64,000 nucleotides of DNA from positions 110,318-174,317 of the forward strand of contig CACEXK010000003.1 of the NCBI GenBank assembly GCA_902563505.1, given 5' to 3'. Both the position numbers and the translations under genes were made by a program. Source of the DNA: an uncultured Alphaproteobacteria bacterium. GTDB lineage: Bacteria; Pseudomonadota; Alphaproteobacteria; Methylaequorales; Methylaequoraceae. The notes beneath the pieces were generated by a model that made no database searches, was not told where the DNA came from, and worked only from the letters and a program-made list of their open reading frames with translations. Positions within the stretch are counted from its first letter, which is position 1, and the number at the start of each line of letters is the position of its first letter. Of the stretch, positions 1 to 64,000 are shown in pieces.

Positions 1-847
1 AAAATACATTAGGGTGTATAACTACATCACTATCGATTTTTGTATCTGCACTAAAATAAACTGTTTGTGGATCAATTATTGTGGTTCCATTTTTTAGAGT
101 AAAGTTTCTAAAGTTTTCCTGAAACCGATTTTCAACTTCTGCCAAATCTCTTTTATCATTTACTCCCAAAGTTTCATTTTGGTTTACTTGAATATGTGAG
201 ACTTTTAAATTTTCATTATTCATAATTTCAACAATATCTGTGAGAAAAAACTCTTTCTTGTTATTTTTGTTTTTTATTTTCATTAATTTTTTGTGTAGAT
301 ATTTTGTTTTTGCTATCATAATTCCAGAGTTGCACAATTTTATTGATTTTTCATCGGCTTTAAGCTCTGACTTTTCGATTATTTTTTTTAATTTATCTCC
401 TGATGTAATTAATCTTCCATATGAGTGATTAGAGTTTTCTGGTATCATCGACAAAACACTTAAGTCATATTTTTTACTCCTAAAGTTCTTTAAACATTTA
501 TGTAATGTATTTTTTGAAATAAGAGGCGTATCTGCATATAAAATTATTGTTAATTCTGGCTTTTGCGATTCTTTTGTTTGTAAAGCTGATAAAACAGCAT
601 CTGCAGTTCCAAGTTGATTTTTTTGCAAAGCATAGTTCACTCTATTGTATTTTTTGGAGATTTGGTCCACATAATCGTTAAGATTTTTTGAAATTACTAA
701 TGTAATGTTTTGAGGTTTGAGATCTCTTGATGTATCCAAAACATGAAAAAGCATTGGATAATTTCCAACATTGTGGAAAATTTTGGGAGTTTTAGACTTC
801 ATCCTTTTTCCCTTACCAGCAGCTAAAATAATTATAGAAAGTGACAT
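1..847 (-). CDS. glmU: Bifunctional GlmU, N-terminal uridyltransferase part (gene continues past the window start)
   Basis: Reverse-strand translation from the ATG at 847-845 gives MSLSIIILAAGKGKRMKSKTPKIFH..., the LAAGKGKRM nucleotidyltransferase signature of GlmU. The ORF is open to position 1. Confidence 0.75.
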   Translation of the reverse strand, partial: MSLSIIILAAGKGKRMKSKTPKIFHNVGNYPMLFHVLDTSRDLKPQNITLVISKNLNDYVDQISKKYNRVNYALQKNQLGTADAVLSALQTKESQKPELTIILYADTPLISKNTLHKCLKNFRSKKYDLSVLSMIPENSNHSYGRLITSGDKLKKIIEKSELKADEKSIKLCNSGIMIAKTKYLHKKLMKIKNKNNKKEFFLTDIVEIMNNENLKVSHIQVNQNETLGVNDKRDLAEVENRFQENFRNFTLKNGTTIIDPQTVYFSADTKIDSDVVIHPNVF

Positions 848-913
848 TAACTTCCTTAGACTCTTTTTAAAAAAATGATATTATAATTCTTTCTAACAGA
901 CATTTACTTATTT

Positions 914-1570
914 ATGAATAAAAAATTTAAATGTATAATATTTGATCTTGATGGAACATTGATAGATAGCGGACCAGATTTACTTGATTCATTAAACCAT
1001 GTTTTAATTTCCAAAAAACTTCAACCAATTAGTAAGTCTGTAATTGGTAATTTAGTTGGTGGTGGAGCTGAGGCAATGATAAGAAAAGGGTTCAAATATT
1101 TGAAAAAAGAACTGGAGGAGGAGCAATTACCATCTTTAATCATGAATTTCCTAAAATATTACTCTGATAATTGTACAAAAAAAACAAAACTTTATCCAAA
1201 TGTAAGAGAAACCTTGTCATATTTAAGAAAAAAAAATTTAATGATTTGCTTATGTACAAATAAAAGACAAAAATTAGCTGAGAAAATTTTAAATGATTTC
1301 AAAGTTTCATTTTTATTTGATTTTATCTTAGGTTCACAAAAAGGAATGTTACTAAAGCCAAATATTGAAATGCCTAAAAAATGTCTCGAAAGATTAAATG
1401 TAAAACCAGAAAATTCAATTTTTGTTGGGGATAGTAATAATGATTTGATTCCAGCAAAAAAACTTGGGATTTTTTCAGCATTTGTAAAATATGGTTATGG
1501 AAATAAAAAAGATATAGAATATATGGATATTGAGATTGAAAATATAATTGATTTAAAAAAAATTATATAA
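914..1570 (+). CDS. gph: HAD-superfamily hydrolase, phosphoglycolate phosphatase-like
   Basis: N-terminal DxD motif (IIFDLDGTLIDS) and the later GDSNNDL motif are typical of HAD phosphatases. 218 aa. Confidence 0.7.
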   Translation: MNKKFKCIIFDLDGTLIDSGPDLLDSLNHVLISKKLQPISKSVIGNLVGGGAEAMIRKGFKYLKKELEEEQLPSLIMNFLKYYSDNCTKKTKLYPNVRETLSYLRKKNLMICLCTNKRQKLAEKILNDFKVSFLFDFILGSQKGMLLKPNIEMPKKCLERLNVKPENSIFVGDSNNDLIPAKKLGIFSAFVKYGYGNKKDIEYMDIEIENIIDLKKII

Positions 1571-1794
1571 GATTAAATCTTAATTCGCTCAGTAAAAAAA
1601 ATATTGATCTCATTTAATACTTCATAAATAGTTAGAACAGCTACAATTAATGCTAGAAAAGCTATTATATACATTATTTTATTAAATTTAGGATCCATAG
1701 ATAAAATTATATAAAATAAAAAATAATTGTACAGATCAAGTAATTTCATGAATTGAATACTTTAAAGTTTTTTTTTTTTCATATACTATGACCA

Positions 1795-2748
1795 ATGCAA
1801 AAAAATCTACTTAAAGAATCAAAGGATTCCATAAAGTTAGCCACAGATTATTTAAAACATGGAAAACTTGTATCAATAAAAACAGAAACAGTTTATGGCG
1901 TTGCTTGCAACCCTTCCAATATTATCGCAATTAAAAAATTATATAATCTTAAAAATAGACCAAGTTTTAATCCACTAATAATTCATGTTAATTCCGTTAA
2001 GATGGCTTCAGATTTTGTTGATTTTACTGAAGATGCAAAAAAAATTGCTCATGCATTTTGGCCTGGCCCGCTAACCCTTATTCTTAAAAAAAAAAAAAAT
2101 AATTTAATCAACGATTTTTCAATTTCTGGACTCGATACAATTGCAGTAAGAATGCCAAACTCGCAAATATTCCTTAATATAATAAAAAATTTTGGCAATC
2201 CAATTGCTGCACCTAGTGCAAATAAAAGTGGTTACATCTCTTCTACAACTGCACAACATGTTTTAGACTCTTTTGGGAGTAAAGTTGATTTAGTCATTGA
2301 TTCTGGAAAGTGTGAGTTAGGGCTTGAATCAACTATAATTGATTTATCAAATGAACCCTACATTATTAAAAGACTTGGTGTTCTGGATATTAAGAAGATT
2401 TATAAAAAAACAGGAATAAATGTAAAAACCGAGAGAAAAAATACAAAAAATATAAATTCTCCAGGACAATTAGAAAAACATTATTCACCTAAAACACCTC
2501 TAATAATGAATATAAAGATTCCAAAAGATGGTGATGCTTTTTTATCTTTTGGAAAAAATTATATTGATAACCACAAACCATCTTTAAACTTGTCTAGTGA
2601 AGGAAATCTTAAAGAGGCAGCTTATAATCTTTTTGATTTTCTCAGAAGGTTAGATAAATTAAGTATGAAAAGAATTGTGGTAACTCCTATTCCTAAACAC
2701 GGTATTGGCATTACTATTAACGAAAGACTAAATAGGGCTTCTTCATAA
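1795..2748 (+). CDS. tsaC: L-threonylcarbamoyladenylate synthase (Sua5/YciO/YrdC family)
   Basis: KTETVYGVACNP ... PLIIHV ... ESTIIDL motifs of the YrdC/Sua5 domain, plus a C-terminal Sua5 extension. 317 aa. Confidence 0.75.
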   Translation: MQKNLLKESKDSIKLATDYLKHGKLVSIKTETVYGVACNPSNIIAIKKLYNLKNRPSFNPLIIHVNSVKMASDFVDFTEDAKKIAHAFWPGPLTLILKKKKNNLINDFSISGLDTIAVRMPNSQIFLNIIKNFGNPIAAPSANKSGYISSTTAQHVLDSFGSKVDLVIDSGKCELGLESTIIDLSNEPYIIKRLGVLDIKKIYKKTGINVKTERKNTKNINSPGQLEKHYSPKTPLIMNIKIPKDGDAFLSFGKNYIDNHKPSLNLSSEGNLKEAAYNLFDFLRRLDKLSMKRIVVTPIPKHGIGITINERLNRASS

Positions 2749-4140
2749 ATGCAAGATAAAATAAAAAAAGAAATAATTAATGAACTTCTTCCCAATGAAT
2801 ATTCAACAGAACAAAGTGTAATTAAAAATTATTGTATCGATTGGAGAGGAGATTTTGAGGGGACATCAGATATAATTCTTTTTCCGAGCTCCGTGGCAAA
2901 AATCTCAAGAATTGTAAAAATTTGTAATAAAAAAAAAATTCCAATAGTGCCACAGGGAGGAAATACAAGTCTAGTCGGAGGTTCCGTGCCCAGAAAAAAT
3001 AAGGGTGAAATAATTTTAAATCTTTCAAAACTCAATAGAATTAGAAAAATAAATCTTATTGACTATACAATCACACTAGAAAGTGGATGTATTTTAGAAA
3101 ATGTTAAAAAGGAATTAGAATATTCTAAAATGGTATTCCCTTTATCAATGGGATCTAAGGGTAGTTGTCAAATAGGCGGAAATATAGCAACTAATGCAGG
3201 CGGAGTAAATGTTATCAAGTATGGTTCATTGAGAAGCAATATTTTGGGACTAGAAATAATTACCTATGATGGGGAGGTAGTATCTGAATTGAATGATATA
3301 AAGAAAAATAATACTGGCTTAGATTTAAAACAGTTATTTATTGGTTCAGAGGGAATTCTTGGAATAATAACAGCTGCAACGATGAAAATATTTAATCAAC
3401 CCAAAGAAAGAAATGTTTTGTGGATAGCACTAAAAGATTTTAAACAAACATTAAATTTATTCTCATTCATTACAAAAACTTTTAATGATCAAATTACAAG
3501 TTTTGAAATTATGAATAAAAAATCAATTTCGATAATTAAAGAAATAGAAATTAAATTTGATGTAAAAAATTATGAATTTTTTTGTTTAGTCGAAATATCT
3601 AATTTTCAAGGAATAGATAATTTTTATGAGTACATAGTTGATCGACTGAAAAAAATAAATTATTCCGAAATTGATATGATTATATCAAAATCAGAATCTG
3701 AAAATCAAAAAATTTGGAATATTAGAGAATCAATCCCTATCGAAGAAAAAAAACATGGTTATATAATTAAACACGATATTTCTATTCCTCTAGAAAAAAT
3801 GGAAGAGTTCATAATCAATACTGAAAATCAGATTAAGAAATATGACAATAAGGCTGAGGTGATTAATTTTGGTCATCTAGGTGATAATAATCTTCATTAT
3901 AATGTTATGATTAAAGATCCAAATAAAGTACAGCAAAAGAAAACTGAAATTAGGATTAATGAAATTATTTTTAATAATGTAAGAAAGTGCAAAGGATCAA
4001 TCAGTGCGGAACATGGAATTGGTCAACTTCGGAAGAAAGATCTTTTAAAATTTAGAGGTGGAAATGAAATAAAAAAAATGAAATTGATCAAGAATGCATT
4101 TGATCCTAACAATATCTTTAATCCTGGTAAAATTTTCTAA
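2749..4140 (+). CDS. FAD-linked oxidase (GlcD / D-lactate dehydrogenase-like)
   Basis: FAD-binding PCMH-type region (PQGGNTSLVGGSVP) and a C-terminal FAD-oxidase domain. The ATG follows the TAA of the upstream gene directly, suggesting translational coupling. Confidence 0.7.
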   Translation: MQDKIKKEIINELLPNEYSTEQSVIKNYCIDWRGDFEGTSDIILFPSSVAKISRIVKICNKKKIPIVPQGGNTSLVGGSVPRKNKGEIILNLSKLNRIRKINLIDYTITLESGCILENVKKELEYSKMVFPLSMGSKGSCQIGGNIATNAGGVNVIKYGSLRSNILGLEIITYDGEVVSELNDIKKNNTGLDLKQLFIGSEGILGIITAATMKIFNQPKERNVLWIALKDFKQTLNLFSFITKTFNDQITSFEIMNKKSISIIKEIEIKFDVKNYEFFCLVEISNFQGIDNFYEYIVDRLKKINYSEIDMIISKSESENQKIWNIRESIPIEEKKHGYIIKHDISIPLEKMEEFIINTENQIKKYDNKAEVINFGHLGDNNLHYNVMIKDPNKVQQKKTEIRINEIIFNNVRKCKGSISAEHGIGQLRKKDLLKFRGGNEIKKMKLIKNAFDPNNIFNPGKIF

Positions 4141-5045
4141 TCTAGTTTACTTTTATAAACCTTGTTTGCTTCCTCACAAGTTTTGATAATATTGAATGGC
4201 AATCTAAATAAACCAATACAATATAAAAAAAACCATCTTGAAAAAAAAATTGAGTGAAGGAATCTTTTTGCAAATCTCCATGACCTAGCAGTCAATCTTC
4301 TTTGTGCATATAATTTCAACCCCAGAGATAAATCTTTATTTTCCTTCAAAAATAATTCAAGTGCTTTAGACACTCTAAATATTTGTTGATTTTTTTTTTC
4401 TGATATTTGACCAGGTGCTTTAAATGGTAGAATTGCTAAAGCGTGGTTTAGTCTAATAAAACCACCAAACATAGAAAGTTTTAGTGTCAAAGAGTATTCC
4501 TGACTAAACTTTACTCTTTCATCGCAACCATTAGTCATTTGACATAAATCTGTTTTTACCATGAACTGAGATGGATTAAACATAGAATTCCTCATTGCTA
4601 ATTTCGCTGGGTTTTTTATGTAAGTTAAATTTTCTTTATTTATTTTTTCATCTAGATTTACATTATCAATATTTTGAACTTTTCTCTGGAGTCCATAAGC
4701 TAGATTACAACCCGGATTATTTTCAAAAATTTCTATCAAAATTTTAGTTGAATCACTAAGTATGACATCATCAGCATCTAGAAATTTGATATATTTCATT
4801 TTAGCAGCTTTAATTCCTACATTAGTGGCATTGGCTGATCCTTTATTTTTTTGGGAAATAATTTTACATTTTTTTAAGTTTTTGGTTTCTTTTTTTATTA
4901 TTTTTAGTGAATTATCAGTGGAACCATCATCAATAAAAATAAATTCTCTATCAAAATCTCCATTTTGTTTTTTTAAAGATTTTATTACAGTTTTTAAATA
5001 AGAAGATTTATTGAAAACTGGTATAACAAAAGTTACTGAACTCAT
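4137..5045 (-). CDS. Glycosyltransferase family 2
   Basis: VIPVFNKSSYL ... IFIDDGSTDNS ... DADD motifs of GT2 (GT-A fold). Confidence 0.75.
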   Translation of the reverse strand: MSSVTFVIPVFNKSSYLKTVIKSLKKQNGDFDREFIFIDDGSTDNSLKIIKKETKNLKKCKIISQKNKGSANATNVGIKAAKMKYIKFLDADDVILSDSTKILIEIFENNPGCNLAYGLQRKVQNIDNVNLDEKINKENLTYIKNPAKLAMRNSMFNPSQFMVKTDLCQMTNGCDERVKFSQEYSLTLKLSMFGGFIRLNHALAILPFKAPGQISEKKNQQIFRVSKALELFLKENKDLSLGLKLYAQRRLTARSWRFAKRFLHSIFFSRWFFLYCIGLFRLPFNIIKTCEEANKVYKSKLD

Positions 5046-5050
5046 GATAT

Positions 5051-5740
5051 TTAATCGAAGTTAATTAATTTCTTTACAAGTTTCATGTTGCCAAAGGCAG
5101 AAGCATCCGTATTTTCATATCTTTCTTGCATAATAACTCCAACACCATCACATATTATCTCGTTATTTTTTATTTTTACATCAATTGGACCTGATCTAGT
5201 ATCTGCTATAAAATTCGTCGTTCCTTGTCCGGAAATTTCAATGCAATTTTTAAAAACCTTTCCACTCATTCTATATTTCTTATATCTATTTATTATTTTG
5301 TATTGCATATCAAATTGACTTGTTGGTTTAACATTTAAAAGTGGTGGTTGAAATCCTCTAACTAAGAAAAGTTGTTCTCTTACTTGCCATTCTTCAATAT
5401 TAAAATTCATATCCGGATAAATAACCTTTTCAACTGGTTCTACAATTCCCTCATCAAAAGTTAGAATAACAGATTTTCTCGTTACCTTTTTTGAATTTAG
5501 ATTAATTTCGTAAGTATAATAACTACCATCAGAATATAATCTTGAAACTTCAAAAACATTACCGTTTTTCTTTTTTTCTGCATTAAGAATCATAATTCGT
5601 TTTTCAAAACTTTTTCCTGTATATGATGATTCAACAACAATGGAGTAAATCCATTTCAAACCTGGTTTTAAAGGAAAAAAATTTCCTTCACGGATATCAC
5701 ATGAAACAAGGAGAAATATAATGAAAAAAATTAATCTCAT
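5051..5740 (-). CDS. Lipoprotein of unknown function (paralogue of 31145..31834)
   Basis: Lipobox MRLIFFIIFLLVSC. Roughly 30% identity by my manual alignment along the full length with the 229-aa lipoprotein at 31145 (MRL..FLL.SC...PL..W.YS ... GKF..C..I.G.G..FI ... E.TD..FG). Confidence 0.6.
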   Translation of the reverse strand: MRLIFFIIFLLVSCDIREGNFFPLKPGLKWIYSIVVESSYTGKSFEKRIMILNAEKKKNGNVFEVSRLYSDGSYYTYEINLNSKKVTRKSVILTFDEGIVEPVEKVIYPDMNFNIEEWQVREQLFLVRGFQPPLLNVKPTSQFDMQYKIINRYKKYRMSGKVFKNCIEISGQGTTNFIADTRSGPIDVKIKNNEIICDGVGVIMQERYENTDASAFGNMKLVKKLINFD

Positions 5741-5745
5741 TTGAC

Positions 5746-5820
5746 GGTGCCCAGGGGAGGAATTGAACCACCGACACAGCGATTTTCAGTCGCTTGCTCT
5801 ACCAACTGAGCTACCTGGGC
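5746..5820 (-). tRNA. tRNA-Phe (GAA)
   Basis: The reverse complement folds as a cloverleaf: acceptor GCCCAGG/CCTGGGC, D-loop AGTTGGTAG with GG, anticodon loop CTGAAAA (GAA), T-loop TTCAATT, discriminator A. CC is encoded. Confidence 0.85.
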
Positions 5821-5872
5821 AAATAAAAATTTAGATTTCAAGATTAGTTATTACAATAGGTTGACAAAAATT

Positions 5873-6463
5873 TCAATTTTTAAATCCAAAGCCTTTTAAA
5901 ATTGAATATAAATCCGATATTGAGAGACCAACAACATTTGAATATGATCCTCTTATCTTTTTAACAAATTTTCCAGCCAAACCCTGAATAGCGTAACCGC
6001 CAGATTTTCCAATACCCTCATTGATTAAAGTTTTATCTTCAAGTTCTTTACAAGAAATTCTATTAAAATAAACCTCTGTTTTAACTAGTCGCTTAGAAAT
6101 TTTTCCCTTTGTATTCATTACGCATAATCCACCATAAACAAAATGTTTTCTTCCGGAAAGACTTTTAAGGTATGCGCCAACCTCTGTACGAGAAGATGTT
6201 TTTGAAAAAACTCTTCCGGATCTAAAAACTTCGGTATCTCCTGACACAATAATATAATTTCTATTTTTTATCTCTTTTAAAACAGAATTTGCTTTCAAAA
6301 ATGCGAACTCCACAACTTTTTTAGTAATTGGTAAGTCATATTTATAATTTTCTTCAGAAAAGCTAGGCCTTATGACTCTAAAATCATTGATTCCCATTTG
6401 TTTCAATATATGTTCCCTCCGTGGGGAGGATGAAGCTAAAACTATTTTATACTTTTCTGGCAA
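5873..6463 (-). CDS. maf: Maf-like nucleoside triphosphate pyrophosphatase / septum formation protein
   Basis: IVLASSSPRR N-terminus and overall Maf family similarity. 196 aa. Confidence 0.8.
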   Translation of the reverse strand: MPEKYKIVLASSSPRREHILKQMGINDFRVIRPSFSEENYKYDLPITKKVVEFAFLKANSVLKEIKNRNYIIVSGDTEVFRSGRVFSKTSSRTEVGAYLKSLSGRKHFVYGGLCVMNTKGKISKRLVKTEVYFNRISCKELEDKTLINEGIGKSGGYAIQGLAGKFVKKIRGSYSNVVGLSISDLYSILKGFGFKN

Positions 6464-6466
6464 AAA

Positions 6467-6685
6467 TTACTTGTGTCTGAAAGTTATTCTTCCTTTAGTC
6501 AGGTCATAGGGTGTCATTTCAACGGTAACTCTATCTCCTGCAAGTACTCGGATCCTAAATTTTCTCATTTTGCCAGCTGTATGAGCAATGATTTCATGAT
6601 TATTGTCAAGTAAAACTCTGAACATGGCATTTGGTAATAGTTCTTTAACTATTCCATTAAATTCCATCAGTTCTTCTTTTGCCAT
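6467..6685 (-). CDS. infA: Translation initiation factor IF-1
   Basis: The 72-aa product MAKEE...[14 protein letters not shown]...[14 protein letters not shown]...PYDLTKGRI is a near-canonical IF-1 S1 fold. Confidence 0.95.
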
Positions 6686-6695
6686 AAAACTCCTA

Positions 6696-7988
6696 TTATT
6701 TCATTCTGCATTCTATTGATAAAGCATGTGCTTGTAAACCCTCTTGATAAGCAAGGGTAATAGCATCTTTTCCTATCATTTTTATGTTTTTTTTATTACA
6801 ACTCACCACAGATGTTCTTTTAAAAAAATCCAAAACATTCAGACCAGAAGAAAATTTTGCTGTACGATCTGTTGGAAGCACATGATTAGGTCCTGCAACA
6901 TAATCGCCAATTGCCTCTGGTGTATATCTTCCTAAAAAAACTGCACCTGCATTTTTAATTTTTTTTAGAAATATTTCTGCCTTAGAAGTTGCTATCTCTA
7001 AATGCTCTGGAGCAATCTGATTTACAAGATCTGCAGACATTCTTAAATTTTTACAAATTATCACAGCTCCGAAATCGTTCCAGCTTTTTTTTGCAATTTC
7101 TCTTCTATCTAAATTCAGAAGGATTTGGTCAACTTTAAGAATCACATCTTTTGCAAAACTTTCATCATCAGTTATTAAAATTGATTGAGCAAGGATATCA
7201 TGTTCTGCTTGAGATAATAAATCTAAAGCTATATGTTCTGGATTATTTTTATTATCCGCAATCACAAGAATCTCTGATGGTCCAGCAATCATGTCAATGC
7301 CAACTTTTCCAAATAGTTTTTTTTTTGCTGTAGCAACATAAGCATTGCCAGGTCCAACAATTTTATCAACCTTATTAATTTTTTTTGTGCCAAGTGCTAA
7401 TGCCGCAACAGCTTGAGCTCCACCTATTTTATATATTTCTCTGATACCTAATAATTTTGCACTTGCCAATATCACAGGATTCAATTTACCACTCAAAGTT
7501 GGAACTGTTACAACTATTCTTTTAACACCTGCAACAATTGCAGGAATAGCGTTCATTATTAATGAAGAAGGGTAAGAAGCCGTACCACCTGGAACATATA
7601 AACACACCGATTCAACCGGATTCCACAATCCTCCTAAAATCACTCCCTTGTCATCTTTGTAAATATTATTTTTAGGTATTTGTTTTTTGTGATAGTCCTT
7701 TATTCTCTTGATTGCATTTTTCAAAGCCTTTAAAACTTTAGCATCAATAGCTTTAAGTGAATTTGACAATTCTTTTTTGCTTACTATCAAATCTTCAATT
7801 TTACTAATCTTGAACTTATCCAGATCTCTTGTATAAGCAATTAAAGCAGAGTCTGATTTACTTTCTATATCACCGATAATTTTGTCTACAATCTTTTCAA
7901 CCGATTTATCAGTTTGTTCTCTTTTCACTAACAATTCTGCAAATTTCTTTTGAAAGTCAGTTTGAGTTTCTCTTAAAATCCTAACCAT
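6696..7988 (-). CDS. hisD: Histidinol dehydrogenase
   Basis: 430 aa with the typical HisD core (GPGNAYV, SQAEHD). Confidence 0.9.
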
Positions 7989-8628
7989 TTAAAGTCTTTT
8001 TGAATTTATTTAATATTCGAGTTATTTTTTCGTTCATCAATTTATAGGCAATTTTATTAATTATAAGTTTTGATGTAATATTTAATAGTACATCACATTC
8101 TTCCAAGTTATTTTCTTTAATTGTTCTACCTGTTGAAACTAAGTCAACAATAGTCGAACAAATTCCTAATCTGGGAGCTAATTCAACTGCACCATTAAGT
8201 TTTATACACTCAGCTCTTATACCTTTATTTGCGAAGTAATTCGTTACAGTATTTTTGTATTTAGTTGCAACCATAATATGGCCCTGACTTCCTATATTAT
8301 TTTTCTTTTTTTCTATGGTTTTAGCTATTGACAATCTACATTTTCCAATTTTAAGATCTAGTACATCATATATTTCTTCATAACCAAACTCTGTTAAAAC
8401 ATCGTCTCCAGCAACACCAATATGCGCAGCACCGAATGCCACAAATGTTGCTACATCAAATGCCCTAACTCTAATAATTGATAAATCATTATTGTTGGTT
8501 GAGAACATCAATTTTCTCGACTTTTTATCAAAAAAATCAGCCTCTGGGATTATTTTTGATTTTTTGAGGAGTGGAACCAGTTCATCGAGGATCCTACCTT
8601 TTGGGACTGCCATAATTATTTTCTTCAT
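7981..8628 (-). CDS. hisG: ATP phosphoribosyltransferase
   Basis: MKKIIMAVPKGRILDE N-terminus and HisG-long architecture. Overlaps hisD by 8 nt. Confidence 0.85.
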   Translation of the reverse strand: MKKIIMAVPKGRILDELVPLLKKSKIIPEADFFDKKSRKLMFSTNNNDLSIIRVRAFDVATFVAFGAAHIGVAGDDVLTEFGYEEIYDVLDLKIGKCRLSIAKTIEKKKNNIGSQGHIMVATKYKNTVTNYFANKGIRAECIKLNGAVELAPRLGICSTIVDLVSTGRTIKENNLEECDVLLNITSKLIINKIAYKLMNEKITRILNKFKKTLNG

Positions 8629-9893
8629 CTATTTACACGTATAATTTTGATACCACAATTTTGTAGTTTCTTCTCAATATTTTCATATCCTCTATCTAAA
8701 TGATATACCCTATTAATTATAGTCTTACCCTTAGCCATTAATCCAGCAATTATTAAACACGAGGAAGCTCTCAAATCAGTTGCCATTACCTCAGCTCCAT
8801 AAATATCTTTTACTCCATTTATCAAAATTTTTGAACCCTCTAAGGTTAAATCAGCTCCCATTCGCTTTAATTCACTAACATGCATAAATCTATTCTCAAA
8901 AATATTTTCTTTTATTTCTGATTTACCTTTAGATTTTATCAAAGATGCTGTTAGCTGAGCTTGGAGGTCAGTTGGAAAACCAGGGTATTCTCTAGTACTA
9001 ACTTTTAAATTAACATTTTTTTTTCTAATTTTCTCTACATATAATTTTTCGCCATTATTTTTTTTTTCTAATTTAAGGTTTTTTAATGGTGAGAAAATTT
9101 TTATTAGATGGTCAGAGACATTATCATTTATATTTTCTAAAATCACCTTACCTGAACACCCAAATACCATTAGCACAAATGTTCCTGCTTCTATTCTATC
9201 CGGCATAATTTTAAATTTACAATCTTCTAATTTTTTTTTCCCTTTTATTATTATCTCACTTGTTCCGTAACCTTTTATATCGGCACCTATTTTGTTTAAA
9301 AAATTTGCTAAATCAATGATCTCGGGTTCTTTAGCAGCATTTTTAATTATGGTAATTCCATCAGCAAGAGTGGCAGCCATCATTAAATTTTCAGTAGCCC
9401 CAACAGAAATTTTCTTCAATTTAACAATATTTCCTTTTAGCTTTCCTGCGACTTTTCCTTTGACATAACCATTCTCAATTTTGAATTTGGCACCCATTTT
9501 TTCAAATCCATCTAAATGTATATCAACTGGCCTGGTTCCAATAGCACAACCTCCAGGCATTGAAACCTCAGCATAACCATATCTTGTTAGAAGTGGACCT
9601 AAAATCAAAAAAGATGCTCTCATTTTTCTCACAAGATCATAGGAAACATTAAGTGAGTCAGGTTTATTTGATTTTATAAGACAACAATTTTTTGAAAACT
9701 CAATTTTTGTATTTAATGATCTTAGTAAAGATATCATTGAATGAATATCTGCTAACTCTGGAATATTAGAAATCTGTAATTTTTTATCGGTTAACAAAGT
9801 AGCTGCTAAAATTGGTAAAGAGGCGTTTTTTGATCCGCTAATTTTAATTTTACCTTTTAATTGGATTCCTCCATCAATTTCAATTCTATCCAT
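8625..9893 (-). CDS. murA: UDP-N-acetylglucosamine 1-carboxyvinyltransferase
   Basis: 422 aa with EPSP-synthase-like MurA motifs (GGCAIGTRPVD, LRASSCLIIAGL). Confidence 0.9.
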   Translation of the reverse strand: MDRIEIDGGIQLKGKIKISGSKNASLPILAATLLTDKKLQISNIPELADIHSMISLLRSLNTKIEFSKNCCLIKSNKPDSLNVSYDLVRKMRASFLILGPLLTRYGYAEVSMPGGCAIGTRPVDIHLDGFEKMGAKFKIENGYVKGKVAGKLKGNIVKLKKISVGATENLMMAATLADGITIIKNAAKEPEIIDLANFLNKIGADIKGYGTSEIIIKGKKKLEDCKFKIMPDRIEAGTFVLMVFGCSGKVILENINDNVSDHLIKIFSPLKNLKLEKKNNGEKLYVEKIRKKNVNLKVSTREYPGFPTDLQAQLTASLIKSKGKSEIKENIFENRFMHVSELKRMGADLTLEGSKILINGVKDIYGAEVMATDLRASSCLIIAGLMAKGKTIINRVYHLDRGYENIEKKLQNCGIKIIRVNR

Positions 9894-9894
9894 T

Positions 9895-10449
9895 TCAAAG
9901 CTTTGGCAAAGTTACTTCTTTTTGATACATATATTTTCCTTTTCTATCAGCATAAGATTTTTCACAAACCTCTTCTCCATGAATAAATAAAAATTGAGCT
10001 GCCCCCTCATTAGCATAAATCTTTGCTGGTAAGGGAGTGGTATTTGAAAACTCTAATGTCACATGTCCTTCCCATTCAGGCTCAAGTGGAGTAACATTTA
10101 CAATTATACCGCACCTTGCATATGTTGATTTTCCAACACACACAACCAGGGTTTCCTTTGGGATTTTAAAATATTCAACAGTTTTTGCTAAAGCAAAACT
10201 GTTTGGAGGAATAATACAACAGTCTACTTTTCTATCCACAAAACTAGATTCTGGAAAGTTTTTTGGATCAACAGTTGCCGAATTAACATTAGTAAAAATC
10301 TTAAACTCCCTTGAAACTCTGGCATCATATCCATAGGATGACAAACCGTAAGATAAAACATTTTGCTTTACTAAATCTTCAACAAAAGGATTTATCATTT
10401 CTTGTTCTTGTGACATTTTTCTTATCCATGAGTCAGGCATTATTCCCAT
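9895..10449 (-). CDS. dcd: dCTP deaminase
   Basis: 184 aa with Dcd/dUTPase-fold motifs (GYDARV, VDPKNF). Confidence 0.85.
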
Positions 10450-10752
10450 TTTTTTTCTCCTTTCTTTTTCTCAAGTTTTCTCTTAGTGCCCTTGCAAGTT
10501 TTTTATCTGAATCGTTTTTATTCTTAATCATCTTTTTTTCGAATTTTATATTTATCAATTATTAACTAAAAAGATTTGTTAAACTGCCACTTTTTGCTTA
10601 CTTGCATACTATACTGAATAAATTTCTATATTGCTAATGGAATTAAGAATCAGCGAAAACAGAAGATTTTTTATAAAACCTTATTAGTTAATACTTTAGT
10701 TAAGTAAAGATTCTATCTTTTTTTTTTTTTAAAATATTGATATAAAGTATTT

Positions 10753-12372
10753 ATGAAAGAAATTATATGGGGAAGATATTCTTTACTAGTTTATACCGGA
10801 ATATTAACTCTTTTCTCTCTAGTTTTACTTTTTTATATTCCAGCATTAATTTTATTTTTTTTGCCTAGTGCAGTTTTGTTTGCAATTTGTTTAAAAGATT
10901 TTCTTCAAAAGAAAAGGTCTGTACTTTCAAACTTCCCATTATTAGGGAGATTTAGGTTTTTTTTGGAAAGCATAAGACCTGAGCTGAGGCAATACTATTG
11001 GGAGTCTGATGATGACGAAGTTCCATATTCAAGAAATCAAAGAAGTATGGTTTATCAACGGTCTAAAAATGAAGGAGGAGTTAGACCTTTTGGATCTCTA
11101 GAAAAATTTTATGAAAATGACTTCGTTTGGCTAAATCACTCAATATCACCCTCCAACATTAAATCACAAAACTTCAGAACCAAAGTTGGCGTAGGGAAAA
11201 ATGCCTATGAAATGTCTGTTCTTAATATTTCTGGCACATCATTTGGAGCAATTTCACCTCCAGCAATTACCTCCTTGAATAAGGCTGCAAGTATTGGAGG
11301 TTTTGCTCACAATACTGGTGAAGGCTCTCTCTCTTCTTATCATGAAGATGGTGGTGGTGATGCAATTTGGCAGATATCCACAGGATATTTTGGTTGTCGG
11401 GATAAAAAAGGAAATTTTTGTTCAAAGACTTTTTCTGAAAAAGCAAAAAAGAATCAAGTAAAGATGATTGAAATAAAATTAAGTCAAGGTGCAAAACCTG
11501 GACATGGCGGAATGCTTTTGGCACCAAAAGTTACTCCAGAAATTGCTAAAACTAGAGGTATAGCAATTGGAGTTGACTGTATTTCACCTTCACATCATAA
11601 AGAGTTTTCAAATCCTATTGAACTTTTAAATTTTGTTGAGAAACTTAAAAAATTATCAGGCAACAAACCAGTTGGAATAAAAATGTGCGTTGGTCACCCA
11701 TGGGAATTAATTTCAATTGTTAAGACGATGGTTCAAACAAAAAAAATAATTGATTTTATAACTGTAGATGGGTCTGAAGGAGGAACAGGTGCAGCTCCGG
11801 TTGAGTTTACTGATCACATTGGTTGTCCCTTGAAAGACGCCCTAGTTTTTGTAGATAATGCACTTATTGGGGCTAATTTGAGAGATAGAGTGAAAATTGG
11901 TGCTTCAGGAAAAGTTGTTTCAGCATTTGATATTGCTCATATATGTGCATTAGGAGCAGACTGGGTGAATATGGCAAGACCCTTCATGTTTTCGATCGGA
12001 TGTATTCAATGTAGATCTTGTCATACCGGTGAATGCCCAACAGGTATAGCCACAATGGATCCAATGAGATACAGAGCTATAGACATTGAAGATAGATCTA
12101 TTAGAGCTGCTAATTTTCATAAAAACACACTATTTGTTTTAAAAGAATTACTAGAATCTGTTGGTGTAAATCATCCATGTGAATTAAACAGAAGGCATAT
12201 TGTCAGAAGATTGTCAGAAAGTGAGATAAGACTGGCTGATCAAATTTATCCTCGGGCTGAAAAAGGAGAATTGTTAAAGAAAGGAAAGAAAAATATTTTG
12301 GATCCAAGATTAAATGTTTATTGGAATAAGGTATCATCAAAAAGTTTTAACTATTTGCCTGGTTCAATTTAG
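10753..12372 (+). CDS. FMN-binding glutamate synthase family protein (GltB domain 2-like) with N-terminal TM helices
   Basis: GAKPGHGG ... GSEGGTGAAP ... CIQCRSCHTGECPTG motifs of the glutamate synthase FMN domain. Hydrophobic N-terminus. Confidence 0.8.
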   Translation: MKEIIWGRYSLLVYTGILTLFSLVLLFYIPALILFFLPSAVLFAICLKDFLQKKRSVLSNFPLLGRFRFFLESIRPELRQYYWESDDDEVPYSRNQRSMVYQRSKNEGGVRPFGSLEKFYENDFVWLNHSISPSNIKSQNFRTKVGVGKNAYEMSVLNISGTSFGAISPPAITSLNKAASIGGFAHNTGEGSLSSYHEDGGGDAIWQISTGYFGCRDKKGNFCSKTFSEKAKKNQVKMIEIKLSQGAKPGHGGMLLAPKVTPEIAKTRGIAIGVDCISPSHHKEFSNPIELLNFVEKLKKLSGNKPVGIKMCVGHPWELISIVKTMVQTKKIIDFITVDGSEGGTGAAPVEFTDHIGCPLKDALVFVDNALIGANLRDRVKIGASGKVVSAFDIAHICALGADWVNMARPFMFSIGCIQCRSCHTGECPTGIATMDPMRYRAIDIEDRSIRAANFHKNTLFVLKELLESVGVNHPCELNRRHIVRRLSESEIRLADQIYPRAEKGELLKKGKKNILDPRLNVYWNKVSSKSFNYLPGSI

Positions 12373-12488
12373 AAAACCCTAAAACTTTGTAAATTATAAT
12401 TTAAACCAGAAAAGGAATAATATGTATTTCAAAAAAAATTTAGAATTTGAAAAACTATTTAGTTTGAGTATGGAAATTATAAGAAATA

Positions 12489-12562
12489 GCCCTCTTAGTT
12501 TAATAGTAAAACAGGGTCTTGGTAAGACTCAGCCACTGGAGCGTAACCAGTAGAGGGCACCA
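12489..12562 (+). tRNA. tRNA-Thr(GGU)-like gene with non-canonical D and T loops. CCA is encoded and the 3' end lies 2 nt before the symporter start codon.
   Basis: Acceptor GCCCTCT/AGAGGGC, U8 A9, D-stem GTTT/AAAC, anticodon stem GGGTC/GACTC, loop TTGGTAA (GGT), T-stem ACTGG/CCAGT, discriminator A, CCA. The T-loop is AGCGTAA instead of TTCRANY, and the D-loop lacks GG. Confidence 0.55.
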
Positions 12563-12564
12563 GG

Positions 12565-13776
12565 ATGATGAAAAACTTAACACAAAAAATTTTCTTTGGT
12601 TTCATTTTAGGAATTTTATTTGGAATTTTGCTAGGCTCAATTTCTTTACCATTTAACTTTAATCAGAAGATTATTTCAACTATCGGATTTGGTGGTGATG
12701 TTTTTCTTAAAACTATAAAAATGCTTGTCGTACCAATAGTCTTTTTTTCTCTCATAAATGGTGTGGCAAATTTAAATAATATTGGCTCACTAGGTAGGAT
12801 AGGAATTAAATCAATATCTATTTACATAACTACTACCTTTTTGGCAATAACCATTTCATTATTTTTTGCCAATTTAATTAATCCTGGAAAGGCATTGGAT
12901 ACAAATTTTGACACCGCAAATCTTGAAGTTTCTGATCCTCCTTCCTTTTTTGATATCCTATTAAATATAATTCCTGCTAATCCTTTTCAATCGTTAGTAG
13001 AAGGAGAAATGCTTCAAGTCATTTTTTTTGCAATTTTAATTGGGAGTGCATTATCGATGTCAAAAAAAGGTGGTGGTTTAAAAAAATTTTTTTTTGATTT
13101 TAACGAAATAATTATGAAGATTCTCTCAATTGTTATGATAATCGCGCCGATAGGTATCTTCTGTTTGATTGCAAAAACTTTTGCAACTCAGGGACTTTCA
13201 TCAATCTTAGAATTATTTAAATATTTTTTTTTAGTTATAGTTGTCCTGCTAATTCATGTAGTATTTGTTTACTTACCTATTGTTAAATTCATAGGAAAAA
13301 TAAGTTACAAAAAGTTTTTCGTTGGTATTAAAGAAGCTTTATTATTTGCATTTTCAACTTCAAGTAGTAGTGCAACAATACCAATCACATTAGAATGTTT
13401 GAAAAAAAACTTTGCAATTAGACAAAATGTAGCCTCATTTACAGTTCCGCTAGGAGCAACAATTAATATGGATGGAACCGCTATAATGCAGGGAGTAGCA
13501 ACTGTATTCATTGCTAATTTATACGGAATTGATTTATTTTTTTATGATTATCTTTCAATAATTCTTACAGCAACATTGGCATCCATAGGTACTGCTGGTG
13601 TTCCAGGTGTTGGTATAATAATGTTAGGTATGGTTTTAAGTCAGGTTGGATTACCTCTAGAAGGAATTGCAATTGTCATGGGCGTAGATAGATTTCTGGA
13701 TATGCTAAGAACATCCGTAAATATATCTGGTGATGCAATGGTTTCAATAATTGTCAATAAAACAGAGAAAAAATGA
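12565..13776 (+). CDS. Dicarboxylate/amino acid:cation symporter (GltP/DctA, DAACS family)
   Basis: 403 aa polytopic membrane protein with SLC1-family motifs (SSSSATIP, NMDGTA, the hairpin HP2 region GVPGVG). Confidence 0.85.
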   Translation: MMKNLTQKIFFGFILGILFGILLGSISLPFNFNQKIISTIGFGGDVFLKTIKMLVVPIVFFSLINGVANLNNIGSLGRIGIKSISIYITTTFLAITISLFFANLINPGKALDTNFDTANLEVSDPPSFFDILLNIIPANPFQSLVEGEMLQVIFFAILIGSALSMSKKGGGLKKFFFDFNEIIMKILSIVMIIAPIGIFCLIAKTFATQGLSSILELFKYFFLVIVVLLIHVVFVYLPIVKFIGKISYKKFFVGIKEALLFAFSTSSSSATIPITLECLKKNFAIRQNVASFTVPLGATINMDGTAIMQGVATVFIANLYGIDLFFYDYLSIILTATLASIGTAGVPGVGIIMLGMVLSQVGLPLEGIAIVMGVDRFLDMLRTSVNISGDAMVSIIVNKTEKK

Positions 13777-13949
13777 GATGGTATGAGGTAGAATTAGAAA
13801 TGCCTATTCTTGGAAAGAACATTGAAATGGTTCAAGCTATTGACCGTGAAAGTGCTAAAATTATTGCCATAAGAAAGACTGGAATAAATTATAATTTTAG
13901 TAAAGAAAATATATTTGTAACAAAGGTTAAACAAATTAAAGTTTAAAAT
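13773..13949 (+). CDS. Small ORF of 58 aa, coupled by ATGA to the symporter stop
   Basis: MRWYEVELEMPILGKNIEMVQAIDRESAKIIAIRKTGINYNFSKENIFVTKVKQIKV. Its ATG overlaps the symporter TGA. It is below the length cutoff of the supplied ORF track. Confidence 0.3.
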
Positions 13950-15276
13950 TTATTTTTCTTCCTAAAGGCTTTGAAATAATTTGCTGATCAGATACTACAA
14001 TACTTCCATTAACAATTGTAAATATTGGAATACCTTGAACTGTAAAATTATCATAAGGCGTCCATTTCGATTTACTTTGTATCCATTTATTGGAAATTTT
14101 AAACTTCTTTTTCATATCTATAATTGCTAAGTCTGCATCATAGCCAATTTTTATTTCACCTTTATCTACGACCTTATATATTTTACAAGGATTCTTACAA
14201 ACCATTCTTACAAGATCAAATATTGATAATTTACCTTGATTAACAAAATTTAGCATAATTGGTAATAATGTCTGAACACCCGTCATTCCTGATGGTGAAT
14301 TTGGGTATTTTTTTTTTTTTTCATCCAAAGTATGTGGAGCATGGTCAGATCCAATTACATCAATTACACCCCTTGACACACCATCCCATAAACCTTCATT
14401 ATGAGTTTTGTCTCTTATTGGTGGGTTCATTTGTGCTAGAGTACCTATGCTTTGATAACAGTCTGGTGAAATAAAAAAAAGATGTTGTGGAGTAACTTCA
14501 CATGTAGCTATATCCTTATTTGATTCCAGTAAAGATACTTCATCAGCCGTTGATAAATGAAGAATATGAATTTTTTTTTTTGCTTTTCTTGCTGCACTCA
14601 AAAGTCTTTTTGTACTTACAACTGCAGATGTAACATCTCTTATTTTTGGATGATCAGAAACTTTAATTTGTTTTTTTGAAAATAATTCTTTTCTCTCTCT
14701 TAGTCGGTATTCATCTTCACTATGAATAGCAATCATTTTTTTTACTTTTTTTAAAATTTTTTTAATATTTTCATCGTCTTCAACCAAAAGGTCACCAGTT
14801 GAAGAACCCATAAAAATCTTTATACCACAACAACCGGGTGTTTTTTCTAATTCATTTAATTCATAAACATTTTCTTTGGTTGCACCAATGAAAAAACTAA
14901 AATTACAAAAACTATTTTTACTTGCTATATTAATTTTTTTTTCAAATTCATTTTCATTAATCGTAGGTGGATTAGTATTTGGCATTTCAAAAATAGAAGT
15001 TGTTCCACCAAGAACTGCTCCTCTTGTTCCATGGTAAATATCTTCTTTGTGCGTAAGACCAGGTTCTCTGAAATGAACTTGAGTATCAATCGCTCCAGGT
15101 AAAACTAAAAGACCATTTATTTTTAAAATTTTCGTTGCTGATTTTCTTGATAAATCACCTAACATAGCAATTTTTGAGTCGATGATCCCTATATCCATTT
15201 TTTCAATCTTTGAATTAGGGAGCACCACTTCGCCTCCCAATAAGATTAAATCATAATTGTCTAGAATATTTTTCAT
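13936..15276 (-). CDS. pyrC: Dihydroorotase (cyclic amidohydrolase family)
   Basis: The metal-binding motif DTQVHFREPG (DxHVHxR) and 446 aa length match the multimeric-type dihydroorotase/allantoinase fold. Confidence 0.75.
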   Translation of the reverse strand: MKNILDNYDLILLGGEVVLPNSKIEKMDIGIIDSKIAMLGDLSRKSATKILKINGLLVLPGAIDTQVHFREPGLTHKEDIYHGTRGAVLGGTTSIFEMPNTNPPTINENEFEKKINIASKNSFCNFSFFIGATKENVYELNELEKTPGCCGIKIFMGSSTGDLLVEDDENIKKILKKVKKMIAIHSEDEYRLRERKELFSKKQIKVSDHPKIRDVTSAVVSTKRLLSAARKAKKKIHILHLSTADEVSLLESNKDIATCEVTPQHLFFISPDCYQSIGTLAQMNPPIRDKTHNEGLWDGVSRGVIDVIGSDHAPHTLDEKKKKYPNSPSGMTGVQTLLPIMLNFVNQGKLSIFDLVRMVCKNPCKIYKVVDKGEIKIGYDADLAIIDMKKKFKISNKWIQSKSKWTPYDNFTVQGIPIFTIVNGSIVVSDQQIISKPLGRKINFKL

Positions 15277-15278
15277 AA

Positions 15279-17012
15279 CTAGGAATACTCCGAAATAATT
15301 TCAAAAAAATTCCCATCTTTTTTTGGATTCTTTTCATTCATACAATACCATATAGAAAAAAAAATTATATTCCACAAAGGTCTAGCAAACTTTTTATTGT
15401 ATTTCACATTTCTACACATAATTATAATATCTTCTCTTTTTATAAATTCATTCAAGATTTGAACTTTAGGAAGTAACTGTTCTAGAATATTTGCTTTTTC
15501 AGAGATCCATTCTGCAATTGGAATTGTAAAACCTTCTTTCTTGGAAAATGAGTTATAATTTTTTATCCTTTTAGACAAGAATTTCCTTATAAAGTATTTA
15601 CCAAAACCTTTATTTATTTTTTCTTTATCATTTATATAGAAAAATTTTTCAAAAAGTTCTTTGTCTATTAATGGTGTCCTTCCCTCCATACCAAATGTCA
15701 TTAAACATCTATCAAGCTTAACAAGAAGATCATTTGGAAGCCAGTTTTCAAAATCAAAAGCTTGGAATCTTTGTAGTCTCGTAAGATTATTGTATTTATC
15801 TTTAAATTTTTTTAACTCAAAATCCCATTCACTATTTCTAAATAATTTCAAATCTTCAAAAGCACCTTTATAATACTTTCTTTTTAATAATCTCATTTTT
15901 GATCTATATCTTCCATACCCACCAAATAATTCATCTCCTCCTTCGCCAGTTAAAGCAACTTTAAAATTTTTTGATGCTTCTGATGCAAGTTTAAATGTTG
16001 GGATTATTGCATAGTCAGCGACTGGTTCATCTATATTTTTTGCTGCAAAAGGTAACAAATCCCAAAAATCTTTTTTTGAAAAAAAAATTTCATTAAAATC
16101 GATATTGAAATCCTTTGTAATTTGATTCATTGGACCTTTTTCATTTTCACTTTGCCCATCGATAGAAATTTTATAGGCGGTGTTTTTTTTTTTCAAATTA
16201 AGAATATGCATAAAATACATGATCAAAATCGAGTCGATTCCACCTGAAAAAAACAAACAATAAGGTACATCACTGCGCAAATGGTTTGAAACGCTATCTA
16301 AAATAGCTTCATGAATATATTCATCATTGATACTTTTTAAATTTTTATTTTCCTTAAATAAAACATTTATTAAACTTTTTTTTATCCTACCATTCTCCAG
16401 AACAATTAACTCACCGGGTCTTAATCTCTGAATCCCATTATAAATTGTATGTTTTCCTGAGGAATACTGTAACTGAAGAGTTTCTGAAAGTTTTTTATTG
16501 CATATATTTAGTTTACTGAAATTTATATTTTTTAATGCACTTATTTCAGAACTAAAAATTATACCATCCTCCAATAAAGAAAAATATAATGGTTTAATTC
16601 CAAAAATATCTCTACTCAGGATTAATATTTTTTTTTTTTTATCATACAAAGCAAAAGCATACATTCCTCTTAATTTTTCAAAACCAGAAATTCCAAATTC
16701 AGAGTAAACTGCAATTATTGATTCTGAATCTGATTTAGATTTGTATGAATATTTTTTTATTTTTTTTCTAATTTCTAGATCATTATAAATTTCTCCATTA
16801 GCTATCAGAACAAATTCATCATTTTGAATAGGTTGATTTCCTCCTTTTAAATCTACAATAGATAATCTTGTATGAATAAGTTTTATACATTTATCAGTGA
16901 ACGAACCCGATGAGTCTGGTCCTCTGTGCGATAATATTTTTTCCATTCTTGAGATTTTATTAATTATTCTCTTATCTGGTTTTTTTAGAAAAACTCCTGC
17001 TATACCACACAT
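15279..17012 (-). CDS. asnB: Asparagine synthase (glutamine-hydrolysing), polysaccharide-cluster type
   Basis: MCGIAG N-terminal nucleophile, PP-loop SGGIDS. 577 aa. Located in a glycosyltransferase cluster. Confidence 0.85.
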   Translation of the reverse strand: MCGIAGVFLKKPDKRIINKISRMEKILSHRGPDSSGSFTDKCIKLIHTRLSIVDLKGGNQPIQNDEFVLIANGEIYNDLEIRKKIKKYSYKSKSDSESIIAVYSEFGISGFEKLRGMYAFALYDKKKKILILSRDIFGIKPLYFSLLEDGIIFSSEISALKNINFSKLNICNKKLSETLQLQYSSGKHTIYNGIQRLRPGELIVLENGRIKKSLINVLFKENKNLKSINDEYIHEAILDSVSNHLRSDVPYCLFFSGGIDSILIMYFMHILNLKKKNTAYKISIDGQSENEKGPMNQITKDFNIDFNEIFFSKKDFWDLLPFAAKNIDEPVADYAIIPTFKLASEASKNFKVALTGEGGDELFGGYGRYRSKMRLLKRKYYKGAFEDLKLFRNSEWDFELKKFKDKYNNLTRLQRFQAFDFENWLPNDLLVKLDRCLMTFGMEGRTPLIDKELFEKFFYINDKEKINKGFGKYFIRKFLSKRIKNYNSFSKKEGFTIPIAEWISEKANILEQLLPKVQILNEFIKREDIIIMCRNVKYNKKFARPLWNIIFFSIWYCMNEKNPKKDGNFFEIISEYS

Positions 17013-18070
17013 TATTTTGATATTTTTTTAAAAAAATTTATATATTTATCAATGATTATTTCCTCAGAGTAAAGAGATTTATACTGATCGAATCCATTTT
17101 TGATAATTTTTTTTTTTAATTTAATATTTTTATCAATCTTATTTATTTGTTCCACTAAATCAAAATAATCTTCATTTCTAAATTTAAGCCCATTTATTTT
17201 ATTCTTTACTATTACTCTTGGACCACCAACATCAGATACAACTACCGGCAATTTATGAGCCCAGCCATCCACAATAACATTGCCAAATGGTTCATGTCTT
17301 GAAGGACACACTAAAACATCAGCTGAATTTAAATATTGTGAAACATTATTAGTCCATTCAAAAAAAAATACTCTATTTTCAATTTTTTGCTTTTTAATTA
17401 CATTGTCATAATGTTCTCGTTCTTTTCCTTTTCCAACAATCCATAATTCATGGTTAGGTAAAAAAGTCATTCCCTTCAAAAGTAGATCTATTCCTTTGTT
17501 TTTATGGAATCTTCCCATGCACAAAACAATTTTCTTTTCTGATTTAGATTTAATAATGCTATTATTATTTTTATTAACAAAATTAGGTATAAATTCGACT
17601 TTACTTTGATCCCAACCAAAGTCTAAAACATATCTTTTTAAGTCTAGGGTGTTAGTAATTAAGTAATCACAATTTACATAATTTTTTATTTTGTAATATC
17701 CTCCGAGTCTCCCTACAGTTCTAAAATTCGAGTTATTATCACGAGGCAAAATCCTTGAGGCCCTATTCATCCAAGTAAGAATAATATTTGGTTTAAATTC
17801 ATTAATTATTTTTTTAATTCTAAAGTGACAAAAAGGATTGAAGAAGTAAAAGTACTTTATTTCATTTATATCTTTGATAAAGGAATTCAGAAATGAAAAT
17901 CTTGATGAATTTTTCCGGATAATTAATTTTTGACTAATACCTCTTTTTTTTTCAATCCCAATTGCTAATCTCTCAAAAAATTTTTCTGCACCACCATCTT
18001 TTGAACCACCCAAGATATTTAAAATTCTCAATCTATTATTCTTTTCCATTCTTGTGCTACTTCTGACCAT
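17012..18070 (-). CDS. Glycosyltransferase family 4 (GT-B, RfaG-like)
   Basis: C-terminal GT1/GT4 motif (EPFGNVIVDGWAHKLPVVVSDVGG). Confidence 0.75.
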   Translation of the reverse strand: MVRSSTRMEKNNRLRILNILGGSKDGGAEKFFERLAIGIEKKRGISQKLIIRKNSSRFSFLNSFIKDINEIKYFYFFNPFCHFRIKKIINEFKPNIILTWMNRASRILPRDNNSNFRTVGRLGGYYKIKNYVNCDYLITNTLDLKRYVLDFGWDQSKVEFIPNFVNKNNNSIIKSKSEKKIVLCMGRFHKNKGIDLLLKGMTFLPNHELWIVGKGKEREHYDNVIKKQKIENRVFFFEWTNNVSQYLNSADVLVCPSRHEPFGNVIVDGWAHKLPVVVSDVGGPRVIVKNKINGLKFRNEDYFDLVEQINKIDKNIKLKKKIIKNGFDQYKSLYSEEIIIDKYINFFKKISK

Positions 18071-19074
18071 GAGAGATGATTGTTATCTTTAATTAAATTT
18101 TTATGCATTCTCATCCAAATATCATCATCATTCAAGATATTTATAGTATTATAACTGAATTCTTTTTCATCCTGACAAACAAACCCTGAAATATTATCCT
18201 GTATTCTTTCCTCCAATGACCCAAACTTACAAACCACTGCAGGTGTTCCAATTACCTGAGATTCTGCCGCAGACATACAAAAAGTTTCCTCTTTACTACC
18301 CTGATACAAAAATACCCGAGACTCAGCTATTTTTCTAAAAAGTTTTTTTCTATTAACTGGTGGATTCAATGAAACACCTTTACACTCCAATGATTTTGCT
18401 CTTTTTAAAATTTCAGAAATTCTTTTAGAATGTTTTTCACCAAATTTTCCATATGTTTCTGTACCGGTAAATAAAAACAACTTTGCTTTTTCTACTTTAG
18501 GGAAAATTTCGTATTCCCAACGATCCAATAGCCAATTTAAGCCGCGCATTGGGTTTGATGTAAAAATTGCTAATGGTTTTGGTGCTTTTATTTTTTTTGA
18601 ACTTTTAAATAAAGAATTATCTACTCCATAGGGTATTACAATTCTTTCTTTAGAAGGTGCCCACCATGGATAAGTTTTTTCATGATAATTGCTAGAAAAA
18701 ATTATTTTAAACTTATTAAAAAAAAGTTTTGAAATGTACCTATATTTGATTAAATATCTTGCTGGATTATGAATCCAAAAAAACCTGTTTTTACAACTTT
18801 TTTTAAAATTTAAAAATTTATCTCCTCTATTAACAATTAATACATCAAACTTTTCAGTATTAATTCTCTCATCAAGTTTTTTCCAATTCACATTTTTTAT
18901 ACAACCTTCATTTCTACAGTTATTGTAGACTACCACTTCATAGTTTAATTTTGCAAGTTCCTCGACTAGAGAAACAAAAGCTACCTCAGCTCCACCCAAT
19001 GGTCTTCTTCTATAGACCTCGGAATCAAATTCAATACCATTATCTATGAATAGTAATTTAGTCATGTAACTCAA
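18028..19074 (-). CDS. Glycosyltransferase family 4-like
   Basis: GT-B fold features (AESQVIGTPAVV). Overlaps the downstream GT by 43 nt. Confidence 0.65.
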   Translation of the reverse strand: MSYMTKLLFIDNGIEFDSEVYRRRPLGGAEVAFVSLVEELAKLNYEVVVYNNCRNEGCIKNVNWKKLDERINTEKFDVLIVNRGDKFLNFKKSCKNRFFWIHNPARYLIKYRYISKLFFNKFKIIFSSNYHEKTYPWWAPSKERIVIPYGVDNSLFKSSKKIKAPKPLAIFTSNPMRGLNWLLDRWEYEIFPKVEKAKLFLFTGTETYGKFGEKHSKRISEILKRAKSLECKGVSLNPPVNRKKLFRKIAESRVFLYQGSKEETFCMSAAESQVIGTPAVVCKFGSLEERIQDNISGFVCQDEKEFSYNTINILNDDDIWMRMHKNLIKDNNHLSWSEVAQEWKRIID

Positions 19075-19813
19075 TTTTATATTTTAAATATGATATTAGA
19101 GGATATAAAGATGCAACTACGGCTATAACGAAACCTACTTTTTTTTCTTTATATCCCTTTCTCAGAAAAAAACACTTCCAGAATCTTGAGAATAATCTTC
19201 TAATATTTTTTAACAGTGATTCAGAGTTTTTTGATTCTTTTAAATCAATTGCCCTTGCAGTTGAATAATTATCTAATTTAATTATTAAATCTGATATTGA
19301 TTTACAATAAAAATGATTCAATTTATTTTTCAAGTCTTGACCTTTTTTCCCATTCATAACTATTTTTGGATGTACTCTTTGTTTTCCCCATTTTTTTACA
19401 TTTTTTCTAAACAACCCTGAATAAGCAGATTTACCAAAATAAGCTCCCCAACCATAATTAATAACTTCGCTACCTAAAAAATTATTAACTTTAATTAAAT
19501 GCCAATCATATTTACTTGTATTTATGATTTTGAAAATTTCATTCTTAAGCATAATTGGAACTCTTTCATCTGCATCAATTTCAAGAATCCATTCATTTTT
19601 ACATTTTTTTAAACCATAATTTCTTCTATCACCCTCAATTTCCCATGAACCAGAAAAGGTATTTTTTGTATATTTTTTTGCAATTTTTTTTGAATTATCG
19701 GTACATTTATCTAAAATGACTATAATTTCATCTGCAAAACTTATAGTTTCAAGACAATCTTTAAGTTGTTTTTCTTCATTATGAACAATAATGAGTGCAG
19801 ATAATTTATTCAT
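19058..19813 (-). CDS. Glycosyltransferase family 2 (LPS-core type)
   Basis: ALIIVHNEE ... ILDKCTDNS ... EIDADE motifs. Confidence 0.75.
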   Translation of the reverse strand: MNKLSALIIVHNEEKQLKDCLETISFADEIIVILDKCTDNSKKIAKKYTKNTFSGSWEIEGDRRNYGLKKCKNEWILEIDADERVPIMLKNEIFKIINTSKYDWHLIKVNNFLGSEVINYGWGAYFGKSAYSGLFRKNVKKWGKQRVHPKIVMNGKKGQDLKNKLNHFYCKSISDLIIKLDNYSTARAIDLKESKNSESLLKNIRRLFSRFWKCFFLRKGYKEKKVGFVIAVVASLYPLISYLKYKIELHD

Positions 19814-19814
19814 A

Positions 19815-20771
19815 TTATTTTTTTATAAAATTCATTATTTTCTTTAATACATAATTAACATCAATATCCAACATAAGTGAACCAATATTTTTTGGATCAA
19901 AGCCTTTAAAACCCATAAGTTGTTGATAAGTTTTTGGACTTTTAATTGCCAATGTTTTTTCTCCCCACGGATGATATTTCTTTGAATCGCTCGGACCAAA
20001 AAGCCCAACTGTTGGAACTTTTGCTAACGCAGCAAGATGCATAAGTCCTGAATCATTCCCAATAAACAATTTTGATTCTTTCATTATTAGAAATATCTCT
20101 GCTAAATTTGTTTTCCCAACTAAATTATATAATAATGAATTATTTATCCTGAACAATTTTGAAATATGCGCCTTTTCTTCTTGAGAGCCAACAATTACAA
20201 AATAAGATTTTTTAAACTTTTTACTTTTTTGTATTTTATCAATTAACTCTGAAAATCTTTCTATTGGCCAAATTTTTCCAACCCAATTTGCACTTGGAGC
20301 AATAACAATAATCTCATGTCGAGCTTTAAGTTTTTTTATATTATTTAGATGATATTTCTTTAAAACTAAATTCTCATTAAAGTTGATAAAGGGTTCTAAT
20401 TTTTTTTTATTAAAAATTTTTGAAACTCTTTGAACAATGTGATCATCAGATGTTTTTTTTTGCCTAAAAATAAATCTTCTATTTGAAATCAAAAAATAAC
20501 TAATTGCACTTCCACGAAGATCAACAACATAATCCCATTTCTTAAAAAAAGTCAAAAACCATAAATAAATCCAATGAATAGATTTTTTTCTTTTTTTTAA
20601 AACAATAATCTCATCAATATTTTTACAAAATTCAAACAATTTAGAGGGCATTGGACCGCATACAAATGTTATATGAGATTTTGGAGACAAATCTCTAATA
20701 TATTTACAAACCCCTGATGTAAGAAGGCAATCACCTAATCTATTGGAAGAAATTATTAAAATCTTTTTCAT
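19815..20771 (-). CDS. Glycosyltransferase family 9 (ADP-heptose:LPS heptosyltransferase-like)
   Basis: MKKILIISSNRLGDCLLTSGV N-terminus and C-terminal GNDSGLMHLAAL motif typical of RfaF/RfaC. Confidence 0.8.
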   Translation of the reverse strand: MKKILIISSNRLGDCLLTSGVCKYIRDLSPKSHITFVCGPMPSKLFEFCKNIDEIIVLKKRKKSIHWIYLWFLTFFKKWDYVVDLRGSAISYFLISNRRFIFRQKKTSDDHIVQRVSKIFNKKKLEPFINFNENLVLKKYHLNNIKKLKARHEIIVIAPSANWVGKIWPIERFSELIDKIQKSKKFKKSYFVIVGSQEEKAHISKLFRINNSLLYNLVGKTNLAEIFLIMKESKLFIGNDSGLMHLAALAKVPTVGLFGPSDSKKYHPWGEKTLAIKSPKTYQQLMGFKGFDPKNIGSLMLDIDVNYVLKKIMNFIKK

Positions 20772-20817
20772 AAAATATAGTCTTGTCTAAAATCTAAAAT
20801 TTTATAAAGTTAACATA

Positions 20818-21693
20818 ATGTTTGAAAAAAAAGAATTATTCATATGTGCCGAAAACAATCTTATAAAAATTAAAGGCATTGATAAATTTAATTTCATTCA
20901 AGGAATTATATCAAATGATATTAATATTTTAAAAAAAAAAACATCAATTTTCTCATCGATGCTCACACCTCAGGGAAAATTTTTATTTGATTTTTTCATT
21001 GTCAATTTTAATGATAACTTTTATTTAGAGTGTAATAAGGAAAATACTCATGAAATCATACAAAAACTAAATCAATACAAATTAAGATCTAAAGTCGAAT
21101 TAGAGATAGAAAAGAATTTAATAGTTATTCTGACTAATGATAAAAATTCATCAAAAATAAAATCTATCTCCAAAAATACTTCCGTAGATTTTTTTGACCC
21201 AAGATTCAAGAAGTTTTTTAAAAGGATTTATTTAGATAAAATATTTCAAGAAAAAATAAATAATAACTCGGATTTTTTTGAAATTAATAAAATTAAATAT
21301 AATGAAAAGAGAATAAGAAACTCTATTCCAGATTTCTTTGTAGATTCTGTTAAACAAAAATCTTTACTTATGGAAATGAGATTCGATGATTTAAATGGCA
21401 TTTCTTGGGAAAAAGGTTGTTTCCTTGGACAAGAAATAACTGCAAGAATGAAATATAGAAATATTATAAAAAAAAAATTAGCTTTTATATCTATTAAATT
21501 TAATTCAAGATTAGCAAATGAAATTATTTGCAAAAACAATATCATTGGCACATTGCTTAGTCATACTAATAATTATGGAATTGGTTATGTAAATACCGAG
21601 TTTCTAATTAATAGTAATAAAGAAAAGATAATTTGCGGTGATTCAATAGTTAAAATATCAAACCCTTGGTGGAGTAAGATTGCTATCCCCTAA
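20818..21693 (+). CDS. ygfZ: Folate-binding protein YgfZ (GcvT-like)
   Basis: KGCFLGQEITARMKYR matches the KGC(Y/F)xGQE signature of YgfZ. Confidence 0.75.
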   Translation: MFEKKELFICAENNLIKIKGIDKFNFIQGIISNDINILKKKTSIFSSMLTPQGKFLFDFFIVNFNDNFYLECNKENTHEIIQKLNQYKLRSKVELEIEKNLIVILTNDKNSSKIKSISKNTSVDFFDPRFKKFFKRIYLDKIFQEKINNNSDFFEINKIKYNEKRIRNSIPDFFVDSVKQKSLLMEMRFDDLNGISWEKGCFLGQEITARMKYRNIIKKKLAFISIKFNSRLANEIICKNNIIGTLLSHTNNYGIGYVNTEFLINSNKEKIICGDSIVKISNPWWSKIAIP

Positions 21694-22579
21694 TTTTTTT
21701 TTTTAAATATAAAAGTTGTGAGAAAGGATTTTCTTTGTAATCAAATTTGCTTTTTAATTTTCTTAATCCATTCAAACCAAACTCTGTAAGCAAACTTTTT
21801 TTTATCCATTCACAATCTTGATCGAATCTTCTTTTTTTCAATCTCTCTTTTTTTTTCAACCAGTTCCACCTATTTTGAACCTCGAAGACTAAATCCTCAA
21901 AACCAAGATTTTTGTGAGAGGATGTCTGTATAATACTTATAGGCCAATCATTTTTTCTTTCAAAAAAACTCTTACTTGCCAACAAGTCAGAAAAAGTTAG
22001 ATTTGACAAACTGTCCATGTCACTTTTCGTAACTGTTATTATATCAGGAATCTCGAAAACGCCTGACTTCATAAATTGAATTGTGTCTCCACCTCCTGGT
22101 TGTACGCACAAAATCACAGTATCAACAATATCTTTTACACTAGTTTCCGATTGTCCAACTCCAACTGTTTCGATTATTATATAATCAAATTTCGACCTCA
22201 TTACTATCATAGATGGGAATGTTAATTCAGAAATACCCCCTAAATAGTCTTTTGCAGCCATTGATCGCACAAAAACATTTGTATCATTTGGATCCAATAA
22301 AAACCTAGTTCTATCTCCTAGAAGAGCACCACCCGAGTTATTTGAAGAGGGATCAATTGCGATAACTCCAACTGATTTTTTTTTTTTTCTAAAATTTCTT
22401 ATTAATTTGTCAATTAATGTTGACTTTCCAACACCAGGTGGACCTGTAACACCAATTACATGAGATTTTGGTGAAGAATGATAACTATCTAAAGTAACAC
22501 TCATTTGATCAGAATTCTTTTCAATCTCAATTGACTCTAGCATTTTTGATAATTCAATTTTCTTTTTTAAACTTTTCAT
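21683..22579 (-). CDS. meaB: MeaB/ArgK-type G3E GTPase (methylmalonyl-CoA mutase chaperone)
   Basis: P-loop GVTGPPGVGKST and an ETVGVGQSE switch motif. Confidence 0.75.
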   Translation of the reverse strand: MKSLKKKIELSKMLESIEIEKNSDQMSVTLDSYHSSPKSHVIGVTGPPGVGKSTLIDKLIRNFRKKKKSVGVIAIDPSSNNSGGALLGDRTRFLLDPNDTNVFVRSMAAKDYLGGISELTFPSMIVMRSKFDYIIIETVGVGQSETSVKDIVDTVILCVQPGGGDTIQFMKSGVFEIPDIITVTKSDMDSLSNLTFSDLLASKSFFERKNDWPISIIQTSSHKNLGFEDLVFEVQNRWNWLKKKERLKKRRFDQDCEWIKKSLLTEFGLNGLRKLKSKFDYKENPFSQLLYLKKKIRG

Positions 22580-22581
22580 AA

Positions 22582-24603
22582 TTAATTATCTAAAAGTGAA
22601 AAATTATAGTGAGAATTTAGGTTGTTTCTACATTCCAAAAGAAGATTTTTTCTATTTTTTCTAATTTTTTCATCAGTAACATTTACTTGAACATTATCTA
22701 GAAAATCATTTATGGGTTTTGCAATTCGTGCATAAATTTCAAGATTATCATTATCTTCATTTTTTTTAATCTGCAACCTAAGTTTTTTTATTTCTGAATA
22801 TAGTTTTTTTTCCTCTTTAACCTGAAAAATAGACTCTACAACAGATGAAATTTTTGCTGAGTTCTCTGTGATAGAATTGAGTCTTTTAAAAGCACTCATA
22901 AAAAACTTACCCTTATGCGAATTTAAAAAATTATCAAGCTTCTTCACTTTGATAAAGCTTTCAAATGGATTAATTATTTTTTCTATCAAGTTTGCTCTAA
23001 CCAAAGAGTGATTATATCCTTCTTCAATAAAATAACCTTCAGTTCTTTTATTAAAAAAATCAAAAACAATTGTTAAGTCAACTCTCTCTTTTATATTTTG
23101 TTTTTTGTAAATTAATCCGCACTCTTCAAATAGAATATTTAAATTCAAAGAAATTCTATTCTCAATTAATATTTTAATTATAGATAAAACATTCCTTCTC
23201 ACTCCAAAGGGATCGCCAGAACCTGATATTTTTTTTTGTGTGGAGAAAAAACCAAAAATACTATCGATTTTTTGAGCTAAGGATAAAATAACTGAAATAT
23301 TTATTTTTTTATTATTAATTGTATTCTTATATTGGCATGCAAAAGCATCACAGAGCTCACTGTCAAGACCTTCAAGTTTGGCATAATAACCTCCAACTTG
23401 ACCCTGAAGAGATGGAAATTCTTTTACAACTTCAGTCGTTAGATCAATATTTGAGAAAACTAAATTTTTTGAATAACGCCCAATATTATATGAAATTAAT
23501 TTTGATATAATTTTACAAAGATCAGAAATTCTTTCTGATCTATCTTGCAATGTTCCGAGGTTATCATAGAAAACTATAGTTGATAGCTTTGCATATCGTT
23601 CACTAAAACTTATTTTTTTATCTTCATTCAAAAAAAACTGAGCATCACTAAATCTAGCTTTTAGAACATTTTGATTTCCAGATATGAGTTTATCCTTTTT
23701 TGAAAATTCTTTATTAGATACAAATGCAAAGAAATTACTTAATTCATTATTTTTTTTTCTGAAACTAAAATTATCTTGTTTTTCAGTGATAATTGTTTCA
23801 AGAATAAAGTCAGGAATATTGAAAAAAGTTTCATCAAATTTGCCAAAGAATATATTTGGCCATTCAACTGAGTCTGACACTTTTGTCACCAAGGTGTCGC
23901 TGAATTTGTAAATTAAATTGTTTTTTTTACAAAAATTATCTAATTGTTTGTAAATATTTTTTTTTCTATCTTCTCCATCTATTTCTACAAATTTTTCTTT
24001 TAATTTTTTTTTGTAAGAATCTACATTCCTACATTTAATTTGATTGGTTGAATAATGATAATTTCCATAAAAGAAATTACTTGCACTAATTCCGGCATAA
24101 TTAAATTTGATTGTTTTTTCACCATATATGCAAAAAATATTTTTTATTGGTCTTATCCATTTCTCAGAAAAGCTTGACCATCGCATGGATTTTTTCCATT
24201 TAATATCATTAAGAATTTTTGGGATATTAATAAGTAAAATTTCTTCTATCTTTTTATCAGTCAATTCTTTATGAAAAAAAAAATATTCTTTTCCATTAAC
24301 AATTTTTTTCTTTAGATATTTTACATCTTTCACATTATTAGACCGCATGAAACCATCTAAAGCAATTTCATTAGCTGAGGTTCTTGGTCCTCTAATCTCA
24401 GTTTTTTTAGAATTTTTTTTTTTTAATAATTGTTTTGCTAAAATACAGATCCTTCTAGATGTAGAATAAACTTCAAGCTCTGAGAAACTAATTTTTTCTT
24501 TTAAGAAAAATGATTCAAAAATCAGTCTGAACTGCGATTTCATTAAGCTCTGACAAGAGGTTGGAATTTCCTCTCCATAAATTTCTAATAAAAAATCATT
24601 CAT
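22582..24603 (-). CDS. glyS: Glycine--tRNA ligase beta subunit
   Basis: 673 aa with GlyS family similarity. Overlaps glyQ by 8 nt (alpha-beta arrangement). Confidence 0.85.
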
Positions 24604-25444
24604 ATTTTTTGCTTATCAGTTGACAGCATTTCTGGACTAAAGATCTAATTCTCAAAATGTAAGCCTGTCGCTCTGCTGCAGAAATAAGTCCACGTGAATC
24701 AAGTAAATTAAAAGAGTGGCTAGCTTTAACACATAATTCATATGCAGGAAGGGGAAGATTGTTATCAATCAACTGCTCTGAACTCTTTTCAAGACTTGCA
24801 AAAGAATCAAATAAATATTTTTCTGGTGCATATTGAAAATTATAATGGCACATTTGCTCTTCATTTGTTTTAAAAATATCACCATATGTAGTCCCGGAAT
24901 CATCCCATATGATATCAAAGATATTATCAACATTTTGAATAAACATTGCTAATCTCTCAAGTCCATAGGTCAATTCTAAACTTACTGGGTCACAATCAAT
25001 TGAACCCATTTGCTGGAAATATGTAAATTGACTAATTTCCATTCCATTACACTGAACCTCCCATCCAAGCCCTGCAGCACCAAGTGTTGGGCTTTCCCAA
25101 TCGTCTTCTACAAATTTTATATCATTAAGATCCCAGTCTATTCCTACCTTTTCTAAACTCTTGATATACAATTCTTGGGAATCCTCAGGACTTGGTTTTA
25201 TTAAAACTTGCATCTGATAATAATGTTGCAATCTATTAGGATTCTTTGCGTAACGTCCATCTGACGGTCTCCTGCAAGGTTGAACAAATACAGCCCGCCA
25301 TGGATCTTTTCCCAATGCTCTAAAAACAGTTTGATGGTGAAAAGTTGCTGCACCCACCTCCATATCCAGTGGCTGAATCAAAACACAGTTATTCTTTATC
25401 CAAAAGTCCTGTAATTTATTAATTATTTTTTGAAATGAAAGCAT
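24596..25444 (-). CDS. glyQ: Glycine--tRNA ligase alpha subunit
   Basis: 282 aa, highly conserved GlyQ (FWIKNNC ... GAGLGWEV). Confidence 0.95.
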
Positions 25445-25547
25445 ATAAAAAAATTTAAACAGGAAAAAATGATTTATATAAAAAAAACATTATATTAATT
25501 ATAACATTACAAATGAAGATAAAATAGATTATTAATTAATTTAAACA

Positions 25548-26558
25548 ATGAAAATTATAAATTTAGATTCTGATTATAAAAAAGATTACTACTCAGATTT
25601 TGCGTCATGGTTGCAGGATGATTTAAACGCGGTAAACAAGATTATTTTGGACAGTCTATCCAATAGCTCAAAGCTCATATCAGATTTATCTAGTCATATA
25701 ATTAGTTCTGGAGGGAAAAGAATTAGACCACTTTTAACCTTAGCTTCTGCAAAATTGTGCGGATACTCCGGCTCAAGACATATAAATTTAGCATCTGTTA
25801 TAGAATTCATCCATACTGCGACACTTCTACACGATGATGTTGTTGATAATAGTAAAAAAAGAAGAGGAAAAGATACAGCAAATTATATTTGGGGGAATAA
25901 GTCAAGCATTCTTGTAGGAGACTTTTTATTGAGTAAAGCATTCAAACTTTTGACCAAAGACGGTTCTTTAAAATGTATAGAAATAATATCAAAAACATCA
26001 GAAAAAATATCCTTAGGAGAGGTCAAACAACTCATGTCTGTAAAAAATCTAGAAACAAGTGAATCTGATTATCTTGAAATCATTGATTTTAAAACAGCAG
26101 AATTGTTTTCAGCAGCTTGTCAAATAAGTTGTGAAATTAGCGAAATTGAGGACAAAAAAAAAAAATCATTAAGAGAGTTTGGAAAATTTCTTGGAATAGC
26201 CTTTCAGATTATAGATGATACTATTGATTATTTTTCTAGCGAAGAAAATTCAGGAAAAGAAATCGGAAATGACTTTAAAGAAGGGAAAATGTCCTTACCT
26301 TTAATACTTTCTTATAAAAGAAGTGACAGAAGAGAGAGAACATACCTAGAATATATTTTAAAAAAAGGGAGAATAATAAATGATGACTTTCTATGGGCCC
26401 AACAATTAATGAAAAAATATAATATAGAAGAAGATTGTATGAGCAAAGCCAAACATTTCTCCATAATGGCAAAAGATAGTTTAGGTACTTTTCAAAATTC
26501 TTTTGAAAAAGAAAAGATTCTTAATCTCACAGATTTTTTAATGTTTAGAAAGAGCTAA
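25548..26558 (+). CDS. ispB: Polyprenyl diphosphate synthase (octaprenyl-diphosphate synthase-like)
   Basis: First DDxxD motif LLHDDVVD and second motif IIDDTID. Confidence 0.85.
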   Translation: MKIINLDSDYKKDYYSDFASWLQDDLNAVNKIILDSLSNSSKLISDLSSHIISSGGKRIRPLLTLASAKLCGYSGSRHINLASVIEFIHTATLLHDDVVDNSKKRRGKDTANYIWGNKSSILVGDFLLSKAFKLLTKDGSLKCIEIISKTSEKISLGEVKQLMSVKNLETSESDYLEIIDFKTAELFSAACQISCEISEIEDKKKKSLREFGKFLGIAFQIIDDTIDYFSSEENSGKEIGNDFKEGKMSLPLILSYKRSDRRERTYLEYILKKGRIINDDFLWAQQLMKKYNIEEDCMSKAKHFSIMAKDSLGTFQNSFEKEKILNLTDFLMFRKS

Positions 26559-26736
26559 AATGGAATATTTTTTGCACAGAGTTCCTTATTATGAAACCAA
26601 AAATTGTAAGTACAGACGAATACCTGAAAATAAAATTTATTGAGTTTTTAACAAAAAACTATTTGCTGATTTTTTTCTTTTTTATAATTTTATTATTTTT
26701 TATTTAAAAAAAAAAAAAATTTATTAACTTATCCTT

Positions 26737-28068
26737 GTGGATGAATTAAATAAATTTTCAAAGAGATTTAAAAGATATGCAGATTTAGGGACTTCTGCAG
26801 GAACTGTTGCTCTAAATTTTATTGGAACAAAGGTTTTCAATAAAAAACATAAAGAGAATGCTGAAGAATTAACCAAGGTTCTTGGTAATTTGAAAGGTCC
26901 CATTATGAAAATTGCTCAATTACTTTCAACGGTTCCAGATTTACTGCCACAAGAATATATATCAGAACTGACTAAACTTCAATCAAGTGCCCCACCTATG
27001 GGATGGAATTTTGTTAAAAGACGAATGAAAAGCGAGCTTGGAAGTAATTGGGAAAAAGAATTTATTTTTTTTGAAAAAGAACCTTTTGCTGCAGCCTCAC
27101 TTGGCCAAGTCCATATGGCAAAATTTAAGAACCAAAACATTGTTTGTAAACTACAATATCCAGATATGCTCTCAATTGTGGAAGCTGACCTAAATCAGTT
27201 GAAACTAATCTTTTCAATATACAAAAAAATTGATTCCACAATTGATACCTCAGAAATTCAAAAAGAAATTTCCTTAAGAGTACGCGAAGAATTAGATTAT
27301 AAAAGAGAAAAAAATAATATGGACCTTTTTACCTCAATTTTTTCTAAGTCCAAAAATATTAAAATACCAAAGGCTTATGATGAAATTTGTACTGATAGAC
27401 TTTTATGTATGAGTTACTTAAAAGGCAAAAAACTTCTAAATTTCAAAAAAAGATCAAACTCAGAAAGGAAAACACTAGCATTGAATATGTTTAATGCATG
27501 GTATTATCCTTTTTATAAATTTGGAATTATTCATGGAGATCCTCATTTAGGAAATTATTCTGCAAATGATAATCTAGAAATAAATTTATTAGACTTTGGG
27601 TGTATAAGAATTTTCAAGCCTTCTTTTGTTAAAGGAGTTATTAATTTGTACTTTGCAATTATGAATAATAATGAAGAGCTTGCTGTCCACGCATATGAAA
27701 GCTGGGGGTTTGAAAACATTAATAAAGAATTAATTAATATACTAAACATCTGGGCTAAATTTTTGTACTCACCATTACTTGAAGATAAAGTAAGGAAAAT
27801 GCAAGAAACAAATTCAACAGCATATGGTGCTGAGGCAGCTACAAAGGTACACAAAGAATTAAAAAAAATTGGGGGAGTAAAGCCACCAAAAGAGTTTGTT
27901 TTTATGGATAGAGCTGCAATAGGCCTAGGGTCAGTTTTCCTTCACCTAGATGCAGAATTGAATTGGTACAAAGTTTTTAATGAATTAATAGATAATTTTA
28001 AAGAGAAAGAATTATTAAAAAAGCAACAAAATGTACTAAAAAAATCTAAATTGGTAAAATTTCTTTAA
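26737..28068 (+). CDS. ubiB: ABC1/UbiB-family atypical kinase
   Basis: AAASLGQVH ... HGDPHLGN motifs of the UbiB/ADCK family. The frame requires a GTG start. Confidence 0.8.
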   Translation: MDELNKFSKRFKRYADLGTSAGTVALNFIGTKVFNKKHKENAEELTKVLGNLKGPIMKIAQLLSTVPDLLPQEYISELTKLQSSAPPMGWNFVKRRMKSELGSNWEKEFIFFEKEPFAAASLGQVHMAKFKNQNIVCKLQYPDMLSIVEADLNQLKLIFSIYKKIDSTIDTSEIQKEISLRVREELDYKREKNNMDLFTSIFSKSKNIKIPKAYDEICTDRLLCMSYLKGKKLLNFKKRSNSERKTLALNMFNAWYYPFYKFGIIHGDPHLGNYSANDNLEINLLDFGCIRIFKPSFVKGVINLYFAIMNNNEELAVHAYESWGFENINKELINILNIWAKFLYSPLLEDKVRKMQETNSTAYGAEAATKVHKELKKIGGVKPPKEFVFMDRAAIGLGSVFLHLDAELNWYKVFNELIDNFKEKELLKKQQNVLKKSKLVKFL

Positions 28069-28630
28069 ATTTTCTTAAGAATTTCTCTGCCAATGATAAC
28101 AATCTGTCCAATTCAGACATTGTCTTTGACAAGTCCCTACTTGAATCATTTAACCAAACATTAAAACAATAGGAGTAAATCAAAAACAAAATATTTTTTT
28201 TAAAAACATCTAATATTGATTTATCGTATCCTCTGGCGACTTCCAGATAAAAATCAAGGGTATTAAAAATATTTTTTGAAATTTGGGTTAGTAATATTGG
28301 TTTATCTTTGGTACTTCTAATTATCATCTTTAATGAGTTCTTGTAAATCTGCATTTCCTCAAACCTCAACATTATCAACTCAAACAAATTATCTTTGATA
28401 GTAGATGAATTGATATCCTGAATTGATAAATTCAATTCAACTTTATGATCTATCATTTTTGAAAATTTTTTTAATAATATTGTTTTGGTTGAAAAAAAAA
28501 AATTTACTTTTTCTAATGGTATTTTTTCATCCTTCGAAAACTTTTCAATATTAAAATCATCCCAACCAAATTTTTCAATTTTTTTGAATGCATTATTAAT
28601 TAATTTATGTTCAGTTTCTAAAGAATTCAT
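28046..28630 (-). CDS. Hypothetical helical protein, possibly TetR-fold or COQ9-like. It sits between ubiB and apt.
   Basis: 194 aa with no strong motifs. Only the neighbourhood (ispB-ubiB) suggests a ubiquinone-related role. Confidence 0.3.
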   Translation of the reverse strand: MNSLETEHKLINNAFKKIEKFGWDDFNIEKFSKDEKIPLEKVNFFFSTKTILLKKFSKMIDHKVELNLSIQDINSSTIKDNLFELIMLRFEEMQIYKNSLKMIIRSTKDKPILLTQISKNIFNTLDFYLEVARGYDKSILDVFKKNILFLIYSYCFNVWLNDSSRDLSKTMSELDRLLSLAEKFLRKFKEILPI

Positions 28631-28789
28631 TGATTTTCTGGTTGTTTTTCAAATATATATATATATTCTTGTATAGTTGTAAATATAAAGAAAAAAAAAC
28701 TGTTATGACCATGCTTTTACAAATATTTAAAACAATCTCTTGTCCAAAAAAAATTTTTAAAATTTACCTCAATAATGCTATAGAACTAA

Positions 28790-29302
28790 ATGAATATCCA
28801 AGAAATTGAAAATCAAATTAATAAAGTTCCTGACTATCCTAAGCCAGGCATACTTTTTTATGATATATCGTCGTTAATTATCAACAATCAAGCCTTCTCT
28901 GCAACTATAAGTTTACTTGCAGATTTAGTTAAGAAGTTTGATTTTAATAGTGTTGCAGCTATTGATGCACGGGGTTTTATTTTTGGTTCAGCTTTGGCTC
29001 ACAAACTCGGCTTGGGACTTGTTATGATAAGGAAAAAAGGTAAATTACCAGGTAAAGTAATTACTCAAAGTTATGAGCTTGAATATGGCACCGATATATT
29101 AGAGATAAATGTGAATACAAAAAATAAAAAATTCATACTTGTTGACGACCTCTTAGCTACAGGGGGAACTGCTGCTGCTGCAATTGAATTGTTAAAAAAA
29201 TCAGGAGGTTCTGTCAGTTGTTTTTTAGCTTTAATTGAACTTACATTTTTAAATGGTAAAAAAAAAATTGATGATCCGGTGGAAACTCTAATTCGTTATT
29301 AA
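28790..29302 (+). CDS. apt: Adenine phosphoribosyltransferase
   Basis: PKPGILFYDIS ... PRPP-binding motif LVDDLLATGGT. Confidence 0.9.
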   Translation: MNIQEIENQINKVPDYPKPGILFYDISSLIINNQAFSATISLLADLVKKFDFNSVAAIDARGFIFGSALAHKLGLGLVMIRKKGKLPGKVITQSYELEYGTDILEINVNTKNKKFILVDDLLATGGTAAAAIELLKKSGGSVSCFLALIELTFLNGKKKIDDPVETLIRY

Positions 29303-29305
29303 ATC

Positions 29306-30016
29306 ATGACTAGAGCGCATAAATTATTTCTTAAATGGCTGCTACAATTCAGTATGATTTTCTTTTTCATTTTCTTTGTTTATGATCAAGGACTAATATT
29401 TAAAATTTTATCCTCAGACAAGAGTTATATTACAAGTTTGATTATTATTTCTTTTATAGTTATCACAGGTCACTGCGCGTTTTATACATTTTTAATTTCC
29501 GATGAACTCAATAAGGCACATATTATCAAAAAAAGTCTTTTGCAGGAAAATGTGAAACTGAAAATAATTGAAGATAATCTTATTTTAACTTCTAAAGGCG
29601 AGGTTTCATCAGGAATTGTTTGTGACTATTTTAAAGATTTGATTGGTTTAAAAAAAAGTGGAGCTTCTTCACATGTTCAAATTTTAGATACATATTTAAA
29701 AAAAACAATTGGTTATTATGAGTTTGGGTGGTTTTTCTCTGACATTATGCTTAAGCTTGGATTGATAGGTACAGTAATTGGATTCATTATAATGCTGAGC
29801 TCTCTTTCTGATATCACAACCTTTGATGTGACTTTGCTGCAAGGTGTTTTAACAACCATGGGGAGCGGAATGGGCGTAGCCTTGTATACAACGCTTTCAG
29901 CATTGGTGACTGGAGTTTTAATTGCAGTACAATACTATAATTTAGAAAGTGGTTGTGAAGAGCTTTTTTCTGTTCTTAATCAGATTTCTGAAGTAAGTAT
30001 AGATAAAAGTATGTGA
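29306..30016 (+). CDS. MotA/TolQ/ExbB-family proton channel protein
   Basis: Three predicted TM segments. LGLIGTVIGFIIMLSSL followed by GVALYTTLSALVTGVLIAV matches the TM2/TM3 signature of the TolQ/ExbB family. Confidence 0.7.
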   Translation: MTRAHKLFLKWLLQFSMIFFFIFFVYDQGLIFKILSSDKSYITSLIIISFIVITGHCAFYTFLISDELNKAHIIKKSLLQENVKLKIIEDNLILTSKGEVSSGIVCDYFKDLIGLKKSGASSHVQILDTYLKKTIGYYEFGWFFSDIMLKLGLIGTVIGFIIMLSSLSDITTFDVTLLQGVLTTMGSGMGVALYTTLSALVTGVLIAVQYYNLESGCEELFSVLNQISEVSIDKSM

Positions 30017-30017
30017 T

Positions 30018-30614
30018 ATGTCCTACTCCGGAAGAAGACTACGCACAGACCCTTTCACAGATTTGCTTTTTAACATTCTTTTATCTTTTACATTGTTAAT
30101 GTTTTTGGCAATTATATTCATGAACCCTATTCCTAAGTCAGGAGTCATAAATCCAAAAGCTGAATACATAATCACAATAAGTTGGAAAGATAATAATCCA
30201 GATGATATTGATACATATGTTCAAAGCCCTACGGGGGACTTGGTTTGGTTCAGGGGTAAAGAAGCTGGTTTCGTTCATTTAGATAGAGATGATAGAGGAT
30301 TACTAAATGATACGATTGTTGTTAACGGTGAAAAAGTACAAAACCCTTTGAACCAAGAAGTTGTGACTCTTAGAGCTGTGGTTCCAGGAGAATATATTGT
30401 AAATATTCATTATTATGCAACGGTAACAAATCTTCCTGTTGATGTTAATGTTAAAGTTGAGAAAGTTAATCCGCAACTCGAAGTAATATATTATGGAACA
30501 ATAAATTTAGAAAAAAAAGGTGTAGAAAAAACTGCAACAAGATTTAATATTACACAAGATGGAGTTGTAAATGTCACAGGGAATTTATTTAAAAAATTAG
30601 TTCCAGAAAATTAG
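30018..30614 (+). CDS. ExbD/TolR-like single-pass protein with an enlarged (about 150 aa) beta-rich periplasmic domain
   Basis: N-terminus RRLRTDPFTDLLFNILLSFTLLMFLAIIFM resembles the ExbD/TolR cytoplasmic-TM region, including a TM Asp. Starts 2 nt after the MotA-like gene. Confidence 0.5.
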   Translation: MSYSGRRLRTDPFTDLLFNILLSFTLLMFLAIIFMNPIPKSGVINPKAEYIITISWKDNNPDDIDTYVQSPTGDLVWFRGKEAGFVHLDRDDRGLLNDTIVVNGEKVQNPLNQEVVTLRAVVPGEYIVNIHYYATVTNLPVDVNVKVEKVNPQLEVIYYGTINLEKKGVEKTATRFNITQDGVVNVTGNLFKKLVPEN

Positions 30615-30623
30615 GAGAGAAAA

Positions 30624-31145
30624 ATGAATGCTGAAATCTTTATTATAATAATTTGTTATGTCCTTATAGGTTTCCTATTAGTCCTGTTTAATTTAAGAAC
30701 TAATTTTAACTGGTTTATAAAGGCCACGATGATACTAGTTGTTACTTCTTTTTATCTGCTCACCTATAAATCTTTTTCAAATCTTGTTGGATGGCCATCA
30801 AACAATCCTCTCCCTGACAGATTCAGATTAGTTGCTGCACAGATATATGAACCTAACGCTCTAATTAACTCAGAGGGAGCAATATTTCTTTGGGTTACTG
30901 ATATGGATAACTTAGCAGGTTTGAGTACTCCTCGTTCACATTCAGTTCCCTACAATAAAGAAATTCACGAAAGCATATCAAAAGCTCTTGTAAATCTTAA
31001 GAATGGTATTCCTCAAATGGGAGAAAATTCCTCGGAAGAAAAAACTGGATTAATCTCAGCTATTATTAAGAAAGAAAAAATATCTAGCACAAGCTCTACA
31101 CTAAACTTTTTTGACATGCCTAATCAGCTTCTTCCTGAAAAGTAA
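30624..31145 (+). CDS. Membrane protein (2 predicted TM helices), unknown function
   Basis: 173 aa with two N-terminal hydrophobic stretches. Lies within the operon. Confidence 0.45.
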   Translation: MNAEIFIIIICYVLIGFLLVLFNLRTNFNWFIKATMILVVTSFYLLTYKSFSNLVGWPSNNPLPDRFRLVAAQIYEPNALINSEGAIFLWVTDMDNLAGLSTPRSHSVPYNKEIHESISKALVNLKNGIPQMGENSSEEKTGLISAIIKKEKISSTSSTLNFFDMPNQLLPEK

Positions 31146-31834
31146 TGAGACTATTTCTTCTATTTTTTTTATTACTATCCTGTTCTGAGGATTCATCAAC
31201 ATATTATCCATTGGATAAAATTAAATCCTGGTCGTACAGTGTTGAGATAATACCTGAGGTTGAAAAAAGAGTTTTGTACAAAAAAACAAATCTATCAATT
31301 GGGGGAAAAAAAATAAAAATTTCGGGAAAATCAAAATCTCTCTTTCCTGTAATCAGAGAAGATGGAACGACTTTTTTTTATGATATTACTGATAAAGGAA
31401 TATACAGAAATGGTGTTAAGTTTTTAAAAGATACAGAGATGAAAATTGAAAAGGAAAAAAGAATTGTTTTACCATATCCTCTTAAAAAAAATAAACAATG
31501 GGAAGTTGAGAGCAAAACATATCTTATTTTGAGAAGATATCCTTATTATGATTATAGAGCTACAACTGATTTTAGACTAAATTATAAAATACTATCCTTT
31601 AGTGAATCAGTTAATACACCACTTGGAAAGTTTCAAGAATGCTTATTAATCAGAGGAGTGGGTCAGGCCAAATTCATTGATAGCGAAATTGGATCAATAA
31701 ATATAAAAATTATTTCTGAGGAATGGTATTCAAAAAATGTTGGGTTAGTCAAAATGGTTAGAATAGAAGAAACAGACACAGACTTGTTTGGTACTACAAA
31801 GATGATTCAATTACTTGAGAATATTCAAAAATAA
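31145..31834 (+). CDS. Lipoprotein of unknown function (paralogue of 5051..5740)
   Basis: Lipobox FFLLLSCSE. TAATG overlap with the upstream gene. Paralogous to the lipoprotein at 5051. Confidence 0.6.
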   Translation: MRLFLLFFLLLSCSEDSSTYYPLDKIKSWSYSVEIIPEVEKRVLYKKTNLSIGGKKIKISGKSKSLFPVIREDGTTFFYDITDKGIYRNGVKFLKDTEMKIEKEKRIVLPYPLKKNKQWEVESKTYLILRRYPYYDYRATTDFRLNYKILSFSESVNTPLGKFQECLLIRGVGQAKFIDSEIGSINIKIISEEWYSKNVGLVKMVRIEETDTDLFGTTKMIQLLENIQK

Positions 31835-31846
31835 ATAAGTTATAAT

Positions 31847-32863
31847 ATGAAAATAATTCCAGCGGTTTCCTTTTTATTTTTTTCATTAATTTTATTATAC
31901 CTAGGAAAATTTCTACTTTTACCCCTATTTATAGCTGTATTTCTATATATTATTATTAAATCCTTATCCAAAGACCTCAGAAGTCTAAGTTTAAAGTTTA
32001 AAATTAATTTGAATAGAATTCTTTCAATAGTTTTGATTTTTCTTTTTGCTATATTTTTGTGTTATTTTTCATTCAAAATATTCAAAATTAATGTGAATAA
32101 GGTGATTTCAAATACTAGCTCGTATCAACAAAATTTAGAAAATATTACTAATTATTTATCTGAAACATTTATAAGTAAGATTTTATCTGCAAACCAAATT
32201 TTTGGAAAGATTGATTTTTTTAAAATCTTCACTGAGTTTTTGAATTTTTTAACTAACTTTGCTGGAAATTTTTCTTTAGTTTTAATTTATCTTATTTTCT
32301 TTGTTCTAGAAGAAAAGTTTTTTGAAAAAAAATTAAATGAAATACTGGATAACAAAAATAAGATGAAAGTTTTTGTAAAAATTAACGACGAAATTTATAA
32401 CTATTTTAGGATCAAGGTATTTACTAGCTTTTTTACAGGAACTTTTACTTTTATAATACTCTTTTTTCTGGGAAATGACTTATCCACTGTCTTTGGAATT
32501 TTTTCATTTTTTTTAAACTTCATTCCATATATTGGCTCACTATTGTCGATTTTACTTCCATCAATTTTTTCTTATGTTCAATTTTTAGACCCACTAAATG
32601 CATTTCTAACATTATTTCTTTTATTTTTTATCCAGTTATTTTTTGGTAATTTCGTTGAACCAAAAATAATGAGTAAAACACTAAATCTAAGTCCAGTAAT
32701 ATTAATGATTTTTTTCTCACTTATGGGGAAATTATGGGGGGTATCAGGCATGTTTTTGAGTGTACCAATTTTGGTTGTTTTACTTATTATTTTTAATAAT
32801 TTTAAGGAAACCAAGAAGATTGCAATCTTTTTATCTGAAAAAGGAATTAATAAAAACTCATAG
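31847..32863 (+). CDS. AI-2E family transporter (PerM/UPF0118 permease)
   Basis: 338 aa polytopic protein with the PerM-like C-terminal region GKLWGVSGMFLSVPI. Confidence 0.7.
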   Translation: MKIIPAVSFLFFSLILLYLGKFLLLPLFIAVFLYIIIKSLSKDLRSLSLKFKINLNRILSIVLIFLFAIFLCYFSFKIFKINVNKVISNTSSYQQNLENITNYLSETFISKILSANQIFGKIDFFKIFTEFLNFLTNFAGNFSLVLIYLIFFVLEEKFFEKKLNEILDNKNKMKVFVKINDEIYNYFRIKVFTSFFTGTFTFIILFFLGNDLSTVFGIFSFFLNFIPYIGSLLSILLPSIFSYVQFLDPLNAFLTLFLLFFIQLFFGNFVEPKIMSKTLNLSPVILMIFFSLMGKLWGVSGMFLSVPILVVLLIIFNNFKETKKIAIFLSEKGINKNS

Positions 32864-33955
32864 CCGTAACTTTGAATGCCTTTGTAATGATAATATTAAT
32901 CCAAATCCAATAAAATATGACAACATTGATGACCCCCCGTATGAAACCAAAGGTAAAGGTAATCCTACAACTGGCAATATCCCAATTACCATTGACATAT
33001 TAATTAAAGAGGCAAAAAAGAAATTTGAAATTACCCCAAACCCTAACATTCTTGAAAAATTATCATGAGTAAAATGGTTGGAAATTTGGTAAGTAAGATA
33101 AGTTATCAAAGCAATTAAACCTATAACAGAAATGGTACCCAAAAAGCCAAACTCCTCACCTAACATAGAAAATATAAAATCAGTATGTTTTTCAGGTAAA
33201 AAATCAAGATGTGATTGTGTTCCCTTCATCCATCCTTTTCCTAATGTTCCTCCTGATCCAATTGCAATTTGAGATTGAATAATATGATAACCAGAACCTA
33301 GTGGATCATTTTCTGGATTAAAAAGAGTCAATATCCTTTGCTTTTGGTAATTTTTTAATGAATTCCATAAATAGGGAGCAATTATTAAAAAAAGAAAACC
33401 AAGAGACATAAAAAACTTCCAACTTAAGCCAGCTAAAAAGAAAACTACGAAACAAACAAAAAGAAATATTGATGCTGTACCAAGATCAGGTTGAGATAAA
33501 ATCAAAACAAATGGAATCACAGCCATCGTGATTGGAAGTATAAGAAAAAAATAATCTTTTTTTTCTTTTATTTTTTTTTCATCAAAAAACTTTGCTAAAG
33601 CAAGAATTATAACAATTTTCATTAACTCCGAAGGTTGAAAAAAAAAACCATGTAAATTAATCCATCTTCTTGAACCTTTCCCAATATAACCGAATAAAGA
33701 TGCCCATATTAATAATAGCAAACAAAAAACATAAAAATAAAATGCATTTTTTTTCCAAAAATCAATGTTAATCACACCAACTAAAAGCATTAAAGAAAAA
33801 CCAAAAGAGATTTTTAATATATGAGAAGAGAGGATGTCGTATTCCATCCCAGAAGTTGCACTATAGATCATTACAAATCCTACAAACGAGAGAAAAAATA
33901 CTAATGCAATAAAAAACCAATAAAGGTTCTTAAATCTGAAAAAAATTTCGTTCAT
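32858..33955 (-). CDS. mrdB: Rod shape-determining protein RodA (SEDS family)
   Basis: IYSATSG N-terminal motif and FtsW/RodA topology. Downstream of mrdA. Confidence 0.85.
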   Translation of the reverse strand: MNEIFFRFKNLYWFFIALVFFLSFVGFVMIYSATSGMEYDILSSHILKISFGFSLMLLVGVINIDFWKKNAFYFYVFCLLLLIWASLFGYIGKGSRRWINLHGFFFQPSELMKIVIILALAKFFDEKKIKEKKDYFFLILPITMAVIPFVLILSQPDLGTASIFLFVCFVVFFLAGLSWKFFMSLGFLFLIIAPYLWNSLKNYQKQRILTLFNPENDPLGSGYHIIQSQIAIGSGGTLGKGWMKGTQSHLDFLPEKHTDFIFSMLGEEFGFLGTISVIGLIALITYLTYQISNHFTHDNFSRMLGFGVISNFFFASLINMSMVIGILPVVGLPLPLVSYGGSSMLSYFIGFGLILSLQRHSKLRL

Positions 33956-33961
33956 AATTTG

Positions 33962-35740
33962 TCAAATAAATTTTTTCAATGCGAGTTCCATTATATTCTT
34001 TGCAATAGGAGCTGCAACCTTAGAGCCACTTCCCATATGTTCAGCAATAACTGTAAGAGCAAATTTTGGTTTGTCGTAAGGTGCATAACATGTAAAGATT
34101 GAATGATCTCTTAATTTGTACTGCAGTTCTTCATTCTTTAATACACCACTTTCTCTCTCTTCTTTAGAAATCCTTCTTACCTGAGAAGTTCCTGTCTTTC
34201 CAGCCATCTTATATTGATTTCTAAGTTTTGAACTATTAGCTGTCCCATCATAATCGTTGACTACTGAATACATGGATCTTCTTATAAAATCCAAATTCTT
34301 ATCAGAGAAAGGCAAATCTTCAAAAAATATATTTTTTGTTTTTAAAATACTTGGTTTGATATTTTTACCTGTAGCGACTCTGCCAGTCATAAGTGTAATT
34401 TGAAGAGGGGTAGATAGAGTAAAACCTTGACCGATAACTGTATTAAGAGTTTCTCCTCCCTGCCATTTCTCTCCCCTATTTTTAAGTTTCCATTTTTTAT
34501 CTGGCATAATACCTATGTGTTCATTTGGAATGTCAATTCCAGTAAACATGCCCAAAGAAAATTTTTTAGAAAATCTTGATAATGAATCAATATCAACTTC
34601 TTTTGCAAGATTATAAAAATAACAATCACAGGACTTTTTTATCGCATCAAACAAATTAACATTACCATGACCATTTTTTTTCCAACAATGAAATTTTCTA
34701 TTGCCAAACTCAACAAATCCTGGACAAAAATATATTTTATTATGGTCAAAACCAATTATCTCTAATGCATATAATGCAGTTAAAATCTTGTAGGTAGAAC
34801 CAGGAGAGTAAAGGCCCGCAATACATCTATTTAGCAAAGGATCTTTTTCATCTTCAATTAATTGCTTCCATCTTTCATTTGTAACACCATTACTAAATTC
34901 ATTATTGTCAAAAGATGGTGTTGATACCATGCAATTTACACCTCCAGTTTCACAATCCATCATTACTGCAGCTCCACTAATACCACTCAACAGATTAAAT
35001 GCTTTTTCCTGAATATCAGTAATTAGATTTGTTCTTATGTTTTTTCCTGGTATTGCAAGTTTCTTATTTATTTCTTTTTTTATCTTTCCTTTAGAATTAG
35101 TTTCAAGTTTTATCCATCCATCGGAACCCAATAATGTTGTATCAAAAATTTTTTCTATACCAGCAATTCCAAATTTAAGATTATTAAGTTTTTCTTCTTC
35201 AACATCCTGCTTATAACCAACATATCCGAGAACATGTGAAAAAATTTGATTATTATCATAATTTCTAACTTTTTCTTTAGTAATAAATAAAAATGGGAAT
35301 TTATTTGATATTAGTTCAAAAACCTCTAGCTCTTTCCAAGTCAAATTTTTTTTTATCACTATAAAATCTGATAAATTCTTTTGAGCAATATTCTTCTCTA
35401 AATCTTCAAGATCTCTTTGGGAGAAAGAAATTACATTGGCAAGAGTTGAAATATATTTTTTTATCAATTTTTTTTTTTCTCTAAATATGTTTAATTGAAA
35501 GTCAAGTCTATTTGAAGCAATTGGTTTGTTGTAGAGATCAAAAATTTTACCTCGCTCCGGGTATAGGATTTTCACTTTCGTTCTATTTAGGTCCGAAAGT
35601 TTTCCGTATTTAGACTTATTAAGTATCTGCAAATAATATAATTTTCCACACACTAAAAAAGTAAATAATGACTTACTGACACCTAAAATTAATGACCTTC
35701 TTCTCAGTTGCTGATATTTATTAAATTCACTACTCATCAT
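33962..35740 (-). CDS. mrdA: Penicillin-binding protein 2 (transpeptidase)
   Basis: SxxK (STYK), SxN and KTG(T) motifs. 592 aa. Downstream of mreBCD. Confidence 0.85.
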   Translation of the reverse strand: MMSSEFNKYQQLRRRSLILGVSKSLFTFLVCGKLYYLQILNKSKYGKLSDLNRTKVKILYPERGKIFDLYNKPIASNRLDFQLNIFREKKKLIKKYISTLANVISFSQRDLEDLEKNIAQKNLSDFIVIKKNLTWKELEVFELISNKFPFLFITKEKVRNYDNNQIFSHVLGYVGYKQDVEEEKLNNLKFGIAGIEKIFDTTLLGSDGWIKLETNSKGKIKKEINKKLAIPGKNIRTNLITDIQEKAFNLLSGISGAAVMMDCETGGVNCMVSTPSFDNNEFSNGVTNERWKQLIEDEKDPLLNRCIAGLYSPGSTYKILTALYALEIIGFDHNKIYFCPGFVEFGNRKFHCWKKNGHGNVNLFDAIKKSCDCYFYNLAKEVDIDSLSRFSKKFSLGMFTGIDIPNEHIGIMPDKKWKLKNRGEKWQGGETLNTVIGQGFTLSTPLQITLMTGRVATGKNIKPSILKTKNIFFEDLPFSDKNLDFIRRSMYSVVNDYDGTANSSKLRNQYKMAGKTGTSQVRRISKEERESGVLKNEELQYKLRDHSIFTCYAPYDKPKFALTVIAEHMGSGSKVAAPIAKNIMELALKKFI

Positions 35741-36227
35741 AACCCTTAAATCTTAAGGTAATTTTTTCGATTATAATAAAAATCATTGGGAAAAGTATTA
35801 CGGTAAGAATAAAACTTATAAAATTCTTTTTTAGATCGTAATCAAAATCCTCTACTAAAGAGTTTATTAAATAATTGCAAACAACATAAAAGAATAATAA
35901 CAACAGAAATCTAACCCATGTTTCTTTAAAATCAAATGACAATAAATTACCTGATTGTTTCCTCTGAAAGTGGTAAATAAATAAGAAAAACAAAGCTGAA
36001 ACCCCAATAATTCCGTCTTGAAGAAAATCATAGAATAAGCCAAATATTAAAAGCCAAATAGGCCTAAATTTTCCTATATCATGACAAATCCAACAATAAA
36101 CCATAGAAAAAGCTAAAAAGGGTTTGATTAATTTATTTTCAAAAAAATAAACTGGTGAAAACTCTAAATAGATAAAAAATAAAATGAAAACAAACGGAAA
36201 GATCTTGAGAAAAAAACTATTAATCAT
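35730..36227 (-). CDS. mreD: Rod shape-determining protein MreD
   Basis: 165 aa polytopic membrane protein located between mreC and mrdA. Confidence 0.7.
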   Translation of the reverse strand: MINSFFLKIFPFVFILFFIYLEFSPVYFFENKLIKPFLAFSMVYCWICHDIGKFRPIWLLIFGLFYDFLQDGIIGVSALFFLFIYHFQRKQSGNLLSFDFKETWVRFLLLLFFYVVCNYLINSLVEDFDYDLKKNFISFILTVILFPMIFIIIEKITLRFKGYDE

Positions 36228-36239
36228 TTTTTACTTTTT

Positions 36240-37079
36240 TTACCAATCAAGTTGCCTTTCAAAATCATAAACTAAAACATTAACATAAATTGAATCAGAA
36301 ACTTTTGCAAATGGTTCAATATAAACTTCATTTAAAGTTTTTTTAACTTTTCCAACTCTAATACCTTCTTTGAAGTATCCAGCTGCATTAGTTGTAACTA
36401 TTGTTTCATCATGCTTTAAATTAAAAAAATCTTCTATATGTTTCAATAATAATTTTTCATTACCCCCTTGAACAAAAAAAGATTTTTTTGAATCAATAGA
36501 AAAAACTGGGATTACAGAATCTTGATCATAAATAGTCATGACTTTTGAGGAAAATTCCCCCAATTCTGAAACTCTACCTATCATTCCATTTTCATTAAAA
36601 ACAATATCATTTAGTTTCAAACCATTAAGTTTTCCCAGATCTATAAAAAAAATAAATTCATTGCTTTTATACGGATCTATCAAAATCCTTCCTGTAATTT
36701 TTTGTGAATAACCTTTTTCATCAATTTTTAGGAGCTTTTTTAGTCTATAATTTTCCAATAAATAAAAATTTTTTTTATCAACTTCTTTCTTTAATTTTTC
36801 ATTTTCTTTCTTAAGAAAAATGTTTAATTCTTTTGATTCCTGAAGGTCACCAAAATAATGAAATGTATCACTTATAAATTCAAAAGGTTTGCTGACTAAT
36901 ATTAAGCCAGGCTTACTGAAGGAAATAACATAATATTTTATATTAATAACAAAATTATTTTTTGAAAAAGAGCCAATTAAGAAAATAATTGACAATATAA
37001 TTGAAAAAAACATTTCAACAGCATAAGGGGTTAAAAAACCTGACTGAAACCCCCTAGAAAAGGATGTTTTATATGCCAT
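36240..37079 (-). CDS. mreC: Rod shape-determining protein MreC
   Basis: N-terminal TM helix, coiled coil and a beta domain. Position after mreB. Confidence 0.75.
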   Translation of the reverse strand: MAYKTSFSRGFQSGFLTPYAVEMFFSIILSIIFLIGSFSKNNFVINIKYYVISFSKPGLILVSKPFEFISDTFHYFGDLQESKELNIFLKKENEKLKKEVDKKNFYLLENYRLKKLLKIDEKGYSQKITGRILIDPYKSNEFIFFIDLGKLNGLKLNDIVFNENGMIGRVSELGEFSSKVMTIYDQDSVIPVFSIDSKKSFFVQGGNEKLLLKHIEDFFNLKHDETIVTTNAAGYFKEGIRVGKVKKTLNEVYIEPFAKVSDSIYVNVLVYDFERQLDW

Positions 37080-37081
37080 AT

Positions 37082-39746
<2,665 letters not shown>

Positions 39747-39758
39747 AATTCAATAATA

Positions 39759-41310
<1,552 letters not shown>

Positions 41311-43068
41311 TTATACCAGAACCATGCCCTCTTCTGAAATTTCTCCATCCATTTTATCATCTGGGCCCAGGAGCATTTGATTGTGTGATGAACCTGACGG
41401 AATCATTGGAAAACAGTTTTCTGATGGATCAACAACGACATCACATATGACGGGACCTTTTATTTTTATCATTTCTTTGATGAGACCATCTAAATCCCCA
41501 GGTTTTGTTATCTGCAATCCAACTGCTCCAAAGGATTCTGCTAGTTTTACAAAGTCAGGCAACGAGTCCATATATGATTCCGACAACCTATTCCCATGAA
41601 GTAATTCCTGCCATTGTCTCACCATACCCATGTAATGATTGTTTAATATAAATACCTTTACGGGCAATCTATATTGTTTTATTGTCGACATTTCTTGGAT
41701 ATTCATAAGAATTGATGCTTCACCAGCAACATCAATTACCAAACTATTGGGATGAGCTATTTGAACCCCCATTGCGGCTGGAAGGCCATATCCCATCGTT
41801 CCCAGACCGCCGGATGTCATCCAATGCTTAGGTTTATTAAAAGTCAAAAATTGCGCTGCCCACATCTGATGTTGACCAACCTCTGTTGTGAAAAATGGTT
41901 CAAATTCTTTTGTGAGTTGATCTAATTTCTGTATTGCAAACTGTGGCTTAATAATCTCATTAGAATTTTTAAATTTTAAACAGTTTTTTCCTCTCCATTT
42001 ATTAATTTGATCCCACCATTTTTTTATTTTATTTTTTTGAAAAACAATTTTCTTTTTTTGAATTCTCTCATTAATTAATTTTAAAATAGCCCCTAGATCT
42101 CCCTGAACGGTCAAATCAACATTTACACTTTTATTGAAAGAAGAAGAATCAATATCTAAGTGTATTTTTTTTGATTTTGGAGAAAAACCAGAAACTTTTC
42201 CTGTAATTCGATCATCAAACCTTGCTCCAACACAAATTAAAAGATCTGATTGGTGCATTGACATATTCGCTTCATAAGTACCATGCATGCCTAACATCCC
42301 AATAAATTGTTTATCAGATGTTGGGAAAGCTCCAAGACCCATTAGCGTTTGTGTGCAAGGGAAACCTGTTTTTTTTATTATATCATGGAGATGATTGGAG
42401 GCAGAAAGCCCAGAATTAACTGTTCCACCACCCACATAAAAAATTGGCTTTACTGATTTTTTGAGCATTTCGACAATTCTGTCAATATCATCAGATTTGG
42501 GTTTTATATTAGGTTTATAATATGAAATTCTTTTTGTTAATCTTTTCCCTCTATAGACACTGTTGAAAGTCTGTATATCTTTTGGTATGTCAACCAAAAC
42601 TGGTCCTGGTCTTCCATTTTTGGCTATATAGAATGCGGAGTGAATTGCTCCAGCAAGTTTTTCAACATTTTTAACTAAATAATTATGTTTTGTGCATGGT
42701 CGGGTAATTCCAACAATATCTGCCTCTTGAAATGCATCATTTCCAATCATATGAGTAGGAACTTGTCCGGAAATACACACTACAGGAACTGAATCCATCA
42801 TTGCATCAGCCAAACCAGTAACTGTGTTGGTTGCTCCAGGACCAGATGTGACAAGAACAACTCCCACTTTACCCGTTGATCGAGCATAACCTTCAGCAGC
42901 GTGAACAGCACCCTGTTCATGTCTTACTAAGATATGTCTAATTTTGTTTTGTTTGAATAGCTCGTCATAAATTGGCAATACTGCACCGCCAGGATAACCA
43001 AAAATTACCTTTACATTCTCTTGAATTAAAGTTTCTATTACTATTCTTGCACCACTAATTTTTTTCAT
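41311..43068 (-). CDS. ilvB: Acetolactate synthase large subunit (ThDP-dependent)
   Basis: 585 aa with the ThDP motif GLGTMGYGLPAAMG. Directly followed by ilvH. Confidence 0.9.
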   Translation of the reverse strand: MKKISGARIVIETLIQENVKVIFGYPGGAVLPIYDELFKQNKIRHILVRHEQGAVHAAEGYARSTGKVGVVLVTSGPGATNTVTGLADAMMDSVPVVCISGQVPTHMIGNDAFQEADIVGITRPCTKHNYLVKNVEKLAGAIHSAFYIAKNGRPGPVLVDIPKDIQTFNSVYRGKRLTKRISYYKPNIKPKSDDIDRIVEMLKKSVKPIFYVGGGTVNSGLSASNHLHDIIKKTGFPCTQTLMGLGAFPTSDKQFIGMLGMHGTYEANMSMHQSDLLICVGARFDDRITGKVSGFSPKSKKIHLDIDSSSFNKSVNVDLTVQGDLGAILKLINERIQKKKIVFQKNKIKKWWDQINKWRGKNCLKFKNSNEIIKPQFAIQKLDQLTKEFEPFFTTEVGQHQMWAAQFLTFNKPKHWMTSGGLGTMGYGLPAAMGVQIAHPNSLVIDVAGEASILMNIQEMSTIKQYRLPVKVFILNNHYMGMVRQWQELLHGNRLSESYMDSLPDFVKLAESFGAVGLQITKPGDLDGLIKEMIKIKGPVICDVVVDPSENCFPMIPSGSSHNQMLLGPDDKMDGEISEEGMVLV

Positions 43069-43126
43069 AATTATTAAAGTAAACTAAAATAATTTATTAC
43101 TCAACTAACCAAAAATTTTTAAAAAA

Positions 43127-44020
43127 CTAAATATTACTTAATATATAGTTCTTAGCATCAGCAAAATCTAAATGTTTTGCAATAATTGCCTTATTATTAA
43201 ACCAAGTAATTTGTCTTTTTGCATACCTCCTGGTTTCTTGCATAAAAATCTTCATAGATTCATCAAGAGAAATTGACCCTCCAATATGCTGCTCCAGTGA
43301 TCTAAAACCGATAGATTTATGAAGAGGATGATTGATTTTTGATTTAATGTTAAGAAAACTACTTATCTCCTCTAAAACACCTGATTTTAACATTTTTTTG
43401 CATCTTTTATTGATATTTTCATAAAGAATATTTCTTTCAATCTTGAGTGCTACATAAATTAATTTTTTGATTCTTTGATTTTTTTTAGTCATATGCCACT
43501 CAGTCATTGATTTGCCTGTAGAAAAAGCTACTGCAGTTGCTCTTATTATCCTTTGTTTATCGTTTGAAGAGATTTTTTCTGCATATTTTGGGTCTACTTT
43601 TTTTAATTTTTCATAAAGATATTCATTGCCAAATTTTAGTTGAATTTTTTTAACATTAATTTCTACATCTTTTGGTATTTTTGGAATTGGAGATAAATCA
43701 TTAATTAATGAGTCGATATATAAACCAGTTCCTCCAACAATAATTGGAATCTTCTGATTAATCTTAAAAAGTTTCTCTACTTCTCTTTTCCATAAACCTA
43801 CGCTACAAATTTTTGGGTATTCCACAAAACTGAAGAGTTTACATTCGCTTTCTACCATCTCGGCTGAATCAGGTTTGTTGGTGAGGATATCAAGTTTATC
43901 ATAAACCTGCATACTGTCAGCATTGATGATATAACTTGGAAATTCTTTTTGAATAGATTTTGCTAATTTTGTTTTATTGGATGATGTTGGTCCACCTATG
44001 AAAATTGCAATGGGTATCAA
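43127..44020 (-). CDS. miaA: tRNA dimethylallyltransferase
   Basis: P-loop GGPTSSNKT and the MiaA family layout. Confidence 0.85.
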   Translation of the reverse strand: MIPIAIFIGGPTSSNKTKLAKSIQKEFPSYIINADSMQVYDKLDILTNKPDSAEMVESECKLFSFVEYPKICSVGLWKREVEKLFKINQKIPIIVGGTGLYIDSLINDLSPIPKIPKDVEINVKKIQLKFGNEYLYEKLKKVDPKYAEKISSNDKQRIIRATAVAFSTGKSMTEWHMTKKNQRIKKLIYVALKIERNILYENINKRCKKMLKSGVLEEISSFLNIKSKINHPLHKSIGFRSLEQHIGGSISLDESMKIFMQETRRYAKRQITWFNNKAIIAKHLDFADAKNYILSNI

Positions 44021-44024
44021 ATTA

Positions 44025-45491
44025 TCACTTTAGTTTTAAAATTAAAAATCTTGAAAAATCATTTTCAAAAACTTGTAACAAAACTGATTCTGCGCCTTTT
44101 TTCAATGCATCTTCAAAAATCTTTTTTGCTTCTTCTGGTTTTTTTACATTCTTTTGCGAGATTTGGGATATAACCGCACCTACATTCAGACCGGCCTTTG
44201 AAGCGAAAGAATCTCTTTTAACAGCTGTTATAACCACACCTATAACATTTTTTGATATACTGTATTGTTGTCTTGTTTCGTTATTTAAACCTGCGAACCG
44301 AAGACCTATCTCATCGAGCTCTATTTCATTTGTCTGAACTTCGTCACTTTCTTTTTTTTCATCTTTTGCTGTTTCATTAAATTTTTCAAGTTCACCAAGT
44401 TTTACAGTAAAACTCTTGACTTTCTTATCTCTCCAAACTTTTACAGAAGCTTTACTTTCAACTATTGAGTCTGCAACAGTTCTTTGCAAAGATTTTACAT
44501 CTTTGATTTTTTTTCCATTAAATTCTAAAATAACATCTCCTGCTCTTAAACCACCCTTTTCTGCAGGTTCACCAGGATTGACCATAGAAATCAAAACGCC
44601 TTCTTCGTTTTTAAGACCCAAGCTTTTGGCAATGTCAGGTGTTATTTCCTGTATTCTTACTCCAAGCCAACCTCTCTGGGTTTTACCAAATTTCTTTAAT
44701 TGTTCGATAATAGGTCTAGCAAGGTTTGAAGGAATAGAAAAGCCAATTCCAACACTACCTCCAGTTGGTGAGAAAATCGCTGTATTAATACCCAATACTT
44801 CACCTTCAAGATTAAAAAGAGGACCGCCAGAATTTCCTCTATTGATTGACGCATCGGTTTGAATAAAACTATCATATGGTCCTGCATTAATATCTCTATT
44901 GAATGCAGAAATTATTCCTGATGTAACTGTGCCTCCTAAACCGAAGGGGTTACCAATAGCTATGACTGAGTGCCCAACTCTTGCCAAATCTGAGTTGGCG
45001 AAATTAACATATGCCAGAGGTTTTTCTGGCTCAACTTTAAGTAAAGCCAGATCCGTTAATTTATCGGTTCCAATTAATTTAGCCTCTAATTCAGTTTCGT
45101 CTTGAAATTTTACTTTAATTTCTTTGGACTGCTCTATAACATGATTATTTGTAACAATATATCCGCTGGGGTCTATTACAAAGCCTGAACCTAATGCTTG
45201 AGGTCTTTCCTGTTCAGGCTGATTTGGTTGTTGTTGCTGCGGTCCAAAAGGAAATCCAGGCGGAAAATTCTTGAAAAAATCTCTGAATTGTGGAGGTATA
45301 TTATCAAATGGCATTTGGTTATTTGCTTGAGGCTTTGGTTTTTGAACAGTAAAAACATTTACTACACTGGGCGATAGTTTTTCCACAAGATCAGCTAATT
45401 CATCGGATAGTGGGTGTCCTTTTAAAAAACTAAAATTATAAAAAGTGAAAATTATAGTTAAAAAAATTAATTTTGAATATTGCTTTATCAT
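44025..45491 (-). CDS. degP: Periplasmic serine endoprotease DegP/HtrA (Do family)
   Basis: Signal peptide, catalytic GNSGGPL and two PDZ regions. 488 aa. Confidence 0.9.
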   Translation of the reverse strand: MIKQYSKLIFLTIIFTFYNFSFLKGHPLSDELADLVEKLSPSVVNVFTVQKPKPQANNQMPFDNIPPQFRDFFKNFPPGFPFGPQQQQPNQPEQERPQALGSGFVIDPSGYIVTNNHVIEQSKEIKVKFQDETELEAKLIGTDKLTDLALLKVEPEKPLAYVNFANSDLARVGHSVIAIGNPFGLGGTVTSGIISAFNRDINAGPYDSFIQTDASINRGNSGGPLFNLEGEVLGINTAIFSPTGGSVGIGFSIPSNLARPIIEQLKKFGKTQRGWLGVRIQEITPDIAKSLGLKNEEGVLISMVNPGEPAEKGGLRAGDVILEFNGKKIKDVKSLQRTVADSIVESKASVKVWRDKKVKSFTVKLGELEKFNETAKDEKKESDEVQTNEIELDEIGLRFAGLNNETRQQYSISKNVIGVVITAVKRDSFASKAGLNVGAVISQISQKNVKKPEEAKKIFEDALKKGAESVLLQVFENDFSRFLILKLK

Positions 45492-45500
45492 AATCTCAAT

Positions 45501-46367
45501 TTAGTTCGTACCTTTGGAGTTATTAAAAAATTCTAGAAATTCGCTATCTGGCGACAGTATCATAGTTGTTCCGTCTTCACCTAAAACATTTCCATATGCC
45601 TGCATGGATCTGTAAAAAGAATAGAAATCTGGATCTCTCTCAAATGCCTCAGCATATATTGAAACTGCATTTGATTCGCCTTCTCCTCTCAATATTTCAC
45701 CTTTTTTAGTAGCTTCTGCAAGTATTACAGTTCTATCTTTATCAGCTTCAGCTCGAATTTTTTGTGCAATCTCAGATCCTTTAGCTCTAAATTCTTTTGC
45801 CTCTCTAACCCTTTCACTAATCATTCTTTCATAAATCGCTTGACTATTTGCCTCTGGTAAATCTGCTCTTCTAATTCTCACATCTACCACCTCGATTCCA
45901 AATCTTGAAGCTTCATCATTAACTTCAACTTTAATATTTTCCATGATATTGCTTCTTTCCTCTGAAAGTAACTCATCTAAAGTAACTCTACCAACAACTC
46001 TTCTTAGTGAGGAGATTACATTTGAGTTGATTCTATTTCTTACACTAATTTCTGTACCAACGGTTTTGTAAAATTCGAGGGGGTCTACAATCTTGAATCT
46101 TGTAAAAGAATCAACCAACATTCTCTTTTTATCAACAGCAATGACTTCTTCAATTGGTAGATCATACTCTAGTATTCTTTTATCATATCTAACTACATTT
46201 TGGATTAATGGAACCTTGAAGTGTAAACCGGTTGTTTTTATTACTCTCTTTGGTTCACCAAACTGAAGAACAAGCCCCTGCTCTCTCTCATTCATAGTAA
46301 AAAAAGCATTTAAAGCAACAAAAAGTGATATAACCATGAATACTAGAAAAATTGATGATCTACTCAT
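45501..46367 (-). CDS. hflC: Protease modulator HflC (SPFH/band 7)
   Basis: N-terminal TM helix and SPFH domain. Follows hflK with an 8-nt overlap. Confidence 0.85.
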   Translation of the reverse strand: MSRSSIFLVFMVISLFVALNAFFTMNEREQGLVLQFGEPKRVIKTTGLHFKVPLIQNVVRYDKRILEYDLPIEEVIAVDKKRMLVDSFTRFKIVDPLEFYKTVGTEISVRNRINSNVISSLRRVVGRVTLDELLSEERSNIMENIKVEVNDEASRFGIEVVDVRIRRADLPEANSQAIYERMISERVREAKEFRAKGSEIAQKIRAEADKDRTVILAEATKKGEILRGEGESNAVSIYAEAFERDPDFYSFYRSMQAYGNVLGEDGTTMILSPDSEFLEFFNNSKGTN

Positions 46368-47481
46368 TTTTCTCTTCCCTTGTTTCTATATTTTTATTTT
46401 TTTTCTTCAGCTCTGGAAGCGGCAAATATGGAACAATTCCGCTACCTGCATTCTTGTCTACGATTATTTTATCTATTTTTCCTAATGTTTTTTCTAATGT
46501 TTCTAGGTAAATTCTTTCACGGGTAACATCTTTTGATGATTTATATGAATCATAAACTGATAAAAATCGTTGAGCCTCACCTTGAGCTTTTGCAACTACT
46601 TCCTGCTTGTATGCTTCAGCCTCCTGGATTTTTCTCTCGGCCTCACCTCTTGCTTTAGGAATAATATCATTTCTGTAGGCCTCTGCTTCGTTTCTCAGAC
46701 GTTGTTCATCAGTTTTTGCTCTTTGAACATCTCTGTATGATTCTATTACTAATTCTGGCGGGTCTGCTTTTTGGAGCTGTACCTGAGTGACTAAGACACC
46801 AGATTTATAGTAATCTAAAACACTTTGAACTTTATTCTTCACATCTTCTTCAACAATTGATTTTCCTTCAGAGAGAATTGGATCAATTGGTGTTTGTCCT
46901 ATTTTTTCTCTCATTACACTTTCTCCAATACTTTTAATTGTAATCTCTGGATTTCTTACATTGAATAAAAAATCTTTGGCATCATTGATGATCCAAAAAA
47001 TTGTGAAATTTAAATCAACAATGTTTTCATCGCCAGTCAGCATCAATGCTTCTTCAGGTACCTGCCTGGCTTGGGGATTTTGACTAAATTGTGATTGCGA
47101 GGTTCTAAAACCAACTTCAATTCTATTAACCCTAGTCACTTTTGGTTTAAAAACAGATTCAACAGGAAATGGAAGATGATAATGCAAACCAGGTTCCGTT
47201 GTTCTGACATATTGCCCAAATCTAGTAACAACTCCTTGTTCGTCAGTTCCAACTCTATAAAATCCACTTATTGCCCAAAAACCTAATATTATTAACAAGA
47301 CCAATGATAAACTGGCTGGGTTTTTGTTGGGAAAAAACTTCTTTAGTCTATCTTGAATATTTTTAAATGGATCATCATTACCGCCATCTCCGGTTGAACC
47401 GGAGCCGTTATATGACTTTTTGTTATCCTTGGAGCTTTTTCCCCAGGGACTATCATCATCGTTATTTGAAGACCAAGACAT
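46360..47481 (-). CDS. hflK: Protease modulator HflK (SPFH/band 7)
   Basis: SPFH domain, charged coiled-coil C-terminal region and a low-complexity N-terminus. Confidence 0.85.
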   Translation of the reverse strand: MSWSSNNDDDSPWGKSSKDNKKSYNGSGSTGDGGNDDPFKNIQDRLKKFFPNKNPASLSLVLLIILGFWAISGFYRVGTDEQGVVTRFGQYVRTTEPGLHYHLPFPVESVFKPKVTRVNRIEVGFRTSQSQFSQNPQARQVPEEALMLTGDENIVDLNFTIFWIINDAKDFLFNVRNPEITIKSIGESVMREKIGQTPIDPILSEGKSIVEEDVKNKVQSVLDYYKSGVLVTQVQLQKADPPELVIESYRDVQRAKTDEQRLRNEAEAYRNDIIPKARGEAERKIQEAEAYKQEVVAKAQGEAQRFLSVYDSYKSSKDVTRERIYLETLEKTLGKIDKIIVDKNAGSGIVPYLPLPELKKKNKNIETREEKNE

Positions 47482-47587
47482 AAATTTTATAGAAAATCCT
47501 TAATTCTTATATAAGAATTGTTTTGACTATGCAAAGATTTATTTTAGTTATTTAAAATTTTTTATACAGTATAATATACCAATCGTA

Positions 47588-48361
47588 ATGAAAAAAATAA
47601 TATTAGTGGGTTCTGGTAAAGGTGGAGTTGGGAAATCAACAGTTTCAGTAAATTTATCAATAGCTTTAAGTCAAATTAAAAAATTAAAAATTGGGTTGTT
47701 AGATGCTGATATTTATGGCCCTTCTATTCCTAAAATGCTGGATATTATTGAAAAACCCAAAGTAAATGAAAGTAAAAAAATAATTCCTTATGAAAAATTT
47801 GGAATTAAATCAATGTCAATAGGCAATATGATTCCATCGGATAATGCTATTATTTGGAGGGGAGCAATGGCTTCAAGTGCAATTAAACAATTATTCAATG
47901 ATGTGGATTGGGGCGAACTTGACTACCTGATTGTCGATCTTCCCCCAGGAACCGGTGATATTCAACTTTCATTGTGCCAAAACTTTTCAATAGATGGTGT
48001 AGTTATAGTTTCCACACCTCAAGAAATTTCGCTAATTGATGTTAGAAAAGCTATAAATATGTTTAAACGAGTTAAAGTACCCATAGTAGGATTAGTGCAA
48101 AATATGAGTTATTTTGAAAAAAATGATGAAAAAAATTATATTTTTGGAAAAAATGGAGTTTCTAAAGAAGCTAAAGCTCAAAGTTTGGAATTATTGGGAG
48201 AAATTCCAATAAAAGAAAATATTTCTGAATCATGTGAGAGCGGAATCCCAATATCAGTTAAAAAAAAATCTGAAACTTCTAAGTTTTTTTTTGATATTGC
48301 TCACAATTTTTTAGAAATACTGCCTAAATTTACAAAAAATGATGTGAAAATTGAGTCCTAG
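47588..48361 (+). CDS. apbC: Mrp/ApbC-type Fe-S cluster carrier ATPase (short form lacking the N-terminal DUF59)
   Basis: Deviant Walker [10 protein letters not shown] and the CxxC-region motif of Mrp/NBP35. Confidence 0.8.
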
Positions 48362-49284
48362 AGATCAAATATTTTTTTTAAATTGTCCAGTTCTCTCTTT
48401 GATATTGAAAATTTTTTTGTATTTTTCTTGTTAATTTTTGCTTTAAGAAATCTTACTGCTTCAGATGAAATCGTGAGTGATTCAACTCTATTCTTAATAA
48501 AAGCATCAAAAGTTAAAGGGACCCATTTCTTTACAATTTCAAGCATTATTTTTGCGTAAATTCTTATTTCATATTGTGCATGAACATCAAATCTCAAAGC
48601 AAGAAAATGCATTAAATTATGTAAATCAATCTTCCAATACCATTGAGTATAAGAATTTATTGGCAAAGTCATTCGTGCTAATTCTCTGGCTAATCCGCTT
48701 TTTTCAGTATCATTAATATTTCCATCTTCATCAATATTTAATAGGAAATTATAAATATCATAACTTTTTTTTGAGTGATCTTTTAAAGTTTTTATGTAAG
48801 ACTTTCCTTCTTCCTTATTCATTCCACCTCCTCTTCCTTGATTATTCAGTGTAGATTGAGGTTTAACATTTTCTAGTTTAGGAATATAAAATTCATTGTC
48901 TAGGATTGAATATCTCGCTGAATATTCATTTACATTAGCAGTTCTGTGGCGAATCCACTGTCTGGCAACAAAAATTGGGAGTTTTATATGAAATTTTATC
49001 TCATTCATCTCAAAGGGTGTAGTGTGTCTATGACTTAAAAGATAATTAATAAGACTTTTGTCTTGGTTTAATTTTTTTGTTCCCTTTCCATAAGAAACCC
49101 TGGCGGCTTGGACAATAGATGAATCATCGCCCATATAATCAATAACTCTTACAAAACCATGATCTAGTGCTTTATGTGGTTTGTATAAAATATTTTCCAG
49201 CTTTTTAACTGTAACTCTTTTAGTAGAAAAATTTGAGTTTCTTATTTTTCTAATTTCTGAATCTTCTATTTTTTTCTTTTTCAT
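48358..49284 (-). CDS. thyX: Flavin-dependent thymidylate synthase
   Basis: RHRx7S motif ([16 protein letters not shown]). 308 aa. Confidence 0.9.
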
Positions 49285-49399
49285 ATTTAATCAAACTTAA
49301 AATATCTTTTATATAAATAAATTTATAGGGTTTAATTTTTTTTTTTATTTAATATCATAAAAATGCTGTTTTACAGCTATGGCAATAAACGTTTGATTT

Positions 49400-49660
49400 G
49401 TGAACCGAGACGGACCCGGGGGCGGTACCCGGCGCCTCCACCAATAAATTAAGGGGGCGAAATAGGATCGACGTGCGTGGGAATTTTCAAAAACTTTGCC
49501 CGGAATGGTACCAACGTTATCGGACTAAAACTTATAAATGCCAACGATAATACAATGGCACTCGCTGCTTAATTTATTAAGTTAGCGCGGTTGTGAGATC
49601 ACCGGGCAACAGAAGTCTCATCGGCAAGGGCGGGCAATTGTTCGCCCTTGTTTGTTTTAA
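49400..49660 (+). ncRNA. ssrA: tmRNA (ssrA), circularly permuted two-piece type. The acceptor piece ends CCA at 49443 and the coding piece starts GGGGGCG at 49453.
   Basis: A GC-rich block in an AT-rich region. T-arm CCGGG-GGCGGTA-CCCGG, 3' acceptor strand CGCCUCC-A-CCA pairing with the downstream GGGGGCG, which gives a G3:U70 alanine identity pair. Tag reading frame 49540..49572 is GCC AAC GAT AAT ACA ATG GCA CTC GCT GCT TAA = ANDNTMALAA*. Terminator hairpin at 49626..49658. Confidence 0.8.
49626..49658 (+). terminator. Rho-independent terminator at the 3' end of the ssrA coding piece
   Basis: Stem AAGGGCG ... CGCCCTT with a 10-nt loop, followed by GTTTGTTTT. Confidence 0.6.
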
Positions 49661-50096
49661 GTAGACTCACAAAAGGTTTTAGAGGATTCACTCTTCAACA
49701 AATAAGGGAAAATGAAATAGGTTAAGTGTAACGCATTTTTTAAGAAACTCCATGTAATAAAGGAGTTCAGTTCATACTTTAAATATCTGTAAAATTTGAA
49801 GTGTAGTTTTTTCATATAAAAATGATTGCAAAAAACAGTAGATTAAACCTCAGGAAAAAAATTTCATCTACTAACTTTTCTTTTAAATATTTATTTCTAA
49901 TCATAATTTTTCCTGAAGGGTAAAAGTAATCTGAAAAACATGTTGAAATTTCAAATGCAAATGTTGCATCTTTTATTTTTGTTATTAATTTATTCGACCT
50001 TTGTGGATCAGACAATTTAATAAAAATAATTATAAAGTTGAAAATCTAATTCATTTTCCTGGGCATTAAGTGTTTTAATTAAATAAATTCATAAAT

Positions 50097-50864
50097 TTAA
50101 TGATTTTTTCTATAAATTCCTTTGATGGAGATAGAAAAATCTAAAAAAAATAAATTTGGTACTTTAATAACTTTAATTTTTTCAAGACTATTATCTAAAC
50201 ATTTCAAAATTTTGTCTGAGAAATTTGGGTGTTCCCAGCAAATTATTTTATCATAATCTAATCCAAGTTTTTTATAAACATGTCGTCTTGTAAAAAAAAA
50301 TCTTCCAAGTCCCCATGCTAAATGTCCCTCATTTGGAATTACAAAAATTAAGTATCCATCCTTTTTTAAAATTCTGTTTATTTGAACTACAAACTCCTCT
50401 AAATTCATTATATGTTCTAGTGAAAAAAAAGATAAAACATAATCATATGACCTGGAAGATATTTGACTCATATCTTTAACTTTATTTATTATAAACTTTT
50501 TAACCTTTATTTTTCGTTTATTTAATTTTTTTTCTGATATTTTTAAAAAATCTAAATTAGTGTCTATTAAATCAAAAGATTTTGGAGTTTTACTTTTCCA
50601 AAATTTTTCATGGTCAAGAAAACCTGGACCTATTTCTATTATATTTTTATTATGAAAGTTAATTAAAGAATTTTGAATAACCTTATATGCATTTAGTTTA
50701 ATTAATTTATCTATTAAACTTTTATCTCTATGCTCATAAGTTTTTGTTATATTATTAATCCAGGATAACCAATCTTGATCGTCTTTATCAAAATTATAAT
50801 AATATTTTCTTCTATCACCGAATAATTTTTTATATAAAAAATATGGCAAAAATTTTCTTATCAT
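50097..50864 (-). CDS. Class I SAM-dependent methyltransferase
   Basis: IIEIGPGF (motif I) and an acidic motif II region. 255 aa. Confidence 0.6.
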   Translation of the reverse strand: MIRKFLPYFLYKKLFGDRRKYYYNFDKDDQDWLSWINNITKTYEHRDKSLIDKLIKLNAYKVIQNSLINFHNKNIIEIGPGFLDHEKFWKSKTPKSFDLIDTNLDFLKISEKKLNKRKIKVKKFIINKVKDMSQISSRSYDYVLSFFSLEHIMNLEEFVVQINRILKKDGYLIFVIPNEGHLAWGLGRFFFTRRHVYKKLGLDYDKIICWEHPNFSDKILKCLDNSLEKIKVIKVPNLFFLDFSISIKGIYRKNH

Positions 50865-51307
50865 ATCAAATAAAATTTTTAAAAAGTTGTTTAAATTATA
50901 TATTTTTTTTTATTATAGCAAATTTTTTTTTTTTTATCTTCATAGGATGTTATGATTCTATTTTTTAGCTCATTATTGCCTAACCAATCATCAAAAGGTT
51001 CATCATTAATCCATTTTTCCTTTTTGTTTAAAAAAATTTCAATTGTTTCGGCTTTATATATTTTTTTTTCGAGCTGGCTTTCCATTTTCTAACTCTGTTT
51101 TGATGTTGCATTCAAGAATTATTTGATCAGAAAAAACAAAATGATGAAATAAAATAAAATAAAAAGAAAATAAAATATTTTTTCATTTACACCTTATATT
51201 AAATTTGCATTTCATTGAGAATTAAAATTGATACATTTTAAGATATCAAAAAATAAATTCTTTTACTATTCTGAAAATGTAGATTTCTTCTCTAAAAAAG
51301 TTTTTCT

Positions 51308-52144
51308 TTATTTCTTATAATTTGGATTTTTTTGATTTGATTTAGTAATTTTTGTCAGTTCAGAAAAATTCAAATTTTTTTCCTTAGGAAAAGCAAAAAT
51401 ATAAAACTTTCCAACTCTATCAAAATGATTTTCTGAATTAATAAAATAATTTTCTTCATTGAAAAATCTGTAGTCAAACCAGTATAAATCATAATTTTGC
51501 GTAAATAAGAAGTTATTTAATTCAAAAGGGTTTGTAGGGTTATTTTCACATATTATGATGGGTCTGAATTTTTTAATAAATTTCAAACCACCCTCTAATA
51601 TTTGCTTTTCAAGTAGCTCTGCTTCTAACTTAATTAAATTACATTTTTTAATATCTTCAAATAAATCTAAATTTTTTATCTGAACTTTAGTTTTATTACC
51701 TTTATTAATTTTTATAAATTCAGAATAATTATAATTTTCTCCCAAACCGAATCCGCCAAAATTACCAACTTCTGAATAATTTATTTCATCTACGAGTACT
51801 TCCGTTTGTATTTTACCCATACCTGCATTAAATACTTCGACATTTTTTATATCATTAAGTGCTAAATTTCCACATTGGAGGTAATAAAGCATTTTTTGTG
51901 GTTCAAAGGAAAATACTTTCCCCTCATATCCAATTTTTTTAGATATTGGAATTGTAAATAAGCCTACATGTGATCCAATATCAAAAACATAATCAGATTT
52001 ACTTATTAAAGATAAAATTTTATTTAGTAATTTTTCAGACCACTCGCCGTATTCTCTGATGCTAAGTCCCACAAATTCATCATAATTTAAGAACATAAAG
52101 TCACCATGCTTTGCATTAACAAAACCTACAGAATTATTTTTCAT
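51308..52144 (-). CDS. FkbM-family methyltransferase
   Basis: VFDIGSHVGLFTIP ... FSFEP, typical of the FkbM domain. Confidence 0.7.
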   Translation of the reverse strand: MKNNSVGFVNAKHGDFMFLNYDEFVGLSIREYGEWSEKLLNKILSLISKSDYVFDIGSHVGLFTIPISKKIGYEGKVFSFEPQKMLYYLQCGNLALNDIKNVEVFNAGMGKIQTEVLVDEINYSEVGNFGGFGLGENYNYSEFIKINKGNKTKVQIKNLDLFEDIKKCNLIKLEAELLEKQILEGGLKFIKKFRPIIICENNPTNPFELNNFLFTQNYDLYWFDYRFFNEENYFINSENHFDRVGKFYIFAFPKEKNLNFSELTKITKSNQKNPNYKK

Positions 52145-52472
52145 AAATGAACATCAGCAAAATTCATTCCATATTGTTAAAAAATAATTAAAAAAAAAGG
52201 GGATAGAAATCCCCTTTTCGTATTAAAGTAAATCAAATTAAAAAGATTATTTAACCTTTAGTCAAAGGTTGCTCCGATAAAAAGTTAAATACATTAAATT
52301 GAGTTAAATCTATAATACTAGACATCAGATCACCTCCTTAAAAAATAATTAATATTAATTTTAATATAGTGTGACATATTCAGATTCACAAGTTGAATGA
52401 AGGTATGGGAAAAAAATTCTAAAAATATTAAGTATTAATCATACAATTCTTCAATTTTTCTGCAAAAATTAT

Positions 52473-53567
52473 ATGATTAGAGTTATGAGTAGAAAATTAA
52501 ATGCTATTGATTTATTCGCAGGTGCTGGTGGTTTGTCATATGGATTGTCAGAAAGTGGGATTAAGGTTTTATTAGCTAATGAAATTGAGAATGACTTTTC
52601 TAAAACTTACATGCTAAATCATTCTAAAACGGAAATGCTTAACTGCGATATAAGTAAAATTGATTTTAAAAAAAAAATTCAAGACTTGGGTTGTCAAAAT
52701 ATTGATATTTTATGTGGAGGCCCACCTTGCCAAGGTTTTAGTACTGTTGGTAAAAAAGATCAAAGTGATAGGAGAAACTCACTCTTTTGGGAATTTCTTC
52801 GCGTAGTTAAAGAAACTAGTCCTAAAGTAATTTTATTTGAAAATGTCTCTGGCTTTAAAACTTTATATAAAGGTTTAGCTTTTTCAACTTTACTAAGTGA
52901 ATTAAAAATGATGGGATTCAAAACTTTTCATAATGTTTTAGATGCGTCTGACTTTGGCCTACCACAAAGAAGACTTAGAACTATAATTGTAGGTGTTATT
53001 TTTGATAAAGCCTTCCAATTTCCAAAGTTAACGCATTATAATTTAGATAATTTATTTGGGGAAAAAAAATTGACTTTGATGGATGCAATATCTGATTTAC
53101 CGAATCTTAAATCTGGAGAGTCAAAAGATTTTTACTCTACAAAACCAAATAACAATTTTCAAAAGAAAATGAGAGGAGATCTAGAGATTTTAACTGAACA
53201 CAATGCAACGAATTACGGAGAAAAAATGAAAAAAATTCTAAGTTTAATTCCAAAAAATGGTAGCGTGTTAAATTTACCTAAGGAATTAAGGCCAAAGAAA
53301 TATTTTAATAATGTATATGCTCGACTTGATGGTGAAAAAATTTGTCCAACTATAACAAGAAATTTTGGTACACCATCTTCATCAAGATGTATTCATCCTC
53401 ACCAAAATAGAGCATTGTCAACTAGAGAAGGAGCTAGAATACAAAGTTTTCCTGATAATTTTAGATTTTATGGAAGTAAGACAAGTAAAAATCTACAAAT
53501 TGGAAACGCAGTTCCTCCACTATTAGGAAAATTGCTTGGTAAAGAAATTAAAAAGTTATTTTCTTGA
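52473..53567 (+). CDS. dcm: DNA (cytosine-5)-methyltransferase (type II R-M modification subunit)
   Basis: C5-MTase motifs I DLFAGAGG, IV GGPPCQGFS, VI ENV, VIII QRRLRTIIVG and X GNAVPP. Confidence 0.9.
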   Translation: MIRVMSRKLNAIDLFAGAGGLSYGLSESGIKVLLANEIENDFSKTYMLNHSKTEMLNCDISKIDFKKKIQDLGCQNIDILCGGPPCQGFSTVGKKDQSDRRNSLFWEFLRVVKETSPKVILFENVSGFKTLYKGLAFSTLLSELKMMGFKTFHNVLDASDFGLPQRRLRTIIVGVIFDKAFQFPKLTHYNLDNLFGEKKLTLMDAISDLPNLKSGESKDFYSTKPNNNFQKKMRGDLEILTEHNATNYGEKMKKILSLIPKNGSVLNLPKELRPKKYFNNVYARLDGEKICPTITRNFGTPSSSRCIHPHQNRALSTREGARIQSFPDNFRFYGSKTSKNLQIGNAVPPLLGKLLGKEIKKLFS

Positions 53568-54146
53568 TTTTAAAATTGGCCTAAATACGAGCCCTTTATA
53601 TTCTTTAAATTCTATTTCTTGGCCCCAATTATTGCAATCAACGCACATTGGTACAATATTTCCTATTTCGTATGATTTACTCTTCAAAAGATGTCCTTTG
53701 TCATAGTGATTCATTTTTCGTCCACAAACAGCACATCCACGTTCTTTGAATTTTTCTAAAATTTTTTGCCAATCTTCATTTGTCAAATTATTTTCTCTCT
53801 TGATTGAATTTTTAGTCCAAACCGGATTAGGTTCTTCAATTGAATGTAAAGACATCTGATTATTTCTGAATTTCTTTTCATATATCCCTCTGGTAAATCT
53901 TTTATTTCCAGATTTTATATACCAACCTAAATCAGCTAAATGTCTAGCCTGCCTCTTATATTCAAAATTATTCTCACTGTGCCATCTTTCAATTTCATCC
54001 TGAGTCATTGGTTTGGGCATCTTTGCATATAGGCAAATCAATTCAATAAGTTTTTTCCCAGATGGAAAATCTACTCCTTCATTCCTGAGATTTGAATGCC
54101 ATTTAGTTCGTATTTTAATTTCTAAATCTTTTAAAATTCTATTCAT
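53556..54146 (-). CDS. HNH-motif endonuclease, candidate restriction enzyme partner of the C5-MTase
   Basis: CAVCGRK...H..GH...N..PMCVDCNN (CxxC...H...N...CxxC HNH core). Convergent with the MTase gene, with a 12-nt 3' overlap. Confidence 0.55.
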   Translation of the reverse strand: MNRILKDLEIKIRTKWHSNLRNEGVDFPSGKKLIELICLYAKMPKPMTQDEIERWHSENNFEYKRQARHLADLGWYIKSGNKRFTRGIYEKKFRNNQMSLHSIEEPNPVWTKNSIKRENNLTNEDWQKILEKFKERGCAVCGRKMNHYDKGHLLKSKSYEIGNIVPMCVDCNNWGQEIEFKEYKGLVFRPILKSRK

Positions 54147-54168
54147 TATGCAAAAGATAATATAAATT

Positions 54169-54453
54169 TTAGTAATTCATCCTTTTCTTTATTTCCTCGA
54201 CATATTCAGGAAAATAATCATTTATTTTCATTAATTTAAAAGATGCTAGTATTGAAGTGTTTGACTCATTATCTAGGAGAAACTCAAAACTTAAATACAA
54301 AAGTTTTTCCTTTGTAATTTTGCCATTCGTCAAATATTGATAAACTTCATCTGAAACATTTACAAGATGAGTCGTCACAGATTTTGAATTGATTGTAATA
54401 TGAAATTCATCATCTGAATTTTTCTTTATGTTTATTTTGTTATCAGCTACCAT
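54169..54453 (-). CDS. Hypothetical protein (94 aa)
   Basis: ORF only. No recognisable motifs. Confidence 0.3.
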   Translation of the reverse strand: MVADNKINIKKNSDDEFHITINSKSVTTHLVNVSDEVYQYLTNGKITKEKLLYLSFEFLLDNESNTSILASFKLMKINDYFPEYVEEIKKRMNY

Positions 54454-54571
54454 TACAAAAATAAATCAAAAATTTATCTTGAAAAAAAGAAAATGTATAT
54501 TACTTAAATTATGGAAGAAATTAAACTGACTATGTAAACTTACATAAATGTTATCATAGTCAGTTACCTGC

Positions 54572-54964
54572 TTAATTAAGTGGATCATCTCCCACCTCAT
54601 AATTTTTTAATTTACCCTCAATTAATTGAAAATCCTCCCCTTCATGAGTTGTTATAGTAACATATTGATTTGAAGTTTTAACATTGAATTGCTCGTTCAC
54701 AGCATTTATATATGTTTTAACAAGTTCCTCAATTTGCTCTTTAGACCTCCCTTTTCTAATATCAAGATTCATTAAGCAAATCAAATCACCTTTTTCCGCC
54801 CTACCTAAATTTATATTATTAATGTCATGTTCTCTCAGACTTATTGCAATATGAGAAGTTCCCGTTTTCATAATATAACTAAATTTCGATTTTACAAATT
54901 CGATAAACCTTATTCTTTGCTGATTTTTTAGTGTAAAATTTATATCAAACTGTAAATGAGGCAT
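54572..54964 (-). CDS. Hypothetical protein with a Met-Pro N-terminus, possibly tautomerase superfamily
   Basis: The product begins MPHLQFDINF. Pro1 after Met is the hallmark of 4-OT/CHMI/MIF tautomerases. 130 aa. Confidence 0.3.
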   Translation of the reverse strand: MPHLQFDINFTLKNQQRIRFIEFVKSKFSYIMKTGTSHIAISLREHDINNINLGRAEKGDLICLMNLDIRKGRSKEQIEELVKTYINAVNEQFNVKTSNQYVTITTHEGEDFQLIEGKLKNYEVGDDPLN

Positions 54965-55027
54965 AATATATGGGATAAACGGGTTAAAAAATTATTTTGA
55001 ATTATTTTACCACCGTTCTACCACAAT

Positions 55028-55849
55028 TCAATTAATTGTATAAAATAATTGTTGTCCTTTAACTCTAAAAGAAGAAATTAAATCTTTAGTTTTTCTTGAA
55101 TTTAACCAATTTACAAATTTACTTGTCTGAGACACCTTTGTGTCTGGACATTTATCGGGATTAATAGGAATCACACCATAGAAATTATATAAATTCGGCT
55201 CATTTTCAACTAATATTTTATGATCTCTTTTGTTGTTAAAGCTTACCCATGTTGATCTATCAGAAAGTATGTAAGCATTTTTATTTACAGCTATATTTAA
55301 TGAACCTCCCATACCTTGTCCAACAGAATAATACCAAGAATCTTCTCTTGGGTTCGGAACGAAATTAGTAAGTTCCCATAATTTTATCTCTTTTTTGTAA
55401 GTTCCACTTTCATCACCCCGAGAAATAAATCTAAACTTATTTTTTCTAATGATATTAAGTGAATCAACAATAGAATTTGATATACTAATTTTAGCAGGAT
55501 CATTACTAGGACCAATTAAAACAAAATCGTTGTACATAAATTCCTTTCTGAAAAGTCCAAAACCATCTTCAACAAACTTTTCCTCAGATTCTTTATGGTG
55601 AACTATAAGCAAATCACCATCACATCTCATGGAGTTTTTTATAGCTTGACCCGTTCCAACAGCTACCACTCGAACTTCAATATCATACTCATTTTTGAAG
55701 TTAGGTAAAATATAATCATATAAACCAGAGTCTCTTGTTGAAGTTGTAGATTGAAGAATAATAAAACTTTTGGATTTTGAAAAAGAATAATAATTTATAA
55801 ACAAAACTAAACTGAAAATAATTGAAATATATTTGGATATTGTTTTCAT
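55028..55849 (-). CDS. Periplasmic substrate-binding protein, tungstate/molybdate (TupA/WtpA-like PBP)
   Basis: Signal peptide, then ILQSTTSTRDSGLYDYILP, which resembles the TTSTxDSGLLD anion-binding motif of TupA-type binding proteins. No permease or ATPase gene is adjacent. Confidence 0.55.
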   Translation of the reverse strand: MKTISKYISIIFSLVLFINYYSFSKSKSFIILQSTTSTRDSGLYDYILPNFKNEYDIEVRVVAVGTGQAIKNSMRCDGDLLIVHHKESEEKFVEDGFGLFRKEFMYNDFVLIGPSNDPAKISISNSIVDSLNIIRKNKFRFISRGDESGTYKKEIKLWELTNFVPNPREDSWYYSVGQGMGGSLNIAVNKNAYILSDRSTWVSFNNKRDHKILVENEPNLYNFYGVIPINPDKCPDTKVSQTSKFVNWLNSRKTKDLISSFRVKGQQLFYTIN

Positions 55850-56008
55850 ATTAAAGAATAATAAATAATGTTCTAAATAATACTTATTCTATAAATTAGC
55901 AGCAATAAAGTTTTTTTATAAGAATCAAGACAAATGCCATAAACAAATTATTTGCATTTAAAAATCATTGATAATTTTTTTTAAAAACCAATATAACTTA
56001 TTAAGTTA

Positions 56009-56058
56009 TCCCACCCTAATTATTTTCCTTCATTTAATCCCAAAAATTAGGGTGGGTA
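56009..56058 (-). terminator. Perfect 12-bp inverted repeat (CCCACCCTAATT ... AATTAGGGTGGG), a hairpin immediately 3' of the 56060..56401 gene
   Basis: GC-rich stem that is unusual for this genome. There is no immediate U-tract, so it may be a terminator or an RNA stability element. Confidence 0.4.
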
Positions 56059-56059
56059 T

Positions 56060-56401
56060 CTAATGTAGACTATCAGAAAATTTAAATATTTTCTGTTCCT
56101 CTTTGGTTTTTTTGCAGATGGGGCACATTTTTGTTGCCAGTATCTGTGCTTTAATAAATAATTGGTCAGATTCTCTAAGTAATCTATTGAGTAGTTTCTT
56201 TGCAATTAATTTCTTTTCTGGAATCGACTTTGCTGATACCCAAAGTCTCTCAAATATTTGATTATATCTATAGTGCAGTTCTTTCTTTTTTTTAACTACA
56301 TCATCGATGATTTCAATTACGACATGGTCATAATTTTTTTCCTCATCAATTTCTTCAATTGAATCTGTTTCTTGACTAAATAAATCTATAAGTTTTCTCA
56401 T
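56060..56401 (-). CDS. Hypothetical protein (113 aa, acidic N-terminus, single C-terminal CxxC)
   Basis: ORF only. Confidence 0.3.
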   Translation of the reverse strand: MRKLIDLFSQETDSIEEIDEEKNYDHVVIEIIDDVVKKKKELHYRYNQIFERLWVSAKSIPEKKLIAKKLLNRLLRESDQLFIKAQILATKMCPICKKTKEEQKIFKFSDSLH

Positions 56402-56500
56402 TCTTAATTAAGTTATTATGTGATTGGACTTGTAAGAATTATTACTGGGGAGTGATATTCCTACAAGTCCTCTCAGCTTTTTTAGGACTTGAAAACCTTC

Positions 56501-58831
56501 CTAAAAACTTGCAATACCTTTAACCCATGCAGTTAGAGGTTTTCCCGCTCTTGCACCATCAGGATGTCTGGATGAAATATATTCTAGATCAGTTGCATTA
56601 TTTACTCCTGCAGTTATCGAGTAATTTTTGTTAATCTCATAACCAGCACGCAAATTCAGCAAGGTAGCTGAATCAATCTTTCCAGCTCTTGCATCAGGTG
56701 TTGATCCAGAAACTTCAGTATCAGTCTCCGCAGCAGTACCGTGTGTTTCAGAGTGGTGGGTTACATTTATTCCGAAAGTAAAAGGACCATATGCATAATC
56801 AATTCCACCAGAAAAAACATGCTCTGGAACATATGGGACATTATTACCATCTCGACCACCAGAGAAAATGGATTCAGAATCAGTTGAGGTTGAATCACCA
56901 TCTAAATTAGCATTTGTAAATGTGTAGTTTGCATAAAATGTTGTATCACCAGCAAAAGGCAAGAAATTTTCAGGTGAATAAGCGGTCATTAATTCAAAAC
57001 CCTTGGATACGATTTTACCTGCATTATCGGCATCACCACCTGTGTTCGAATTATCTAAAACCAAAACATTATCAAAGTCTGTTTTAAAACCAATAAATGA
57101 GGCCGAGAAGTTTTCATCAGCGTATCTAACGCCAAGCTCTTTCTGAACACTTTTTTCTGGTTGAATAGGTGTTCCATCATCTCTAGCTCCACTTGGAGAG
57201 GTAAAACCAAAACCTTTATAAACTGCACCATACCATTGCCAGTTTTCATCATGATTGTAAGTTAATCCACCGCCTGGAACAAATGCATAAGTTTTTTCTT
57301 CCAAGTTATTAGTGGTTCCCATTGTAGCAGCTCCACTTCTGTAATGCTGTTTTACATACTCAAATCGCGAGCCAAAGGATACAACAAAATTATTAATTGT
57401 AGCTGACTCTTCAAAGTAAGCCGCAGCTCCTTTTGTTTTTTGGTTTCTATCGGCATCAAAAGCATGTGAACTCGTTGTTAATGTCCCAGTATTTGCAGCC
57501 TGATTGTATGTATCAGTATATTGATCCCTGTTAATTGAATCATAATGAAACTTAAAACCAACTTTAAGGTCATGATCAATTCTTCTATTAAGAATATTAG
57601 TAGCAAAATCAAAATTAGTTTGGTTCATTACCCCGTAAGCATAATACTGTCTGTCGTTAGATTTATATCTCACAGTACCAGCTCTATCACCTCTATATAT
57701 TTCGATATCTGTTGTATTTCCGCCTCTAGCTGCTGTGTATGCTTTCGAAGAAATTGCTCTGATATTGGTGCCATTAACTCTATCTAACTTATACCAATCT
57801 CTATAAAACTGATTGTAATAAAAAGTAGTTGTATTCTTGATATCATCAGTAATCTCTGCATGAATCTTTGCGTAGTATGTTTTCGCTTCTGAGTTCATAT
57901 TGTCTAACTGACTGGCTACATACCTTTGAAAAGGGTCGTTATTAAAATCAGCAGTAGTTAAACCTGCATAACCCTCATAATAATCAAGACTATTATAAGC
58001 ACCTTTTAGCTCAAGAGTTACTTTGTTTCTTACAGGAAGCTGCCATAATAATTTTACCATTGGTGCAATCTGAGAAAGACCTCCCGCATCATCATCACCA
58101 TAATGATCTTGCGGACCTGCTCCATCTGCATCAACTGGACCAGTAAAATCTCTAAATCCGTCATTATCACGCCAGTATGCCTCCGCTAGAATAGCAATGG
58201 CACCATAGCGCCCAGTTATTCCATAATTTCCGTAAGCATGAGTTGAGATATCATTATGTGAGCCATACGATACACTTCCGTAGGCTCTTTGTCCGAAATC
58301 AATTGGTGTCGTTTGATAGTTTATAACACCACCGGTTGTATGTGGACCATACCTAAATTGCGCACTACCTTTTAAAATTTCAATCGAATTCATTTTTGCA
58401 GCTAATGGTGAATAATATGCATCTGGGGCTGAATAAGGGGCAGGGGCAATGTTGATACCATCTTCCAGCATAGTTACAGCTGCCGTACGTAAAGTGCTAA
58501 CCCCTCTCAAGCTAATGTTAGGAAAAATACCATAACCGTCTTCTTCACGAGAATAAACACCCGTTGAATTTCTTAAAATATCATTAATATTCTGAAAATT
58601 ATATTTTCTGATTTGTTCAGTTGGAATGTAATCACCAGAGCCGGGAAGTTCAAAATCCTGCTCTGGCGACTCATAAATGTTTACATCAGGAGCTACATAA
58701 GCGTAGTCCTGAGCATAAACATTGGCACTTAACATAAAGCAAAAAGTAAATGCTAACCTTGACATTTGACGAGCATATTTAGGTGCTAACCTTTCAGTCA
58801 TAACTGAACTAGTATAAATTTTTTTGCGCAT
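56501..58831 (-). CDS. TonB-dependent outer-membrane receptor
   Basis: Signal peptide (MSRLAFTFCFMLSANVYAQ), a plug domain with IEILKGSAQFRYGPHTTGGVINY, a long beta-barrel region and a C-terminal aromatic residue (…GIASF). Its GC content is visibly higher than the flanking DNA (roughly 40-47% by eye). Confidence 0.85.
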   Translation of the reverse strand: MRKKIYTSSVMTERLAPKYARQMSRLAFTFCFMLSANVYAQDYAYVAPDVNIYESPEQDFELPGSGDYIPTEQIRKYNFQNINDILRNSTGVYSREEDGYGIFPNISLRGVSTLRTAAVTMLEDGINIAPAPYSAPDAYYSPLAAKMNSIEILKGSAQFRYGPHTTGGVINYQTTPIDFGQRAYGSVSYGSHNDISTHAYGNYGITGRYGAIAILAEAYWRDNDGFRDFTGPVDADGAGPQDHYGDDDAGGLSQIAPMVKLLWQLPVRNKVTLELKGAYNSLDYYEGYAGLTTADFNNDPFQRYVASQLDNMNSEAKTYYAKIHAEITDDIKNTTTFYYNQFYRDWYKLDRVNGTNIRAISSKAYTAARGGNTTDIEIYRGDRAGTVRYKSNDRQYYAYGVMNQTNFDFATNILNRRIDHDLKVGFKFHYDSINRDQYTDTYNQAANTGTLTTSSHAFDADRNQKTKGAAAYFEESATINNFVVSFGSRFEYVKQHYRSGAATMGTTNNLEEKTYAFVPGGGLTYNHDENWQWYGAVYKGFGFTSPSGARDDGTPIQPEKSVQKELGVRYADENFSASFIGFKTDFDNVLVLDNSNTGGDADNAGKIVSKGFELMTAYSPENFLPFAGDTTFYANYTFTNANLDGDSTSTDSESIFSGGRDGNNVPYVPEHVFSGGIDYAYGPFTFGINVTHHSETHGTAAETDTEVSGSTPDARAGKIDSATLLNLRAGYEINKNYSITAGVNNATDLEYISSRHPDGARAGKPLTAWVKGIASF

Positions 58832-58870
58832 AATTTAAATTTCCAAAAAATCTTAATAAAGTAATCTTTA

Positions 58871-58962
58871 TTATGATAATAGTTATCATTATCGTTATTA
58901 ATAATAATGATTATCATTACCAAAACTTATTGTCAACAAGATAATGATAATTATTATCATTA
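58871..58962. promoter_or_regulatory. Three Fur-box-like operators in the divergent promoter region between the TonB-dependent receptor and the MBL-fold gene
   Basis: 58875-58893 GATAATAGTTATCATTATC, 58903-58921 AATAATGATTATCATTACC and 58940-58958 GATAATGATAATTATTATC, compared with the Fur consensus GATAATGATAATCATTATC. A minus-strand TTGACA -35 lies at 58931-58936 and its -10 region overlaps box 2. Confidence 0.7.
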
Positions 58963-59052
58963 GTTTTTTTTATCTTCTTAACTAATTTTTTTAATACTTT
59001 ATAAACTATCTATTAAACCTAAAATCAAAGACAAGAAACTATTCTATAGAAT

Positions 59053-59982
59053 ATGAAAAAAACATTTTTTGCCATAATAATTGTCTTTTTTTTCAGGATT
59101 AACGCTTTTGAAATCTCTGAGATTGATAAAGGAATTTTTGTTCATTATGGAATTCAGCAAGATTCCAACAAAAATAACGCCGGAGATATCGCAAATATTG
59201 GCTTTATAATTGGAAAAAAATCCATATTAGTCGTTGATACAGGTGGAACACCAATAATTGGCCAAAAACTTTTACAAAAAATTAAAGAAATATCTAATTT
59301 ACCTATTTCTCATGTTGTTATTACCCATTCCCACCCTGATCATTTTTTTGGAACTCAGGCTTTCTTAGCTGAAAACCCCAAAATTGTTGGGCATGAAAAA
59401 CTCAATAGATCTCTTTTAAGCAATTTTAATTTTTACAAAAACCAACAACTGAGTAATATTCAAGATGATTCAATCCAAGAGGCTCAACTTGTTAAGGCTA
59501 ATGTTTTAATCAAAACTAATAAAACAAAAATTATTGATCTTGGCGAGAGGTTTGTTGAAATCAAGGCATGGGAAACTGGCCATACTGATAATGACCTCTC
59601 AATTTATGATAAAAAAACAAAAACTTTCTGGTCGGAAAATATTTTTGTTAAAAGAACACCATCAATTCGTGCTAGTATCTTAGGTTGGAGAAAAAACTTA
59701 GAAGAAATTTCAAAAATGGAAATTAAACTGATAATACCAGGCCACGGAAAAGCTGTAGATAAAGAAAAAGCAATTAAGCCTATGATCAATTATTTTGATA
59801 GAATTATTGTCAAATTGAGAGAATTGCAAAAAAAGAATAAATCACTGCAAGAGTCAATAAATATAATTCTCCAAGAGTCAATTTTAGAGCCCTCAGAAGT
59901 TAACAAAGAAAATTGGATTTTATTTGATGAATATCATTATTCGAACATTACAAAAGCCTTTACCGAGCTTGAATGGGAATAA
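59053..59982 (+). CDS. Exported metallo-beta-lactamase-fold hydrolase
   Basis: Signal peptide and the HxHxDH motif (ITHSHPDHFFG). Confidence 0.7.
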   Translation: MKKTFFAIIIVFFFRINAFEISEIDKGIFVHYGIQQDSNKNNAGDIANIGFIIGKKSILVVDTGGTPIIGQKLLQKIKEISNLPISHVVITHSHPDHFFGTQAFLAENPKIVGHEKLNRSLLSNFNFYKNQQLSNIQDDSIQEAQLVKANVLIKTNKTKIIDLGERFVEIKAWETGHTDNDLSIYDKKTKTFWSENIFVKRTPSIRASILGWRKNLEEISKMEIKLIIPGHGKAVDKEKAIKPMINYFDRIIVKLRELQKKNKSLQESINIILQESILEPSEVNKENWILFDEYHYSNITKAFTELEWE

Positions 59983-60235
59983 TACTTAACAAAACAGATT
60001 ATTTGTCGATGATAAATACATGTTTCCAATTTTTTTTAAAACAATTATTTACTTAAACATAAGTTTTATTCTTTTAATTTCCTTTTACCTTATATTCTCA
60101 AAAAAAAATGAACCCAAAGAATTTCCTGAAAAATTTAGTAAAAAATATCTGCTTAAACTACCTAAATTCTAGCTCTTAAAAGTAATTTTTCAAAAAACTA
60201 TTTACTATTTTTAAGCTAGCAACTAAATTACAAAT

Positions 60236-60409
60236 ATGGATAATATGGATTCAAAAGAGCAAATTCAAAGACTGGAGGAAAAAATTGACAAGCTTCAACG
60301 ATCAATTTCTAAGCTAGAAAAAAAACTTTCAAGCCACATTGAATTTATCGATAGAGTCTACGAACCACTTAGAAGTCCAATATCAAAAATAAAAAATTTT
60401 TTTGGGTAA
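60236..60409 (+). CDS. Small coiled-coil ORF (57 aa)
   Basis: MDNMDSKEQIQRLEEKIDKLQRSISKLEKKLSSHIEFIDRVYEPL.... It is below the ORF-track cutoff and heptad-like. Confidence 0.3.
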   Translation: MDNMDSKEQIQRLEEKIDKLQRSISKLEKKLSSHIEFIDRVYEPLRSPISKIKNFFG

Positions 60410-60424
60410 CTAAAGAGGTATCTG

Positions 60425-60763
60425 GTGATTTTTTTTTTGACTAAGATAATATTTTCAAGCTTTCTTATTGCTTTTGCTAGTTGGTTGTCAATCAAAAAAC
60501 CTGTACTTGCCGGTTTTATTATAGCTTTACCAATTGTTAGTATGATTTCAATTTTCTTTTCCTATTTTGAAAAAAAAGATTTTGAAAAAACAATGCTTTT
60601 TGCAAAAAGTATTTTTGTAGGAGTTCCACTCACATTAACATTTTTTATTCCTTTTTTATTTGCTAAAAATTTGGGATTGAATTTTCTACTAACTTACTCT
60701 CTTGGAATAATCTTCTTAATTGCTGGTTATTTCCTTCACAAAATAATAATGAATACAATTTAA
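60425..60763 (+). CDS. Small membrane protein (3-4 TM helices), unknown function
   Basis: 112 aa, hydrophobic throughout. Confidence 0.4.
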   Translation: MIFFLTKIIFSSFLIAFASWLSIKKPVLAGFIIALPIVSMISIFFSYFEKKDFEKTMLFAKSIFVGVPLTLTFFIPFLFAKNLGLNFLLTYSLGIIFLIAGYFLHKIIMNTI

Positions 60764-60907
60764 TGTATGAATTTAACAGACTTCTTATTTATCTGTCAGT
60801 AATTCTATCCATTTCATCACTTGTGGTATTTCTTTTTGTATAATTAGAAAAATCTTTGTATTTAAAAAATAATTATTTTTGATAGTATTTAAAGTATAGA
60901 AAATTTT

Positions 60908-61369
60908 ATGAAAAAAATCTTTATAGATTATGGACAAAGAATCAATACGGCAATTCTTGGTGTCATTCAGGATATTCTTCGGGATCTCTCAGAATCAAAA
61001 ATATCATCTAATCACTGCTTTTATATTACATTTAAGACAAAAGATGAGGATGTAAAGATTTCTAAAAATCTTCAGAAAGATTATCCCAAAGAGATGACTA
61101 TAGTACTACAAAATCAATACTGGGACCTAAATGTAAGAAAAAATCATTTCACAGTTACCTTAACTTTCAACAAAAAAAAAGAAATGCTCCAAATTCCATT
61201 TAAATCAATTATTAAATTCTATGATCCGTTTGTTAAATTCAGTATTCAACTTGAATTAAAAGATAATAAAATTAAAAGTCAAAAATCACTTATCAAGAAA
61301 AAAACAAAGAGTTCAGAAAAATCTCGGAAAATAATTACATTAGATGACTTCAGAAAAAAAAATAAATAG
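60908..61369 (+). CDS. sspB: ClpXP adaptor SspB (stringent starvation protein B), alphaproteobacterial type
   Basis: The spacing of hydrophobic and aromatic residues (…YITFKT…TIVLQNQYWDLNV…FTVTLTF…IPFKSIIKFYDP) matches the SspB substrate-binding domain. A Lys/Ser-rich tail ends in a probable ClpX-binding segment. Confidence 0.6.
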   Translation: MKKIFIDYGQRINTAILGVIQDILRDLSESKISSNHCFYITFKTKDEDVKISKNLQKDYPKEMTIVLQNQYWDLNVRKNHFTVTLTFNKKKEMLQIPFKSIIKFYDPFVKFSIQLELKDNKIKSQKSLIKKKTKSSEKSRKIITLDDFRKKNK

Positions 61370-62744
61370 TTTTAGAACCGAAAAAGATAGTATTGGAAAG
61401 ATTCAAGTTCCAAAAAATAAATACTGGGGGGCACAAACCCAAAGGAGTCTTGAAAACTTTAGAATTGGGTCAGACATAATGCCCAAAGAATTGATTCAAG
61501 CTTTTGCAATACAAAAGAAAGCTGCTGCAATTAGCAATATTGCATTAAATAAACTCGATTCAAAACTTGGTAATAAAATTATTCAGGTTTGTGATGAAAT
61601 TATTAAAGGTAAACTTTTAGATCATTTTCCACTATCAGTTTGGCAGACTGGTTCAGGCACGCAAACAAATATGAATCTTAACGAAGTCATAGCAAATAGG
61701 GCTAATGAAAGTTTAGGAAAAAATCTTGGCGAGTATGACCCTATTCACCCGAATGATCATTGTAATCTTGGGCAATCATCTAATGATTCTTTCCCAACTG
61801 CAATGCATATTTCAATAGTTCTTAAAGCTAAAGAAAAACTCTTTCCATCGATTGACATAATGTCAAACACACTAAAGAAAAAAATAAATCATTTTGAAAA
61901 AATAATAAAGGTTGGTAGAACGCATTTGCAGGATGCAACACCATTAACTCTTGGTCAAGAATTTCATGGTTATGTTGGTCAGGTTGAAAGTGCAAGAAAA
62001 AGAATTTCAGAATCTTTAAATAATCTCCTATATCTAGCACAAGGTGGTACAGCTGTTGGAACTGGATTGAACTCCTCTAGTAAATTTATTGCAGGCTTCA
62101 TAAAAGCAACTCAAATGATTACAGGAATGCCGTTTAAAGAATCAAAAAATAAATTTGAACTACTCTCGTCTCATGAATCAATAATTCATTTTTCAAGTTC
62201 AATGAACACATTAATTATTGCTTGTTACAAAATAGCAAATGATATCAGACTTATGGCATCAGGGCCAAGGTGTGGAATAGGTGAAATCACTTTACCTGCC
62301 AATGAACCTGGTTCGTCAATTATGCCAGGAAAAATAAATCCAACTCAGTGTGAAGCCATGACTCAGGTTTGTTTGCATTTAATGGGACTTAATTATTCAA
62401 ATTCAATAGCAGGAACCCAAGGACATTTTCAGCTCAATGCTTATAAAACATTGATTATTTTTAATACATTAAGAAGCATGCGGCTTATTTCGGATGCTAT
62501 TGAATCCTTCAGCAAAAAATGTTTAGATGGAATCGTTGCAAACAAAACAGTAATTGAAAAAAACTTAAAGAATTCTCTTATGCTTGTTACGGCTCTAAAT
62601 CCAAAAATAGGTTATTCTAAAGCTTCTGAAGTTGCAAAAAAAGCCTTTGAAGAAAATATTACGCTCAAAGAGGCAGTTGTAAAACTCGGTTATTTGAATG
62701 AAAAAGAGTTCGATTTAATTGTTGACATAAAAAAAATGATTTAA
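61344..62744 (+). CDS. fumC: Fumarate hydratase class II
   Basis: GSSIMPGKINPTQCEAM is the fumarase/aspartase signature (GSSxMPxKxN). 466 aa. Confidence 0.95.
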   Translation: MTSEKKINSFRTEKDSIGKIQVPKNKYWGAQTQRSLENFRIGSDIMPKELIQAFAIQKKAAAISNIALNKLDSKLGNKIIQVCDEIIKGKLLDHFPLSVWQTGSGTQTNMNLNEVIANRANESLGKNLGEYDPIHPNDHCNLGQSSNDSFPTAMHISIVLKAKEKLFPSIDIMSNTLKKKINHFEKIIKVGRTHLQDATPLTLGQEFHGYVGQVESARKRISESLNNLLYLAQGGTAVGTGLNSSSKFIAGFIKATQMITGMPFKESKNKFELLSSHESIIHFSSSMNTLIIACYKIANDIRLMASGPRCGIGEITLPANEPGSSIMPGKINPTQCEAMTQVCLHLMGLNYSNSIAGTQGHFQLNAYKTLIIFNTLRSMRLISDAIESFSKKCLDGIVANKTVIEKNLKNSLMLVTALNPKIGYSKASEVAKKAFEENITLKEAVVKLGYLNEKEFDLIVDIKKMI

Positions 62745-62749
62745 ATAAA

Positions 62750-64000
62750 TCAATCAAGAAATAAGTCAAGTATCTCATTTGGATTAATATCATTATTAAT
62801 TTTTCCTTTTTTCAGAAAATCTTTTAGAGAACCAGGATCAATAACTATAGATTTTTTTTCTTTTAATATTTTATTAATACCTTCATTAAAAAGTCTTTCT
62901 TTCAGCTTTTCAAAATCATACGATATTTTATAATTTTTTAATGTTCCATTCATATCAATTCCTAAAGGTGGAAGATTAGAATATTTTTTAGTTTTGAATT
63001 TAGCATCTGAATTAAGTATCAATTTGTCACTTATCATTTGATAGTTACCCACCGACGAAATTTCCAGGTTTTCATGCTTTGCAACTAATTCTTTAATTTG
63101 AAAGAAAGCATTCTTTGTAAAAAAATTTAATTTTATTGAATCTAGCATTGAATTCCCTTGAAAATTTTTGAATTTTAGAAAGCTTAGTAGAGCAGAAAGA
63201 TCATTAATTTCATCTACCCTTTTAGCTGCTTTTTTTAGATCTATTCCACTTAATTTAATTTTACCTACACTACAGAAACCTCTAGAATCAAGATTATTAA
63301 TTACATTCTCAAAATCTAAAGATTTAGTGGTAGTTGAAAAATTTATCGAACAATCTGCAAGACCATCATATAAATCAAAATCTGTTGAACCAAATAACTT
63401 TTTGTCTATCATAAAATTTGAGAAATTGATCAAACCATTTAATTTTTTTTTTTCTACATAATAAATTGAATCAATTCTGATAACTGAATTATTTTTCATT
63501 TTACCTGAAAACTTTTTTATTAAGATATTTCCCTTATCTATTATAAGATTAAAAACATTTTCTTTTATAGAAAATTTCTTCAAAGCGATTTCATTTATAT
63601 TGAAATCAAAATTTACTTTTAGATTTGTTGATAAATTATTTGTAAAATAAATCTTACTGTTTTTAAGATTAATCAATTGCCCAGACATAAATATAAATTC
63701 TTCTAGGGACAAAAATTTACTTTTTGCCTTTCCAAATATCTCAAAACCGTTTTGACTTATCAACAGTTTGCCGTTGTAATCAATTTTATTTCTATCTTTG
63801 ATTTTTTGTTGAATAATGAAATTTAAATCATCAAAATTTTTTCCATTAAAATCAAATTTTATTTTAGAATAGTATTTTTTTAATTCAAACTCCCCGCTTC
63901 CAACAAAATCTTCTTTACCCCGCAAAGTAAAATTTAAATCATTAAAAACAAGATTTTCTTTTTGATTAAGGTTAATAATACCTTCATATATTTTTATTAA
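62750..64000 (-). CDS. AsmA-family-like envelope protein, C-terminal part (the ORF stays open to the window end)
   Basis: The frame continues without a stop from 63925 to 64000. The product is repetitive and Asn/Lys-rich with a beta-rich character, like the C-termini of AsmA/TamB-like proteins. Low-confidence family call. Confidence 0.4.
   Translation of the reverse strand, partial: LIKIYEGIINLNQKENLVFNDLNFTLRGKEDFVGSGEFELKKYYSKIKFDFNGKNFDDLNFIIQQKIKDRNKIDYNGKLLISQNGFEIFGKAKSKFLSLEEFIFMSGQLINLKNSKIYFTNNLSTNLKVNFDFNINEIALKKFSIKENVFNLIIDKGNILIKKFSGKMKNNSVIRIDSIYYVEKKKLNGLINFSNFMIDKKLFGSTDFDLYDGLADCSINFSTTTKSLDFENVINNLDSRGFCSVGKIKLSGIDLKKAAKRVDEINDLSALLSFLKFKNFQGNSMLDSIKLNFFTKNAFFQIKELVAKHENLEISSVGNYQMISDKLILNSDAKFKTKKYSNLPPLGIDMNGTLKNYKISYDFEKLKERLFNEGINKILKEKKSIVIDPGSLKDFLKKGKINNDINPNEILDLFLD

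Follow-up and report, generated by a model that had tools for sequence, protein, structure and literature searches.

The window (the whole stretch of DNA that was analysed, 64,000 nucleotides) carries a solitary tRNA-Thr(GGU) gene, placed between ORF539 and a cation symporter gene. The features of the locus are listed by position and strand.

12373..12488 (+): AT-rich spacer of 116 nt ahead of the tRNA, where the promoter is presumed to lie
12489..12559 (+): tRNA-Thr(GGU) body, G1 to discriminator A73, 71 nt (ARAGORN, RF00005, conservation and cloverleaf covariation)
12502..12508 (+): D-loop AAUAGUA, with A at the G18 position and G19 kept (sequence; Rfam alignment, consensus AaUGGUA)
12521..12523 (+): anticodon GGU, within the loop UUGGUAA at 12519-12525 (ARAGORN and sequence)
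12535..12551 (+): T arm, stem ACUGG/CCAGU (EF-Tu affinity tables of PMC3239215; compensatory change in the L004 copy)
12540..12546 (+): T-loop AGCGUAA, that is A54, G55, C56, G57, U58, A59 and A60 (sequence, phage-array matches, covariation)
12560..12562 (+): genomically encoded 3' CCA (sequence; kept in 28/28 loci)
12563..12564 (+): GG, the 2 nt that separate the CCA from the symporter ATG (sequence)
12565..13776 (+): gene for a DAACS-family (GltP/DctA-like) cation symporter (ORF; NCBIfam GltP/DctA/SstT matches, all below cut-off)

The full tRNA, CCA included, measures 74 nt (12489-12562, +). It was called as tRNA-Thr(ggt) at 12489..12562 by ARAGORN, its minimum free energy (MFE) fold is the cloverleaf, and with filters relaxed it scored 49.4 bits (E = 1e-9) over 12489..12559 against the Rfam tRNA model RF00005, above the gathering threshold of 29 bits. 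Together with the sequence, these results confirm the 74-nt tRNA-Thr(GGU) cloverleaf with T-loop AGCGUAA that had been described in an earlier, sequence-only reading. The start of the span given there (12489-12567) holds, but its end includes the symporter ATG; the CCA does end 2 nt short of the symporter start codon, as was then noted, with GG followed by ATG at 12565. The MFE z-score of the single sequence was unremarkable (-1.48), and by thermodynamic stability alone the gene would have gone unnoticed. A spurious 43-aa ORF (12422..12553) starts in the upstream spacer and overlaps the tRNA, and is called as a gene in a public annotation. An exact look-up of the symporter protein returned no record.

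The acceptor stem is GCCCUCU/AGAGGGC, the D stem GUUU/AAAC (very weak, with one G-C and three A-U pairs) and the variable loop 4 nt long. U8, A14, U33, a purine at 37 (A37) and G53-C61 are present as in canonical tRNAs. The elbow departs from the canon: the D-loop has A18 and G19 instead of G18 G19, and of U54-U55-C56 and A58 in the T-loop, C56 alone is canonical. The D-loop had been read as lacking both guanines; G18 is indeed replaced by A, but G19 and its partner C56 are retained. Non-canonical elbow nucleotides of this kind favour a decaying tRNA pseudogene or a phage integration (att) remnant, as do an RF00005 score 20 bits below that of tRNA-Phe in the same window (49 vs 69) and the loss of the gene from a whole-window RF00005 scan at default speed filters.

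Homologous loci were each read as 8-20 kb around the tRNA match. In 23 of the 28 species-level genomes the 74 nt were identical base for base, with 0 mismatches, and the flanks could not be aligned. Species with a copy belong nearly all to TMED127, a streamlined marine alphaproteobacterial order ('Methylaequorales'), and the matches are spread over several of its genera. Identity of the neighbouring proteins across species was 61-82% for the symporter, 56-75% for PyrC, 45-61% for AsnB and 76-89% for ORF539. Conservation of the tRNA is far beyond chance. With no mismatch in 23 of the 28 species, against an identity of only 45-89% for the adjacent proteins, the tRNA is under purifying selection and is a gene, not a relic. 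Among the divergent copies, L004 has a compensatory T-stem change (C50G/G64C), L013 has compensatory changes in the acceptor and anticodon stems (49.1 bits), and L026 has U2-G71. Nine distinct tRNA-Thr(GGU) sequences with the altered elbow were compared on the cloverleaf (7/4/5/5-bp stems): 97.4% of cells were paired and 13 of 21 stem pairs had changed on both sides, a value as high being reached in 0 of 500 shuffles. Conservation per nucleotide equalled that of tRNA-Phe. The earlier reading had contrasted its unusual gene with an ordinary tRNA called by a covariance model and present in all relatives; the call and the presence are literally as described there, but a gene that falls so far short of tRNA-Phe and is lost by default filters is not ordinary.

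The housekeeping synteny around the gene is conserved across TMED127. At the loci of more distant ORF539 homologues (65-74% identity), the downstream synteny is lost and no tRNA-Thr was found. One of these distant loci holds a canonical tRNA-Arg(UCU). A second copy of either tRNA half was not found in the window (up to 3 mismatches), a blastn comparison of the tRNA with 50,697 phage records returned chance-level fragments only, with no att-like match, and no integrase was found among the neighbours, which are conserved housekeeping genes. The earlier suggestion of an integration-site remnant was not supported by these results. With an intact full-length cloverleaf and variants that are compensatory, the pseudogene and att explanations are effectively refuted by the conservation.

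The elbow was compared with tRNAs of phage-type arrays, taken from metagenome and IMG/VR contigs. In ~1,900 of these, D-loops with GG are found beside U55 and D-loops with AG beside G55; 54:58 is either U:A or A:U, with mixed combinations almost absent, and G19:C56 is kept. For contingency counts, tRNAs not forced by the search pattern were used and then de-duplicated. U55 occurred with GG in 588 and with AG in 19, and G55 with GG in 16 and with AG in 188 (p ~ 3e-140); the AG D-loop and G55 were found together in 188/204. The de-duplicated 54:58 counts were 784 U:A, 41 A:U, 10 A:A and 3 U:U. tRNAs of the U54 class have a pyrimidine at position 60, those of the A54 class an A; C56 was retained in 861 of 890 tRNAs. 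The same pattern was obtained from an independent IMG/VR set (U55:GG, U55:AG, G55:GG and G55:AG = 662, 20, 5 and 93; p ~ 2e-93). That the D-loop and T-loop changes may co-vary, as first proposed from the one gene, is strongly borne out by these large independent tRNA sets. The T-loop AGCGUAA is present in hundreds of phage-array tRNAs, and the elbow of the tRNA-Thr(GGU) is an exact match to the phage-array combination of D-loop AAUAGYA and T-loop AGCGUAA.

Judged from this covariation, the odd loops form an alternative elbow that is recurrent and compensated, a second internally consistent design and not decay. The covariation suggests tertiary pairs A18:G55 and A54:U58, which would replace G18 with pseudouridine-55 and T54 with A58, respectively, with A60 standing where a pyrimidine is usual. 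The outer G19:C56 pair, on which RNase P and the ribosome stack, is kept. Because the elbow nucleotides are swapped, the tRNA-Thr(GGU) presumably cannot carry m5U54, pseudouridine-55 or m1A58. A description of the A18/G55, A54/U58 elbow was not found in the literature searched, where coverage was limited and such an elbow may still be described; reviews of the tRNA elbow, of non-canonical tRNAs and of T-loop modifications make no mention of it. The alternative elbow occurs in all isotypes, and some arrays of 8-18 tRNAs are entirely of the G55 type. Arrays made wholly of G55 tRNAs, across all isotypes, imply that the alternative elbow is usable in translation.

The nucleotides G1-C72, C2-G71, G35, U36 and A73 are the identity elements for E. 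coli ThrRS. All are present in the tRNA-Thr(GGU), and G1-C72, C2-G71, G35 and U36 are invariant in 27 of 28 loci (the exception being L026). From the T-stem pairs 49-65 AU, 50-64 CG and 51-63 UA, an EF-Tu affinity of -9.8 kcal/mol was predicted, within 0.6 sigma of the mean of the Thr-GGU class (-10.1 kcal/mol, sigma 0.52; PMC3239215 Tables 1-2). The tRNA would read ACU and ACC, which make up about half of all threonine codons (ACU 299, ACC 96, ACA 336, ACG 53). The identity elements, the predicted normal EF-Tu binding and the heavy use of ACU and ACC point to an ordinary decoding role. Counting against decoding, a G55 T-loop is documented among cellular tRNAs only in the staphylococcal non-proteogenic tRNA-Gly, which avoid EF-Tu and the ribosome (PMC7826273). 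The gene could on such grounds be a second, specialised tRNA-Thr(GGU), possibly phage-derived, kept beside a canonical copy as a nuclease- or toxin-resistant spare or as a threonine donor for a non-ribosomal reaction. Apart from this gene, the alternative elbow was seen in phage arrays; a toxin is known that cleaves the canonical T-loop, and G55 T-loops mark non-proteogenic tRNAs in staphylococci (PMC7826273). Nevertheless, this explanation was considered unlikely. The predicted EF-Tu affinity is close to the class mean, but the staphylococcal tRNA is a weak-binding outlier; G19:C56 is kept here, whereas the staphylococcal tRNAs have dihydrouridine at 19. Per-nucleotide conservation equals that of tRNA-Phe, and phage arrays made up wholly of G55 tRNAs argue for a design that supports translation. 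In addition, duplicate tRNAs are rarely kept by genomes of ~1.5 Mb.

The spacer from the CCA to the symporter ATG is 1-8 nt in 27 species, in all of which the symporter lies directly downstream, and the pair stays together where upstream genes vary. GAGGG is found in the 3' acceptor strand, 8 nt ahead of the ATG. These observations are in favour of a symporter mRNA that carries a tRNA-like cis element, either a signal for 5'-end processing or a tRNA-Thr mimic through which ThrRS or some other factor would control symporter translation, with no part in decoding. We regard a cis element as very improbable. The L013 homologue has neither the symporter nor any co-directional downstream gene, and tRNA-Phe adjoins its own downstream ORF in the same manner (5-7 nt, both in the window and in L011). 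A Shine-Dalgarno (SD) core precedes only 5 of 57 window ORFs, which is at background level (7.7%), and the genome barely uses SD motifs. The anticodon loop and CCA are invariant and the identity elements kept in 27 of 28 loci, none of which a processing signal needs, and the alternative elbow occurs in every isotype with no link to transporters. A mimic of the thrS-operator type failed on the broken linkage in L013 and on the conservation of the whole tRNA, CCA included. The like junction of tRNA-Phe, the SD-poor genome and the lone divergent copy make a role as regulatory leader unlikely, and support was lacking both for the regulatory or processing element that had been proposed for the symporter and for the importance once given to an SD sequence inside the tRNA.

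No consensus promoter or terminator was found in a scan of 12100-14100, nor any positionally conserved -35/-10 upstream of the tRNA across 28 loci. A strong TTGATT-16-TATAAT is present in L013 alone; its end lies 10 nt upstream of G1. From the anatomy of the locus, the tRNA and symporter most likely form one transcript, with its promoter in the upstream spacer. The tRNA lies right against a start codon on its own strand, as a tRNA-punctuated or leaderless mRNA would need; by this anatomy, excision of the tRNA would produce a symporter mRNA that is almost leaderless, its AUG being preceded by 1-8 nt. The junction would then reflect general genome compaction and not a threonine-specific control device.

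As a whole, the data are best explained by a working elongator tRNA-Thr(GGU) that has an alternative, compensated elbow and is co-transcribed with the symporter, and we hold this to be probable. The evidence favours the first option of the sequence-only reading, an unusual but functional tRNA, over a regulatory element or an integration remnant.

The working tRNA-Thr(GGU) may have descended from a captured phage tRNA, since the same elbow is common in the tRNA arrays of large phages. Several phage tRNAs have a 17-nt D arm identical to that of the window gene. Seven viral tRNA-Thr(GGU) genes share the alternative elbow and not the stems; the G+C content of the contigs that hold such phage genes is 39-57%. 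No recent or close phage donor was found, the stems being common to no phage copy. A fuller scenario, which we offer tentatively and consider rather doubtful, is that the elbow, as a distinct tRNA architecture with no need of elbow modifications, arose in phages, perhaps making their tRNAs independent of host enzymes and toxins that recognise the canonical T-Psi-C loop, or invisible to them, and that an ancestor of TMED127 captured such a tRNA, which replaced its own essential tRNA-Thr(GGU). If so, half of the threonine codons in a whole free-living bacterial order would be decoded by a phage-type tRNA with none of four nucleotides that are usually taken as near-universal.

These nucleotides (G18, T54, pseudouridine-55 and A58) are usually held to be near-invariant and are targets of TrmH, TrmA, TruB and TrmI. 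A conserved cellular tRNA does without all four, and the alternative elbow is found widely among the tRNA arrays of phages. If confirmed, the gene would offer a natural system for studying the purpose of elbow modifications and their enzymes, a possible case of a bacterium swapping a core translation component for a phage-derived one, and a testable idea on why phages re-engineer tRNAs. Alternative-elbow tRNAs escape the default Infernal/Rfam filters, and ARAGORN overlooks about half of them. As a result, annotations and estimates of the tRNA complement of these bacteria and phages are likely incomplete, with spurious ORFs called instead.

Compared with canonical bacterial tRNA-Thr(GGU) (E. 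coli thrT), the window tRNA has the same cloverleaf, 7-nt anticodon loop, U33, A37 and GGU anticodon, the same G1-C72, C2-G71, A73, encoded CCA, U8/A14, G53-C61 and G19:C56, and a T stem of typical predicted EF-Tu affinity. It differs at A18 (vs G18), A54 (vs U54/T), G55 (vs U55/pseudouridine), U58 (vs A58) and A60 (vs a pyrimidine), and in its very weak D stem. In the E. coli thrU-tyrU-glyT-thrT-tufB operon, a protein gene likewise follows directly after a tRNA-Thr (GGU) on the same strand, with a spacer of ~100 nt that carries a normal ribosome-binding site. In mitochondrial 'tRNA punctuation', excision of abutting tRNAs yields leaderless mRNAs. Unlike either of these, the arrangement in the window is general to a compact genome and no dedicated system, and its processing is proposed from anatomy. 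Eukaryotic initiator tRNA-Met shares the combination of A54 and A60, but it keeps A58 (as an A54:A58 pair), U55 and G18G19 and acts in initiation, whereas the window tRNA has U58, G55 and A18 and is of bacterial elongator type.

The staphylococcal non-proteogenic tRNA-Gly are also cellular and chromosomally encoded, and have G55 and hence no pseudouridine-55. They are donors for the peptidoglycan pentaglycine, with UGC/UGU instead of UUC in the T-loop; they have dihydrouridine in place of G19, keep away from the ribosome and occur beside proteogenic paralogues (PMC7826273). Their T stems bind EF-Tu weakly, whereas normal binding is predicted for the window tRNA-Thr, which also keeps G19:C56 and swaps 54:58 as well. 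The closest likeness in the elbow is to the alternative-elbow tRNAs of phage arrays, which include tRNA-Thr(GGU) and share D-loop AAUAGYA, T-loop AGCGUAA, G52-C62 and G53-C61; unlike them, the window gene is solitary, chromosomal and AT-rich, lies in housekeeping synteny and shares its stems with none.

The tRNA-Thr(GGU) directly 5' of the symporter gene (the window tRNA) was called by ARAGORN, and the cloverleaf was its minimum-free-energy fold. The Rfam tRNA model RF00005 gave it 49.4 bits (threshold 29, E=1e-9) with speed filters relaxed; a default-filter Rfam scan of the whole window detected tRNA-Phe (69.2 bits) and tmRNA, and missed tRNA-Thr(GGU). The elements of the locus were as follows.

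12489-12562 (+), tRNA-Thr(ggt), ARAGORN call
Acceptor stem GCCCUCU/AGAGGGC, then U8 A9
D stem GUUU/AAAC, D-loop AAUAGUA, A26
Anticodon stem GGGUC/GACUC, loop UUGGUAA, variable region AGCC
T stem ACUGG/CCAGU, T-loop AGCGUAA
3' end: discriminator A, CCA, then GG, then the symporter ATG
12565 (ATG), DAACS-family symporter, 403 aa, directly 3' of the tRNA
12422-12553 (+), 43-aa ORF overlapping the tRNA

The sequence-only reading had described this tRNA correctly overall, except that its D-loop was said to lack G18G19: only position 18 is changed, to A (consensus AaUGGUA), G19 is kept, and its partner C56 is kept in the T-loop. The gene belongs to the tRNA family RF00005 and, by its identity elements, to tRNA-Thr; its elbow is not the canonical one.

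A species-level genome set (185,579 species, one genome each) was searched for GGAGCGTAACC downstream of a GGT anticodon loop. The 28 matching loci all belong to uncultured marine alphaproteobacteria (SAGs or MAGs), and no other species genome in the set had this anticodon loop with the exact window T-loop. ARAGORN called tRNA-Thr(ggt) in 27 of the 28. All 74 nt were the same as in the window at 23 loci, with 1-3 differences at four and 11 at one (L013); the flanks were unalignable, and neighbouring proteins were 45-89% identical (symporter 61-82%, PyrC 56-75%, AsnB 45-61%, and ORF539, encoded directly upstream of the tRNA, 76-89%). The order murA-dcd-ORF539-tRNA-symporter-pyrC-asnB was conserved. 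In the L004 tRNA the T-stem pair C50-G64 is replaced by G50-C64, a compensatory change. The genomes matched include MED715, MED652, TMED13, AG-911-L17, AG-337-K15, SP101, SAT166 and the SD3109 bin, which represent different genera of GTDB order TMED127 ('Methylaequorales'), a marine lineage that branches deeply in the Alphaproteobacteria and has genomes of ~1.5 Mb (PMC12542740). The window, at ~29% G+C, coding-dense and with a two-piece alphaproteobacterial tmRNA, fits this placement. SP3058, the source of L013, is absent from the TMED127 genome tables of that paper.

L013, 363-436 (+), homologous alternative-elbow tRNA-Thr(GGU), differences mostly compensatory

Both the acceptor stem and the anticodon stem of the L013 copy carry compensatory changes. 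The copy still scored 49.1 bits; ARAGORN made no call. A strong promoter-like TTGATT-16-TATAAT ends 10 nt 5' of its G1.

That the window tRNA is a pseudogene or, as had been proposed, the remnant of an integration site is scarcely credible given this conservation pattern, the absence of repeats of the tRNA in the window and the absence of att-like matches in the phage records searched. Elsewhere in the window, the following were observed.

49327-49623 (+), two-piece (permuted) alphaproteobacterial tmRNA, tag ANDNTMALAA
50000-54200, directly downstream of the tmRNA, 22-29% G+C, FkbM-type and other methyltransferases
52473-53567, C5 cytosine DNA methylase, within the low-G+C stretch

This stretch looks like a small island adjoining the tmRNA gene.

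The E. coli ThrRS identity set is G1-C72, C2-G71, G35 and U36, with A73, and all of these are present in the window tRNA and conserved across loci. EF-Tu affinity was predicted with a published additive model on T-stem pairs (PMC3239215): A49-U65, C50-G64 and U51-A63 gave -9.8 kcal/mol, and the L004 variant -9.6 kcal/mol, compared with a mean of -10.1 (sigma 0.52) for 158 bacterial tRNA-Thr(GGU); the staphylococcal cell-wall tRNA-Gly is reported in that paper to be a weak-binding outlier. Of the 784 threonine codons in window ORFs, 395 are ACU or ACC, which puts a G34 threonine tRNA under heavy demand. Nine distinct alternative-elbow tRNA-Thr(GGU) sequences (five cellular, four phage) were aligned for covariation; the cloverleaf was 97.4% paired, both sides changed in 13 of 21 pairs, no shuffle of 500 reached the observed level, and slid controls were at most 43% paired.

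Metagenomes were scanned for AATAGYA...GGAGCGTAACC with a first anticodon base other than G, and at least 120 contigs matched; the samples were of soil, peat, freshwater, gut and marine origin. The window-type elbow, with any anticodon, was also found in IMG/VR viral contigs, many of the matches listed being 100-280 kb. The tRNAs listed form complete cloverleaves, cover nearly all isotypes and vary freely in their stems; they lie in dense arrays (median 6-7 tRNAs per locus, up to 38 in 4.8 kb) flanked by phage-like genes (RtcB ligase, DnaB-like helicase, NrdD, intein-bearing NrdA, baseplate wedge protein, Ant/Bro anti-repressors). Covariation was tested on de-duplicated array neighbours, which were not picked by the search pattern and therefore give an unbiased test.

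Elbow classes of array-neighbour tRNAs among the matches listed (metagenome loci; IMG/VR replicate). All array loci were chosen for at least one alternative-elbow tRNA, and the class frequencies therefore cannot be extended to phages at large.
U55 with GG D-loop: 588; 662
U55 with AG D-loop: 19; 20
G55 with GG D-loop: 16; 5
G55 with AG D-loop: 188; 93
Fisher p, position 55 vs D-loop: ~3e-140; ~2e-93
54:58 = U:A: 784; 747
54:58 = A:U: 41; 40
54:58 = A:A: 10; 8
54:58 = U:U: 3; 0

The suggestion that the D-loop and T-loop changes co-vary was thus borne out in both sets. Within A54:U58 tRNAs among the matches listed, AG occurred with G55 in 19/22 and GG with U55 in 22/22; the 18:55 rule holds inside this class, so the two swaps are independent. 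Position 60 was a pyrimidine in 767/784 U54:A58 loops and A in 32/41 A54:U58 loops (metagenome loci, among matches listed), and C56 was retained in 861/890 array tRNAs listed. From this covariation the window tRNA is read as carrying two tertiary-pair replacements, each compensated (A18:G55 for G18:U55 and A54:U58 for U54:A58), together with A60, on a retained outer G19:C56 platform; we infer the geometry of the new pairs from sequence covariation. Some listed arrays of 8-18 tRNAs are wholly G55-type, which argues that the design works in translation.

Several other features of the arrays were recorded. A60 also occurred in 7/10 A54 T-loops with A58 (L029-L240, among matches listed), and this A54/A60 combination is the pair that marks eukaryotic initiator tRNA. 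At L055, L089, L104, L106, L107, L109, L139 and L030, on contigs of 44-59% G+C, (nearly) every tRNA of the 8-18 has G55 and an AG D-loop; such arrays are apparently complete tRNA sets with non-canonical elbows, and that of L055 adjoins an RtcB tRNA ligase gene. CUA-anticodon tRNAs ('Pyl' per ARAGORN), some with the alternative elbow, occur in several phage arrays (L157 10626-10701, L033 and others) and are possibly amber suppressors.

The window gene could instead be a specialised second tRNA-Thr(GGU) copy, for example a spare that resists a toxin, or one that supplies threonine to a non-ribosomal reaction. The G55 precedent in staphylococci (PMC7826273) and the existence of a toxin cleaving between T and pseudouridine leave this reading some room, but it is made doubtful by a predicted EF-Tu affinity in the normal range, by the retained G19:C56 and by the small size of the genome.

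At the junction, CCA and the symporter ATG are 1-8 nt apart in 27 species, most often 2 nt, and the symporter N-terminus aligns from its first residues in these species, leaving no alternative start further downstream. The window tRNA-Phe likewise has an ATG 7 nt beyond its discriminator, and the identical tRNA-Phe at L011 has one 5 nt past its CCA, so abutment is generally typical of these compact genomes.

5740-5820 (-), tRNA-Phe(GAA), canonical elbow, 3' flank CCG (CCA not encoded)
L011, 405-497 (-), identical tRNA-Phe(GAA), 3' flank CCA

The 229-aa ORF downstream of tRNA-Phe had no Pfam match. A putative Shine-Dalgarno sequence had been placed inside the tRNA; SD cores (GGAG/GAGG/AGGA) lie upstream of 5/57 window ORFs (>=120 aa) vs 7.7% background, so the GAGGG of the acceptor strand is probably incidental, and initiation in this genome appears, on these motif counts, essentially SD-independent. 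The L013 copy is solitary, between divergently oriented metabolic genes on an AT-rich cellular chromosome, without a symporter. A symporter-specific device is unlikely on these three grounds, which also contradict the proposed regulatory or processing element and leave a cis-regulatory tRNA mimic in the symporter mRNA very improbable. No terminator was found between tRNA and symporter in a scan of the locus, nor a consensus promoter inside or upstream of the window tRNA, nor a positionally conserved -35/-10 signal across the 28 loci. The two remain paired where upstream genes differ. The tRNA and symporter are probably co-transcribed, and excision of the tRNA would then yield a nearly leaderless symporter mRNA.

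As to origin, seven viral contigs carry a tRNA-Thr(GGU) with the window-type elbow; their stems differ, the contigs have 39-57% G+C, and none of the seven appeared to be a recent donor. Several phage tRNAs of other isotypes carry exactly the 17-nt D arm of the window tRNA, UAGUUUAAUAGUAAAAC. Capture from phage is plausible because it needs one event vs five coordinated substitutions. At more distant ORF539 homologues synteny is lost, with no tRNA-Thr at the corresponding site. On one marine contig (L280) an ORF539 homologue 74% identical is followed by a canonical tRNA-Arg(UCU), 5732-5808 (+), with no tRNA-Thr there.

Default Rfam/Infernal filters missed 17/17 standard TMED127 copies scanned (loci within L001-L021), and ARAGORN calls about half of the pattern-matched AGCGTAA-type tRNAs (metagenome loci, among matches listed); alternative-elbow tRNAs are likely under-annotated. 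The public annotation of MDSW01179226.1, a contig with this tRNA, lists as a gene the 41-aa counterpart of the 43-aa window ORF (L287 4670-4792, overlapping the tRNA), apparently a consequence of the tRNA going unrecognised.

In the literature searched, G18, U54, pseudouridine-55 and A58 are described as conserved in tRNAs, U54 universally so, with A54 of eukaryotic initiators as a special case. No mention of A18:G55 or A54:U58 was found there. Whereas canonical-elbow tRNAs have G18, U54, pseudouridine-55 and A58, the window tRNA has A18, A54, G55 and U58. In the literature searched, UGC/UGU T-loops are recorded only for staphylococcal non-proteogenic tRNA-Gly (PMC7826273), with which the window tRNA shares G55.

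Follow-up and report, generated by a model that had tools for sequence, protein, structure and literature searches.

A conserved three-gene module of SAR11-type bacteria and phages that may encode a proton-driven envelope motor of the MotA/ExbB family

Three adjacent genes, A (g1), B (g2) and C (g3), in the 64,000-nt stretch of DNA analysed here (the window) are best read as encoding a self-contained three-subunit inner-membrane complex, a proton-driven motor of the 5:2 type in which subunits B and C are new and the output lies in the cell envelope. We give this reading, the likeliest of those considered, a probability of roughly 0.55. Motors of the 5:2 MotA/ExbB family, which couple ion flow to movement, have been reviewed (PMC9389320). 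The reading draws on the conservation of the trio across bacteria, many of them marine, and phages, on the channel signature of A, on an Asp-bearing helix and an unusual periplasmic head in B, and on the strict retention of C.

The conserved unit and its neighbours

Five open reading frames lie closely packed on the forward strand (Table 1), much as an earlier note on this DNA had described, except that the first gap is 1 nt and not 2; the four gaps are, in order, 1, 9, -1 and 12 nt. The note proposed all five genes, including an AI-2E permease, as one candidate envelope machine. Their close packing says little about relatedness because tight spacing is normal in this genome, 27 of the 44 same-strand gaps in the window being 12 nt or shorter with a median of 7.5, so that membership of the unit rests on conservation across lineages and not on spacing. 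On that basis the conserved unit is A-B-C. The three genes keep this order in every one of 80 bacterial genome loci, drawn from SAR11-like genomes, other alphaproteobacteria and gammaproteobacteria, and they are also found in other metagenomic lineages. Among 91 viral and metagenomic loci A lies directly upstream of B in 88, C is present in 87, and the order A-B-C holds in about 87.

Table 1. Positions, within the window, of the genes and features discussed in the text.
Feature	Position	Strand	Remarks
g1 (A)	29306-30016	+	236 aa
Thr156 codon of A	29771-29773	+	hhalign register: TolQ Thr145 / ExbB Thr148
Thr196 codon of A	29891-29893	+	hhalign register: TolQ Thr178 / ExbB Thr181
g2 (B)	30018-30614	+	198 aa
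Asp15 codon of B	30060-30062	+	motif FTDLLFN, near cytoplasmic end of membrane helix
Acidic-cluster region of B	30204-30359	+	Asp63, Asp65, Asp91, Asp92, Glu114; motifs PDDxD, HLDRDDxG
g3 (C)	30624-31145	+	173 aa
C-terminal peptide of C, FFDMPNQLLPEK	31107-31142	+	conserved; candidate docking motif
g4 (lipoprotein)	31145-31834	+	229 aa
g4 lipobox LLSC, Cys13	31181-31183	+	lipoprotein signature
g5 (AI-2E transporter)	31847-32863	+	338 aa
TonB-dependent receptor	56501-58831	-	

In SAR11-like genomes the trio occupies one fixed core position, apt-A-B-C-g4-perM-rodA, and all five genes together with apt are syntenic in about 32 of 36 such loci, the exceptions being contig ends. The five genes are probably carried on a shared transcript, as the only sizeable upstream spacer precedes apt. 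It is this synteny and the probable transcript that speak for a five-gene machine, yet g5 (PF01594, 140.5 bits, E 9e-41) and apt do not stand beside the trio in other alphaproteobacteria or in any gammaproteobacterial or viral locus, and gaps of 12 nt or less are the rule. A single machine of all five genes is thus very improbable, and the AI-2E permease and apt are bystanders outside the conserved module. The co-occurrence that the note proposed to check in related genomes extends far beyond SAR11 for the trio, but for all five genes together it is confined to SAR11-like loci.

The fourth gene is limited to alphaproteobacteria. It lies 3' of C in SAR11-like loci and in the loci L003, L040 and L041, and is found there in none of the gammaproteobacterial or viral loci. 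Its match to Pfam DUF3108_like (PF21347) is marginal (27.4 bits, cutoff 27), and the same family is matched at E <= 0.01 by 16 of 17 homologues; the lipobox is present in 36/39 homologues, with mostly Ser at residue +2, and a g4 profile gave weak PDB matches to the structural-genomics lipoproteins 4fvs and 3fzx. g4 is a DUF3108-like lipoprotein and an accessory found in alphaproteobacteria only, and the idea that neither g3 nor g4 belongs to a family survives for g3 but not for g4. In place of g4, gammaproteobacteria carry one DUF302 and one VWA-FHA protein. The latter is found in 33 of 44 gamma-type loci and combines a signal peptide and a VWA domain with a membrane helix and an FHA domain on the cytoplasmic side. 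In gammaproteobacteria the trio adjoins the housekeeping genes tilS, accA and dnaE. Viral loci have no conserved fourth gene, from which we take it that the trio stands alone.

Between SAR11 and gammaproteobacteria identity is 64% for B, 34% for A and 36% for C, which by sequence makes B the most conserved subunit by far. Its family comprises 2,081 clusters at 50% identity. Cellular B subunits group closely, SAR11 and gammaproteobacterial sequences being 59-68% identical, with viral B apart at about 40%, and this tight grouping argues for long vertical retention under strong constraint. At least 182 IMG/VR contigs carry relatives of B, as do 29 records of isolated rhizobiophages, which are of several genome types (60, 68 and 154 kb). 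The trio is found in isolated Rhizobium and Sinorhizobium phages, being p038, p040 and p042 in phage 16-3, and the phage copies are placed among early and DNA-metabolism genes. Carriage by phages weighs against a purely housekeeping machine with a lipoprotein output.

A role in envelope maintenance gives no account of phage carriage.

The trio could instead be a mobile, phage-linked conflict module, acting in superinfection exclusion or in Zorya-like envelope-sensing defence or counter-defence, with the bacterial copies domesticated. The complex would still be of the MotA/ExbB type, but its output would be phage entry or abortive responses and not housekeeping. The many viral relatives of B and their place among early and DNA-metabolism genes agree with this, as does ZorA being the only defence-type match of g1 in PADLOC and NCBIfam, although both matches are very weak (E 0.0036 at 14 bits, and E 0.059) and far below threshold, at 12.4 bits against a cutoff of 100 for the latter. 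Against it stand the fixed core position in SAR11-like genomes, the setting beside tilS, accA and dnaE in gammaproteobacteria, the long vertical retention suggested by the tight cellular B group, and the absence of any PADLOC match for B, C, g4 and the VWA-FHA protein. We consider this origin unlikely.

The three subunits

The A subunit matches Pfam MotA_ExbB (PF01618) over residues 151-215 (E 9e-8, 32.3 bits, cutoff 22.9), and its hhalign alignment with E. coli TolQ covers the TM2-TM3 hairpin, which confirms the TolQ/ExbB signature first seen in this gene. Four membrane helices are predicted, the channel hairpin being formed by the third and fourth (residues ~141-210). This topology is MotA-like and differs from that of ExbB and TolQ, with which A shares both the family and the pore threonine pair. 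Thr156 and Thr196 are each invariant in 151/151 distinct A subunits, cellular and viral, and every A neighbour of B in the fetched loci is marked PF01618. Over the channel hairpin, g1 finds its best PDB and NCBIfam sequence matches, all weak, in PomA and MotA. Judged by its sequence, g1 is a MotA/ExbB-family protein with both pore threonines retained.

The B subunit has one N-in membrane helix (residues 12-35), its N-terminus being placed in the cytoplasm by a mean of 3.0 Lys+Arg, followed by a periplasmic domain of about 160 aa that an AlphaFold2 model shows as a beta-sandwich; both AlphaFold2 models of this analysis are of only moderate confidence (pLDDT 67 and 74). Asp15 is found in 144/146 distinct B subunits, and a P0122-like subfamily carries its Asp four residues earlier. 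The position of Asp15, in PFTDLLF, resembles that of Asp25 in the PFIDVML motif of ExbD, so that B and ExbD are alike in an N-in helix with an essential-type Asp. Beyond this helix the likeness does not extend: g2 has no match to Pfam ExbD/TolR (PF02472) at E <= 1, hhalign finds no significant homology to ExbD, TolR or MotB (probability 0.2% to ExbD and 3% to TolR), and an ExbD HMM gives faint matches in only 3 of 102 B relatives (best E 0.005). The ExbD/TolR-like N-terminus proposed earlier therefore stands as a helix with a conserved Asp, but homology to ExbD has no statistical support. Only the short helix motif of g2 resembles ExbD. The head is not an ExbD/TolR domain, the alpha/beta domain of about 80 aa typical of those proteins being absent from g2, and the beta-rich, non-ExbD character ascribed to it is borne out by the model.

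The closest structural matches of the B model are Ca2+-binding beta-sandwiches, namely TerD, the ColH collagen-binding domain and the Tk-SP jelly roll, and its fold resembles TerD and PPC domains. The TerD HMM (PF02342) does not match the head, and the PPC HMM (PF04151) matches 11 of 102 B relatives (best E 6e-4), none reaching the Pfam threshold; no OmpA-like peptidoglycan-binding family of Pfam or NCBIfam matches g2. TerD proteins are soluble and cytoplasmic, whereas the B head is membrane-anchored and predicted to be periplasmic. All five residues of its acidic cluster are invariant (146/146 sequences), and on the strength of the modelled fold we propose that they may form a Ca2+ site; residues 77-102, the most conserved loop of B, are poorly modelled by AlphaFold2.

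The domain content of g2, with no ExbD match and a 160-aa beta-sandwich head, refutes the idea that g1 and g2 are the canonical TolQ-TolR or ExbB-ExbD of this organism, whose sole support is the MotA_ExbB match of g1 and to which we attach practically no probability. Searches of the window with E. coli TolQ, TolR, ExbB and ExbD gave nothing significant (E > 0.2), no tolA, tolB, pal or tonB lies beside the trio, and a separate TolQRAB operon has been reported in Pelagibacter (bioRxiv 10.64898/2026.04.03.716430).

The C subunit has membrane helices at residues 3-24 and 30-50 joined by a positively charged loop, a GWP motif, a small OB-like periplasmic domain and a disordered linker. Its C-terminal peptide has five residues, Phe162, Asp164, Pro166, Pro171 and Lys173, that vary little or not at all among cellular C subunits and are partly retained in viral C, which makes the peptide a candidate docking motif. 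Above threshold, neither B nor C matches any Pfam, NCBIfam, PHROG or PADLOC family. As in the Ton and Tol systems, a third subunit carries a periplasmic domain on a membrane anchor, and the genes adjoin and in part overlap. In contrast to TonB and TolA, C combines a pair of helices with an OB-like domain and a terminal peptide, and it lacks the SHLS motif, the proline-rich linker and any TonB_C or TolA_C match; its conserved residues include no Ser or His.

These features bear on whether the trio is a divergent Ton-like energiser, in which C would serve as a TonB analogue for the TonB-dependent receptor at 56.5 kb or for similar outer-membrane transporters. That receptor is present in the window, as first noted, and no ExbB, ExbD or TonB gene lies near it; no TonB- or TolA-like gene adjoins g1-g5. 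However, the receptor sits in a low-GC, island-like stretch just downstream of a tmRNA gene, every SAR11-like locus keeps the trio and phages have it too, C lacks the hallmarks of TonB, and this view is limited to the window, so that a real exbBD-tonB set could lie in the rest of the genome. We give a Ton-like role very little credence.

A proposed motor and its relation to known systems

The motor that we favour draws on the channel hairpin of A, on the near-invariant Asp of the B helix at the position used by ExbD, TolR and MotB, on the topology of B and C, which fits the pattern of MotB, ExbD and TolR, and on the gene order shared by bacteria and phages. Five A subunits would surround a B dimer, and protons moving past B Asp15 and a ring of A Thr156 and Thr196 residues would drive relative rotation. 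The periplasmic head of B, a putative Ca2+-binding beta-sandwich in place of the usual peptidoglycan-binding domain, may anchor the axle to a part of the envelope that does not vary, the cell wall being the most plausible one, and such binding would account for conservation being highest in B. C would dock by its two helices on the outside of the A ring in the fashion of TonB and TolA, and would relay movement through its OB-like domain and C-terminal peptide to lineage-specific partners, which may be the g4 lipoprotein in alphaproteobacteria, the DUF302 and VWA-FHA proteins in gammaproteobacteria, and host components in the case of the phage copies.

The complex might also be a gated cation channel or sensor that generates no force, the Ca2+-binding head of B gating flux or signalling periplasmic divalent cations; in gammaproteobacteria the VWA-FHA protein would then relay the signal to the cytoplasm by its FHA domain. 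The invariant acidic cluster in a TerD-like fold and the signalling-type layout of the VWA-FHA neighbour are in keeping with such a role, as are certain phage A subunits of only 113-148 aa, in which there is hardly any cytoplasmic domain that could push a rotor. Yet the MotA/ExbB-family complexes that have been structurally characterised are, to our knowledge, all 5:2 motors, and C, strictly kept and equipped with both a periplasmic domain and a terminal peptide, resembles an output arm. We regard a channel or sensor as improbable and retain the motor as the preferred reading.

Set beside the flagellar stators MotA-MotB and PomA-PomB, the trio shares the four-helix topology of A and an Asp near the cytoplasmic end of the B helix. 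It differs in that A has no large cytoplasmic torque-generating domain, its loop being about 80 aa and nearly absent in phage A, and in that B lacks a plug, a linker and an OmpA-like domain; SAR11 bacteria are not known to be flagellated. With ZorA-ZorB it has in common a MotA/ExbB-type complex tied to phage biology and the faint ZorA matches of g1. Unlike Zorya, it lacks a long ZorA tail, the peptidoglycan-binding domain of ZorB and effector genes of the ZorC/D type, it stands at a core-genome position in SAR11, and no Zorya model of PADLOC or NCBIfam matches g2, g3 or g4. It is also set apart from Ton and Tol by B, and not A, being the most conserved subunit and by its carriage on phages. 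A parallel, and a published precedent for the favoured reading, is found in proteobacterial TolQ-like motors paired with vWA proteins that bear an Asp pore helix, a non-ExbD partner (PMC12204202, 2025). On the motor reading of the trio, both systems combine a MotA/ExbB-type ring with a non-ExbD Asp-helix partner and a different periplasmic head, but those motors have a vWA head, form heterologous pairs and have no third subunit, in contrast to the beta-sandwich head and dedicated C of the trio (PMC12204202). The gammaproteobacterial VWA-FHA protein is a separate, signal-peptide-bearing accessory, unlike the vWA partner of these motors.

With slightly less than even confidence, we further suggest that A-B-C may constitute an unrecognised major branch of MotA/ExbB 5:2 motors, with B and C families of its own. 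B would serve as a beta-sandwich axle that binds Ca2+, and C as a transducer with two helices and an OB fold. The branch would belong to the core genome in SAR11 and would have been captured repeatedly by phages, whose smallest A subunits would come near to a minimal motor and which may use it to remodel the host envelope, or the way it is energised, in the course of infection. MotA/ExbB-type motors are, as far as we know, the only route by which Gram-negative bacteria bring inner-membrane energy to the periplasm and outer membrane, and each branch known to us so far (Mot, Ton, Tol, Gld, Agl and Zorya) has led to a new cell-envelope process. The A-B-C branch is notable for the large size of its B family and for B and C being unannotated. 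SAR11-type bacteria are the most abundant in the ocean, and the trio is retained in their streamlined genome, adjoining rod-shape genes. The phage carriers include the genetically tractable Sinorhizobium phage 16-3, and the very small phage A subunits are candidates for structural work. The phage copies pose the question of what a virus would gain from a proton-driven envelope motor of its own.

A three-gene core and its neighbours

The five plus-strand reading frames g1 to g5 lie precisely where the earlier note had placed them (table), separated by spacers of 1, 9, -1 and 12 nt. This tight packing carries no weight as evidence, since 27 of the 44 same-strand gaps in the window are 12 nt or shorter (median 7.5), and scans for promoters and terminators gave no signal above background in DNA so rich in A and T (about 29% G+C). 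A gene resembling adenine phosphoribosyltransferase (apt; Pribosyltran match) lies 3 nt upstream of g1, beyond which is a ubiquinone-related cluster. Downstream of g5, rodA and then a gene for a PBP2-type transpeptidase are found in convergent orientation; the stop-proximal ends of g5 and rodA overlap, leaving no space for a terminator between the two genes.

Features of the window discussed in the text
Feature	Position	Strand	Description
Ubiquinone-related cluster	25548-28630		directly upstream
Polyprenyl synthase	25548-26558		ubiquinone-related cluster
UbiB/ABC1 kinase	26737-28068		ubiquinone-related cluster
194-aa protein	28046-28630	opposite to rest of cluster	faint COQ9 match (E 0.023)
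g1 (A)	29306-30016	+	ORF, 236 aa
His56-Cys57 of A	29471-29476		second membrane helix
g2 (B)	30018-30614	+	ORF, 198 aa
g3 (C)	30624-31145	+	ORF, 173 aa
g4	31145-31834	+	ORF, 229 aa
g5	31847-32863	+	ORF, 338 aa
g5/rodA overlap	32858-32863	+/-	6 nt, convergent
tmRNA gene	49327-49663	+	two-piece, alphaproteobacterial; Rfam RF01849, 203 bits
Low-GC stretch	50000-59000		GC 0.22 at 50-52 kb
C5 DNA methylase	52473-53567		in low-GC stretch
TonB-dependent receptor	56501-58831	-	in low-GC stretch

The nearest genome records are of SAR11 type (MAGs or SAGs named as Pelagibacteraceae, Rickettsiales or Alphaproteobacteria), and their g2 counterparts are 85-94% identical. With each GTDB species represented by a single genome, g2 relatives turned up in at least 485 genomes, the hits all being MAGs or SAGs, and in all of the best 80 loci g1, g2 and g3 are adjacent and in constant order, as far as the contigs extend. 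Among these 80 loci, apt upstream and the AI-2E gene downstream occur in SAR11-like loci only, and g4 follows C in the SAR11-like loci and in loci L003, L040 and L041 of other alphaproteobacteria. The set outside SAR11 comprises 44 gammaproteobacterial and three other alphaproteobacterial loci; here a DUF302 protein is encoded upstream in 42, with a lipobox in 24 of the 42, and a protein of about 500 residues with a signal peptide, a VWA domain, a membrane helix and an FHA domain is encoded downstream in 33. In other metagenomic lineages, too, the more remote relatives of B have a MotA_ExbB gene on one side and a small gene resembling C on the other, which makes A-B-C the core and the remaining neighbours lineage-specific accessories. 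In bacteria and phages alike, the linkage of the A, B and C genes is strict. The earlier note had proposed that all five genes form one envelope machine driven by the proton motive force; it identified the right kind of system, a MotA/ExbB-type module, and overestimated its extent, as the module has three genes and the five-gene version is unsupported outside SAR11 synteny.

Every comparison showed B to be better conserved than A or C. SAR11 and gammaproteobacterial sequences share a median identity of 64% in B, 34% in A and 36% in C, and within SAR11-like genomes g2 retains 85-94% identity compared to 53-70% for apt.

Features of the subunits

A is a member of the MotA/ExbB family in which the two pore threonines are present. 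The Pfam MotA_ExbB model matches g1 above its curated cutoff over residues 151-215 only, and PomA, MotA and MotP appear as weak PDB or NCBIfam matches; profile comparison with MotA gave low probabilities. In the family alignment of A, four helices are hydrophobic and the cytoplasmic loop spans about 80 residues; LKLGLxGTxxGF and GMxxALxTTLxxL are motifs of the two final helices. Thr156 and Thr196 align by hhalign with Thr145 and Thr178 of E. coli TolQ, and these two threonines and Gln209 are invariant among 151 distinct A sequences. In the second membrane helix, His56 and Cys57 are near-invariant in cellular copies (74 and 72 of 78, respectively), with the histidine mostly replaced by Trp, Tyr or Phe in viral copies; the two residues could form a metal or redox site confined to the cellular systems.

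The AlphaFold2 model of B (mean pLDDT 67.5) has a single helix (residues 12-35) ahead of a domain made up entirely of beta structure. Asp15 in this helix occupies the place where MotB, ExbD and TolR typically have their Asp; it is kept in 144 of 146 distinct sequences, and Trp56, Asp63, Asp65, Asp91, Asp92, Gly94, Glu114, Arg119 and Gly124 are invariant in the same set. In one subfamily (P0122, P0138 and P0173; locus L085 5987-6643) the Asp sits four residues nearer the N-terminus on the same helical face, as in the P0122-type motif DPFTVMLFK compared to the usual FTDLLFN. The 411-residue apparent A-B fusion P0173 is best explained by read-through or a frameshift where genes overlap and was discarded as evidence. 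No Pfam or NCBIfam family matched g2, its only sequence similarities being faint ones to PPC, DUF2135 and Tk-SP, and Foldseek, given the B model, returned no informative match among the viral structures of BFVD. Exhaustive profile searching, clustered at 50% identity, yielded 2,081 clusters at E <= 1e-3 and 441 at E <= 1e-30, nearly all of about 200 residues. The source names encountered were all "hypothetical protein", the one exception being an automatic "YfaP (DUF2135 family)" label.

For C, the libraries scanned (Pfam, NCBIfam, PADLOC and PHROGs) gave no family, and PADLOC and PHROGs also gave none for B or g4. In the AlphaFold2 model of C (pLDDT 74.4) two helices precede a domain of five strands and one helix; a disordered linker then leads to a last strand. 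The C-terminal twelve residues, FFDMPNQLLPEK, are strongly conserved; among 145 distinct sequences Gly56 is invariant and Trp90, Pro103 and Tyr110 are near-invariant. Charge counts place the N-terminus of B and the inter-helix loop of C in the cytoplasm, which would put the soluble domains of both in the periplasm. The g4 product is a lipoprotein (Cys13) with a marginal DUF3108_like match that recurs consistently among its homologues, and g5 is a clear AI-2E transporter match. PDB sequence searches with g2, g4, a very diverse family alignment and the g4 alignment gave subthreshold matches only.

Identity with a canonical TolQR or ExbBD system is refuted, as g2 has no ExbD match and E. coli queries found no significant match in the window; a separate TolQRAB operon reported in Pelagibacter also argues against it (bioRxiv 10.64898/2026.04.03.716430). 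Homology of B to ExbD or TolR is unsupported: hhalign probabilities against both E. coli proteins were low, the sole aligned stretch with ExbD being the seven columns DPFTDLL/TPFIDVM, and the ExbD model matched 3 of 102 B relatives with a best E of 0.005. It is also unlikely that the trio is a Ton-like energiser for the TonB-dependent receptor at 56.5 kb, given the architecture of C and the location of the receptor in a low-GC stretch beyond the tmRNA gene. That stretch, which also encodes methyltransferases, has the appearance of a genomic island integrated at ssrA; ExbB, ExbD and TonB genes are absent near the receptor in the window.

Phage and viral copies

A tblastn search of GenBank phages with g2 returned 29 records, all from phages of Rhizobium or Sinorhizobium; the genomes fall into three or more types (about 60, 68 and 154 kb), and their neighbourhoods contain the trio in miniature. 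The A, B and C proteins are 113, 194 and 154 residues long in RHph_N3_19, and correspond to gp146, gp147 and gp148 in RHph_I1_9 and to p038, p040 and p042 in 16-3. The A and C proteins of 16-3, absent from the HMM training sets, were matched with E values of 1.5e-6 and 1.4e-6. These isolated phages are the firm evidence for phage carriage; the IMG/VR contigs, at least 182, on which an alignment scan found B relatives are classed as viral. Across 91 viral or metagenomic loci A is upstream of B in 88 and C downstream in 87, and no fourth gene is conserved in viral loci, the most frequent being a ClpS-like gene (15 of 78) and an upstream family of about 147 residues (14 of 78).

Carriage by phages is what a phage-conflict module would show, but the trio has a fixed core-genome position in cells and the cellular copies form a tight, distinct clade. 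These two features point to a long-standing housekeeping function in cells, and we consider a phage-conflict module improbable.

Other genes accompany the trio in these genomes. Some trio-bearing IMG/VR contigs also encode Hsp70, SbmA/BacA and aldehyde dehydrogenase: L128 (328 kb) carries all three, the Hsp70 being full, together with radical SAM genes, and L091 (1-12672) carries ribosomal protein S21, AdoMet decarboxylase, SufBD, HSP20, ClpS, SbmA/BacA, NifU, cytochrome b and ClpP. These two and L139 (242 kb) could be marine phages with a very high gene content; otherwise they are cellular DNA that was misclassified. Matches to Volactin (PF25216), an archaeal-type actin family, lie a few kb from the trio (L089/L095 7676-9683; L090 37-1041), one on a 527-kb giant viral IMG/VR contig (L089/L095) and one in an alphaproteobacterial MAG. 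In both small rhizobiophage types a trypsin-like serine protease, probably periplasmic, is encoded no more than 2-3 kb from the trio (16-3 p036, L093 2214-3113; RHph_N3_19, L092 7234-7926).

Proposed mechanism and nearest known systems

If the solved Mot, Exb, Tol, Gld and Zor complexes (reviewed in PMC9389320) are a guide, an A5B2 complex would act as a proton-driven motor, with C as a peripheral output subunit comparable to TonB or TolA. The head of B may be a Ca2+-dependent anchor to an invariant component of the envelope, which would account for the extreme conservation of this subunit. That A-B-C is instead a channel or sensor seems rather unlikely. The partners of the motor could differ between lineages: alphaproteobacteria would use g4, gammaproteobacteria the DUF302 and VWA-FHA proteins. 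A connection through a MIDAS from the tail of C to the gammaproteobacterial VWA domain was dropped because the VWA motif is degenerate (DTSDP).

The closest published concept comes from a 2025 survey (PMC12204202) in which TolQ-like motors are paired with non-ExbD proteins that combine a vWA head with a pore helix bearing an Asp, although this is a different system. No description of the trio was found in the literature searched, a search of limited reach. We conclude that A-B-C, whose mechanism is inferred, is an unannotated and widespread three-subunit module of the MotA/ExbB type in SAR11, other marine Proteobacteria and phages.

Follow-up and report, generated by a model that had tools for sequence, protein, structure and literature searches.

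The ssrA-sspB interval of an uncultured low-GC marine alphaproteobacterium: a probably layered locus with a strain-variable zone next to ssrA

In Dehalococcoides, islands are arranged in tandem at the tmRNA gene ssrA, some of them devoid of integration modules, with a fixed stretch of synteny beyond them (McMurdie et al. 2011, PMC3146451). An integration module with a serine recombinase is present in 16 of the 31 islands, and the associated repeat measures 20 bp (PMC3146451). Hypervariable regions have also been described in SAR11 (Wilhelm et al. 2007, PMC2217521), for which PMC11796062 reports that, of 61 genomic islands, one lies against the tmRNA gene and seven against tRNA genes, that partial tRNA repeats mark cassette insertions, and that the islands are almost wholly without integrases.

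The locus studied here, contained in a window of 64,000 nucleotides (the whole stretch of DNA analysed), resembles both systems. As in Dehalococcoides, the genome is streamlined, several small islands lie in tandem directly behind a single ssrA gene, some islands lack an integration module, and a lineage-fixed syntenic region follows the array. By contrast, no recombinase is found here in any cassette, the ~58 nt of ssrA that are repeated belong to a larger conserved module of ~150-220 nt, the target is formed by the coding piece and terminator at the 3' end of a permuted two-piece gene, where Dehalococcoides has a one-piece gene targeted in its T-loop, and the strain of the window is without any repeat. 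With SAR11, as portrayed in PMC11796062, it shares the low-GC streamlined genome of a marine alphaproteobacterium and small islands at fixed sites between core genes that almost never carry integrases. However, the lineage of the window is not that of the gMED pangenome, its ThyX being ~60% identical to those of Pelagibacteraceae single-cell genomes and ~70% identical to those of its closest sequenced relatives. Moreover, the Pelagibacteraceae loci compared here have lost sspB from the position next to ssrA, which is followed there by fumC after 50-1796 bp, and the passages of PMC11796062 that were consulted give neither repeats nor contents for the tmRNA-linked island.

The ssrA gene of the window (49327-49663, plus strand; ARAGORN, 49351-49663; Rfam alpha_tmRNA RF01849 over 49327-49623, 203 bits) is a permuted two-piece alphaproteobacterial tmRNA gene encoding the tag ANDNTMALAA and, as read from the sequence, ends in a terminator formed by a hairpin and a T-run (~49626-49659). 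Its conserved left neighbour is thyX (48358-49284, minus strand; Pfam Thy1, E = 4e-56), and this adjacency occurs in 42 of 80 alphaproteobacterial loci. In 23 of these 42 thyX-ssrA loci, drawn from diverse Alphaproteobacteria, sspB follows ssrA in the same orientation at a distance of -5 to 163 bp. The ancestral alphaproteobacterial neighbour of ssrA is thus sspB, as a first-pass annotation of the window had suggested. In the window the two genes are ~11.2 kb apart, with sspB (60908-61369, plus strand; Pfam SspB PF04386, E = 3e-32) overlapping fumC (61344-62744, plus strand; Pfam Lyase_1/FumaraseC_C). That annotation had described the intervening DNA as one accessory island of ~10 kb. The genes that it listed there are all present, and the interval ends at 60907, not at 60230, also holding orf57 (60236-60409, plus strand) and orf112 (60425-60763, plus strand), the latter encoding a membrane protein.

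Variability between strains is confined to the 4.5 kb next to ssrA (49.7-54.2 kb). It starts at position 49714, 50 nt past the ssrA terminator and right behind a ~55-nt element (el, 49660-49713), and a conspecific contig (L180) departs from the window immediately past 49713. The first variable segment is a strain-specific cassette of 1.2 kb (49714-50919) that encodes the class I SAM methyltransferase MT11 (50097-50864, minus strand; Pfam/NCBIfam). It is missing in L179, which is 99.7% identical to the window over 50920-53475, and in L180, which is 97-98% identical and collinear on either side; both contain 215 nt in its place, corroborating the presence of a strain-specific cassette directly after ssrA. 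MT11 has the lowest GC (21.8%) and GC3 (13.7%) among the genes of the window, values lower than in any of the 49 genes beyond the interval, and its homologues (83% and 67% identity) sit in glycan-biosynthesis clusters. The right end of the cassette interrupts an ORF where a poly-T run occurs, which fits an illegitimate or homologous replacement better than a clean integration. L179 (146 aa) and L091 (143 aa), the latter a relative with ~78% identity, carry this c151-like ORF at full length. Its counterpart in the window, orf64 (50891-51085, minus strand), shows homopolymer length changes and has lost its 3' end at 50920, which identifies it as a predicted remnant of the 143-146-aa ORF truncated by the MT11 cassette.

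Further into the variable part, an FkbM-family methyltransferase (51308-52144, minus strand; Pfam PF05050, TIGR01444) is, together with MT11, one of the two SAM methyltransferases announced after ssrA, both of which have domain support. It is followed by a dcm-type C5 cytosine DNA methyltransferase (52473-53567, plus strand; Pfam PF00145, E = 5.5e-74, full-length match). These two genes had been counted as island cargo, but L091 has both at the same positions (83% and 82% identical, respectively), with the ~78% nucleotide identity of the flanking core. The dcm gene is convergent and overlapping with a 196-aa ORF, HNH196 (53556-54146, minus strand), a putative HNH-type endonuclease that has no match in Pfam or NCBIfam, matches PHROG HNH/endonuclease VII profiles weakly (E = 1e-4), carries a Cys/His nuclease-like motif at its C-terminus and has homologues encoded beside a C5 DNA methylase in two of two unrelated contigs. 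Hence, of the restriction-modification pair proposed initially, the methylase half is solid, whereas the endonuclease label, derived from weak profile matches and gene neighbourhood, makes the pair a putative one. A PF00145 methylase convergent and overlapping with a small nuclease-like ORF recalls type II restriction-modification systems; in contrast, L091, a related species, has the methylase without the nuclease, with an indel of exact boundaries at 53606-54168, indicating that the pair can decay to an orphan methylase. More distant relatives (L001, L002 and L003) have different cargo behind ssrA, comprising a SAM methyltransferase, DoxX with a Tsp45I/N6-MTase restriction-modification pair, and PhoD-like and DsrE-like genes. 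At the same position and between conserved flanks, the methyltransferases, restriction-modification systems and small accessory genes differ from one locus to the next (the window, L091, L001, L002, L003, L125 and L149), which makes this proximal zone a flexible genomic island.

How these cassettes are exchanged can be approached through the DNA at their ssrA-side border. The last ~60 nt of ssrA with its terminator (49599-49659) and el constitute an att-like segment (49599-49713, plus strand) that is 90-96% conserved in relatives with ThyX just ~70% identical. Partial copies of this segment are repeated in L002, L003, L149, L125 and L127 (49-51 nt with 96-100% identity in blastn searches; nine copies in five contigs, E from 1e-32 to 1e-57, in nhmmer searches). 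Each repeat (~150-220 nt) consists of a non-ssrA arm, ~58 nt from the 3' end of ssrA, terminator included, and the ~55-nt downstream element. The repeats enclose small cassettes near ssrA, never the DNA beyond, and support the view that the ssrA 3' end is, in this clade, a hot spot for insertions. In the window we detected no duplicate of the 3' end of ssrA (blastn-short; Smith-Waterman against shuffles; nhmmer --max, E <= 10), including around 60.0-60.3 kb, where a duplicated fragment had been sought, nor any attR-like copy, even by profile search at E <= 10, so that for this particular strain site-specific integration would be deduced from its relatives. None of the ORFs of at least 94 aa in the interval has an integrase or transposase domain, which agrees, as do the repeat searches, with the initial report of neither integrase, transposase nor flanking repeat. 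Likewise, we found no recombinase or integrase in the cassettes of the relatives or in any locus examined, and no viral contig with the ssrA core sequence (49599-49659).

These observations bear on an explanation that we regard as possible but rather unlikely, in which no site-specific mechanism operates: the variable zone would be a 'replacement' flexible island, exchanged by homologous recombination between flanks provided by ssrA with el on one side and by the orf94 and binding protein genes (see below) on the other, and the partial ssrA copies of the relatives would be by-products of such exchanges. The lack of an integrase throughout the interval and the loci examined speaks in its favour, as do the MT11 segment, a clean replacement without att duplication, and the report, in PMC11796062, of SAR11-type genomes whose islands are without canonical mobile elements. 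However, the aligned partial copies have a common, conserved non-ssrA arm and begin at one and the same ssrA position in five independent contigs, a pattern that resembles the attR sites of related integrative elements and is unexpected from homologous exchange alone.

The remainder of the interval (54169-60763) is retained in relatives. It begins with a block (54169-55849, minus strand; Pfam/NCBIfam) composed of orf94, a tautomerase-like ORF (54572-54964, minus strand) and a PBP_like_2/TupA-like periplasmic binding protein (55028-55849, minus strand; Pfam/NCBIfam), in the same order in L001, L091, L152 and L167. The second of these ORFs is present as annotated, although its designation as a Met-Pro tautomerase relies on weak, sub-threshold tautomerase/CHMI matches. 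The binding protein gene precedes the pair formed by sspB and an exported MBL-fold hydrolase in ~30 loci; this hydrolase (59053-59982, plus strand), already recognized in the first annotation, matches TIGR04559 above the cutoff (288.6 bits vs 280). Among 80 SspB-anchored metagenome loci, the order (binding protein)-MBL-orf57-orf112-sspB-fumC is kept wherever the contig reaches, in essentially every covering locus. Only L091 and L180 are contigs running from ssrA to sspB, the full map of the L001 type being stitched together from synteny. This distal block is conserved in the clade and not accessory.

Inside this block, a module (56060-58964, minus strand) comprising orf113, a TonB-dependent receptor gene (56501-58831, minus strand; Plug PF07715 and barrel PF00593) and three Fur boxes is optional. 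It is present in seven relative loci, one of them (L088) near-identical to the window, and missing in 19 loci where the binding protein gene abuts that of the MBL hydrolase; receptor identity (53-99%) broadly tracks that of the neighbouring genes, and the module is an old presence/absence polymorphism. The three Fur boxes (58875-58964) have no further counterpart in the whole 64 kb, a length in which chance would give 0.09, and they co-occur with the receptor across relatives; these promoter-region sites and the Plug and barrel domains identify a receptor of the Fur-regulated type. The GC-richer receptor with Fur boxes singled out initially was correctly described (GC 37.6%), but at GC3 it is unremarkable (22.8%, z = 0.86), indicating that the GC excess stems from amino-acid composition rather than from a foreign origin. 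More generally, all interval genes except MT11 fall within the composition range of the window, and tetranucleotide z-scores are no higher in the interval than in core regions, so that the composition proposed as a check on island status turned out to be ordinary apart from MT11.

The idea of a single ~10.5-kb island integrated at ssrA, now old or degraded and deprived of its integrase and flanking repeat, consequently appears improbable to us. It would account for the absence of the interval at the ssrA-sspB junction of other Alphaproteobacteria, and it is in line with tmRNA genes being known integration sites (PMC3146451) and with the att-like repeats after ssrA in relatives. However, the parts of the interval are of very different age, including a strain-level indel (49714-50919), a species-level indel (HNH196) and the FkbM and dcm genes at flank-level identity in L091, and the segment from the binding protein to orf112, with or without the receptor, is kept along with sspB and fumC in dozens of relatives with SspB identities of 62-100%. 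For more than half of the interval, relatives thus hold the same genes in the same place, which the first-pass annotation had itself named as the mark of a conserved locus. In addition, the repeats of the relatives bound only small cassettes near ssrA, composition is ordinary except for MT11, and the SspB-anchored loci contradict both a piece of the ssrA 3' end at the boundary near sspB and an ssrA gene beside orf57, orf112 or sspB. Finally, a conserved lineage-specific locus born from an ancient rearrangement, with contig differences reflecting assembly or binning noise, would agree with the high synteny of the distal block and with several comparison contigs being metagenomic or from error-prone long reads, but it is very improbable given the MT11 indel with identical breakpoints in two independent assemblies, the exact HNH196 boundaries with an orf94-HNH196-dcm junction recurring in several Tara contigs, and the cassette arrays present in the single-cell genomes L002 and L003.

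We therefore consider it probable that the ssrA-sspB interval is layered rather than one island, with an old gene order, a fixed layer and an active hot spot on the ssrA side. From the synteny, indels, repeats and composition described above, we infer how recombination proceeded, that an integrase acts in trans, and the directions of gain and loss, as follows. The ground plan would be the thyX-ssrA-sspB(-fumC) order, into which a mostly transport-related set (orf94, the tautomerase-like ORF, the TupA-like binding protein, the MBL hydrolase, orf57 and orf112) would have become fixed between ssrA and sspB in the ancestor of the low-GC marine clade, being now vertically inherited. The DNA directly past the ssrA terminator would swap small integrase-less cassettes, and the repeats of the relatives may reflect successive rounds of site-specific integration at the 3' end of ssrA together with tandem accretion, with a recombinase that presumably acts in trans. 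Of this arrangement, the window would retain nothing but the attL-like ssrA with el: the 1.2-kb methyltransferase cassette probably took the place of 215 nt together with the 3' portion of the neighbouring ORF, either with deletion of attR or through recombination, homologous or illegitimate, that was anchored in ssrA, and the HNH endonuclease gene would represent a second small indel.

The cargo of the variable zone, with its SAM and FkbM methyltransferases and C5-MTase/HNH pair, corresponds to the strain-variable set for surface modification and defence that is typical of flexible islands. In this sense, the locus is an ordinary case of a known kind of island, comparable to the SAR11 island beside the tmRNA gene and to the ssrA islands that Dehalococcoides carries in tandem.

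The DNA lying between ssrA and sspB in the window is layered. An old, clade-fixed block of ~6.6 kb, containing an optional Fur-regulated receptor module, is separated from ssrA by a ~4.5-kb flexible zone that abuts the tmRNA gene and in which only 1.2 kb (the methyltransferase gene MT11) and 0.56 kb (the HNH196 gene) are demonstrably recent. The first-pass annotation had described a single accessory island of ~10 kb splitting ssrA from sspB; the finding is real and the adjacency is indeed interrupted, but the single island gives way to these two layers. The genes listed there downstream of ssrA agree with our domain annotation, as does the absence of any recombinase domain in the ssrA-sspB interval. 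The tmRNA gene itself is of the permuted alphaproteobacterial type (49351-49663, plus strand, tag ANDNTMALAA, ARAGORN; Rfam alpha_tmRNA match at 49327-49623, 203 bits), ends in a terminator hairpin and T-run (~49626-49659), and is preceded on its 5' side by degP, hflC, hflK, mrp, and thyX.

A ThyX scan of species-representative genomes, annotated by tblastn and ARAGORN, yielded 80 loci, 42 of them with ssrA directly upstream of thyX. In 23 of these 42 thyX-ssrA loci, sspB starts -5 to 163 bp beyond ssrA in the same orientation, often with fumC a few kb further on; their record labels include Rhodospirillaceae, Thalassospiraceae, Dongia, Sneathiellales, Paracaedibacter, Finniella, and MarineAlpha3, among others. 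By comparison, in 11 single-cell or metagenome-assembled genomes of Pelagibacteraceae (L006, L008, L010-L015, L017, L030, and L033) fumC lies 50-1796 bp after ssrA, and no SspB was detected within 20 kb, HMM search included, so that sspB appears to have been lost from its ssrA-adjacent position in this family. The length of the ssrA-fumC gap varies among these loci. From this distribution, thyX-ssrA-sspB(-fumC) is the ground plan in Alphaproteobacteria, and the earlier idea of an interrupted ssrA-sspB adjacency was right. Streamlined marine lineages broke this arrangement differently: an insertion interrupts it in the lineage of the window, a low-GC marine alphaproteobacterium related to SAR11-like single-cell genomes, and in Pelagibacteraceae the sspB gene appears to have dropped out of it.

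The distal part of the interval encodes, on the minus strand, orf94 (54169-54453), a tautomerase-like Met-Pro ORF with sub-threshold tautomerase matches (54572-54964), a TupA-like periplasmic binding protein (55028-55849), orf113 (56060-56401), and a TonB-dependent receptor (TBDR, 56501-58831), and, on the plus strand, an exported MBL-fold hydrolase (59053-59982, TIGR04559, above cutoff), orf57 (60236-60409), and the membrane protein orf112 (60425-60763), followed by sspB (60908-61369) and the overlapping fumC (61344-62744), both also on the plus strand. A metagenome scan anchored on SspB provided 80 relatives (SspB identity 62-100%), and the order (binding protein)-MBL-orf57-orf112-sspB-fumC-orf391 is kept wherever the contig of a relative extends far enough; in L001, L091, L152, and L167, synteny also takes in orf94, the tautomerase-like ORF, and the binding protein. 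The orf113-TBDR module was found in seven relative loci, one of them (L088) near-identical to the window, is missing from 19 loci where the binding protein adjoins the MBL gene, and is replaced by other content in three. TBDR identity across relatives (53-99%) broadly tracks that of the neighboring genes, and the high GC of the gene (37.6%, in a window of ~29.6%) resides in codon positions 1 and 2, its GC3 being ordinary (22.8%, z 0.86). Three Fur boxes at 58875-58964 are the sole matches in the 64 kb, where 0.09 would be expected by chance, and across relatives they are present exactly where the TBDR is present. Because of the synteny across relatives and the ordinary GC3 of the TBDR, the 54.2-60.8 kb region is a lineage-conserved block with one old presence/absence polymorphism inside it, the TBDR module; judged by the refuting condition that the first-pass annotation itself had set, this region is not an island.

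Relatives devoid of the window's TBDR pair the TupA-like binding protein with a different outer-membrane protein encoded on its other side, either a 655-aa TonB-dependent receptor or a ~345-aa MetA-pathway-type channel (L125 5120-7087, L127 5303-7270, L149 3373-4407, and L132 3934-4974), an arrangement that suggests that the uptake function is conserved and its outer-membrane component exchangeable. The TBDR of the Red Sea contig MDTA01023423 (L081/L088/L168, 3191-5607) is split into three called ORFs (656, 86, and 39 aa) despite its 99% identity to the intact 776-aa gene of the window (56501-58831), reflecting either a strain frameshift or an assembly error.

The ssrA-proximal zone (49.7-54.2 kb) contains the class I SAM methyltransferase MT11 (50097-50864, minus strand), an FkbM-family methyltransferase (51308-52144, minus strand), a C5 DNA methylase (52473-53567, plus strand), and HNH196, a convergent and overlapping 196-aa ORF with weak HNH and endonuclease VII matches (53556-54146, minus strand). 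Two conspecific contigs delimit a strain-specific change. L179 is 99.7% identical to the window over 50920-53475, and the 60-kb long-read contig L180 matches it collinearly at 97-98% identity over 42580-49713 and 50920-64000. In both, 49714-50919 is missing and 215 nt take its place, among them the 3' end of a 146-aa ORF that survives in the window only as a remnant, orf64. The 1.2-kb cassette thus delimited carries MT11, whose GC (21.8%) and GC3 (13.7%) are lower than in any of the 49 genes outside the interval and whose closest homologs of known context (83% and 67% identity) lie in glycan-biosynthesis clusters. Within the truncated 146-aa ORF, window and L179 differ at 50920-51184 by single-base length changes in T/A homopolymer runs that could be pseudogene decay or sequencing error.

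L091, a relative at ~78% nucleotide identity whose contig begins inside ssrA, shows the order ssrA, 143-aa ORF, FkbM, dcm, and orf94, continuing to sspB. Its FkbM and dcm genes are as similar to those of the window as the flanks are, and it lacks both MT11 and exactly 53606-54168, namely, the HNH196 gene. The C5 methylase assignment is solid. HNH196 has only weak nuclease-family matches. Its homologs are neighbors of C5 methylases on two unrelated occasions, once in an archaeal-looking contig, and several Tara contigs repeat the orf94-HNH196-dcm junction exactly. The two proteins likely constitute a type II restriction-modification pair, and L091 shows that the methylase can also exist as an orphan.

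Three relatives with ThyX only ~70% identical have other cargo after ssrA: a SAM methyltransferase in L001; DoxX, two unknown ORFs, and a Tsp45I/N6-methylase restriction-modification pair in L002; and a DsrE-like fragment and a PhoD-like phosphatase in L003. Beyond the cargo they share a block encoding a 93-aa membrane protein, Fur, DUF3299, FtsX, and an ABC ATPase, which continues in L001 with UPF0114, a metallophosphoesterase (missing from L003), a 151-aa ORF, a MORN protein, orf94, the tautomerase-like ORF, and the binding protein; L003 ends at the MORN gene and L002 at the ABC ATPase gene. Composition had to be discarded as an island detector: neither sliding GC nor tetranucleotide profiles set the interval apart from the rest of the window, and per-gene GC3 flags MT11 only. 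A low-GC region at 15279-20771 (~26%), with an asparagine-synthase-like gene and four glycosyltransferase genes (two GT1/GT4, one GT2, and one GT9 heptosyltransferase), is as deviant in composition as the ssrA-adjacent zone and likely represents a surface-glycan cluster.

Five independent contigs contain partial direct copies of the last ~51-58 nt of ssrA, terminator included (three each in L002 and L003, one each in L149, L125, and L127), with 96-100% identity (blastn). When aligned, they share a 5' arm of ~30-110 nt of non-ssrA sequence and a ~55-nt 3' element that is likewise present behind the true ssrA of the window, L001-L003, and L091. The cassettes between copies measure 0.25-4.2 kb and do not encode a recombinase, a Pfam scan of their 28 ORFs having revealed no integrase. 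This is the pattern expected for attL/attR sites of related elements repeatedly integrated at the ssrA 3' end, which would lead to tandem accretion, the recombinase presumably acting in trans. An exact-pattern search for a phage attP found the ssrA 3' core (49599-49659) in 0 IMG/VR contigs.

The 3' element is non-coding, lies directly after the ssrA terminator (window 49660-49713, L001 9574-9628, L091 80-137, and several copies in L003), is repeated after every partial ssrA copy, and is 92-96% conserved between genomes with ThyX only ~70% identical; in the near-identical contig L179 it is divergent (86% over 88 nt, compared with 99.7% in the adjoining sequence). The 93-aa ORF found beside the att-like copies (L001 8216-8497, L002 3788-4066, L003 6007-6285, L125 21-302, and L127 57-338) was considered as an excisionase and rejected, as it encodes a small predicted membrane protein without family match. 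It is always located within ~150 bp of an att-like copy, on a side that differs between contigs, and is 83-85% identical across lineages whose neighboring genes are 52-64% identical.

In the window, repeat search, blastn-short, shuffle-controlled local alignment (scores 24-25, where shuffled sequences gave 20-33), and an nhmmer profile of the relatives' copies all failed to reveal a second ssrA 3' fragment; the profile recovers the relatives' copies with E-values of 1e-32 to 1e-57 and matches only ssrA itself here. The left end of the MT11 cassette coincides exactly with the end of the 3' element (49713/49714) and its right end falls in a poly-T run within an ORF, with no attR left. For this strain we infer either integration followed by deletion or a segment swap through recombination anchored in ssrA.

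A bolder reading, which we regard as rather improbable, is that the ~150-220-nt modules (arm, ssrA 3' core, and downstream element) are the recombination sites of an integron-like, trans-mobilized cassette platform at the 3' end of a permuted tmRNA gene, where a recombinase from another genomic locus or from a phage would shuffle single- to few-gene cassettes among cells. If true, its cargo would include restriction-modification systems, methyltransferases, and phosphatases in a streamlined marine clade otherwise without mobile elements.

The tandem ssrA islands of Dehalococcoides are a close parallel to the cassette arrays of the relatives: there, every repeat has a conserved non-ssrA motif in front of it, integration modules are missing from some islands, and the array gives way to a fixed syntenic region (PMC3146451). 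In SAR11, integrases are almost wholly lacking from the 61 small islands described, of which one is tied to the tmRNA gene (PMC11796062). The window locus is a fresh example of this known type, the tmRNA-linked flexible island of a streamlined genome; it agrees with established models, and its practical value is modest. The one feature that deserves a closer look is the long att-like module around integrase-less cassettes at the 3' end of the permuted tmRNA gene. Variable DNA can here be told apart from merely lineage-specific DNA beside a classic integration site, and annotation should therefore flag ~4.5 kb as flexible, not 10.5 kb. How such genomes gain flexible genes without mobile elements is still debated, and att-like repeats around integrase-less cassettes in a SAR11-like genome offer a concrete case.

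What the first reader, a model, noticed from the sequence alone, without database searches (positions are those of the whole stretch)
52473..54146. Type II restriction-modification pair: C5-cytosine methyltransferase convergent with an HNH nuclease
All of the diagnostic C5-MTase motifs (I, IV PCQ, VI ENV, VIII, X) are present. The convergent 196-aa gene overlaps the MTase 3' end by 12 nt and carries a CxxC...H...N...CxxC HNH core, an arrangement typical of small HNH-type REases. R-M systems are rare in very small streamlined marine genomes, so this is a candidate phage-defence acquisition.
Basis: partly seen in the sequence, partly recalled or inferred. Interest (0 to 1): 0.55.

Follow-up and report, generated by a model that had tools for sequence, protein, structure and literature searches.

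The report
Restriction-modification pair, probable target ACGT
A marine alphaproteobacterium carries, next to its tmRNA gene, an ordinary two-gene DNA defence system: a cytosine methylase and a small, previously uncatalogued HNH nuclease. The near-absence of ACGT from its DNA points to ACGT as the target.

Summary
A 364-aa C5-cytosine methyltransferase gene (52473-53567, +) converges on a 196-aa ORF (53556-54146, -) with a 12-nt overlap.

The methyltransferase is unambiguous (Pfam PF00145, E 5.5e-74). The 196-aa protein falls below every curated threshold. Family alignment, an AlphaFold model and fold search show an N-terminal winged-helix domain plus a C-terminal Cys4 HNH (beta-beta-alpha-Me) nuclease domain.

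Of 72 metagenomic loci with a full-length homologue, 66 carry a DNA methyltransferase gene alongside. These belong to five different methyltransferase groups, one of them an N6-adenine type. No homologue was seen alone.

ACGT is the most depleted tetranucleotide in the window: 10 sites, against 31 expected from a Markov model and 79 from relatives. The same avoidance appears in other contigs carrying this methyltransferase subfamily or this nuclease family. Controls give O/E 0.97.

A sister lineage has deleted the nuclease gene and left a 15-codon remnant. It keeps the methyltransferase.

Verdict: a genuine Type II R-M pair sitting in a variable region beside the tmRNA gene. It probably shares the ACGT specificity of MaeII. 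It is a new member of a known kind and of moderate interest. No enzymatic activity was tested.

The parts
52473..53567 (+). C5-cytosine DNA methyltransferase gene (364 aa), the M component. Predicted target: the cytosine of ACGT.
   Evidence: PF00145 E 5.5e-74. TIGR00675. PADLOC MTase_II E 5e-109. Motifs I, IV, VI, VIII, IX and X are read directly in the translation. ACGT avoidance is seen in the window and in independent contigs carrying methyltransferases about 60% identical.
53556..54146 (-). 196-aa winged-helix + HNH nuclease gene, the presumed R component (Type IIP restriction endonuclease).
   Evidence: Family of 53 clusters, none named and none with a Pfam domain. Invariant motif RGCAVCG..YDKGH..NIVPMC..CNNW. 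AF2 pLDDT 91.5. HNH fold matches. Linked to a methyltransferase gene in 66 of 72 loci.
53817..54146 (-). N-terminal domain (residues about 1-110): winged-helix-like, presumed DNA-recognition module. The putative recognition helix carries invariant Q66 and R68 (QARHLA).
   Evidence: AF2 secondary structure H30-42, H49-58, H67-73, E76-79, E97-102. Weak Foldseek resemblance to Rok, forkhead, Fur and MarR winged helices, all E > 0.4. The domain is duplicated in the ~335-aa family members. It is fused to a McrB-like AAA_5 ATPase in P0258.
53622..53741 (-). HNH (beta-beta-alpha-Me) catalytic core, residues 136-175. Cys4 zinc site C138, C141, C168, C171. H152 presumed general base. N163. D149 and N172 presumed metal ligands.
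   Evidence: All of these residues are invariant or nearly invariant. The profile alignment to HNH nuclease 4h9d covers CxxC..H..N..CxxCNN. Superposition on phage HNH endonucleases has rmsd 1.3-1.6 A over 58 columns.
53556..53567 (.). 12-nt overlap of the convergent 3' ends of the M and R genes.
   Evidence: Sequence read directly.
49327..49663 (+). Two-piece alphaproteobacterial tmRNA gene, the conserved left border of the variable region that holds the R-M pair.
   Evidence: Rfam RF01849, 203 bits. ARAGORN. Relatives carry ThyX-tmRNA followed by different genes.
49664..54168 (.). Variable, low-GC (21-30%) region between the tmRNA gene and the conserved orf94/tautomerase-like genes. It holds a Methyltransf_11 gene, an FkbM-type methyltransferase gene and the R-M pair.
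   Evidence: GC profile. Pfam. Synteny comparison with L022-L026 and L102-L104.

Best explanation
This is a two-gene Type II (IIP) restriction-modification system.

The 364-aa enzyme methylates C5 of a cytosine in a short palindrome, most probably ACGT, on the host chromosome. The 196-aa protein is the cognate restriction endonuclease. Its N-terminal winged-helix domain reads the unmethylated site. Its C-terminal Cys4-zinc HNH (beta-beta-alpha-Me) domain cuts the DNA, presumably as a homodimer that cuts both strands. Unmethylated incoming phage or other foreign DNA is cleaved.

The pair sits in a variable region next to the tmRNA gene and was probably gained by horizontal transfer. A sister lineage later lost the nuclease gene and kept the methyltransferase.

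Shown: gene structure, methyltransferase family, HNH fold and motif, linkage to methyltransferase genes, ACGT avoidance, and deletion of R in the sister lineage.

Inferred: catalytic activity, ACGT as the site, dimeric cleavage, and a defence role.
For: (1) The methyltransferase is certain.

(2) The 196-aa protein has an HNH fold and motif.

(3) Of 72 metagenomic loci with a full-length homologue, 66 carry a DNA methyltransferase gene. In 50 it lies within 150 nt, and in 15 only one gene separates them. The six without a methyltransferase all have a contig end less than 1.4 kb away. The partners fall into five groups. Four are C5 groups with 23-64% identity to the window enzyme. One is a DPPY N6-adenine type. 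This fits a nuclease that depends on protective methylation of any chemistry.

(4) ACGT in the window: 10 sites, against 31.2 expected (Markov) and 78.7 expected from the relatives L022-L026. It is the most depleted of all 4-mers (z -8.3), and all NACGTN hexamers but TACGTA (about 1 expected) are depleted. Three of the 10 surviving sites lie in the tmRNA gene.
- Controls: 63 alphaproteobacterial loci give pooled O/E 0.97, minimum 0.64.
- Independent contigs with methyltransferases about 60% identical: 0 against 23.3 and 2 against 27.7.
- Pooled family loci without any second nuclease: 8 against 37.5.
- Pooled N6-type partner loci: 44 against 76.9, again the most depleted palindromic 4-mer.

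(5) The sister lineage L102-L104 is about 78% identical at nucleotide level with the same gene order. It lacks window 53606-54168. It retains an in-frame 15-codon remnant of the nuclease 3' end with 5 synonymous and 1 non-synonymous change outside the overlap. It keeps the methyltransferase at 83% identity.

(6) The nuclease ORF is intact, and 100%-identical copies occur on 8 contigs from different samples.

(7) m5C R-M systems that target ACGT are known, for example MaeII (PMC10113651).
Against: - No biochemical data exist.
- The window protein fails the Pfam HNH threshold and matches no NCBIfam model.
- Whole-chain Foldseek against the PDB gives nothing significant.
- The last metal-ligand position is Asn (N172), not His. 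The solved nuclease 4h9d has the same.
- In 23 family loci a second nuclease of PD-(D/E)XK fold ('MID') sits in the same cluster. There it is not certain which nuclease restricts.
- ACGT avoidance is equally strong in the sister lineage that lacks the nuclease. It therefore tracks the methyltransferase or past restriction, not the present R gene alone.
- Some family loci show little or no avoidance: L018-type 18 against 23.9, L105 7 against 10.6, and phage-like L010-L012 35 against 31.
- m5C deamination could contribute to loss of ACGT, although no ATGT/ACAT excess was seen.
- Another ACGT-specific system elsewhere in the genome cannot be excluded.
Confidence: 0.78

Rival explanations
1. The HNH protein is not the restriction enzyme but an accessory nuclease of methyltransferase-linked clusters, for example a repair or nicking enzyme analogous to Vsr, or one subunit of a two-nuclease enzyme. 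The real restriction enzyme of the ancestral system would then be the PD-(D/E)XK 'MID' protein, which the window has lost. The window would hold a methyltransferase plus a leftover accessory gene.
For: MID is a confident PD-(D/E)XK fold (pLDDT 91.5; Hjc match E 1.8e-4, probability 1.0). It lies in the same cluster in 23 loci, including the closest homologue with context, L105 (HNH 68% and methyltransferase 65% identical). A 260-aa ORF pairs with a methyltransferase about 60% identical and no HNH in L108. A homologue of that ORF follows the HNH gene in L133. The E. coli dcm-vsr pair is a known methyltransferase-plus-nuclease pair that is not an R-M system (established knowledge).
Against: Two-gene modules of HNH plus methyltransferase without MID are the majority, and some have several kb of flank. 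The window holds no MID or 260-aa homologue in 64 kb. ACGT avoidance is at least as strong in MID-less loci (O/E 0.21) as in MID-containing loci (0.51). Eight loci pair the HNH protein with an N6-adenine-type methyltransferase and no MID, which a m5C-deamination repair role cannot explain. Those loci still avoid ACGT. There is no Pfam Vsr match.
Confidence: 0.1
2. The methyltransferase is in effect an orphan with an epigenetic or other role. The HNH gene is either a selfish, homing-type free-standing endonuclease that happens to sit beside it, or an inactive relic.
For: The methyltransferase persists alone in the sister lineage and in L106. Free-standing HNH genes are commonly mobile (established knowledge). 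One branch of the family lies in a phage-like context.
Against: A homing endonuclease would not be expected to sit beside five unrelated methyltransferase groups in bacteria and archaea and never alone. A scan of 2.9 million viral contigs found no family member. The ORF is intact, keeps every family-invariant residue, and is identical across 8 contigs. The remnant in the sister lineage shows mostly synonymous change, which points to past purifying selection.
Confidence: 0.07
3. The pair is a real R-M system but its target is not ACGT. The ACGT avoidance would then be caused by a different system, present elsewhere in the genome or present in the past.
For: Avoidance is shared with the sister lineage that lacks the nuclease. 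L106 and L108 avoid several palindromes at once (GATC, GGCC, GTAC), so they carry or carried several systems. The methyltransferase target-recognition region was not matched to any enzyme of known specificity, because REBASE was not available.
Against: Avoidance follows the methyltransferase subfamily in four independent lineages, and follows the nuclease family across different methyltransferase classes. ACGT is the single most depleted palindromic tetramer in two pooled sets. Relatives without the system show O/E of about 1.0.
Confidence: 0.2

Closest known systems
MaeII R-M system of Methanococcus aeolicus (A^CGT, with m5C M.MaeII). HpyCH4IV and TaiI share the site.
   Same: A Type II system with a C5 methyltransferase. 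Its recognition site, ACGT (PMC10113651), is the one inferred here from site avoidance.
   Different: No sequence comparison was possible because REBASE and those genomes were not available. The nuclease family of MaeII is not known to me. The cut position here is unknown. From my own knowledge, beta-beta-alpha-Me restriction enzymes often leave 3' overhangs, as TaiI (ACGT^) does, but that is a lead and not a test.
Hpy99I (CGWCG) and PacI: small beta-beta-alpha-Me (HNH) Type II restriction endonucleases with Cys4 zinc sites.
   Same: A small (~140-200 aa) HNH restriction enzyme with structural zinc-binding cysteines. From my own knowledge, Hpy99I is partnered by a C5 methyltransferase. PacI (3ldy) appears among the weak structural matches.
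   Different: There is no detectable sequence similarity, since a profile search of the PDB found only 4h9d. The N-terminal domain here is winged-helix-like. The Foldseek E-value to PacI is 3.8, which is not significant.
Gmet_0936-type HNH nuclease (PDB 4h9d).
   Same: It is the best solved sequence match. The alignment covers CxxC..H..N..CxxCNN, including the Asn in the last metal-ligand position.
   Different: The E-value is only 0.009. The match covers the ~65-residue core alone. 4h9d has no winged-helix domain and, as far as I know, no methyltransferase partner.
E. coli dcm-vsr gene pair.
   Same: A C5 methyltransferase gene whose 3' end overlaps a small nuclease gene.
   Different: Vsr is a different fold with a co-directional gene. 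There is no Pfam Vsr match here. This family also pairs with N6-adenine-type methyltransferases, which does not fit repair of m5C deamination.

Membership tests
C5-cytosine DNA methyltransferase (Pfam PF00145 / TIGR00675) | Profile score above the curated cut-off over the full length | tested here: met
   PF00145 scores 249.9 bits against a cut-off of 22, covering residues 10-361. TIGR00675 scores 213 bits against 100.65.
C5-cytosine DNA methyltransferase (Pfam PF00145 / TIGR00675) | Conserved motifs I (FxGxG), IV (PCQ, catalytic Cys), VI (ENV), VIII (QRR), IX and X (GNAVP) | tested here: met
   DLFAGAGG, GGPPCQGFS, FENV, QRRLR, REGARIQSFPD and GNAVPP are all in the translation.
C5-cytosine DNA methyltransferase (Pfam PF00145 / TIGR00675) | Transfers methyl to C5 of cytosine in a defined DNA sequence | not testable with these tools
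   Needs a protection assay, bisulfite/EM-seq, or nanopore 5mC calling.
HNH / beta-beta-alpha-Me (His-Me finger) nuclease superfamily | Pfam HNH (PF01844) score above the gathering threshold | tested here: not met
   The window protein scores 14.5 bits against 21.4 (E 0.04). 16 of 35 family members hit at E <= 0.1, the best at 7.8e-4. The distant relative P0260 passes at 32.4 bits.
HNH / beta-beta-alpha-Me (His-Me finger) nuclease superfamily | Beta-hairpin plus helix fold carrying the catalytic His, the structural Asn and a metal-ligand Asn/His | tested here: met
   AF2 gives E149-152, E164-167 and H169-175. H152, N163 and N172 are invariant. Superposition on phage HNH endonucleases is 1.3-1.6 A over 58 columns, probability 1.0, E 0.009-0.03. 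The profile hits 4h9d at E 0.009.
HNH / beta-beta-alpha-Me (His-Me finger) nuclease superfamily | Metal-dependent DNA cleavage | not testable with these tools
   Needs purified protein.
Type II restriction-modification system | Separate, adjacent nuclease and methyltransferase genes | tested here: met
   The genes are convergent with a 12-nt overlap.
Type II restriction-modification system | The nuclease family is consistently linked to methyltransferase genes, and the nuclease is not found alone | tested here: met
   66 of 72 loci carry a methyltransferase gene, and the other six are truncated contigs. The methyltransferase does occur alone.
Type II restriction-modification system | Avoidance of the recognition palindrome in the host genome | tested here: met
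   ACGT O/E is 0.32 in the window and 0.97 in 63 control loci.
Type II restriction-modification system | The nuclease cuts the unmethylated site, and the cognate methylation blocks cutting | not testable with these tools
   Needs an experiment.
ACGT-specific systems (MaeII / HpyCH4IV / TaiI group) | Recognition sequence ACGT | tested here: inconclusive
   Inferred only from site avoidance. L018-type loci, L105 and the phage-like loci show little or no avoidance.
ACGT-specific systems (MaeII / HpyCH4IV / TaiI group) | Sequence homology of M or R to the characterised enzymes | not tested
Vsr very-short-patch repair endonuclease | Vsr profile match / Vsr fold | tested here: not met
   No Vsr family among the Pfam hits at E <= 0.1. 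The fold is winged helix plus HNH.
PADLOC candidate defence protein PDC-M01B | Profile match | tested here: inconclusive
   Four models hit at E 8e-4 to 4e-3, about 15-17 bits, over the HNH region only.

The most novel reading that the evidence does not exclude
The winged-helix-HNH protein may represent an uncatalogued restriction endonuclease family with one fixed specificity (ACGT), as suggested by its invariant recognition-helix residues. This nuclease would behave as a portable cassette. It has paired with at least five unrelated methyltransferase lineages, covering both m5C and m6A chemistries. In about a third of loci it shares its methyltransferase with a second nuclease of PD-(D/E)XK fold. 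That would be a two-nuclease, one-methyltransferase Type II architecture, possibly two enzymes cutting the same site at different positions.
Probability: 0.25. Interest if true: 0.6.

Novelty: new member of a known kind. Interest (0 to 1): 0.4.

Why it matters
Published metagenome work states that R-M systems have hardly been reported in SAR11-type streamlined marine bacteria (PMC9516812). This is a clear, intact example in a related AT-rich marine alphaproteobacterium. It comes with a genomic footprint (about eight-fold loss of ACGT sites compared with relatives) and a natural comparison: a sister lineage that deleted the nuclease and kept the methyltransferase.

It also gives a concrete, cheap prediction for a nuclease family that no curated library names. 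The methyltransferase should protect against HpyCH4IV/MaeII, and the 196-aa enzyme should cut ACGT. If that holds, ACGT frequency could serve as a marker for phage-host matching in these populations. The family would also add a new small HNH enzyme to the restriction enzyme catalogue.

Tried and rejected
- **PDB sequence search, single sequence.** For the 196-aa protein it returned only a chance hit, Krr1, E 0.35.
- **Whole-chain Foldseek against the PDB.** Nothing below E 0.47. Winged-helix and HNH entries appear only as weak local matches.
- **NCBIfam.** No hit.
- **Island borders.** A search for att-type direct repeats found only short AT-rich chance repeats. No integrase gene lies in the region.
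- **Promoter and terminator scan.** Nothing above the shuffled expectation: 11 promoter-like sites against 16.3 expected.
- **Viral contig scan with the family profile.** No relatives found.
- **orf94 (54169-54453).** Considered as a controller protein and rejected. It is a conserved neighbour present in the sister lineage, with a similar-sized ORF at the same position in L022, and it is absent from other R-M loci of the family.
- **m5C deamination as the sole cause of ACGT loss.** Considered less likely. There is no ATGT/ACAT excess, and avoidance is also seen with N6-adenine-type partners.
- **Vsr-like role.** Considered and largely rejected (see rivals).
- **The 233-aa MID and 260-aa proteins.** PDB, Pfam and PADLOC sequence searches found nothing. 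Only the fold search was informative.
- **Names for distant family members.** Only 'hypothetical protein' was returned.
Full report
**1. Observation**

ORF 52473-53567 (+) encodes 364 aa. ORF 53556-54146 (-) encodes 196 aa. Their 3' ends overlap by 12 nt.

The 364-aa protein is a textbook C5-cytosine DNA methyltransferase:
- Pfam PF00145, E 5.5e-74, over residues 10-361.
- TIGR00675 'dcm', E 8.5e-63.
- PADLOC Type II methyltransferase model, E 5e-109.
- Full-length similarity to solved bacterial and eukaryotic C5 methyltransferases.
- Motifs I, IV (PCQ), VI (ENV), VIII (QRR), IX and X, all visible in the translation.

On its own it fails the curated thresholds. Pfam HNH scores 14.5 bits against a cut-off of 21.4. 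It has no NCBIfam hit, and its PADLOC hits are weak.

**2. What the 196-aa protein is**

A search of 5.8 billion proteins found 53 clusters at 37-100% identity. Almost all come from marine metagenomes. None has a Pfam domain or an informative name.

Their alignment (A1) has an invariant block: RGCAVCG...YDKGH...NIVPMC..CNNW. This gives a Cys4 site, a His (H152), an Asn (N163) and an Asn (N172) in the order expected of an HNH/beta-beta-alpha-Me finger.

Evidence for the HNH assignment:
- 16 of 35 members hit Pfam HNH, 6 hit NinG and 2 hit endonuclease VII. All three belong to the same superfamily.
- The family profile hits the solved HNH nuclease 4h9d (E 0.009). The alignment spans CxxC..H..N..CxxCNN.
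- The AlphaFold2 model is confident (mean pLDDT 91.5). It shows strands 149-152 and 164-167 followed by helix 169-175.
- Against viral predicted structures, the last ~58 residues superpose on phage HNH endonucleases. The rmsd is 1.3-1.6 A, probability 1.0, identity 25-33%.
- A distant relative with the same N-terminal domain passes the Pfam HNH threshold (P0260, 32.4 bits).

The N-terminal ~110 residues form a helix-helix-helix-hairpin unit that resembles winged-helix DNA-binding domains. The structural matches are not significant. Three observations still mark it as a DNA-targeting module:
- The putative recognition helix carries invariant Q66 and R68.
- The domain is tandemly duplicated in ~335-aa family members.
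- It is fused to a McrB-type AAA_5 ATPase in another protein.

An exhaustive profile search finds 617 representatives at E <= 1e-3. The fold family is therefore broader than the 53 close clusters.

**3. Is it the partner of the methyltransferase?**

I looked at gene neighbourhoods for distant homologues and then at 79 metagenomic loci found with the family profile.

Of the 72 loci with a full-length match:
- 66 carry a DNA methyltransferase gene on the fetched contig.
- In 50 of these it lies within 150 nt.
- In 15 it is separated only by one other gene.
- In 1 it lies 2.3 kb away.
- The six loci without a methyltransferase all end less than 1.4 kb from the nuclease gene.

I saw no solitary copy.

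The partner methyltransferases fall into five groups. Four are C5 groups with 23-64% identity to the window enzyme. One is a PF01555 enzyme with a DPPY motif, typical of N6-adenine enzymes.

Contexts are varied. They include bacteria, an archaeal contig (SRP19 and ribosomal protein S8e as neighbours) and a phage-like contig. Gene order and orientation also vary.

Two singleton proteins fuse a C5 methyltransferase and this nuclease, one in each order (P0230 and P0278). They may be merged gene calls, so I give them little weight.

By contrast, the methyltransferase occurs without the nuclease. A nuclease that is never alone, beside a methyltransferase that can be alone, is what a restriction enzyme dependent on protective methylation predicts.

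**4. Target site**

*In the window.* ACGT occurs 10 times. The expectation is 31.2 from a maximal-order Markov model and 172 from base composition. Scaled counts from 85 kb of the nearest relatives that lack the system (L022-L026, O/E 1.0) give 78.7. Against that baseline ACGT is the most depleted of all tetramers (z -8.3). AACGT and AACGTT head the 5-mer and 6-mer lists. All NACGTN hexamers but TACGTA (about 1 expected) are depleted, so the signal is the 4-bp word itself. Three of the ten surviving sites lie inside the tmRNA gene.

*Controls.* In 63 alphaproteobacterial loci, pooled O/E is 0.97, the median 0.96 and the minimum 0.64.

*Elsewhere.*

| Set | ACGT observed | Expected |
|---|---|---|
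| L108 (methyltransferase ~60% identical) | 0 | 23.3 |
| L106 (methyltransferase ~60% identical) | 2 | 27.7 |
| Window-type methyltransferase + nuclease, 16 non-redundant loci | 15 | 42.5 |
| N6-adenine-type methyltransferase + nuclease, 7 loci | 44 | 76.9 |

In both pooled sets ACGT is the most depleted palindromic tetramer.

*Exceptions.* L018-type loci give 18 against 23.9. L105 gives 7 against 10.6. The phage-like L010-L012 give 35 against 31.

*Interpretation.* m5C deamination could remove ACGT. However, I saw no ATGT/ACAT excess, and the N6-type loci cannot be explained that way. ACGT is the site of MaeII, whose methyltransferase makes m5C (PMC10113651). So an m5C system targeting ACGT is a known kind.

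**5. Genomic setting and history**

The window is alphaproteobacterial. It has a two-piece alpha-type tmRNA at 49327-49663. Its nearest genomes by ThyX (70-72% identity) are uncultured marine Alphaproteobacteria SAGs and MAGs. Pelagibacteraceae reach at most 62%.

In those genomes the order HtrA-Band7-Band7-ParA-ThyX-tmRNA is conserved. In many, SspB and/or FumC follow within a few kb. In the window about 11 kb separates the tmRNA gene from SspB.

The nearest relatives have other genes after the tmRNA: an ABC transporter, Fur, a phosphoesterase and a MORN-repeat protein. After those come homologues of the window's tautomerase-like and PBP genes. They have no methyltransferase or nuclease there.

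The 49.7-54.2 kb stretch is therefore variable. It also has the lowest GC in the window (21-30%). I found no integrase and no att-type repeat.

Other modules of the family also sit beside a tmRNA gene (L105) or tRNA genes (L013, L018).

In L105 the R-M proteins are 65-68% identical to the window's, while ParA, FumC and SspB are only 35-55% identical. That pattern argues for horizontal transfer.

**6. A natural R-minus variant**

Contigs L102-L104 are about 78% identical to the window at nucleotide level. They have the same gene order from the FkbM gene through the TonB-dependent receptor. L102 extends to FumC, and L103 extends upstream to ThyX and the tmRNA gene. A MAG among them is labelled Rickettsiales.

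They carry the methyltransferase (83% identical) but lack window 53606-54168, which is nearly the whole nuclease gene.

Directly after the stop codon of orf94 they keep 15 in-frame codons of the nuclease 3' end: ECKGLVFRPILKLGK*, against EYKGLVFRPILKSRK* in the window. In the 11 codons outside the methyltransferase overlap there are five synonymous changes and one non-synonymous change.

The simplest reading is that the common ancestor had both genes and the sister lineage deleted R while keeping M. ACGT is just as rare there: L102 has 0 against 8.9 expected, and three of the four sites in L103 lie in the tmRNA gene. The avoidance is therefore old and does not depend on the R gene still being present.

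The methyltransferase is an orphan in one close lineage, by secondary loss. It is absent from the next-nearest relatives. It is not 'an orphan conserved in all relatives'.

**7. A complication: a second nuclease in some relatives**

In 23 family loci, including L105 and L007, a 190-245-aa protein ('MID') lies in the same cluster. Usually it sits between the HNH gene and a C5 methyltransferase gene.

MID has no Pfam, PDB-sequence or PADLOC match. Its AlphaFold2 model (pLDDT 91.5) is a PD-(D/E)XK nuclease fold close to Hjc resolvases (E 1.8e-4, probability 1.0).

A 260-aa ORF of unknown family pairs with a methyltransferase about 60% identical and no HNH in L108. A homologue of it follows the HNH gene in L133.

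So this methyltransferase subfamily has more than one nuclease partner, and some loci have two nucleases. This opens the rival that the HNH protein is an accessory rather than the restriction enzyme. The evidence against that rival is:
- The window has no MID or 260-aa homologue.
- MID-less two-gene modules are the majority.
- ACGT avoidance is at least as strong without MID (8 against 37.5) as with it (12 against 23.6).
- The N6-type modules have only the HNH protein.

**8. Mechanism proposed**

*Shown:* an intact C5 methyltransferase; an intact winged-helix plus Cys4-HNH protein; their linkage; and ACGT avoidance.

*Inferred:*
- The methyltransferase makes A(5mC)GT on both strands.
- The nuclease reads unmethylated ACGT through the winged-helix recognition helix (Q66 and R68 are candidates).
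- Probably as a homodimer, it cuts both strands. H152 would act as general base, D149/N172 would hold the metal, N163 would brace the hairpin, and four cysteines would hold a structural zinc.
- The convergent overlap may allow transcriptional interference between the two genes. That is speculation.
- The cut position is unknown.

**9. Verdict**

This is a Type II R-M pair with an uncatalogued HNH restriction enzyme family and a probable ACGT specificity. It lies in a variable region beside the tmRNA gene of a marine alphaproteobacterium. It is a new member of a known kind.

Interest is moderate, for three reasons. R-M systems are said to be scarce in SAR11-like genomes (PMC9516812). The genomic footprint and the natural R-deletion variant are unusually clean. 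The specificity prediction is cheap to test.

Nothing here is biochemically verified.

Noticed in passing
window 49327-49663 (+) and 49664-60900: A two-piece alpha-type tmRNA gene (tag ANDNTMALAA) is followed by about 11 kb that separates it from SspB/FumC. In many other Alphaproteobacteria SspB or FumC lies within a few kb of ThyX-tmRNA. The first ~5 kb differs completely between close relatives, which marks a tmRNA-linked variable region without an integrase or att repeats.
   Followed up: partly
L102 3063-3107 (also L103, L104), equivalent to window 53568-53605 joined to 54169: The sister lineage has deleted the HNH gene. It keeps an in-frame 15-codon remnant of the gene's 3' end right after the orf94 stop, and it retains the methyltransferase (83% identity). 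ACGT is equally absent there (L102: 0 sites in 13 kb).
   Followed up: yes
L105 8356-9057; L007 5804-6382; 23 of the loci L109-L187: An unannotated protein family of ~190-245 aa ('MID') sits in the same clusters, and only where the partner is a C5 methyltransferase. It has no Pfam or PDB sequence match. Its AF2 model is a PD-(D/E)XK nuclease close to Hjc. These loci therefore have two nucleases and one methyltransferase.
   Followed up: partly
P0016, P0017, P0020, P0025, P0026, P0040, P0041, P0048 (about 330-343 aa); L016 5001-5993: Long family members carry a tandem duplication of the N-terminal winged-helix domain ahead of the single HNH domain. The L016 copy lies next to a 488-aa C5 methyltransferase and Z1/DUF4420 genes, which suggests a defence island.
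   Followed up: no
P0230 (572 aa), P0278 (581 aa), P0258 (538 aa): There are apparent fusions of a C5 methyltransferase with the winged-helix-HNH protein, one in each order. Both are singletons and could be merged gene calls. Separately, the winged-helix domain is fused to a McrB-like AAA_5 ATPase.
   Followed up: partly
L108 9222-11083: A 260-aa unknown ORF plus a methyltransferase 60% identical to the window enzyme are inserted inside a NADH dehydrogenase (nuo) operon, between the nuoK-like and nuoL-like genes. That contig has no ACGT site in 21 kb (23.3 expected) and also avoids GATC and GTAC.
   Followed up: no
window 50097-50864 (-) and 51308-52144 (-): Two SAM-dependent methyltransferase genes (Methyltransf_11-type and FkbM-type) lie in the lowest-GC part of the window (21-23%), between the tmRNA gene and the R-M pair. 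The Methyltransf_11 gene is missing from the sister lineage L102, where a different short stretch takes its place.
   Followed up: partly
window 49389, 49471, 49514: Three of the ten ACGT sites left in 64 kb lie within the tmRNA gene, and L103 also has three ACGT sites within its tmRNA gene. Presumably they are held there by RNA function. One more site (53739) lies inside the HNH gene itself.
   Followed up: no
L013 7206-7281; L018 7293-7375; L105 2272-2583: Other R-M modules of this family also lie beside tRNA genes (tRNA-Phe, tRNA-Leu) or in the region downstream of a tmRNA gene (L105), which are typical insertion hot spots.
   Followed up: no
window 52194-52219: An 11-bp GC-containing hairpin flanked by an A-run and a T-run sits in the 328-nt spacer between the FkbM gene and the methyltransferase gene. 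It is the only terminator-like site found in 51900-54700.
   Followed up: no
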